A stretch of 41,795 nt of DNA from Paraspadella gotoi. Lineage: Eukaryota; Animalia; Chaetognatha. The notes beneath the pieces were generated by a model. That model was not told where the DNA came from, ran no database searches, and worked only from the letters and a program-made list of their open reading frames with translations. Within the stretch, counting starts at the first letter, position 1. Every line of letters starts with the position of its first letter. Positions 1 through 41,795 of this stretch are shown piece by piece. The position numbers and the translations under genes were made by a program. The stretch lies in NCBI GenBank assembly GCA_051294375.1, contig CM119269.1, positions 1,150,235 through 1,192,029 of the forward strand, read 5' to 3'.

Positions 1-140
1 AAAAAAGGAACTTCTGCTCCAGCAAAAACAGAAAAAAAGAAAATTCTGCTCCAGCAAACACAGAAAAAAAAAGAAACTTCTGCTCCAGCAAAAACAGGAA
101 AAAAAGAAACTTCTGCTCCAGCAAAAACAGAAAAAAAAGA
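1..140. repeat. Tandem minisatellite, ~33-bp unit (AAAAAAGAAACTTCTGCTCCAGCAAAAACAG), 4 copies, cut by the window edge
   Basis: Four adjacent TTCTGCTCCAGCAAA cores separated only by A-rich linkers. Confidence 0.9.
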
Positions 141-236
141 CCCATTCGGTTTTTCACCCGAGGGGATTTAGATGGAAGGAGAAAAAAAAACCCGGTTATT
201 TTAATCTTCGTCGTTTTCCCCGATTTTTACTCCCAT

Positions 237-239
<3 letters not shown>

Positions 240-287
<48 letters not shown>
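240..287. repeat. (CT)n microsatellite
   Basis: Pure dinucleotide run. Confidence 0.95.
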
Positions 288-289
<2 letters not shown>

Positions 290-711
290 TTTCCCTTTCT
301 GTCTTCGTTGAAACGAATGACCGACAGACGTCAAACTTGGCACGCTTTGCGGCGCGTCGGTAATAAAACTCAAAACTGGTCGGCCTAGTTTTTTAAATAT
401 TTTTTTTTTAAATTTATTTAAACTAAAAGTAAGATTAAAAAAAATCATAAATTTCGTCAAATGCCTGTTAATGTATGTTTAAGGTAAAATTCAAAAAACT
501 TTCAATGAAAGAATAATAATTTTTGTTTTAAATTGAAATTTAATAAAACATGAGATTGAACTTTATTGGTTATTCCACTTACCCGAAAACTCCTTTAGTT
601 CACGAAAATTTACCCATTTTCTAATTCTTCTTAGGTTAGCTTAAAAAATCAAACAAAAAAAAAATCAAACAACCACGCGAATAAAATTGATAAATGACTG
701 TTTAGATGCAA

Positions 712-776
712 ACAATCAACTGACGAAGCCCCACATCTTGCTCATCCCGGGGTGAAGCAAAGACATCTCTTTGCAT
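712..776 (+). pseudogene. Possible fragment of a retrotransposon integrase zinc-binding (HHCC) domain
   Basis: Bases 722-757 read DEAPHLAHPGVK, resembling the EAH-x-x-H-P-G-x-x-K start of Ty3/Gypsy integrase zinc fingers. It is cut by a 100-N gap and lies upstream of exonuclease copy 1 on the same strand. The match is short. Confidence 0.4.
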
Positions 777-876
777 NNNNNNNNNNNNNNNNNNNNNNNN
801 NNNNNNNNNNNNNNNNNNNNNNNNNNNNNNNNNNNNNNNNNNNNNNNNNNNNNNNNNNNNNNNNNNNNNNNNNNNN

Positions 877-3800
877 TGTTGCAACACGGGCCCGAGGGTC
901 AAGCCATTAGAAAGATTTGGATACCGAGCGACATCAATTTGAGGGATGTGGAGATTGACATCGCGAAGATCCCACNNNNNNNNNNNNNNNNNNNNNNNNN
1001 NNNNNNNNNNNNNNNNNNNNNNNNNNNNNNNNNNNNNNNNNNNNNNNNNNNNNNNNNNNNNNNNNNNNNNNNNNNNNNNNNNNNNNNNNNNNNNNNNNNN
1101 NNNNNNNNNNNNNNNNNNNNNNNNNNNNNNNNNNNNNNNNNNNNNNNNNNNNNNNNNNNNNNNNNNNNNNNNNNNNNNNNNNNNNNNNNNNNNNNNNNNN
1201 NNNNNNNNNNNNNNNNNNNNNNNNNNNNNNNNNNNNNNNNNNNNNNNNNNNNNNNNNNNNNNNNNNNNNNNNNNNNNNNNNNNNNNNNNNNNNNNNNNNN
1301 NNNNNNNNTTCGTGACACCTCACCAAAGTTCCTTCATGAGATCTTGACCCACGAGAAAACGATCCTTGTGGGAAAAGACATAGAGAAGGATATTCGGGAA
1401 TTAAATGAAATGATCGGATTCCATCCAGCCAAATCAGGAAAAATAAGGTATATCGACGTCACCGATGTTTTTGGCTTATGCCAGGCTCTCGGAGAGGGGG
1501 AACAGGANNNNNNNNNNNNNNTCCTACGCAATAAATGGGTCAAGGACTTCGATGTTTCATTGGGCTTCTTCTACAACTTCGCCTTTAGGGACCGTTTTTT
1601 AGATAAACGAAGCCATCATCGCGATCACAGATCAGATTTCGGAGAAACTCGTGACCTTCTTTTTCGATCCAGTTTCCTATTCCGGCTCCTCTTAATTTAG
1701 GACTGCAAAGCCGTCGCTTAATTTCTCCGCCACTAAAATTATTACCTATTCGCTTGGGGTTGCAACCGCCGTCCAAACGTCGCTGACGTCTCAGATATGC
1801 AGCCCAATTTTTTGGGGATGGCTCACTCTTTAAGATCGCTAGTGCTTTGAAAGAGACAGAAGCATTTCAAACGACGAAAGCTCAGGGATTTTTCTCGAAT
1901 CTAAGAAGCCTCATACATGTTTCGAAGAAAGAGTTGCCGAGGCTTGATTATGGAGAAGACCAAGCGACGCAAAGATTCGAGAAATTGCCCTAGCCAAAGA
2001 TGAAAGATGCGCCGATCGAAGAATATTCAGATATGTCTTCGGGGGAGTGCGAACCGTCTCTCGTTCGCGGGATAGAGAGGTTGAAATATTGGCCAATCCA
2101 CTTTGTCCGCTCTTGCGTCGCCAACTGACACGCTCACACGGCCCCTAACTCGCCAGTTGCTCTCCTCAAGATTGCCCGCATCATCGTATCACACCACTAA
2201 AAGTTCCGGCCTTCGTGTCCAGACGCGAGTTCACCTACGACCGGGTCGTGGCCTTGGGCATTGAATTGCATATGCTAAAACAAAGCGAGATTACTTCATT
2301 TCTGAAATCGATCCGGACTTCCATCTCGACCAAAACGATGGTAAATTGGGTGGAGATCCTCAGGAACTCCCAATGGACTCCAAGAAGAATCGCCAAAGGT
2401 TCGTTCGATTGCGCGAACGATGATGGGATTCTTCTCGGGTCGCCGCCTCGCCGACTTTGTGCCTCGCGATCCTCGAAAAGGAGTCTGTTGGTCAAGCAAG
2501 CTCGCCGGCTTGGATCCAGCTAAATTATTTCTCTGTCTCCCAGCTGTTTTGCTGGACTACTTTCTCAATATATCAAATCGCTCGGACACCATTGAAAACT
2601 GTGGCCAAGAGCTTTTCAGAAAAATCAAATTGCTAAAACAATGATAGGCCTCATAATTTCGGGATATAAGATGAAGGGCGCAATGACGGAAAGCTTCGTT
2701 CTTGTGGTTTCTACGCCGGGCTCGATAATATCGAGAATTTCGAGGAAAATTTTCCCCCATACCGGGTTGGCCGATTTGTGCGAACCCTGTGCGAAGGCAC
2801 ACGGTATCGTCCTCCCCGATATGTACACATCTGTCGTTTGTGAGGCCCGCGCCGACGTGCTCGCTCGATATCGTATTTGAGAGCGAGACGGAACAACACG
2901 ACATGTTCGAGAGGCCTGTAACGTCATCTCAACAGTTTCTGAAGTAGATTTTCAACGTGCGGTGAAAGCCATCAGCAGCGTCAATTCAATCTCTTCTGCT
3001 TCTTACTATTCATTTCATGGATTTGAGCGGCATAGTTCTCTATTCTCGTCCATTTACGCGCGCTCCACATGATTCGTTTTTCTTGACCCTATAGCTGTTT
3101 ACTTCTTTTGGCCATTCAACGATATCTTGCACAATCTTGCCCATCTTGTTTGTGGATGGCAATTCTATCAGTGCATGATAATTAATGACATAACAATTTT
3201 GGGAAATTTCGAGAAAGCCTTCGTAGTTTCAAGAATATCGGGGCCTGGGGCTTGCATTTGCCTCTCCCTGGATTGAGATAGAGCGCGTCGACTTCTGTCC
3301 TTCTGCTGCAGTGGCCGGTGTCTTCCACTTTGGCCTCCAAAGTCCATGGAACCTCGCAAAGACTTGGGCAGGATTCTCGAGGATGTGGCATCGGTCGTTG
3401 CCGGTTTTCGTCTTCAGAAGATCTCGCCTCTTCGAGTATTTTCGTCGTGTATCTCTGTTCATGGTGTTTTGTCTCGTAGGATATGGTTGGTTTCTTGTAC
3501 TGCAGTTTTATTATCTTCTGTCTATTAATGTCAAATGTTTTGGGAACCCTAGGTCAGTCGGGACGGAATGACTCTATAAAGTTGTACTGGCGGGCGGCGG
3601 GTGATTGGGTAGGACGCGGTTCTCCTCCATCTTTTCTTCGGCCGACGCCTCCGACTTCGACCCGCTCTCGCCCTATCGCATGCGCATCTTACACGTCTGT
3701 CATTTATTTTCTGCGGGCAATTTTTGTATCATTTATTTCGTTTTTGTTTCTCATTTTATAGTGGATTTCGTATTTCTTTACTTTCTTCTTATTCAATTAG
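877..3800 (+). CDS. Retrotransposon extra ORF, DEDDy 3'-5' exonuclease-containing protein, copy 1 (gapped, frameshifted, very noisy after ~2940)
   Basis: ORF 771..1700 gives ...KFLHEILTHEKTILVGKDIEKDIREL...IRYIDVTDVF...SLGFFYNFAFRDRFLDK, an ExoII-type motif with WRN/EXD-like context. It is colinear with 23428-26190. Confidence 0.75.
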
Positions 3801-3916
3801 AGAGGGGACCCAGGCCTGCACCATGGGACATATTCCTTGTGGACATCAATACTGGGAGAACTTATTGATCCCGATGCGTGTTTGTTCGTTTTGCTGTTGT
3901 TTTATTGGTTATGTGT
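3799..3916 (+). mobile_element. Degraded PPT and start of the 3' LTR of copy 1
   Basis: AGAGAGGGGA followed by ATGGGACATATTCCTTGTGGACATC...ACTTATTGATCCCGATGCGT matches the LTR start at 26205-26270. It ends at a 25-N gap. Confidence 0.65.
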
Positions 3917-3951
3917 NNNNNNNNNNNNNNNNNNNNNNNNNAGAGAGAGAT

Positions 3952-5963
3952 AGTTTCATTGGGCTTCTTTCTACAACTTCGCCCTTTAGGGACCTTTTTT
4001 TAGATTAACGAAGCATTACATCGCTGATCTACGAGATCAGATTTCGGAGAAAAAATCTCTGTGACCTCTTGTCCCCCGAGCCGAGTTGTCCTAATGCCGC
4101 CCTCGACGCACAAAGCCAGCTCGTGCGGATTGCCGCCACTAAACATTATACTTTACCGATGCTTGGGTTGCACCGCGGCCAACTCGCTCGCGGAGATATG
4201 CAGCCCAATTTTTGGGGATGGCTCACTCTTTAAGATCGCTAGTGCGCTTTGAAAGAGAATGAAGCATTTCAACGACGAGAAGCTCAGGGATTTTTCTCGA
4301 ATCTTAAGAAGGCGCTCATTACATGTTTCGAAGAAGAGATGTTGGCCGAGGCTGAGATGGAGAAGACCAAGGCGAGCGCAAAGACTGTCGAGAAATTGCC
4401 CTAGCCAAGATGAAGAATGGCGCCCGATCGAAGAATATTCAGAGATTGTCTGTCGGGGGAGTGCGAACCAGTCTCTCGGTGTCGGATAGGGCTGGAGATA
4501 CGTGAAGACGATATGTGGCCGGGCAATCTCCCTATTGTCCCGTCTTAGCGGTCGCCAATCTGAACGCTCAGCAACACGGCCACCTAACTCCGGCCAGTTC
4601 GTCCTGCGCTCAATAGATTGGGGCCGCGCAGCTTAATCCGATATGACAGTCGCCAAAAGTTCCGGCGCTTGCGTGGTCGCAGACCAGGGCGAAGTTGCAC
4701 CTCCGACCGGGTACGTGGGGCCTGGGCATTGGAGAATTGTCATTATAGGCTTAAAGACAAAGGCGAGATTACTTCATTTCTGAAATCGATCGCGGACTTC
4801 ATCTCCGACCAAAAGATGGTATATTGGGTGAGAATCCTCATGGAACTCCCGAATGGACTCCAAGCAAGAATCGCCAAAAGGTTCGTTCGATTGCGCCGAA
4901 CGATGATGGGATTCTTCTCGGGTCGCCGCCTGCCGACTTTTGTCTCCGCGATCGCTCGAGAAAGGAGTCGTTGGTCAAGCAAGCTCGCCGGCTTGATCCA
5001 GCTAAATTATTTCTCTGTGCTCCCAGCTGTTTTGCTGGACTACTTTCTCAATGATATCAAATCGCTCGGACACATTGAAAACTGTGGGCCAAGAGCTTTG
5101 CAGAAAAATCAATGCGGGCGTAAGAATATCCTACAATGATAGGCCTCATAATTTCGGGATATAAGATGAAGGGCGCAATGACGGAAAAGCTTCGTTCTTG
5201 TGGTTTCTACGCCGGGCTCGATAATATCGAGAATTTCGAGGAAAGATTTTCCCCATACCGGGTTGGCCGATTTGTGCGAACCCTGTGCGAAGCACACGGT
5301 ATCGTCCTCCCCGATATGTACCATCTGGTCGTTTGTGAGGCCCGCGCCGACGTGCTCGTCGAATCGTATTTGAGAGGCGAGACGGAACAACACGACATGT
5401 TCGAAGCCTGTAACGTCATCTCAACAGGTTCTGAAGAGATTTTCAAGCGTTGCGTGAAACGCATCGCAGCGTCAGATTCAACTCTCGCCACATTCATCAT
5501 GGATTTGAGCGGCATAGCCTACCGTCCATTTACGCCTGCTCCACATGATNNNNNNNNNNCAAGCTGTACTCTGCCATTCAACGATATCTTGCACAACTTG
5601 CCCACCTTGTTGCGTGATGGCAATCTACACGGCAAGATAATTAATGACAAAACAATTTTGGGAAAATTTCGAGAAGCACTTCGTAGTTCCAAGAATATCG
5701 CTGTGGGCTTCATTTGCCTCTCCCTGGATTGGAGAGAGCGCGTCGACTTTCCGTCCTTCTGCTGCAGTGGCCGTGTCTTCCACTTTGGCCCCAAAAGTCT
5801 CATGGAACCTCGCAAAGACTTGGGCAGGATCTCGAGGATTCGCATCCGCGTCGGCTTTTCGTCTTCAGAAGGATTCGCCTCTTCGAGTATTTTCGTCGTG
5901 ACCTGTCATGGGTGCCGAGGAAGTGGGTCGACGCAGAAGACGTCTGCAAACAGAATGGTTGGG
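3952..5963 (+). CDS. Retrotransposon extra ORF, copy 2 (partial; probably a redundant assembly of copy 1)
   Basis: Repeats the sequence from ~1553 onward directly after a 25-N gap. It holds the cleanest reading of the C-terminal half (ORF 5136..6212: KLRSCGFYAGLDNIENFEERFSPYRVGRFVRTLCEAHGIVLPDMY...ALRSSKNIAVGF) and shares diagnostic substitutions with copy 1. Confidence 0.75.
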
Positions 5964-6063
5964 NNNNNNNNNNNNNNNNNNNNNNNNNNNNNNNNNNNNN
6001 NNNNNNNNNNNNNNNNNNNNNNNNNNNNNNNNNNNNNNNNNNNNNNNNNNNNNNNNNNNNNNN

Positions 6064-6858
6064 CCGAACCTTCGGAACCGAATAATTATGAAATCTGCTC
6101 GACACCAAATATACTTAACCTTTTCCCTCTAGGATTTCAAACACACATGTACCCATCCGAACCTTCGGAACCGAATAATTATGAAATCTGCTCAACGCCA
6201 AATACTATCTAGAAAAAAGTTAGAAAAACATTTTTAATTGAGATATCTACTCGAAAACGTGCTCAGATTTTTAAAAAAATCAGGGATGTTCAGATTCTAC
6301 ACTAAATTTCCTTCATGCTTCCTTCCATTTTTCGTAGATCCAACCGTATAGAAGTTAGAGAGCCAAAATAAGAATTGCTACCTCAGTGAAAAATGGCGGA
6401 AAAAATCGCCTTTTAGTTTTCACAATTCTTGGTATTGAGTATTTGTTCTATTTAAAATTGATTAGGTTATTTTTTTCCATTTTTTTAAAATTGGTTATGC
6501 CGAATAAGACAGCCCCTCTGCTTTGGTTCATAAAGGTGACAAATTGTAGCTGCTGAGAAAAGAGGGAAAGACGCAACAATTCATACAGCAATAGACTTGA
6601 AATCCTCGGGGCTGAAAAGAATTGCCGCAAAGGTGTGGAAAAACATTTCACCTTTGTACCTCAATTCGCTTAAGACGAGAGGCATGCCCAGAAACGATGC
6701 AGGCAGTGTTGATGCGAGGGAGGGCATACCAAATATTGAGAATGTTTACTCATGTTTTGTATTTTTTATGATAATGAACTTTTAAAAAAAAATGTTTCTA
6801 ACTTTTTTCCTAGATAGTATATTTTAACCTTTTCCCCTCTAGGACTTCAACCCACACA
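6064..6858. repeat. 93-bp tandem repeat, second unit interrupted by a MITE
   Basis: CCGAACCTTCGGAACCGAATAATTATGAAATCTGCTC starts at both 6064 and 6157. The second unit resumes at ~6820 (TTAACCTTTTCCCCTCTAGGACTTCAA). Confidence 0.85.
6205..6817. mobile_element. MITE with ~30-bp terminal inverted repeats and a TA target duplication (Tc1/mariner-type)
   Basis: The left end CTATCTAGAAAAAAGTTAGAAAAACATTTTT is nearly the reverse complement of the right end AAAAATGTTTCTAACTTTTTTCCTAGATAG. TA flanks both sides (6203-6204, 6818-6819), and the empty site CCAAA-TA-TACTTAACC is at ~6105-6120. Confidence 0.85.
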
Positions 6859-7984
6859 ACTCCTGTACCACCGACTGGTAGCCCAAATGCGGCTTGTAAA
6901 CTCGGACTTTCGTAACACCTTATTATTTCCAGTTCCTGTCCGTAAGTTCAATCAGTGCAGTGTAATCCCAACTGGCGCGATTGGATCCCTTAAATTCTCT
7001 CACTCCTCCCTACGAGATCCTTCGCGATTTGATCCAATCCTCCCCGAATCCGAGATCCCTTGCGAGTGGATTGGATCCCTTAACTTCTCTCACTCTCGGA
7101 CCGAGATCCCTTATCTGCCCTTGACTTTGATCCCCGATTCTTTCTCTCGCCTCAACCCAATTTATTTCCTCTTGATTCCTGCTGTCGCTGCCTTCCGGTT
7201 TTTTTTTTCCTTTCTAAATTCTCACGACGGATCTAAAAAGGGGTTTTCACCCTGACGCGCGTCACCGCAGCTTAAATGACCGCACTAAAAGACCTCTCAC
7301 AATCCGTCGCCCGTCACCTTTTGAGTCTCTATGTATATACCCCAGTGGGGTTGTAAAAATTTTATGATTATCTGAAGATAAGATATGGGTAATACCTCGA
7401 TTTTCTATTTTCAATCGGATAAAATAATGTGAAAAGGTCTTGAACGTTAGGATTACGTGATTACTTTAAGATTTAAGATTAAGATTTAAGATTACTTTAA
7501 GATTACTTTAAGATTAAGTGCTCAAGTAAGTGCACACGACCCTAAAATGGTCAGACTTTGAAAATAAGTTATTTCCTAACCTTCGACTCACCATTTTTCC
7601 TTCACTGGAAATCCTCTAATATTCAAGCTCCAACATTTTTTCTCCTGGAATCTAAAATGGGAAGGGTTTTTTTTTTCCACTAGAGGAAGTCCTACGCTTC
7701 CAAAAACCTGACCTCTTTTCAATTCGCTCCTACGAGACGCCGGTTCGGTACATCGATACTGGCGGCAAGTCCGTCTACATTTCTCTGACATTGCGACTCC
7801 TTATCCTCCGCTCCTTGACTCCCTCTCCTCGCTCCACCTCTCTCCCTCTACTTCATGCCATTCCCGTCATTCTACTTCGAATTGATTCCGTGGATTTGGG
7901 TTGAATAGTTCCTTGATTAAACTCCGCATCGGAAAAAAGGAGAGAATGAGAGAGAAGAATCAGATCAGAAGAAAAAGGCGGAAA

Positions 7985-8002
7985 AGGAGAGGGAGAAGAG
8001 AG

Positions 8003-8034
<32 letters not shown>

Positions 8035-8074
8035 AATGGGCGTCGTTTCACGGGAAGGGCGGAACGTATTCGAC

Positions 8075-8128
<54 letters not shown>

Positions 8129-8130
8129 GC
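7985..8130. repeat. (GA)n and (CT)n microsatellites in opposite orientation
   Basis: GA run at ~7985-8033 and CT run at ~8080-8130. Confidence 0.9.
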
Positions 8131-8884
8131 TCTACCCCCAGAGTGAACTTGGATCTTTTATTTCTTTTCGTCACCTGAGGAGGAAGAGCCCGGTTTTTTT
8201 TTCTAAAGAGAAACGGAGGAAAACGATCGTCTTCGCTTTGTTAATTATCCCATTCTTCTTCGTCGTCGTCGTGGTCGTCGTCGTCGTCGTGGTCGTCGTC
8301 GTTTTTCGTTAAGATTTTAACTAAACTATTGAGATTTTACAATTGTCTTTGATTATGATTTCCCCGCCCCCGAATTCCTTCACTATCCTATCCACTTATT
8401 TTGTATAAAATTAAGTACAATAATATCTAAATTCTTACACGTCATGACGTAAATGATGATGATTTTTTGACGTCAATAACAACGTCGATTACATTTTGTC
8501 GTAGTCAAAGACAATTTCTAAATATCTTTTTTCCCATTTTTTTATCAAGTGATTTCGTCTTCTGTTTCTTCGGGAGGATCTTGCGTGCAGATGTTGAAAA
8601 ATTAAGATTAAACTCTAAATCTCTGATCTTGTTGATTGATTTTGTAGCGAATGATTTCACGGCGGTTTTCACCTTGGTTTGTTTTATCAATGATAGGATC
8701 GCTGACGTCGCTGCAATGACCCGTCAAAGGTTCCCCTTAAAATTCTTGCAGCCCCAACGCTAGGATTACCCACCTCGGCGCCAACCCCACGCAACCTCAG
8801 CGCCACTTTGGCGCCACCTCTGAAGTCTCAAGTCGACTCTCGCCTTAGAAACAGATGGAGCTTAAACACCTGCGCATGCGCGAG

Positions 8885-8919
8885 AGAAAGATAGAAAGAA
8901 AGAAAGAAAGATAGAAAAA

Positions 8920-9011
<92 letters not shown>

Positions 9012-9032
9012 AAAAAAAAGAGAAAGAGAGAG
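8885..9032. repeat. (AAAG)n microsatellite
   Basis: Long tetranucleotide run. Confidence 0.95.
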
Positions 9033-9362
9033 AACGAGGAAGAATTATTCTATTCATTGCCATTTTCTATCGGTTTATAAATAAAAGATAAATAAAAAAA
9101 GAAAAGAAAAAAAATCTATAGCCTATCTGCAAGAAGATATCATTTTATACTTAAGTCTTCGCGTCGCCTTTTTAGTCGCAAGAATCCTTTTTTTTTCGAT
9201 ATTTTCGTTACTTTTTAAAATATAAAAATAATCAAGAGAAAAATACGTTGATTCCAAAATAACCATCTCAATAATTCTATAAAAGAAAATTTCCAATTAA
9301 ATAATACCTAAATTTATATTTTGAAAAGGTGAACGGGTTACACGCTCAAGCCAAAAAATATA

Positions 9363-9740
9363 TTTTTAGTTTCGCCGCTAGTACTCGCGGAGCAACTCTA
9401 TAAGTCACTTTTTGGTCGGTCTGTCGGTTGGTCTGTCGGTCGGTATGTCAGTCCACCATCTGTCCCACTTACGTTAAAAATGCTCATAACTCTCATATAG
9501 TTGGTTGCTCATTTGTCAAGACAGGAAAAAACATCAAATCTAAGGGACTGCTAGCGCCGCCTTCAGGAAATCCTAAAAATATAAAGAATAAAAAACAAAA
9601 TTCCGATGCAGTGCGGGTCAGAAATACACTGGCTAAGAAAGTTATTGTAGTCATGTAGTTATATCATGTCATGTCATGAGAAATACACGTGATAAGGCAG
9701 TCACTGCGGCGCAACACCTTTGAATCACCGTTCTTGTTTT
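9363..9740 (+). mobile_element. Helentron/DINE-1-like non-autonomous element, copy A
   Basis: T-rich start; 5' subterminal repeat GTTTCGCCGC with nearby partner GCAACT; (GTCG/GTCT)n microsatellite; (CATGT)n; 3' inverted subterminal repeat GCGGCGCAAC; terminal TTCTTGTT. Homologous to 20996-21359 and 38200-38535. Confidence 0.7.
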
Positions 9741-10071
9741 CTCTTATAACTTAAAAGTAAAATGTAAAATCTTGCCGAAAGGAGAACTCGAGGGGCTTTC
9801 GTCTCTCCCGACCAAAAGACATTCGATTCGTTGAGAGAGAAAAAATTTGAGACAAAGATGGCGGCGACGAGTGACGAATTGAAGCCAAAATTTCCTAGTT
9901 TTTTAGTTTCGCCGAAAGAGGGAGACGAGGAAATGAGGGATTGACGAGCAGGGCGGTTGGCGTTGGCACGGAGTGACGCTCCAGGCGTCAGCGTTTTCGC
10001 CAAATTTAGTGTATTTACCGTTGTTTCAAGTTTCGCCAGTATTGATGTAATCATTTCGACAGCACAAAGGG

Positions 10072-10222
10072 AAAAAAGAAAAGAAAAGAAAAGAAAAGAA
10101 AAGAAAAGAAAAGAAAAGAAAAGAAAAGAAAAGAAAAGAAAAGAAAAGAAAAGAAAAGAAAAGAAATGAAAAATAAAAGAAAAGAAATGAAAAAGAAAAG
10201 AAAAGAAAAGAAAAGAAAAGAA
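10072..10222. repeat. (AAAAG)n microsatellite
   Basis: Pentanucleotide run, with a noisier copy at 11250-11405. Confidence 0.95.
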
Positions 10223-10346
10223 AGGAAAATTGCGGAGAGGACGTTTGCCACGATTCCCAGCGCCATCGTCGGCAACGTTTGGAGAGATTAAGAATTGAAA
10301 CGGCGTCGGAAGCGCCGGCGGCTGGAGAGGCAGAAGCAGCGGCGGC

Positions 10347-10377
<31 letters not shown>

Positions 10378-11132
10378 GCGGCGGCAGAATCGGTTGTCGC
10401 ATCACTCGTCGTTGACGAAAGGTGACGCGACTGGAAACGACGTCGATGACGCCGACGAAACGACGAAAATCACACGAATTCTAACGCGAGACGTTGAGGC
10501 GTGAAACTGTCGCGCTTTGAGCTCGACGATAATATAAGACATCGTGATCATGCTGCAGTCGGTTCAGGGCTTGAAGAATCTTAGAGAAGCAACAGTCATA
10601 TCCCTTTTACACGACGACGACTTGGACGACGACGCCGATAACGACGACGCTTAGCAGTACGTCTCTTCCTCCACGAGGTGCTAGCGGGAACATCCTTTCG
10701 GACGGCAAAAGAGACGGAGGCTCGAGCAATCAAGGAGAAGGAAAAGCCGAACTAACTTGACTAACGGGAGGAGGCCAGGCCAAGCCGACCTGGTCACCTC
10801 CTCCCCCTCTTCCTCCCCTTTGCCCCCCCTCACTCCTCCATCTTTCCCCACCTTCTTCAAACAATATTCTGTCAGCAGCCTCTCACTGTTGTCTGCTTAC
10901 CTAAGACAGCTTTAAGAGCGAGATAGTTCCGTTTTCTACGAATGCCTTTCAAGTCAAGTCAAGATAACGACGACGCCGATAATGTCGACGCCATTGGCGC
11001 CATGTTGGCGTCAAAACGGGAATCTTCCTTCCGGTGAAAAAGAAGCGATAATGACTAATGGCGCGAGGGAGATTTTTACTAAGGGCCAAAGGTTTTTTTT
11101 TCCCTTAAGACAAAATCCGATTCTGAGCTCTC

Positions 11133-11178
<46 letters not shown>

Positions 11179-11988
11179 CTCTCTCTCTCTCTTCTCTCTC
11201 NNNNNNNNNNNNNNNNNNNNNNNNNAATTTTGAAAGCACAAAGGGAAATAATAAAAGAAAAGAAAATGGAAAAATGAAAGAGAAGAAAAAGAAAATAAGA
11301 AAAAAGAGAAAAAGAAGAAAAGAGAAAAAGGAAGAAAAGAAAAGAAATAAAGAAGAAAAGAAAAGAAAAGCAAAAGAAAAGAAAAGAAAAGAAAAGAAAA
11401 TAAAAAGAGGAGTAGGGAGGACGTTGCCACGATTCCCAGCGCCATCGTCGGCAACTTGGAGAGATTATTAAGAATTGAAACGCGTCGGAAGCGCCGCGGC
11501 TGGAGAGGCAGAAGCAGCGGCGGCGGCGGTCGCGCGGAGGGCGGCGGCGGCCAGAATCGGTTGTCGCCATCACCCGTCGTTGACGAAAGGTGACGCGACT
11601 GGAAACGACGTCGATGACGCCGACGAAACGACGAAAATCACACGAATTCTAACGCGAGACGTTTGAGGCGTGGAAACTGTCGCGCATTGATGCTCGACTA
11701 TAATATAAGACATCGTGATCATGCTGCAGTCTGGTTCAGGCTTGAAAGAATCTTAGAAGAAGGAAACAGTTTCATTATCCTTACACGACGACCGCTTGGA
11801 CGAAACGACGGCGGATAACGGAACCCGACGCTTAGCAGTACGTCTCTTCCTCCACGAGGCTTGCTAGCGGCGAACATCCTTTTCGGACGTGCAAAAGAGA
11901 CGGGAGGCTCGAGCATATCAAGCGAGAAGGAAAAGCCGAACTCACTTGACTAACGGCAGGAGGCCAGGCCAAGCCGCACCTGGTTCAC

Positions 11989-12604
11989 TAGGGGGTGAAT
12001 GTGAAAGTTTGGTAATCAAAATTTTAGCAGTTATATCTTGAGAAAACTATTTATATTTAATGATACTTAATTCTATAGTTATTTTTCTTTTTTTATATAA
12101 ATACTAGTAGCCCAGTCAGCTTATTTTGTATGTAGTACTACCCTTATATAATTGCTTCAAAATTTCAAAATAGTTTTTTTTTTAATTTGAGAACAGATTC
12201 AGATTCCTTATTTTAAAAATTGATAAAAGAAATAATAAATCTTTTTAAAAATTATTTATCATTAAGTAGGTTAAAAACAAAAAAATTATATTTTTTCTTA
12301 CAACATAATTTTTAGATTTTTGACCAACTTAATGAAAGAATTTTTAAAAAAGAATTATACTTTCTTATATTAACTTCTTTGTAAGGAATTCCAAATCCGA
12401 TCTAAAATTTAAAAATTTTGTATTTTTTAAATTTTTAGCCATTATATACTTATTACTATATATTAAATGTAGCTCACTGGGCCCCCACTAATGTATGAAA
12501 TTTAAAAAATAAATTTACCAAAGTATTTTAATTGGTTTTTATTCACGTTTTATATGCTAAATTTTAATTTTATAAAATTTTATCATTTTTCACATCACCT
12601 CATA
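11989..12604. mobile_element. hAT-like MITE, 616 bp, 8-bp TSD, foldback along most of its length
   Basis: The ends TAGGGGGTGAATGTGAAA and TTTCACATCACCTCATA are imperfect inverted repeats. Flanks are CTGG(T)TCAC at 11980-11988 and CTGGTCAC at 12605-12612. A single CTGGTCAC marks the empty site at 10790-10797. Confidence 0.85.
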
Positions 12605-12954
12605 CTGGTCACCTCCTCCCCCTCTTCTCCCCTTGCCCCCTCCCCTCACTCCTCCATCTTTCCCCACCTTCTTTCAAACAATATTCTGTCAGCAGCCTCT
12701 CACTGTTGTCTGCTACCTAAGACAGCTTTAGAGCGAGATAGTTCCGTTTTCGACGAATGCCTTTCAAGTCAAGTCAAGATAACGACGACGCCGATAATAA
12801 TGTCGACGCCAGTTGTTGGCGTCAAAACGACAATCTTCCTTCCGGTGAAAAAGAAAGCGATAATGACTAATGGGCGCGAGGGAGATTTTTACTAAGGGCC
12901 AATAGGTTTTTTTTTTCCCTTAAGGACAAATCCGAGAGTCTCTTTCTCGCGTTC

Positions 12955-12984
12955 GCTCTTCTCTCTCTCTGCTTCCTTCTCTCT

Positions 12985-13047
<63 letters not shown>

Positions 13048-13189
13048 TCCCTGGTTTGCGGGAGAAAAAACTCCGCGCGCCCGTTAATCTCTCGACCGGA
13101 GACCAGCGACCCAATCGGCAAAAAAAAAGGTGAGAGAAATGGAGGAAATAGGGGAATAGAAAGAGAGAGAGAGAGAGAGTGAGAGAAGA

Positions 13190-13265
<76 letters not shown>

Positions 13266-13275
13266 AGAGATAGGA

Positions 13276-13306
<31 letters not shown>

Positions 13307-13440
13307 GAGGAGAAGCGAGAGAGAGAGAGAGCAATGAGAGAAAGAGAGAGGGTGAGGGAGAGAGAGAAGAGGAGAGAGAGAGAGAAGAGAGAGAGAGAGA
13401 GGAGAGAGAGAGACAGAGACAGAGAGATAAGAGAGAGAGT
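12955..13440. repeat. (CT)n and long imperfect (GA)n microsatellite block
   Basis: CT run at 12955-13050 and GA run at 13160-13440. Confidence 0.9.
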
Positions 13441-14039
13441 CAGATATGTAACAATCCTTTTGAACTGTGCAGTTTAAAAAAAATGTTTAATGATTAACAA
13501 TCAAGGCGTTTTACCGCCAGTGATCTCTTATTATCGTTATTATAAAAAAAAGCCTTCTCCATGGCTGAAACAAACCAAAAAAAAAGAAAAAAAATAGAAA
13601 AGAAAAAAATAGAAAAGAAAAGAAAAACAAAAGGGAAAAAAACCGGATGAGCATTAAAAGCTGAGGAAGTTTGGAAACGAGACGTCGCCTCGTTTCGCGA
13701 GCGGAAACGAGCTAAAGGGCGAACGAAAGCGAACGGAAGAGAACAAGGGTGAAGGCAAACAAAGCGAACAAGCGCGAACAGAAAACGCGACAGAACAGAG
13801 AAAGACAAAGAAAGACAAGGAAAAATGGACGGACTGACTGACAAGCACGAATAGGCGGACAGAAAAAAAAAGGAGAGAGAAATATAATCGTACATAAAGA
13901 GAAAGGAGAAGTGGGAGAGATGTCTTTCACGCAAGCAAGCAAGCCGACCAAGCTATTATCAACGTCGAACCCAGCAGCGAATTTGTCACCAAGGAGGCGT
14001 AACCAGGATATATATATATAGATAAATTAGATAATATAT

Positions 14040-14332
14040 TGTATGAATTGGTAACAACCAATATAAAAATTATCCATTCATTTAATAAATAAGCTATCTT
14101 GCCCTGACTTTGGACAGCGCTTTGGTGGTTTAAGGCCTCCATCACTCTTACAGATAATGTACATAGCAGGTCCCCTGCAAGCTTTCAATCAAGACTCTCT
14201 CACAGTCCCGTTTATTCACTCCCAGAGTACCTGGCTTCCTATCACATGAAGTGGAAAATATTTCAAAGAATGTTTCAATTGTATGAAAAGACCACTCTCC
14301 CTTAAGTATTAGATCGGGAATACTTATTGTAT
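14040..14332 (+). mobile_element. Unclassified dispersed repeat, ~290 bp (longest copy)
   Basis: Segments recur at ~26724-26939, ~27655-27790 and ~28268-28332 with different flanks, e.g. AATAAATAAGCTATCTTGCC and TTATTCACTCCCAGAGTACC. Confidence 0.75.
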
Positions 14333-15229
14333 ATTATATTATACACAGTTGAGACTTTATAATTGGCGATTTGAGCTCACTACTGTCTATCTTGTATAAG
14401 TCAATTTCCGATTCATATTGTCCGAATATTGTTAATATTCCCTTGGCTTCTTTCCTTAACACTTTCGATTTTCGACCCCAATAATTTCACATTCACGGTC
14501 ACGACCCCAGAGAACCTGCCTGTCGTAACGCATTTTTTTCACGCGCAACGCTATGAATATCGTTACGCGCCTCGACACGCAGTTTTGCCTCGGCGGCAAA
14601 CAAAATGAAATTATTCTCGCGTAACGGAAAAACCGTTCCGCTTATCTCGAGAATTGGCGTAAGTGATGGAGCATCCAGCTTTTATAACCTTCCTCTGGTT
14701 CTTGCACGTACGAGTTTCTGCGCTTGGTACTCAAAACTAAAAAAAATATTTTGAGAAAATCTGATTCAAAATCGTAAATTCTATACTTATTTTTATCCTA
14801 TATTTTTTTTTCTAAGGTGATCCAAGTAATCTTTCAAAAACAACTACCAAAGGCAAAGGGGATACCATTCTCTTTGGCTTACATTCGGTGCACGAACGCA
14901 GGAGGGCGCACGCACGCACGCACGCAGCGTTCGTAGGTTTGACTTTCTCCAACAACGAATAATTCTACTCAAATCCACGACTCACAACAGTTAATATTAT
15001 AAAATTTAATATTAAAATAAAAAAAACTCCGATAAAGTTTTCGATTTCAAATCAAATTTAATTTTTCACATCTCGACAATTTCCTGTTTCTCAAATGTGT
15101 CTCCCTCTTCTCGTCAAAACACTCTGTCCCCTGTAAATCAATCCTATCCAAATCCTACTCCAATCCATCTCACCCAGACCCTTCGTCTCTCCTTTTCTTT
15201 CTCACCCTTTTCTCCATTTTCTCTCTCAT

Positions 15230-15338
<109 letters not shown>

Positions 15339-16045
15339 CACCCCTTTTTTAAAGTTCCCTCTCTGGAGAAACGCTTCTCTCTCCCGTCCACACTCCCACG
15401 CTCCTCGCAGCATTTACCACTACACCCTAGCTCCCACTCCAGCTCTTAGGCGGCGTGGAAATTCGCAAGAAATTGAATTTGGTTCGTGATACTTGGCGAT
15501 TCGATAAAAATTCTCCTCGCGGCTCGAATTATGGCATACGGCTTGCTGTTATTAGTCCGGTACAACAGAGGTGTTTTGGCCGGCGTAGGAAGGGAGGTAA
15601 ACCGATGGGACGTCGATCGTCGTTGTTAATGTTGTTGTCGTTTTCTTGTTTTCTTGTTTTCTTGTAGTTGTTTTAATTTTATATAGGGAGAGACGTTGAC
15701 TCCGTCGTACGACGAGCTCCAGAGCCAAAAGAATTATATTTCTTCCTCATTATTAATGTGCTTACTTACATTATTAATTTACTTACTTCCGTAAATGAAT
15801 AAAACCTTTTATTTGGGAGGAAAGCTGAAGGGATCCGGCGTCAGTCATCATTCATGAGAAGAAAAGTATAAAAAAAAACTGTGAAAGCGGTAACAAACAA
15901 AGATACTAAAGATAAAGATAGATATTATATGCCAAACAAGGTAACCTTTATCATCGAAAGTCCAAATAAAAAGTCCAAATAAATTATAAAACGAAAGATA
16001 AATCTGACGAGGAAGCAATAAAAACGCGCTTCATTTTTGGTTAAA

Positions 16046-16092
16046 AGGTCAGGGCCAGGGCTCGAACGTATGACTCTCGGTTCGAAGTCGCG
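16046..16092 (-). other. Possible tRNA-derived (SINE-like) fragment
   Basis: The minus strand reads GCGACTTCGAACCGAGAGTCATACGTTCGAGCCCTGGCCCTGACC, with a B-box-like GTTCGAGCCC. No A box or complete cloverleaf is visible. Confidence 0.25.
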
Positions 16093-16857
16093 ATTATGCG
16101 ATTATGCGAGTAAAGAAAGTATAGGGAGGCAGAAGAGAAGTCGAGGGCGATAAGAGAAGGAAGGGAAGGAAAGAAAGAGAGATAGGTAAGAGGAGGTATT
16201 AAGAAGAAGAGGAGAAAAGGAGAGGAAGGGAGGAGATGGGATCAAAGATAGGTAAGAGAAGTAAATAGGAAGAAGAGAGGCAGGTGAGGAAAAAGATGTT
16301 TTCCTCGAATAAGTGTTGCATTTTAATGTTCGGCAAACGCGTCCCGTTTCAAATTTATGGAGCGGGATATGCGGGAAGGCGGACGGGAATATGCATTTTA
16401 ATGTCGTCTTTCGACTTTTGATACCTCACTTCATTTCTCTTTCGAGAAGATTGAGACTTCGACTTACCCTCTAAACATCTTTGATGGGATCTTAACCCAC
16501 CCGTCCTCACCCTAAACTTTCTTTTCCTTCTGACGTCACTCGGAAAAAAAATTTCTCCGTGACCCGTAGTGGCCACGCCCTTCCGAATTGAAAGCCACGA
16601 GATTTAACTCTGACGAACCCCGACTTCGATCGTGCCCGCCCTAGAGAGTTGACCGATTCCGGTTCCTTACCCTTATGGCCTTTTAACCCTACCTCAACGT
16701 CCACCAACTCCACAGCCTTACCAGACCTTACCCTTGCTCCCGCGTCTCTTTTTCTCGCTGAGTCGGCGAATCCAAATCGGCTCCGCCTCCGTGGGAATTT
16801 TCTTTCTTTCTTTTTTTAGATGAGAAAAAAAAAAAAAAGATTTTGGAAAAAAAAAAA

Positions 16858-17176
16858 GAAGAAGCGAGATGGATGACGAAATTGGAATCGAAACGTTTTC
16901 ATCGTTTTTTTTCTCCGGATGATTATAAATGTGTTTTGTCACACTTTTATATCTCTTATTATTTAAAAATCATCTACAATTAAGTGAAAAAAAAATGTCA
17001 GACGGAAGAAAGAGGCGTTCCATGACGACCACGGCGTCATCTGCTTCGAAATCAAAGAACTACGTAATTCGCGAAATTACTTCATTACATCGAAAGCTGC
17101 GTCGTTGCTTCTACTCCGATCGTCGTAATCGAACCGGCGCCGGGATTAAGAACGGGGAAAATGTTTGAGAAATAAA

Positions 17177-17240
<64 letters not shown>

Positions 17241-17590
17241 ACAAAAAAAAAAAAAAAAAATAGGAATCGATTAATTCCTTCCTTTTTCCGAAATCGAGAT
17301 NNNNNNNNNNNNNNNNNNNNNNNNNGGGAGTAGAAGCAACGACGCAGCTTTCGATGTAATGAAGTAATTTCGCGAAATTACGTAGTTCTTTGATTTCGAA
17401 GCAGATGACGCCGTGGTCGTCATGGAAACGCCTCTTTCTTCCGTCTGACTTTTTTTTTCACTTAATTGTAGATGATTTTTAAATAATAAGAGATATAAAA
17501 GTGTGACAAAACACATTCATAATCATCCGGAGAAAAAAACGATGAAAACGTTTCGATTCCAATTTTCGTCATCCATCTCGCTTCTTCTTT
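16858..17590. repeat. Inverted duplication of ~260 bp (16858-17117 versus 17326-17590)
   Basis: The second arm is the reverse complement of the first and starts exactly at the 25-N gap at 17301-17325. Twin ORFs 16929..17168(+) and 17271..17516(-) reflect it. Confidence 0.85.
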
Positions 17591-17919
17591 TTTTTTTTCC
17601 TCATCTCGTTATAAAAGTTGAATTTCCTCGCGGACGATTTTCCCCTCGTTAAAAACCGCGATTTCGTTCATGGGCGAGTTTCTCTCCCATAAATGGTCCC
17701 GGCGTCCACCTGTTCCGGCTCAGTTTTGTCGTTGTCGTTTTCCGGCGGCGGGGTTGTTGTCGTCTCTCTCTCTCTCTCTCTGTCTCTCTCTGGAACGGCG
17801 TCTCTGGTTTCGACGCCGGAGGAGGAGAGAAAAAAAGAACCAGGAGCCGGTGGCGAATTCCGGCGCCAAAATCGACGATCGATGGCGAAGATAAGAGGAA
17901 AGGAAAGAAACGAGATATG

Positions 17920-19640
17920 ATTTAGAGGAAAGGGGGAGGAAAGGAAAGGAATGGAAGGAAGGGGGNNNNNNNNNNNNNNNNNNNNNNNNNNNNNNNNNNN
18001 NNNNNNNNNNNNNNNNNNNNNNNNNNNNNNNNNNNNNNNNNNNNNNNNNNNNNNNNNNNNNNNNNNNNNNNNNNNNNNNNNNNNNNNNNNNNNNNNNNNN
18101 NNNNNNNNNNNNNNNNNNNNNNNNNNNNNNNNNNNNNNNNNNNNNNNNNNNNNNNNNNNNNNNNNNNNNNNNNNNNNNNNNNNNNNNNNNNNGGAGGAGA
18201 GGTAGAAAGGTAAAAGGAAGGTGGAGGAAATGAATTAAGGGAGGAAAAGAAGAAAATGTCGAAAAAAGAGAGAAAGGGGAAGGAAAGGTAGAAAAGAAAA
18301 AGAACGATAAGGTAGAAAAAGAAAAAGGTTGACAAAATAGAGGAAGGTGGAGGAAAGAAAAAAGGAGAATCGAAGGGGAGGAAAAGACAATGTAGAGAAA
18401 TGTGAAGGAAAGAAAGAAGGAAATTGGAGGAAAGAAAAGCGGAGGAAAGGAAAATGGGATGAAGGAAAAGTGAACAAAGAAAGTGGAAAGCATCTAGAAA
18501 GAAATTAGTTAAAGGACAAAATAACTGTATTAGTTTGTTGGAGAGAAATTGAAGGGCAGAGTCGTGGGTATTCAGTCATTTGGTGAAAGCTAAAAAAGTG
18601 AGAGAGGGGGGGGGGTTTGTTATCGTAAGGCGAAGGAAGGAAGAGCGAAAGAACTGAAGATGGAAGAAAACGAGATAAAGAAAAAGGAAATGGAAAAAAA
18701 AGAAGCAAATATAAAAAAGGGGAAATCAAGAAAAATAAATGATAAAAAGCACAGAAAAGAGGAACGCAAGAAGCAAGGCGATGGAAAGGGAGATAAACTG
18801 CAAAGAAGGGAACGGAGGAGCGAAAAAAAATGGAGAGATAAAAGAAATAGTAAAAAAGAGGTAAGTATAGGAAATTAAGAAAATTATAGAAAATTAAAAA
18901 TTAACTTAAATCCAATCGATGTAAATTGTATTCTCGTTGAACCATGAGAGAATATAACGAGCTTTATAAATAAAAAAAAAAAGAAAAAGAAAGAAAAAGA
19001 AAGAAACAGAATTAAGTTGAATTAACTTCATAAAGAAAAAAGATCGAAAATAAAAAACCCGCGCAAAAATAAAATCCAACCTAATGAAAAAAAGAAAGAA
19101 AAAAAGAAAAAAAGACGACACGATTTCGTTTAACGAGTTTGGATTCCAAAGGAGACGTAGATAAAAAAAAAAAACAGAGAAAACAAAACGGAGATAAAAA
19201 ATACGGAGAAAAAAAACGGAGAAAAAAAAAACGAAGGCAAAAATCTGAGGCCGAGGAAAGAGACTCACATGGAAAGCATCCAGGAGTAAAGGAGGAGGAG
19301 GAAGAGGAGGAGGAGGAGGAGGAGGAGGAAGCGTAAAGAGAGGGAAGGAGCGAAAGGAGGAAATGCGACGACGCTGACGACAACGACTCCATCCGCGAGG
19401 AACGACGACGATCGACTGACGCAACGACGGATGAATGACAGGATTAGGCGGTCGAATTCATGCTGAGAGATTTTCTTTTCTTTACCTCTCTCTTTCTCTC
19501 TCTCATCTCTCTCTCTCTCTCTCTCTCTTCTCGCTTTCTCTGCTCTCTCTCTCTCTCCCTCTCCTTTCCTCTCTCCTCTCTCCCTCTTTCTCCTCTCTCT
19601 CTCTCCCCCTCTCTCCCTCTCTCTCATCATCTCTCTCTCA
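17920..19640. repeat. Purine-rich low-complexity region with (GAG)n and (CT)n tracts
   Basis: Strong A/G strand bias and simple repeats. The ORFs here have only low-complexity translations. Confidence 0.8.
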
Positions 19641-20256
19641 GCCGAAAAATAAACAAGCGAGGACTGATAGCTGGTCATATTTTGTCCGGGCGTGTCGCTC
19701 TCCCGATTTTCTCCTAATCTCGATTCTGGATTAACGAAGACTTTTTTTGTTGTGGAGGAAACATTGGTTAGTGAATAGAAGATGTTTAAATATATGTAGA
19801 TCGCATTCGTCGAAATATAGTTCGTATTCTTAGGTTTGTTAGTTGTTTTCCCGATTTAAATGAATGAAATTTATTTAGCTTGGTTCAGAACTTACGATCA
19901 TAAAAGTTTTGTTAGTCTTTGTCTTCTTTAGTCTTTGTCTTCTTTAGTTTCCTCTTCATGAATGTCATCCTTGTGAAGGACACAATAAAAGTCTTTGCCG
20001 TCTCCACTCTCAATGACGTTGGCTTTATATGTGAAGAGCTTAGATGTGAAGAGCTTAGAAAGTCTCACGATGGAATGTGAGTTATTTTTGCGTAGGATTC
20101 AACGAGGAGGAAATTGGCGATCTAAATTGAGTGTGTGTCAGAGAGAGAGAGAGAAAGANNNNNNNNNNGAGAGAGAGAGAGATTTTTTAAATTTCATTTT
20201 GTTCTTCGAATTCGGAAAAATTTTTTCGCTCAAATCGCATCACGATCTTTATAAGC

Positions 20257-20322
20257 TTGGATCATGCTTGGATCATGTTTGGATCATGTTTGGATCATGT
20301 TTGGATCATGCTCTGATCATGT
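20257..20322. repeat. 11-bp tandem repeat (TTGGATCATGT), ~6 copies
   Basis: Directly visible tandem units. Confidence 0.85.
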
Positions 20323-20995
20323 TGAGACAAAGCACGAATCAGGAATTGTTGGAGTTTCACTATGAGTCATAATAAGTTATGTGTCATCAAAATCAAATTT
20401 GGTTGTCACAAAAAAATGTGTGTGTACTATCTGTACAAGATTTAATGGTTGTCGCGACTTGAAAAAAATATTATTATAAAGCTTGATAAATTTAAAGCCA
20501 TAGAATTTGAAATAGCGCGATATTTTGTAATAAATAAATGGCAAACATTCCATGACCTAAAAGCAGTCACAAAAAAGTGAATATGAAACTTTATGTAAAG
20601 ATTCAAGATATTCGATAAAATTACATTCTCCCAACTGGTTTGTAAGATTCCCATTGCCGGCGCCGTCAATGCAAATGGCATCAACATTGCAAGCGTCGCC
20701 TTTGAAATGGGTTCTGCCGCAGATTCTGTGCCACGGAAAAAGAAATTCTGTATTGCGAAATATCGTTTATTAAATCTCCTTTGGCGAATGATTATTAATG
20801 TTTTTCTTTCGTCTCTACCAGAAAAAAATATCTTCCTCTATTTTTGACTAGTAATTTCCCGATGTAAGACCAGGTTTGAAAAATAACAACTCGCTAAATT
20901 TTAGTAGATTATAGAAAATATAGATACAGTGTTATGACCTCGAATGTAAAAATTCAACAGAACTATTTGGCAAAAAATCTTTTACACTATGAGAT

Positions 20996-21359
20996 AACAA
21001 GAACGGTGATTCCAATGTGTTGCGCCGCAGAGACTTTATTTTCATGTGTATGACATGACATGACATGACAAGACTAATAAACTTTCTTAGCCCTTGTATT
21101 TATGACACGCACTGCAGTCACTTAGATTTGAGGGTTTTTTTTCTGTTTTAAAAAATGGGAAACCAACTATAGTCAAAATATATACATTTTTAACGTAAGT
21201 GGAACAGACCGACGGACTGACCGACCGACGGACAGACCGACCGACGGACAGACCGACGACGCGACAGACCGACCGACGACGGACAGACCGCCGACCGACC
21301 GACCGACCGACTAATATGATATAAAGTTGCTCCTTGAGTATTCGCGGCGCAACTGAAAA
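20996..21359 (-). mobile_element. Helentron/DINE-1-like element, copy B
   Basis: AACAAGAACGGTGATTC...GTTGCGCCGC...(GACC/GACG/GACA)n...AGTTGCTCC...GCGGCGCAACTGAAAA is a reverse-complement homologue of 9363-9740 with perfect 10-bp subterminal inverted repeats. Confidence 0.7.
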
Positions 21360-21859
21360 TTGTTCCGCCTTTGCCCTATCACAGCTCCTCTCGGTTGCGA
21401 TCCAAAAATCCTACTTTGGCACTAAAATGTCAACTGCCTACTCGTCTGAAGATATAATCAATTAATCATTTATCGTCGCGACTCTCGCATCCCGAAGCAC
21501 CAGCAATAAAAGCTAATTAAATGTAAACGTCGTCAGAGGAAATTAAAATGTTATTTCGAATTGGAGAAACGGAAACGAAAAAAAAAAACCTAAAAAAAAA
21601 AAAATATGGAAAGATTAAAAGATAAAACATAAAGTAGATTAATATTTACGTGGAAAGACTGAACTTGTGTACAGTGTAATTTGTGCATCATGTTGAAAAT
21701 ACACAAATCTAATATATATCTAATACATTTATTAAGGACATGAAATGGAAATATGGGCACTTTTTTAAAGAGATTTTTTATAAATATTAATTTATATATT
21801 TTATATATTTATAACTAAGTCTAAAAGCAGAAAAAAACATTTAAAATCCGGATTAAAGA

Positions 21860-22719
21860 AAACCGTGGACTCTCACAGTTAAGGAGAGACGCCCTAATTC
21901 TCAAGGCAAAGCCTAGGACATCTTACATTTGCGAAGATAAAGAAGGCAAACAAGTCAAAAGAAATCGTGAAAACACTAAAAATTGTTAATTCCAAAATAC
22001 AACGAACTGATGAAAATGCCTCTTCCCAAAAGAAGAACCAAGTTTCTCCATTAGCTTCTACGCGCATTATCAATGCTTCTAATGACGGGCCCGTCCACAT
22101 CCTTTGGAAATCGAACTCTCACTTCCTGACGAGGTACCAGAAGATCCGGACGAGGATCCGTTCACTGAAGCACCAATACCGGAAAATGTCCGCGGAATGG
22201 TGATATTAGAAATGAGCTACGATACTCCTGACGCTAATGAGGAAGATGAGCTTGACGAGCCCTTGCTACTACCACTGCCTCCTGGGGATACCTCAGTTCA
22301 CCCAAAAACCAAGGAAATCCAGAAGAAGGTTAAACGGCCAATAACACCGAAATGGGGAATAAAAGAAGTTTTCGTAAGTGACTAGAGAAACTTCGAAACT
22401 TCCGAAACCATTCATAGAATCTCTCGAAAACTGCTGTTTTTACTGGAGTTATGGAACAAAGTTTCAGAAATCGCTGCCAAATCGGTAGATGACGACGTCT
22501 TCTCTCCCTTTTCTGAAAAAGATCTCATAAAATAACGGCATTAAACCCACCCTTGGTAAATCTAAGAAAGACGTTTCGGGTAAGAAATCCTTACCCCCGT
22601 CTGCACGCACCTCACCGCGTTTGTTTAAATTACAAATTGGTGATAAAGAAAACAATCTTCTACTCCCTCTGAGGAAACTGGTTATACGACGAAGCGAAAG
22701 ATTGCGTGCTTTTAAATAG
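21860..22719 (+). pseudogene. pol: 3' end of retrotransposon pol (post-integrase SH3-like region plus long acidic/basic tail), frameshifted
   Basis: With 1-nt indel corrections it reads KPWTLTVKERRPNSQGKPRTSYICEDKEGKQVKRNR(K)HLKIV, matching the W..V...PRSY.V...G...RNR.HL pattern that follows many Gypsy integrases. It ends VIRRSERLRAFK* (22681-22719). Confidence 0.7.
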
Positions 22720-23294
22720 ACAATATACTGATATCGTAACCAGTCGATAATATTAGAATAGTAGCACATACATCTCGAGATCCTGTAGCCCTCCAGTACC
22801 TCAAAAAAGATGATTAGAATTTTACTTACATCCTATATATAGATATTTCAAGTTTTAAAATTAGAATAGTACATGATTTTTATCTTAAAGAATAGAAGTT
22901 ATTTTACTTCAGAATAGTTTTTATTATCCCCTTGTTAGGGGGCCAGTTTTTTTACTCCAATCCAAACCCTAATGCTCAAAGTTACAACTCAATTAGCTTA
23001 ACATTATTTCGATATTGTTTTTAAGCATCGGCTTCAATTAAGAACGCAAAGAGTAATAACTAATCCTAATTCTGTATGCCTGACCGCGCTGAGAACTGCC
23101 TGTGATACGCCTGAGCTTTGTTTTAAAATTCGAATTATGTTCTATCCTTTTGACTCTTTGTTTTTTGGCTTTATATGCAATGTTCTTCGTAAGCGCTAGG
23201 CTATGTTTAGCTTTTTGTTGTTGATAAAATTATTGAGCTAATCAATTTGAAACTATTTTTTCAAAACAATTTATTTTCTAGTTGTTTGATCTCT

Positions 23295-26190
23295 AAAAGT
23301 CGCGAAATCCAAGAAAAACCAGCGAATGGGCAAGAAAAATAGATGCCGTACCAAAAACGCCTTGTATGCGCTTGCCCATGGTGATCAACGTTCCAAGTGG
23401 ACATCCCAAAAGATCAAAGGGCCGTCTGATGTTGCAACACGGGCCGCGAGGGTCAAGCGATTGAAAGATCTGGATACCGAGGCGACAACTCAATTTGAGG
23501 GATGTGGAGATGCGAGCAGTCGGCGAAAGGATACCCACTACCAAGACGGAATGCGCCCAAGTCACCGAACACCGTGACGTGACCAGTTCGGAAAAACTTT
23601 CAATGAAGATGGGAAGGTACGGTTTGGAGTGCTTCCACGTGTCTAAGATTGATCATGTCGCACATATTACCCAAGCGAAGACGAAAGAGTGGGTGCTCGA
23701 TTGCTCGCTATGACTATCAAGCGCCGATACAGATGTCATTATCGGTTTCGAGTTCAGAAGAAGGTGGCGCGGACGGCTCAACTTTCAGCTCAACTCGGTG
23801 ACGAGGAAGATCAACGTCGTGTAATCAGCTGAAGTCCTGCCAGAGGGGACTGCTTTCGTGACACCTCACCAAAGTTCCTTCATGAGATCTTGACCCACGG
23901 AAGACGATCCTTGTGGGAAAGACATAGAGAAGGACATTCGGGAATTAATGAAATGATCGGATTCCATCCAGCCAAATCAGGAAAATAAGGTATATCGATG
24001 TCACCGAATGTTTTTTGGCTTATGCAGGCTCTCGGAGAGGGGGAACAGGAACCTCTGTCACTTCATCCTACGCAATAAATGGGTCAAGGACTTCGATGTT
24101 TCATTGGCTTCTTCTCAACTTCGCCTTTAGGGACCGTTTTTTAAGATAAACGAAGCCATCATCGGAATCACAGATCAGATTTCGGAGAAACTCGTGGCCT
24201 CTGTCCCCGGAGCCAGTTGTCCTATGCCGCCCTCGACGCCAAAGCCGCTCGCGATCTCGCCATCTAAAAATTATTACCATGCTTGGGTTGCAACCCGGCC
24301 AACTCGCTCGCCAGATATGCAGCCCAATTTTGGGATGGCTCACTCTTTAAGATCGCTAGTGCCTTTGAAAGAGACGAAGCATTCAAGACGAAAGCTCTAG
24401 GGATTTTCTCGAATCTTAAGAAGGCTCATACATTTCCGAAGAAGAGTTGCCGGAGGCTGAGATGGAGAAGACCAAGCGACGCAAGATTCGAGAAATTGCC
24501 CTAGCCAAGATGAAGATGCGCCGATCGAAGGAATATTCAGAGAATTTGTCTTCGGGGAGTGGCGAACCAGTCTCTCGTTCGCGGGATAAGAGGTTGAGAT
24601 ATGTGGCGCAATCCCTTTGTCCGCTCTTTGCGTCGCCAACCTGAACCGCTCACACGGCCCCTAACTCCGCCAGTTGCTCCTCCTCAAGATTGCCGCCATC
24701 ATCGTATCAACACCCTAAAAGTTCCGCCTTTGTGTCCAGACGCGAGTCACCTCGACCGGGTCGTGCCTCGGCATTGAAATTGCATATGCTAAAACAAAGC
24801 GGCGAGATTACTTCATTTCTGAAATCGATCCGGACTTCATCTCCGACCAAAACGAATGGTAAATTGGGTGGAGATCCTCACGGAACTCCAATGGACTCCA
24901 AAGAAGAATCAGCCAAAGGTTCGTTCGATTGCGCGAACGATGATGGGATTCTTCTTCGGGTCGCTCGCCTGCGCCGACTTTGTCTCCGCGATCCTCAGAA
25001 AGGAGTCTTTGGGTCAAGCCAAGCTCGCCGGCTTGATCAGCTAAATTATTTCTCTTTGTCCTCCAGCTGTTTTGCTGGACTACTTTCTCAATATATCAAA
25101 TCGCTCGGACACATTGAAAACTGTGGCCAAGAGCTTTCAGAAAAATCAAATTCGCTACAATGATAGGCCTCATAATTTCGGGATATAAGATGAAGGGCGC
25201 AATGACGGAAAAGCTTCGTTCTTGTGGTTTCTACGCGGGCTCGATAATATCGAGAATTTCGAGGAAAGATTTTCCCCATAACCGGTTGGCCCGATTTGTG
25301 CGAACCCTGTGCGAAGCACAAGGTATCGCCTCTCCCGGATATGTAACCATCTGGTCGTTTGTGAGGCCCGCGCCGACGTGCTCATCGAATCGTATTTGAG
25401 AGGCGAGACGGACAACACGACAATGTTCGAAGCCTGTAACGTCATCTCAACAGGTTCTGAAGAGATTTTCAAGCATGTGTGTGAAACGCATCGCAAGCGT
25501 CAGATTCAACTCTCGCCACATTCATCATGAGATTTGAGCGGCATAGCTACCGTCCATTTACGCCTGCTCCACATGATTCGTTTCGACCAAGCTGTACTCT
25601 GCCGTTCAACGATATCTTGCCAACTTGCCTCACCTGTGTGCGTGATGGCAATCTACACGGCAAGATAAATTAACGACAAACAATTTTGGGAAAATTTCGA
25701 GAAGCACTTCGTAGTTCCAAGAATGTCCGCGGTTGGGCTTTCAATTTACCTCTCCTGGATTTGGAGAAGACGCGCGTCGACTTCCTGTCCTTCTGCTGCA
25801 GTGGCGTGTCTTCCACTTTGTCCCAAAAGTCCATGGAACCCGCAAAGGACTTGGGCAGGATCCCTCGAAGATTCGCATCCGCGTCGGCTTTTCGTCTTCA
25901 GAAGGATTCGCCTCTTCGAGTATTTTTCGTCGTGACCTGTCATGGGTGCCGAGGAAGTGGGTCGACGCAGAAGACGTCTCTGCCAAACAGAATGGTTGGG
26001 AACCCACCATCGACGAAATATCTATCAAAGTGACGGGGCGACGCCTATTGTAAACGCGGCCTGAATTTTCTCGGCGACGTCCTGCCGACTTCGACCGCTC
26101 TCCGCCATCGCGCGATCAACGTCTGTCTTATTCGCGAATTTTGTACACGTTTTGCTCATTAGTGTGGATGAGCGGGACGCTCGATCATAG
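23295..26190 (+). CDS. Extra ORF (~950 aa reconstructed): DEDDy 3'-5' exonuclease, helical region and degenerate exonuclease-like domain; copy 3, the most complete
   Basis: ExoI DVIIGF[D]SE at 23732-23760 needs removal of one base. ExoII LVGKDIEKD is at ~23910-23935 and is clean in copy 1. ExoIII SQLSYAALDA is in frame at 24211-24240. Frameshifts differ between copies, as expected for read errors. The start codon is uncertain. Confidence 0.8.
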
Positions 26191-26204
26191 AAGAGAGGGA
26201 AGGA
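26189..26204 (+). promoter_or_regulatory. Polypurine tract (plus-strand primer)
   Basis: AGAAGAGAGGGAAGGA immediately before TG at 26205; identical in the inverted copy at 33424-33439. Confidence 0.75.
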
Positions 26205-26558
26205 TGATGGGGACAATTCCTTGTGGAACATCATCTAAGAGACTTATTGATCGCCGATGCGTATTGTTCATTTACTGTTCGTTTATTGTCCTTTTATTTG
26301 ATTAATACCTTTGTTCCCTATTACAGCATTGTGAGCATCGTGTTATACATATATTGAATAGGAAAGTACGTGTTCGAGTGTGTGTCCTAATCTAGTTGGC
26401 GTCCCCGTCTCTTGTGTATTCATATTCGCAGATCCTATACTGTGGGCAAACATTGTGGTCGACCGTGCGCCGTGTGGTTAACTGACATTGTAGTTCATAC
26501 GTTAGAGGGTCTCGTGCTTCTCAAGCCCGGCCGGCGCCCGCCGGCATCGCCCACAACA
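26205..26558 (+). mobile_element. Putative 3' LTR, ~354 bp
   Basis: Starts TGATGGGG right after the PPT and ends CCCACAACA (reverse complement TGTTGTGGG), giving TG...CA with imperfect terminal inverted repeats. The 3' boundary is inferred because no 5' LTR is available. Confidence 0.7.
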
Positions 26559-27390
26559 TGAAGTCTTTATTTAAGCTGACACTAGCCAGGGCAACCTGTA
26601 GCGATCCATGACCTATAAAATGTCCTACCTGGGGATTGGATAATTTTATGGAGAAGTGGGAAAATATAATTAACGTATCATTAGAAGGTTATCGCTATTG
26701 TTTTTCACGGTGTTACACTAATTTATGAAATTAGTACAACCAATATAAAAATGATCCATTTATTTAATAAATAAGCTATCTTGCCTTTGCTATCTTTGAC
26801 TTTGGCTTTTGTCGTTTAAGGCCTCCATCACTCTTACAAGATAATGACATAGCAGGTCCCTGCGAGCTTTCACTCAAGACTCTCCCACAATCTCGTTTAT
26901 TCACTCCCAGAGTACCTGGCTTCCCTATCAATGAAGTGTTATTCCCTCGCTCGCCTAATTCCGCTTGAGTTTCCTCCAATCCGTCATGACATCAAAATCA
27001 TCCCCGCGACGGAAAACCGTCGACATAATCATCAACTTATGATAGGAGCCAATATGAAGCGGCTTGATTGCAGCCTCGGTTTGACGACGTGTTGCCTTTC
27101 ACGACGTCCGATGTCGATGAGCGATGATTCGATTTTCTAGTCTCGTCGTTAAATTCGCGCCGTCGCGCCGTGGCGCCGCGTCGCCGTCACGCCGCGTGGC
27201 CGCGGCGCGATAAAAATAAATACATACGTGTGAAAAAAAAAACTACTACGTAAATCGTTCGATTCGATTTTCGCCGTCAGGAAGCGGGAGAAAAAATTTA
27301 CTAATTAGGGAATCAATTAAAGGATAGTATTTGATTTGAAGCCGCAGGCATTTTCAATGAAGCAACAGATTTAAGGGAGAACGGCACGAA

Positions 27391-27437
<47 letters not shown>

Positions 27438-29218
27438 GTATGCCTCATTTCATCTTGTTACCTTCCGTATCATTTGCTGGCGTCATCCAAATTTGAGCCT
27501 TTTAATGCTTAAATTTTTAAATGAAGCTTAATATTCACGCTCACGATTTATCTATCGGTTCAAATTTAATCTTTGATTGTCGAACCCCAAAAATATAAAA
27601 ATCTATACATAACAATTTAATTTCTCTTACCGAATTTTACAGAATCTTACCGAATCTCACAGTCTCGTTTATTCACTCCCAGAGTACCAGGCTTACCTAT
27701 CAATGAAGTGGCATAATATTTCAAAGAATATTTCAATTGTATAAAAAGACCACTCCCTTAAGTATTAGATCGGGGAATACTATTGTTATGCCGGTCATGA
27801 CTAGACACGACCGTGGCCGTGGGACTCGACGACGAGATGATATCTGACTGCTGCCTCGTCCGTTTCTCCGCGAAGAAAAGAACCGAAAGAAAGGATATCA
27901 CGATTATTTTTATTGTTAGAAACGTCGCGCGAGAGAGAAATTAGTGCCTCTCGAAAAACCCACGGACGTTAAACGCTTTTAACTCTCAGCGTTGGTAGTT
28001 TAAATTTTAAGTGTTTTTATTCTCACGTTTTTAACCTTTTACCGTCGAAATTAAACTCATTAATTTCATCCACCGTTTTTATAAACTCAAACTTTTATCT
28101 CCGTTCTTCGTCGCCAATTTGTTGATAAATAAACTTACCAACCAGTTCCAAATTCTTAGCGTCCTTTAATGAAACCAAAAGTCAGTCAACGAAAAAGTAC
28201 AGCAAATCGAGAGAGGCACGAACAACTATATTGTACTCCGCTCAGCAGAAAAGTACGAGCTGAATTTTATGAAATTGGTACAACCAATATAAAAATTATC
28301 CATTAATTTAATAAATAAGCTATCTTGCCTCTGACGTATATTGTTTCTTTTTTTCAACCTTTTATAATACAAAAAAATATATAAATAAGGCGCCAAATCA
28401 GCTGAAGACCACTGTCGGTAATTTCTTTGTCAACCCTCGCCAGCAATGGCACTATTCACCAGGAATTTTCTAGCCCACAAGCCAATGCAAGTCAAGGCAT
28501 CTTACTTCCATCCTAATGCCGTATTATAAGTACCTTTGGGGAATATTCCTTTTTTAAAGAATTTGATTTATTAAGTAGATAAGGCTCAATTGGGGATGAT
28601 GGCTAAATCCAATGAGCCAGGGGGTCACAACTGAAGTTGCCATTTTGGAAGGGCGAACTAGTCGCGATGCCCTTAAGATAAATTGACAGACCGACCAAAA
28701 AAAAATATATCGCGTTTTATCGCAGTTGAGAATAACCCCAATGAAGAGGCCTCCGCTTTGTCGACGAACAACTCACGTTATTTTCCATTAGTAAAGCGGA
28801 GGAAGGGAGAAAAGGAAATTCGCTTTCCGTCCCGAGGATAAACAATACAGTTAATTACGTTCGGAAAACGGCGTTCTCCGCTACGGATATGGAATAAAAT
28901 ATTCCGTTGGGCTCGCCGTTAAGAATTTATGGTCTCATTTAATTTCAGTCCGCCAAGAAAGGAAGATTAATTTTAGTTCCGAGTTCTGAGGGAAGAGGGA
29001 GCACGGAGTCTCGCGTCTGGCGTCGGTTGAAAAGCTTCGCTGAATTTACTTTACCTTACATTTAAGAAATAAAGATTTTTGAGGTCGAATGATAAAGGAG
29101 AGAATAAAGTCAAGCAGCAAGGCTACTTGACAAAAACTAATACAAAAAATGTGACGTGTGATGCGGATTGCAGAGTAACATAGTTCGTGATAATTTAGAT
29201 CTTTGTGGAAAATGGCGG

Positions 29219-29270
29219 CCTTGCCTTGCCTTGCCTTGCCTTGCCTTGCCTTGCCTTGCCTTGCCTTGGC
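29219..29270. repeat. (CCTTG)n pentanucleotide repeat
   Basis: Also at 30228-30307 (inverted) and 36583-36656 within the duplicated blocks. Confidence 0.9.
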
Positions 29271-29406
29271 CCTTTTCCGGCGGTAAATCTTAATTTCTAC
29301 TTTCTTTTCTTTCATCAAATTTCAGTTAAGAGCAATATGAAATAGTTCTTCCTATAAACGATTGGCTACGGATATCTCTCTCTCTCTCCTCTCTCTCCTC
29401 TTCTCT

Positions 29407-29443
<37 letters not shown>

Positions 29444-30047
29444 TCTCTCCTCCTCTCTCTTTCCTTTTTTTTTCAGTTTGTTGACGTCTTATGTTCGACG
29501 GGACAACANNNNNNNNNNNNNNNNNNNNNNNNNTCTCTCTCTCTCTCTTTCCTTTTTTTTTCCAGTTTGTTGACGTCTTAGTTCGACGGGACACAATTTC
29601 TTATCAAAACAAAATCCTTTGAGCGAGTGAAGGAATGGAGAGATGGAAAATCAATAATGCTAAAATGAAAAAAAAATAAGGAGAAAAATAATATAATATA
29701 AAAAGTTTTAAAAAACCATAAAATGATATTGGTTTTTATGTTTGAGGATCGTTTAAGCCGTCGCTGTTATTTTACCTTTTGAAATTATAAGTAGATATTA
29801 TAATCTATGATAAAATTGGCGGAATCGAAAGAAATTTATTATTGTCAAATGAACTGAATATTATCGGTTGACGTTGATACAAAAAAAAATGTTGTTTGAA
29901 TTTTTGTTGCAGTTTACGTTGTTTTGGCAAAGGATCAATATTGCTTCTTCTTTCCTCCACAGAAAAAAANNNNNNNNNNNNNNNNNNNNNNNNNTGTTGT
30001 CCCGTCGAACATAAGACGTCAACAAACTGGAAAAAAAAAGGAAAGAG

Positions 30048-30105
<58 letters not shown>

Positions 30106-33043
30106 AGAGAGGAGAGAGAGAGAGATATCCGTAGCCAATCGTTTATAGGAAGAACTATTTCATATTGCTCTTAACTGAAATTTGATGAAAGAAAAGAAAG
30201 TAGAAATTAAGATTTACCGCCGGAAAAGGGCAAGGCAAGGCAAGGCGAAGGCAAGGCAAGCGCAAGGCAAGGCAAGGCAAGGCAAGGCAAGGCAAGGCAA
30301 GGCAAGGCCGCCAAGGATTTTCCACAAAGATCTAAATTATCACGAACAATGTACTCTGCAATCCGCATCACACGTCACATTTTTTGTATTAGTTTTTGTC
30401 AAGTAGCCTTGCTGCTTGACTTTATTCTCTCCTTTATCATTCGACCTCAAAATCTTTATTTCTTAAATGTAAGGTAAAAGTAAATTCAGCGAAGCCTTTC
30501 AACCGACGCCAGACGCGAGACTCCGTGCTCCCTCTTCCCTCAGAACTCGGAACTAAAATTAATCTTCCTTTCTTGGCGGACTGAAATTAAATGAGACCAT
30601 AAATTCTTAACGCGAGCCCAACGGAATATTTTATTCCATATCCGTAGCGGAGAACGCCGTTCCGAACTTAATTAACTGTATTGTTTATCCTCGGGACGGA
30701 AAGCGAATTTCCTTTTCTCCCTTCTCCGCTTTACTAATGGAAAATAACGTGAGTTGTTCGTCGACAAAGCGGAGGCCTCTTCATTGGGGTTATTCTCAAC
30801 TGCGATAAAACGCGATATATTTTTTTTGGTCGGTCTGTCAATTTATCTTAAGGGCATCGCGACTAGTTCGCCCTTCCTAAATGGCAACTTCAGTTGTGAC
30901 CCCCTGGCTCATTGGATTAGCCATCATCCCCAATTGAGCCTATGTTACTTAATAAATCAAATTCTTTAAAAAAGGAATATTCCCCAAAGGTACTTATAAT
31001 ACGGCATTAGGATGGAAGTAAGATGCCTTGACTTGCATTGGCTTGTGGGCTAGAAAATTCCTGGTTACAAGACCATGAATCGTGCCATTGCTGGCGAGGG
31101 TTGACAAAGAAATTACCGACAGTGGTCTTCAGCTGATTGGCGCCTTATTTATATATTTTTTTGTAATATAAAAGGTTTGAAAAAAAGAAACAATATACGT
31201 CAGAGGCCAAGATTAGCTTATTTATTAAATTAATGGATTAATTTTTTTAGTTGGTTGTAGCCAATTTCCATAAATTCAGCTCGTATTTTCTGCTGGCGAA
31301 GTACAATATAGTTGTCGTGCCTCTCTCGATTTGCTATACTTTTTCGTTGACTGACTTTTGGTTTCATTAATAGGACGCTAAAGAAATTTGGACTGGGGAA
31401 TTAACTGGTTGGTAAGTTTATTTATCAAACAAATTGGCGACGAAGAACGGAGATAAAAGTTGAGTTTATAAACAAGGCGGTGGATGAAATTAATGAAGTT
31501 TTAATTTCGACGGTTAAAAGGTTGAAAAACGTGAGAATAAAAACACTTAAAATTTTAAACTTCCAAACGCTGAGAGTTAAAAGCGTTTAACGGTCCGTGG
31601 GTTTTTCGAGAGGCACTAATTCTCTCTCTGCGCGACGTTTCAACAATAAAAATTAATCGTGATATCCATTCTTTCGGTTCTTTCCTCTTGCGGAGAAACC
31701 GGACGAGGCAGCCAGTCAGATAATCATCTTCGTTCGTCGAGTCACGGCCACGGTCGTGTCTAGTTCATGACCGCATAACAATCAGTATTACCCCGAATCT
31801 AATACTAAGAGTGGTCTTTTTATACAATTGAAATATTCTTAAAAATATTATGCCACTTCATTGATAGGTAAGCGCTGGTACTCTGGGAAGTGAATAAACG
31901 AGACTGTGAGATTCGCGTAAGATTCTGTAAAATTCGGTAAGAGAAATTAAATTGTTATGTATAGATTTTTATATTTTGGGGTTCGACAGATCAAAGATAA
32001 ATTTGAACCGATAGATAAATCGTGAGCGTTGGTAAATATTAAGCTTTCATTTTAAAAATTTAAGCATTAAAGGCTCAAATTTGGATGGACGCCAGCAAAT
32101 GATACGGAGGTAACAAAGATGAAATGAGGCACTGGAGAGGGATACGAAAGGTGGAGAGAGAGGAGAGGAGAGAGAGAATGTTCGTGCCGTTCTCCTCTAA
32201 ATCTGTTGCTTCATGAAAATGCCTGCGGCTTCAAATCAAATACTTATCCTTTAATTGATTTCCCTAATTAGTAAATTTTTTCTCCCGCTTCCTAACGGCG
32301 AAAATCGAATCGAACGAATTTACGTAGTAGTTTTTTTTTCACACGTATGTATTTATTTTTATCGCGCCGCGGTCCACGCGCGTGACGGCGAACGCCGGCG
32401 CCAAACGGCGCACCGCGCGAAATTTAACGAACGAGACTAGACAAACGAATCATCGCTCATCGACATCGGAACGTCGTGAAAGGCAACACGTCGTCAAACC
32501 GAGCTGCAATCCAGGACCGCTTTTCATATTGGCTCCTATCAAAAGTTGATGATGTATGTCGGGACGTTTTCCGTCGCGGGGATGATTTTGATGTCATGAC
32601 GGAATTGGAGAGAAACTCAGACGGAATTAAGGCGAGCGAGGAAATAACACTTCATTGATAGGGGAAGCCAGGTCTCTGGGAGTGATAAACGCAGATTGGT
32701 GGGGAGTCTTGAGTGAAAGCTCGCAAGGGACCTGCTATGTCATTATCTTGTAAGAGTGATGGAGGCCTTAAACGAAAAAGCCCAAAGTCAAAGATAGCAA
32801 AGGCAAGATAGCTTATTTATTAAAAATAAATGGATCATTTATTATATTGGTTGTACTACATTTTCATAATAGTGTAACACCCGTGAAAAACAATAGCGAT
32901 AACCTTCTTAATGATACGTTAATTATATTTTCTCCAACTTCTCCAAAATTAAATTATCCATCCCCAGGTAGGACATTCTTATAAGGTCATGGATCGCTAC
33001 AGGTTGCCCTGGCTAGTGTCAGCTTAAATAAAAGACTTCAGGA

Positions 33044-33423
33044 TGTTGTGGGCGATGCCGGCGGGCGCGGCCGGGCTTTGAGAAGCACGAGACCCATCGA
33101 ACCGTATGAAACGTTACAATGTCAGATTAAAACCTACACGGCGCACGGTCGACCACAATGTTGCCCCACAGTATAGGATCTGCGAATATTGAATACACAA
33201 GAGACGGGGACGCCCAACTAGAATTAGGACACACACTCGAACACGTACTTTCCTATTCAATATATGTATAACACGATTGCTCACAATGCTGCGTAATAGG
33301 AAACAAAGGTATTAATCAAATTAAAAGGGACAATAAACGCCCAAGCAGTAAATGAAACAATACGCATCGGCGAATCAATAAAGTCTCTTAGATGATGTTC
33401 CACAAGGAAATTGTCCCCATTCA
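33044..33423 (-). mobile_element. Putative LTR, inverted copy
   Basis: Reverse complement of 26205-26558 with indel noise and the same flanking sequence. Confidence 0.7.
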
Positions 33424-33437
33424 TCCTTCCCTCTCTT

Positions 33438-35214
33438 CTATGATCGAGCGTCCCTCGTCCACACTAATGAAGCAAAACGTGTAACAAAATTCCGAATAAG
33501 ACAGACGTTGCATCGCGCGATGGGCGAGAGGCGGTCGAATGTCCGGCAGACATCGCCGAGAAAATTCAAGGACGCGTTTACAATAGGCGTCGCCCGTCAC
33601 TTTTGATAGATATTTCGTCGATGGTGGGTTCCCAACCATTCTGTTTGGCAGGGAAGTCTTCTGCCGTCGACCCACTTCCTCGGCACCCATGGACAGGTCA
33701 CGACGAAAATATACCGAAGAGGCGAAATCCTTCTGAGACGAAAAGCCGACGCGGCGATGCCGAATCTTGAGGATCCTGCCAAGTCCTTTGGCGGGTTGCC
33801 ATGGACTTTTGGGAACAAGTGGAAGACACGGCCACTCAGCAGAAGGACAGGAAGTCGACGCGCTCTTCTCCAAATCCAGCGCGAGAGGTATAATGAAGCC
33901 TCACCGCGACATCTTGGAACTACGAAGTGCTTCTCGAAAATGTTTCCCAAAATTTGTTTTGTCGTTAATTACTTGGGCCGTGTAGATTGCCATCACGCAA
34001 CAAGGTGGGCAAGTTGTGCAAGATATCGTTGAACGGCAGAGTACAGCTTGGTCGAAACGAATCATGTGGAGCAGCGGTAAATGACGGTAGGCTTATTCCG
34101 CTCAATCCATGATGAATGTGGCGACGAGTTGAATCTGACGCTGCGATGCGTTTCACACAAGCCTGAAAAATCTCTTCAGAACCTGTTGAGATGACGTTAC
34201 AGGTCTTCGAACAGTGTCGGTGTTGTTCCGGTACTCGCCTCTCAAATACGATTTCGCATGAGGCACGTCGGCGCGGGCCTTCACAACGACCAGATGGTTA
34301 CATATCGGGGAGGACCGATACCGTGGTGCCTTCGCAACAGCGTTCGCACAAAATCGGCAACCCGGTATGGGGAAAATCTTTCCTCGAATTCCGATATTTA
34401 TGCGAGCCCGGCGTAAAACCACAAGAACCAAGCCTTTTCCCGTCATTGCGCACCTTCATCTTATATCCCGAAATTAATGTAGGCCTATCATTGTAGGCGA
34501 TTTTGATTTTTCTTGAAAGCTCTTGGCCACAGTTTTCAATGTGTCCGAGCGATTTGATATATTGACAAAGTAGTCCAGCCAAAACAGCTGGAGGACAAAG
34601 AGAAAATAATTTAGCTGGGGATCAAGCCGGGCGAGCTTGCTTGACCCCAAAGACCTCCTTTCTCGAGGAATCGCCCGGAGAACAAAGTCGGCGAGGCGGG
34701 CGACCCGAGAAGAATCCGCATCATCGTTCGCGCAAATCGAACCGAACCTTTTTTTGGCGATTCTTCTTGGAGTCCTTTGGAGTTCGCGTGGAGGCATTCT
34801 CCACCCAATTTTACCATTCGTTTTGTCGGAGATGAAGTCGGATCGATTTCAAAATGAAGTAATCTCGCTTTGTTTTAGCATAAATGCAATTTCCAATTGC
34901 CGCAGGCACGACCCGGTCGAGGTGACTCGCGTTGGAACACAAAAGGCGGAACTTTTAGGGTGTGGATACCATGATGCGGCAATCTTGAGGAGGGAGCAAC
35001 TGGCGGAGTTAGGGCCGTGTGAGCGGTTCAGTTGGCCGACGCAAGAGCGGACAAAGGAAAATTGCGCCAACATATCTCAGACCTCTATATCCCGGCGAAC
35101 GAGAGACTGGTTCGCACTCCCCGAAGACAAATCTTCTGATCATTCCTTCGATCGGCGCATTCTCATCTTGGCTAGGGCAATTTTTTCGCTTCTCCGTCGC
35201 TTTTCGGTCTTCTC
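33438..35214 (-). CDS. Extra ORF copy 4 (C-terminal ~60%, inverted; probably redundant with copy 3)
   Basis: Reverse complement of ~24464-26190. Shares diagnostic substitutions and downstream flank with copy 3. Confidence 0.7.
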
Positions 35215-35289
35215 GTCGTCAGTCGTCGTCGTCGTTTTAGAAAAAAAAGGATTTATATCACAAAGAAAAAAAAAGAAAAGCCATGAAAA

Positions 35290-35658
35290 ACTGAACGATA
35301 CACTCTGCAATCTTGAAACCAAGCATTGAACGATACGCTCTGCAATCTTGAAACCAAGCACTGAACGATACGCTCTGCAATCTTGAAACCAAGCACTGAA
35401 TGATACGCTCTGTAATCTTGAAACCAAGCACTGAACGATACGCTCTGCAATCTTGAAACCAAGCACTGAATGATACGCTCTGCAATCTTGAAACCAAACC
35501 ATTGAATGATACACTCTGCAATCTTGAAACCAAGCACTGAATGATATGCTCTGCAATCTTGAAACCGAGCACTGAATGATACGCTCTGCAATCTTGAAAC
35601 CAAGCACTGAATGATACACTCTGCAATCTTGAAACCAAGCACTGAACGATACGCTCTG
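35290..35658. repeat. 35-bp minisatellite (GCACTGAATGATACGCTCTGCAATCTTGAAACCAA), ~10 units
   Basis: Head-to-tail units with period 35 and no spacers; ends at a 25-N gap. Confidence 0.95.
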
Positions 35659-35683
35659 NNNNNNNNNNNNNNNNNNNNNNNNN

Positions 35684-36758
35684 TCTTGCCTCTGACGTAT
35701 ATTGTTTCTTTTTTTCAAACCTTTTATAATTACAAAAAAATATATAAATAAGGCGCCAATCAGCTGAAGACCACGTCGGTAATTTCTTTTCAACCCTCGC
35801 CAGCAGCAATGGCACGATTCATGGTCTTGTAACCAGGAATTTTTCTAGCCCACAAGCCAATGCAAGTCAAGGCATCTTACTTCCATCCTAATGCCGTATT
35901 ATAAGTACCTTTGGGGAATATTCCTTTTTTAAAGAATTTGATTTATTAAGTACATAGGCTCAATTGGGGATGATGGCTAAATCCAATGAGCCAGGGGGTC
36001 ACAACTGAAGTTGCCATTTAGGAACGGCGAACTAGTCGCGAATGCCTTAACGATAAATTGACAGACCGACCAAAAAAAATATATCGCGTTTTATCGCAGT
36101 TGAGAATAACCCCAATGAGAGGCCTCCGCTTTGTCGACGAACAACTCACGTTATTTCCATTAGTAAAGCGGAGAAGGGAGAAAAGGAAATTCGCTTTCCG
36201 TCCCGAGGATAAACAATACAGTTAATTAAGTTCGGAAAACGGCGTTCTCCGCTACGGATATGGAATAAAATATTCCGTTGGGCTCGCCGTAAGAATTTAT
36301 GGTCTCATTTAATTTCAGTCCGCCAAGAAAGGAAGATTAATTTTAGTTCCGAGTTCTGAGGGAAGAGGGAGCACGGAGTCTCGCGTCTGGCGTCGGTTGA
36401 AGGCTTCGCTGAATTTACTTACCTTACATTTAAGAAATAAAGATTTTGAGGTCGAATGATAAAGGAGAGAATAAAGTCAAGCAGCAAGGCTACTTGACAA
36501 AAACTAATACAAAAAATGTGACGTGTGATGCGGATTGCCAGTAACATTGTTCGTGATAATTTAGATCTTTGTGGAAAATGGCGCCTTGCTTGCCTTGCTT
36601 GCCTTGCCTTGCCTTGCCTTGCCTTGCCTTGCCTGCCTTCCTTGCCTTGCCTTGCCCTTTTCCGGCGGTAATCTTAATTTCTACTTTCTTTTCTTTCATC
36701 AAATTTCAGTTAAGAGCAATATGAAATAGTTCTTCCTATAAACGATTTGCTACGGATA

Positions 36759-36845
<87 letters not shown>

Positions 36846-37252
36846 TTTTTTTTTCCAGTTTGTTGACGTCCTTAGTTCGACGGGACACAATTTCTTATCA
36901 AAACAAAATCCTTTGAGCGATTGAAGGAATGGAGAGATGGGAAAATCATAATGCTAAAATGAAAAAAAAATAAGGAGAAAAATAATATAATATAAAAAGT
37001 TTTAAAAAAACCATAAAATGATTGGATTTTATGTTGAGGATCGTTTAAGCCGTCGCTGTTATTTTACCTTGAAATTATAAGTAGATATTTATAATCTATG
37101 ATAAAATTGGCGGAATCGAAGAAATTTTATTATCGTCAAATAACTGAATATTATCGGTTGACGTTGATACAAAAAAAATGTTGTTTAATTTTTGTTGCAG
37201 TTTACGTTGTTTTGGCAAAGGATCAATATTGCTTCTTCTTTCCTCCAAAAAA
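35684..37252 (+). repeat. Direct duplicate of 28323-29969
   Basis: Near-identical sequence starting right after the 25-N gap at 35659-35683. Confidence 0.9.
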
Positions 37253-37450
37253 AGGAAAAAATAACAGAAAAACAGTTTTATCGGTGTCGCTGGTGTCGTC
37301 GTCGTCGTCCGTCGTCGTCTCGTCGTCGTCCAAGATTTTGGGGTCATTCGTTTCGAGTCAGCGTCAATGTTTTCGCTTTCGTCGCTTTCGTCTTCTTCGT
37401 CGTCGTCGTCGTCGTCGTTTTAAAGAAAAAAAAAAGAAAAGCCATGAAAA

Positions 37451-37968
37451 ACTGAACGATACGCTCTGCAATCTTGAAACCAAGCACTGAAGGATACGTC
37501 TGCAATCTTGAACCAAGCCACTGAATGATACGCTCTGCAATCTTGAAACCAAACCATTGAATGATACACTCTGCAATCTTGAAACCAAGACTGAATGATA
37601 TGCTCTGCAATCTTGAAACCGAGCACTGATGATACGCTCTGCAATCTTGAACCAAGCACTGAATGATACACTCTACAATCTTGAAACAAAGCACTGAAAC
37701 GATTACGCTCTGTAATCTTGATACCAAGCACTGACGATACGCTCTGCAATCTTGAACCAAGCACTGATAATATGCTCTGCAATCTTGAAACCAAGCACTG
37801 AATGATACGCTCTGCAATCTGAAGAAAAGCACTGACGAAACGCTCTGCAATCTTGAAACCAAGCACTGAATGATACTCTCTGCAATCTTGAAACCAAGCA
37901 CTGAACGATACACTCTGCAATCTTGATACCAAGCACTGAACGATACGCTCTGCAATCTTGAAACCAAG
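37451..37968. repeat. 35-bp minisatellite, ~15 units
   Basis: Same unit and same left flank (AAGAAAAGCCATGAAAAACTG) as 35290-35658. Confidence 0.95.
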
Positions 37969-38199
37969 AAAAAAAAAGAAGAGTTTTTCTCGTGACTGCT
38001 GCAATGACAATTTCCTCATCGACAGACGATGAAACAGCAACGATGTCAACATCAAAATCAACATCAACATCAAACATCAACATGTACATCAACCCTGTCA
38101 AACGACAACGACGACAATGATGACGACGATTACGACAGTGAAAATGATGACTACCACGACGACGACGACAGCGAACTAGTCCTCATCGACGGTCCAAAC

Positions 38200-38535
38200 T
38201 CAGTGACTTTATTTTCACGTGTATTTCTTGAGACATGACATGACGTGACTTGACATAATACGACATTACATGACTACATGTTTACAATAACTTTCTTAGC
38301 CTGTTTATTTATGACATGCACTGAATCGGAATTCCGTCTTTTATTCTTTATAGTTTTAAGATTTCCTGTAGGCGGCGCTAGCAGTCCCATAGATTTGAGT
38401 TTTTTTCTGTTCTAACAAATGAGCAACTAGCTATGGGCAAATTATGAGCATTTTTAACTTAAGTGGAATAGACCGACCGACCGACCGAAAAGTGACTTTA
38501 GTTGCTCCTCGAGTACTCGCAGCGCAACAAAAAAA
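38200..38535 (-). mobile_element. Helentron/DINE-1-like element, copy C (3'-truncated)
   Basis: CAGTGACTTT...ATAACTTTCTTAGCC...GGCGGCGCTAGCAGTCCC...(GACC)n...AGTTGCTCCTCGAGTACTCGCAGCGCAAC is the reverse complement of most of 9363-9705. Confidence 0.7.
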
Positions 38536-40493
38536 AAATGCGGAGTTTGACGCAAAAATGTCAACTTGGTTTCGCTTCGTCATCGATGAAGGCGGAAGAC
38601 GAGGAGGAAGAGGAGGAGGAAGAGGAAGAGGAGGATGAGGATATTGTGGACGATGGACAAAGACGAAGACAACGATGATTCTTGGACATGGGACAAAGAG
38701 TCAAAGACAAGACAAGCGTAAACGTGGACGAAGGAAAGTTGGTGGTCGATTAGTTGCAATTACTTATAGAAATTGTCGCGTTGGATAGTGTTGGGATCTT
38801 AATTATAAAACCGAAAATATAGTAGCGAATACGTAGCGGATACGTAGCAAATACGTAGCGTTTCAAAAATGAGATTGATAACAACGAAAACGCGATACGC
38901 AGCGTCCAACTAATTAGAGCACAAGTTCGATAATTCTGATGATGATGACAACGAAGAGAACTAGGGACGACGACGAACTAGGGACGACGACGACGACAAC
39001 GACGACAACGACGACGACGACAAGTACGAAAACTACTCCGACAACAACAACAGTGACGACAACGACGTCAGGATTGAAACTTTGCGACGCGTGGAATTGA
39101 AAAAAGGAGGAACCACAGAGGGAAAATATCGGACATATGGAAAAACGTACGGACGAAGTAGAAAATCGGAGGGAAAAAGTGTGGAAGAAAAAATGTTGAA
39201 CGAGAAAAGGAAATAAAATTTGGTTTCGGAAGAAAAAAGGAAAATGAGTCGAGATTTTTTTTTTGTTGAAGGAAGAAAGAGGATGATGGGACGGGGGGGG
39301 GAAGGGTGGCGTCTGGGACCTGGGGGCGATAAGCCATGGGAAGGATGGATTCCTTGAGGTTCAAATATAAATAAATGGTTTTTTTTATTCGACAACAAAT
39401 GACGTCTCAGCTAAAAAAAATGAAATCTACTGTGATCTAGATTATTTTGGACGGTAAAAAGGTACTGGTGCGGCGACGACAACAACAACAACGACACTGG
39501 TCAGAAGAATACATAAATATCTTTTTAATAACCTTTTTCATTACTCATACGTTAGTGCTTACGTTTGTGCCTGTAATTTTCGCAGATTGACTTGTACGTC
39601 TCTTGGAGGCACGATATACGGACAATATAATTTGGAAATTGTTTGAAAGTTTATCTCGTAATCTAAAAAGAATATAAATATATAAATATAAATACTTTTT
39701 TACGGTTAATGAGCCTAGTAATTATTTGCGAATAAAAAGATGACAGACTTGGCTTTAAAATAAATTCAACTTCCAACTTTGTAACTTTAAATACATAAAC
39801 GTACGTTTAAAATATAAAATTCATCCAGAATGCGCCTTTTTTCTCCTTGTCAGAATTACCAACATTTTGGCCATCATTCGGTTCGGAGGAAAATCATTGA
39901 AAAAATCAATTTGAATACGACGCGACTGGAAAAAGGACAAAAAATATGCAAAAAAAAAAAAAGGTCCCACGACGATTCATCGCCACGCCCACCAGAAACC
40001 CCCAAAGATCGACGCGACGACGTCATGCAAATTGAATTCGTAGACAAACCCTCAAACCGTCGAGAAACGGTCATCGTAGCCGCGCGAACCAAAGTACGGA
40101 GTAGAGACGACGGTCGGTCTTTGTGGGGAACGATGGACGCCTAATCCGTCGGCCACGCCCAGTTTCCTCCGAGGTATAACGCCCCCTTCCCTCGAGCGTA
40201 ACTCGTCAGGCTTTCATAAAAGCGTCAAACTCACCCATCGCCCCTACTTCTCTCTCCCAACGCCCCCAACCGGCTGCTGCCCCGTGGCCCACACCGCCGA
40301 CTCCGGCCAGGCTTTAATTAAACGAAACCTGCTTTCAGCTGATTTGAATAAGAAAGCCTCCGTATATATTTTTTTTCCCCAACGGTCCGTTTTTCCTTTT
40401 TTTCTTTTAGAATTTTCAATGCCGCTTCCAAAAAAATGTCAGGAAAATCATAAACTGGAAGAGAGAGAGATGGATGGTTGCGTGAGATGGATG

Positions 40494-40496
<3 letters not shown>

Positions 40497-40536
<40 letters not shown>

Positions 40537-40575
40537 AGAGAGAGGAGAGAGGAGAGAGAGGGGAGAGAGAGAGAG
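40497..40575. repeat. (GA)n microsatellite
   Basis: Dinucleotide run. Confidence 0.9.
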
Positions 40576-41795
40576 TGGTTGTAAATATCCGCCATGAGAA
40601 ACGGTTCGGCCGGTATCGGGAACGTCAATGAAAGGATTTAAAAAGACGATATCTTATTGCACGAGCATCTTTTTTTATTTGTTTATTTTTTTATTTTATT
40701 TTTTATGTTTTAGATTCTCTCACTCTCAGTCTCTCCGCCTATCCGTCTTCGCTGTCTCTCTCGACAGCTCTGCAGTACACATTATGACCCGTAGGCGAGC
40801 CATCATCGTCTCCTCCTTTCTCTCTCTTCGACTCCTATCTCCTCTTCCTCTCTCTCACTGTCTCATTCTCATCTCTATCGTCTCTCTCTCTCGTCTTTCA
40901 CTTTTTTGCATCGGGCAACTACTATTTAATTAGCGTTTCGGTCCCGTCACCTCGTCGTCGTTAATTATCGTCGGTCCTTTTCGTCGTATCCCTTTTTTTT
41001 GCTTAATCTTGTAGGTTCGGTCTTTTTGAGCGGCGGAAGTGGATTTAATATATGAATATTTTAATAATAATTTTGACATGAGTCATTAGATTACGGTTGA
41101 TGTCAACTACGTCGTTTTCGTCGTCGTCGTTTTCGACTTTCAAAGGAGAGCGGGCCGATTACACGAGAGGGGAGAGTTCGCTTTCGAGGGGTGATAAGCG
41201 AAAAGGGTCAGAGTGGGAGGANNNNNNNNNNNNNNNNNNNNNNNNNNNNNNNNNNNNNNNNNNNNNNNNNNNNNNNNNNNNNNNNNNNNNNNNNNNNNNN
41301 NNNNNNNNNNNNNNNNNNNNNNNNNNNNNNNNNNNNNNNNNNNNNNNNNNNNNNNNNNNNNNNNNNNNNNNNNNNNNNNNNNNNNNNNNNNNNNNNNNNN
41401 NNNNNNNNNNNNNNNNNNNNNNNNNNNNNNNNNNNNNNNNNNNNNNNNNNNNNNNNNNNNNNNNNNNNNNNNNNNNNNNNNNNNNNNNNNNNNNNNNNNN
41501 NNNNNNNNNNNNNNNNNNNNNNNNNGGTTGGCTTAGTTGAAGTGAAACGTGGCCCAGGACATTTCTGGGTTGCGTATATGTAGAGGATTCCCCCGAACAA
41601 GGCAACCATGGAAAATGTGCGACGCTTGCTTGTTGATTCCGGAACAGCGGTGCGTTTGTGAGAGATGAGGTTTGAAGTCAGGTTGATGAAGATGAGATGA
41701 ACAATGTCAAACGAGATTCCTCGGAAGGGCGAGTTTGTTTGGGTAAGGAAGATCGGGAAACGGCTCAATTTCGGCGACCGGATGTTCCATAAAAA

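What the first reader, a model, noticed from the sequence alone, without database searches (positions are those of the whole stretch)
21848..26558. Gypsy-like LTR retrotransposon carrying a DEDDy 3'-5' exonuclease gene in the env position
Seen in sequence: on one strand and in order there is an integrase-tail motif ending at a stop (22719), a ~570-bp AT-rich spacer, a ~2.9-kb intronless coding region, a PPT (26189-26204) and a TG...CA LTR-like segment (26205-26558). The coding region contains IIGF[D]SE, LVGKDIEKD and QLSYAALDA. Established knowledge: these are ExoI/II/III motifs of DnaQ-like DEDDy exonucleases (WRN exonuclease, EXD2, Mut-7/EXD3/Nibbler, RNase D), and the slot between pol and PPT normally holds env or nothing. 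I see no signal peptide or transmembrane segment. Inference: this retrotransposon family carries its own 3'-5' exonuclease as a third ORF. It might interfere with host small-RNA (piRNA/siRNA) 3'-end processing, or edit or trim reverse-transcription intermediates, since RT lacks proofreading. I know of no standard description of this arrangement but cannot search the literature.
Basis: partly seen in the sequence, partly recalled or inferred. Interest (0 to 1): 0.92.

Follow-up and report, generated by a model that had tools for sequence, protein, structure and literature searches.

The report
Retrotransposon carrying a DEDDy exonuclease gene
This is the 3' end of a repeated, likely Gypsy-type jumping gene that carries, where an envelope gene would sit, a large frameshifted gene with a predicted nucleic-acid-trimming (DEDDy exonuclease) domain; the layout is already described in bdelloid rotifers, but this element may also start its own copying without a tRNA.

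Summary
Partly confirmed. The PPT, TG...CA LTR and exonuclease motifs are present, but there is no intact ORF. DEDDy identity has moderate support: ESM Atlas PF01612 at 0.94, Pfam DEDDh_C at E=9e-4, and a home-made profile ranking ExoIII first of 83,590 positions (domain z=4.9). Contigs of four runs end at 26558, two bridge ORF-PPT-LTR and two run 1.1 and 3.6 kb upstream, so this is a 5'-truncated copy of a repeat family. Gag, RT, a second LTR and a TSD were not seen. The arrangement is published for rotifer Juno/Vesta elements (PMC5408684), and this scan noted RRP6-like versions in other genomes. Possibly new: a gene of about 950 codons with an unassigned C-terminal part, and a sequence behind the LTR complementary to LTR 26501-26510, as in Tf1 self-priming. 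Likely role: trimming RNA 3' ends to blunt host small-RNA silencing (inferred, about 35%). Interest 0.4.

The parts
21863..22719 (+). 3' tail of the upstream (likely pol/integrase) frame, frameshifted, acidic and proline-rich, ending RRSERL...stop; the element is 5'-truncated here
   Evidence: motif and stop; family contigs match from 21870, and single contigs run 1,087 (X5 record 15) and 3,618 (X9 record 21) letters further upstream into DNA absent from the window; by eye those letters resemble the lead-in to an integrase GPY/F module (motif recalled). No Pfam hit.
22720..23325 (+). AT-rich spacer with a splice-acceptor-like T-rich tract ending in AG at 23280-23281
   Evidence: Contigs split into variant spacers at 22880-23094 (table 5). 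Splicing is inferred.
23326..26190 (+). Third gene (about 950 codons if continuous, end uncertain), broken by many frameshifts: basic N-terminus, DEDDy domain, about 600-codon unassigned C-terminal part
   Evidence: First ATG 23326; stop-free runs; covered by contigs in all 4 runs; a middle piece from a sibling copy is predicted all-helical at low confidence.
23700..24256 (+). DEDDy (PF01612-like) 3'-5' exonuclease domain: ExoII D at 23933, ExoIII Y at 24223 and D at 24235; ExoI acidic residues unresolved at about 23724-23756
   Evidence: own profile; sibling copy 1311-1505.
26189..26204 (+). Polypurine tract, 16 of 16 purines
   Evidence: also present in the fold-back arm.
26205..26558 (+). 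3' LTR, 354 bp, TG...CA
   Evidence: cover ends and loose ends begin at 26558 in 4 of 4 runs; X9 record 26 and X1 record 6 bridge ORF, PPT and LTR. The 5' edge rests on the PPT and TG only.
26501..26510 (+). Candidate self-primer: reverse complement of the sequence that follows the LTR end in family contigs
   Evidence: table 7 compared by eye: 10 of 10 in X4 and X9, 9 of 10 in X5, partial in X1; chance about 4e-4 per LTR, judged after the fact.
26530..26545 (+). GC-rich hairpin in the likely U5 region
   Evidence: Fold of 26496-26558.
877..3916 (+). Sibling copy 1 of the third gene, with N gaps, followed by a noisy PPT and LTR start
3953..5963 (+). Sibling copy 2 of the 3' two-thirds of the gene; 5124-5549 is open for 142 codons
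32998..35214 (-). Inverted second pass over the gene's 3' part and the LTR, part of a 5.3-kb fold-back that includes the flank; likely a read artefact, not an independent copy

Best explanation
This is the 3' portion of a repeated LTR retrotransposon, likely of the Ty3/Gypsy kind, whose slot between the pol tail and the PPT holds a large gene with a predicted DEDDy 3'-5' exonuclease domain that would most likely trim RNA 3' ends to weaken the host's small-RNA silencing of the element. Shown: PPT, LTR end, the ORF-PPT-LTR link in independent contigs, and the ExoII and ExoIII motifs. Inferred: the Gypsy label; that the frameshifts are read errors; expression from a spliced or subgenomic RNA as a separate, non-membrane protein; catalytic activity; and the target. 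The confidence value is for what the element is. My odds on the role, given that identity: small-RNA interference about 35%, trimming of the element's own primer or cDNA ends about 25%, passenger or catalytically dead about 20%, other about 20%.
For: LTR element: PPT abutting TG; cover stops at 26558 in 4 of 4 runs; X9 record 26 spans 25252-26391 and X1 record 6 spans 25260-26260; X1 record 2 and X9 record 23 run from the spacer at 23094 through the exonuclease domain; contigs continue upstream of 21870; several LTR variants join at 26330 and 26362. DEDDy: 28 of 30 Atlas hits in PF01612 clusters, top score 0.94, 182 of 256 features, family on 24% of that cluster's members; DEDDh_C, E=8.7e-4; ExoIII block 20.9 bits, rank 1 of 83,590, next 9.8; local frameshift-aware score reached by 1 of 200 shuffles; whole-domain score z=4.9, 0 of 100 shuffles. 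Not env: no clear transmembrane stretch (19-residue hydropathy at most 1.75) and no env family hit. Precedent: PMC5408684. For the role: the gene stands apart from pol, so packaging with RT is not assured, and mut-7/Nibbler-type DEDDy enzymes act on small-RNA 3' ends (own knowledge; mut-7 link also raised in PMC5408684).
Against: No gag, RT, integrase core, 5' LTR or TSD was seen. No listed contig spans pol tail to third gene in one piece; that link rests on the window and on overlapping contigs (one joint has only 21 letters on its short side). Contig depth over the pol tail is higher than over the exonuclease part (roughly 3-fold in X1, 20-fold in X9; a weak measure), so many pol-sharing copies may carry a diverged third gene or none. 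The Pfam hit is under its cut-off (19.9 vs 27 bits) and is to a DEDDh model; PF01612 itself was not hit by hmmscan. In this copy the ExoI half-block ranks 421 and the ExoII block 1,103 of 83,590. No homologue was found by word searches, phmmer or PDB sequence search. Nothing here bears directly on function, and PMC5408684 found no clear link between ORF3 and copy number.
Confidence: 0.75

Rival explanations
1. The exonuclease serves the element's own reverse transcription. The family self-primes as Tf1 does, and the enzyme trims an unpaired 3' tail on the self-primer, or extra bases on the cDNA ends, before integration.
For: Behind the LTR end, contigs of all 4 runs share a short start and then diverge. 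It does not begin like a tRNA-3'-end site, and 10 letters are complementary to 26501-26510 (chance about 4e-4). A hairpin lies between. Tf1 uses an 11-base complement of its RNA 5' end and a U5 stem-loop (PMC7175516, passages).
Against: Tf1 self-primes with RNase H alone and needs no extra nuclease. The transcription start is unknown. The loose ends are majority lines over 2-8 contigs (agreement 0.66-0.68 in three runs, 0.98 in X9) and may belong to sister families sharing the LTR 3' half. An internal tRNA-fragment primer was not excluded. The gene is not fused to pol.
Confidence: 0.2
2. The gene is a passenger or a catalytically dead, RNA-binding derivative (as EXD1 or Maelstrom are), carried by one minor subfamily without an enzymatic role.
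For: ExoI cannot be read. The exonuclease part is covered by one contig variant per run where the 3' part has two. PMC5408684 reports no significant departure from neutrality within the genome.
Against: ExoII D and ExoIII YxxxD are intact as read. Differences to sister contigs are mostly transitions (94 of 143 places in X1), so diverged versions of the region persist in the family. Pieces of 142 and 65 codons are open.
Confidence: 0.17
3. The stretch is an assembly chimera, or a non-autonomous LTR element that picked up a host exonuclease retrocopy, and the gene is not regular cargo of a pol-encoding family.
For: The window is a gap-filled noisy scaffold with a fold-back. Depth changes across the spacer, no single listed contig spans it, and the 3' flank (26575-26715) has no cover in any of the 4 runs.
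Against: Cover is present in 29 of 30 bins in all 4 runs. X5 record 15 runs 160 bases into the spacer and X1 record 2 and X9 record 23 start inside it. In sibling copy 1 a by-eye integrase zinc-finger-like fragment (about 700-776) precedes the gene across an unsized gap.
Confidence: 0.12

Closest known systems
Juno1/2 and Vesta2/5 LTR retrotransposons of bdelloid rotifers with a DEDDy ORF3, and Athena/Terminon DEDDy ORFs (Rodriguez, Kenefick and Arkhipova 2017, PMC5408684; read: start of abstract, part 2 of 5 of the text, Discussion, passages)
   Same: DEDDy exonuclease gene downstream of pol in the env slot, no TM segment, TG...CA LTR within their 159-551 bp range, partial copies, same proposed functions.
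   Different: Here the gene is about 950 codons with about 600 unassigned C-terminal codons (I saw no length for the rotifer DEDDy ORFs, so the size contrast is unverified). The host is unidentified. Their DEED motif change and dUTPase could not be checked, and shared ancestry of the exonucleases was not tested.
Cellular DEDDy exonucleases of PF01612 (WRN-exo, EXD2, mut-7/Nibbler, RNase D, NrnC)
   Same: ExoII D and ExoIII YxxxD in order; nearest Atlas clusters are eukaryotic PF01612 proteins.
   Different: ExoII D to ExoIII Y spans about 97 codons as read, against 66 residues in E. coli RNase D (alignment). No close homologue was found, and no subfamily could be assigned.
Tf1/sushi self-priming LTR retrotransposons (PMC7175516, PMC6317226, PMC4600332; passages read)
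   Same: Sequence just behind the LTR is complementary to about 10 bases inside the LTR, with a hairpin between.
   Different: Described from fungi, vertebrates and some plants as chromoviruses. No chromodomain was detected in this pol tail (noisy sequence). The RNA start is unmapped, and I saw no ORF3 exonuclease reported for them.

Membership tests
Ty3/Gypsy LTR retrotransposon | LTR with TG...CA ends preceded by a PPT | tested here: met
   (3' end at 26558 in 4 of 4 runs).
Ty3/Gypsy LTR retrotransposon | Two LTRs around the internal region, with a TSD | tested here: inconclusive
   One LTR in this copy; no genome held. A shared sequence behind the LTR end in contigs suggests 5' LTRs exist.
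Ty3/Gypsy LTR retrotransposon | pol order PR-RT-RH-IN (integrase last) and RT phylogeny | not testable with these tools
   The pol core is absent from the window. Contigs continue upstream but only 30 letters are shown; the GPY/F-like and RRSxRL-like motifs are by eye and recalled.
DEDDy exonuclease (PF01612-like) | ExoI D-x-E | tested here: inconclusive
   A frame break falls inside the motif; the profile path is ambiguous there; other copies have N gaps or do not reach it.
DEDDy exonuclease (PF01612-like) | ExoII D | tested here: met
   D at 23933; one-frame LVGKDIEKD in the sibling copy, with Atlas and Pfam support.
DEDDy exonuclease (PF01612-like) | ExoIII Y-x3-D | tested here: met
   24223 and 24235; rank 1 of 83,590 positions.
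DEDDy exonuclease (PF01612-like) | Curated profile score above cut-off | tested here: inconclusive
   Only fragments could be scanned; best 19.9 bits against a cut-off of 27, to DEDDh_C.
DEDDy exonuclease (PF01612-like) | Metal-dependent 3'-5' activity | not testable with these tools
   Needs an assay.
env gene (errantivirus-like) | Signal peptide, TM anchor, fusion-protein homology | tested here: not met
   Basic N-terminus; best hydropathy windows 1.6-1.75 lie in frames of uncertain status; no env family hit.
Juno/Vesta lineage | dUTPase between PR and RT; DEED motif; clustering with rotifer TE exonucleases | not testable with these tools
   No pol core, ExoI unresolved, rotifer sequences not held.
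Tf1/sushi self-priming group | PBS complementary to the 5' end of the element's RNA | tested here: inconclusive
   A 10-base complement was found; the RNA start is unknown.
Tf1/sushi self-priming group | Chromodomain after the integrase | tested here: inconclusive
   None found in the frameshifted tail.

The most novel reading that the evidence does not exclude
An invertebrate Gypsy lineage that primes reverse transcription from its own RNA, as Tf1 does but outside the known self-priming hosts, and that independently captured a WRN/EXD-type exonuclease fused to a large new domain to finish its own primer or cDNA ends: a retrotransposon with a dedicated end-trimming enzyme.
Probability: 0.12. 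Interest if true: 0.75.

Novelty: new variant of a known kind. Interest (0 to 1): 0.4.

Why it matters
The arrangement is known, but my literature searches found it described only for bdelloid rotifers, and its function was untested in the 2017 paper. Another host, together with the RRP6-like cases this scan noted elsewhere, suggests that LTR elements repeatedly fill the env slot with 3'-5' exonucleases. That points to a shared advantage such as counter-silencing or end-trimming. If the self-priming hint holds, it would extend a tRNA-free priming route to a host group for which my search listed no report, and would give a concrete substrate to test.

Tried and rejected
No whole genome is held, so copies, paired LTRs and TSDs could not be counted. 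Homologue searches were blank: word search with 5124-5549 (173 candidates, 0 at E<=0.01) and with 1311-1505 (28 candidates, 0 at E<=10); phmmer over 1.84 billion proteins with 1311-1505 (0); PDB sequences; plasmids (2 chance rows); metagenome and viral contigs by protein. A 19-base LTR pattern gave 63 metagenome loci; only 1 of 63 had a longer match (34 bases) and none is a relative; it gave 0 viral contigs. A second, degenerate exonuclease domain that I suspected by eye at 25680-26100 was not supported (39 of 100 and 17 of 100 shuffles reach the scores; Pfam 0; Atlas no usable hit). A single-sequence fold of 5124-5549 reached pLDDT 56 with no PDB match at E<=0.001; the wider fold search was not run. 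No ribozyme or tRNA family was found in the LTR (Rfam, 3 chance rows; ARAGORN 0). No RNA holder is listed on record (X9 is only guessed to be RNA), so nothing is claimed on expression. The flank 26575-26715 has no contig cover, so there is no single-copy baseline and depth is not used as copy number. The rest of the window was not scanned against Pfam. Supplements of the cited papers were not read; those of PMC5408684 may give ORF3 lengths or PBS sequences.
Full report
State of the sequence. The window is a gap-filled, noisy scaffold: 14 N runs, several of exactly 25 or 100 bases, and a 5.3-kb fold-back (24465-29508 against 35214-29995, 90.6% identical, with a third pass at 35684-37253). The copies differ by 2-3 gaps per substitution, and main copy versus fold-back looks much like main copy versus the siblings. 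This is the pattern of uncorrected long reads. No whole genome is held. Earlier notes call the host an invertebrate animal; I did not test that.

Observation. The PPT (26189-26204, 16 purines, longest run in the element), the TG start and the CA end are there. RRSERL at 22687 precedes a stop at 22717-22719, and SYAALDA is read at 24220. There is no open 2.9-kb frame: the + frames hold 46-60 stops each and the longest run is 172 codons. IIGF and SEEGG are in different frames, so the first catalytic Asp is not readable. LVGKDIEKD is split in this copy and whole in the sibling copy at 1365.

Is it an LTR element? I laid the contigs of 4 of 11 listed runs (X1, X4, X5, X9; three studies) on 21848-26715. 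All four cover 29 of 30 bins. Cover stops at 26558 with loose ends in 7, 8, 7 and 2 contigs, which fixes the LTR end. X9 record 26 (25252-26391) and X1 record 6 (25260-26260) bridge the gene's end, the PPT and the LTR. X1 record 2 and X9 record 23 run from the spacer (23094) through the exonuclease domain, with about 105 window bases (23566-23670) replaced by other letters. X5 record 15 and X9 record 21 continue 1,087 and 3,618 letters upstream of 21870 into DNA the window lacks, so this copy is 5'-truncated. By eye, the 30 upstream letters shown resemble the lead-in to an integrase GPY/F module (motif recalled, no tool test). Against: no listed contig spans pol tail to gene in one piece, the spacer has variants, summed depth is higher over the pol tail and far higher over the LTR than over the exonuclease part (a weak measure), and the 3' flank has no cover. 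Other LTR variants join at 26330 and 26362, so the LTR's 3' half is shared by several subfamilies. Gag, RT, a second LTR and a TSD were not seen.

Is it a DEDDy exonuclease? Pfam on 12 frame translations gave one row, DEDDh_C at E=0.029. On 16 stop-free pieces the only row under E=0.001 was DEDDh_C for 1311-1505 (8.7e-4, 19.9 bits, cut-off 27). The ESM Atlas placed that 65-residue piece with PF01612 clusters (28 of 30 hits; top 0.94, 182 features, family on 24% of members, mostly plant records). I built a profile from 14 bacterial DEDDy domains: E. coli RNase D and PolA, plus 12 picked for diversity from 60 listed rows. Its ExoIII block scores 20.9 bits at 24208, first of 83,590 positions, with 9.8 next. 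The ExoI half-block and the ExoII block are unremarkable in this copy (ranks 421 and 1,103; ExoII ranks 45 in the sibling copy). A frameshift-aware local score of 24.0 was the best of 40 window tiles (next 19.1) and was reached by 1 of 200 shuffles. A whole-domain alignment over 23700-24256 gave z=4.9 with 0 of 100 shuffles, placing ExoII D at 23933 and ExoIII Y/D at 24223/24235; a control stretch (24400-25200) was reached by 8 of 100. That region was chosen knowing the motifs, and gap penalties were eased. ExoI stays unresolved. No homologue was found in any sequence search. The C-terminal 600 or so codons are unassigned; a 142-residue piece folds as helices at pLDDT 56 with no PDB match. There is no clear TM segment. 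A T-rich tract with AG at 23280-23281 precedes the first ATG (23326), as expected for an env-like spliced message (inference; PMC5408684 says ORF3s are typically expressed from spliced messages).

In all four runs the loose ends behind 26558 share a short start and then diverge. They do not start like a tRNA-3'-end primer site. Ten letters beginning three bases after the LTR are the reverse complement of window 26501-26510: exact in X4 and X9, 9 of 10 in X5, partial in X1 (by eye). The chance of that site is about 4e-4 per LTR (after the fact). A GC hairpin lies between (26530-26545). Tf1 primes from the first 11 bases of its RNA in this way (PMC7175516, passages), a route reported from fungi to vertebrates and in some plant lineages (PMC4600332, PMC6317226, passages). 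The cells are majority lines, may come from sister families, and the RNA start is unknown, so this is a hint only.

Mechanism. I commit to a separately expressed, non-membrane nuclease that trims RNA 3' ends, most likely small silencing RNAs (about 35%). The reasons are that the gene is not fused to pol and that mut-7/Nibbler-type enzymes act there (own knowledge). Trimming of the self-primer or cDNA ends is next (about 25%), then passenger or dead enzyme (about 20%). None of this is shown.

Comparison with what is known. PMC5408684 describes RNase D-like DEDDy ORF3s in Juno and Vesta LTR elements, acquired at least twice and shared with Athena elements, and discusses 3'-end processing and a mut-7-like role, with activity undemonstrated. 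PMC6338049 calls the DnaQ-like domain a well-known accessory domain of LTR elements (passage), and PMC6431247 repeats the rotifer case (passages). Six searches listed no report from another host; the library is limited to open papers. This scan noted RRP6-like versions in other genomes (unchecked). PMC10886601 (passages) reports tRNA primers for animal Helenus elements and no complementarity between their LTR tRNA-like part and the PBS, so it does not explain the site seen here.

Verdict. A real but known kind of arrangement, seen in a damaged copy; a new variant by gene size and possibly by priming mode. Interest 0.4.

Noticed in passing
window 700-776: A short frame reading HLAHPGVKQ resembles by eye the zinc-binding start of a Gypsy integrase (recalled motif); it lies just before an unsized N gap and sibling copy 1. 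No Pfam hit on the 25-residue piece.
   Followed up: partly
window 24465-37253: A 5.3-kb fold-back with a third pass, joined by 25-N gaps; likely a long-read artefact that inflates repeat counts in this window.
   Followed up: partly
window 26507-26530: The LTR holds a stretch that by eye resembles part of a twister ribozyme (recalled). Earlier notes report twister-bearing mini-LTR elements in this genome, but Rfam finds none here.
   Followed up: yes
window 25923-26092: Run X9 has loose ends at 26048 and 26092 from contigs that match only briefly, suggesting a more diverged sister version of the third gene.
   Followed up: no
window 35211-35693 and 37427-38022: Two arrays of a 35-base tandem repeat.
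   Followed up: no
window 14037-14330, 26719-26938, 27655-27786, 28266-28333: A second short dispersed repeat starts about 160 bases after the LTR and recurs in the window.
   Followed up: no
window 16845-17600: An inverted repeat of 276 bases at 97.8% identity around a 25-N gap; possibly another fold-back.
   Followed up: no
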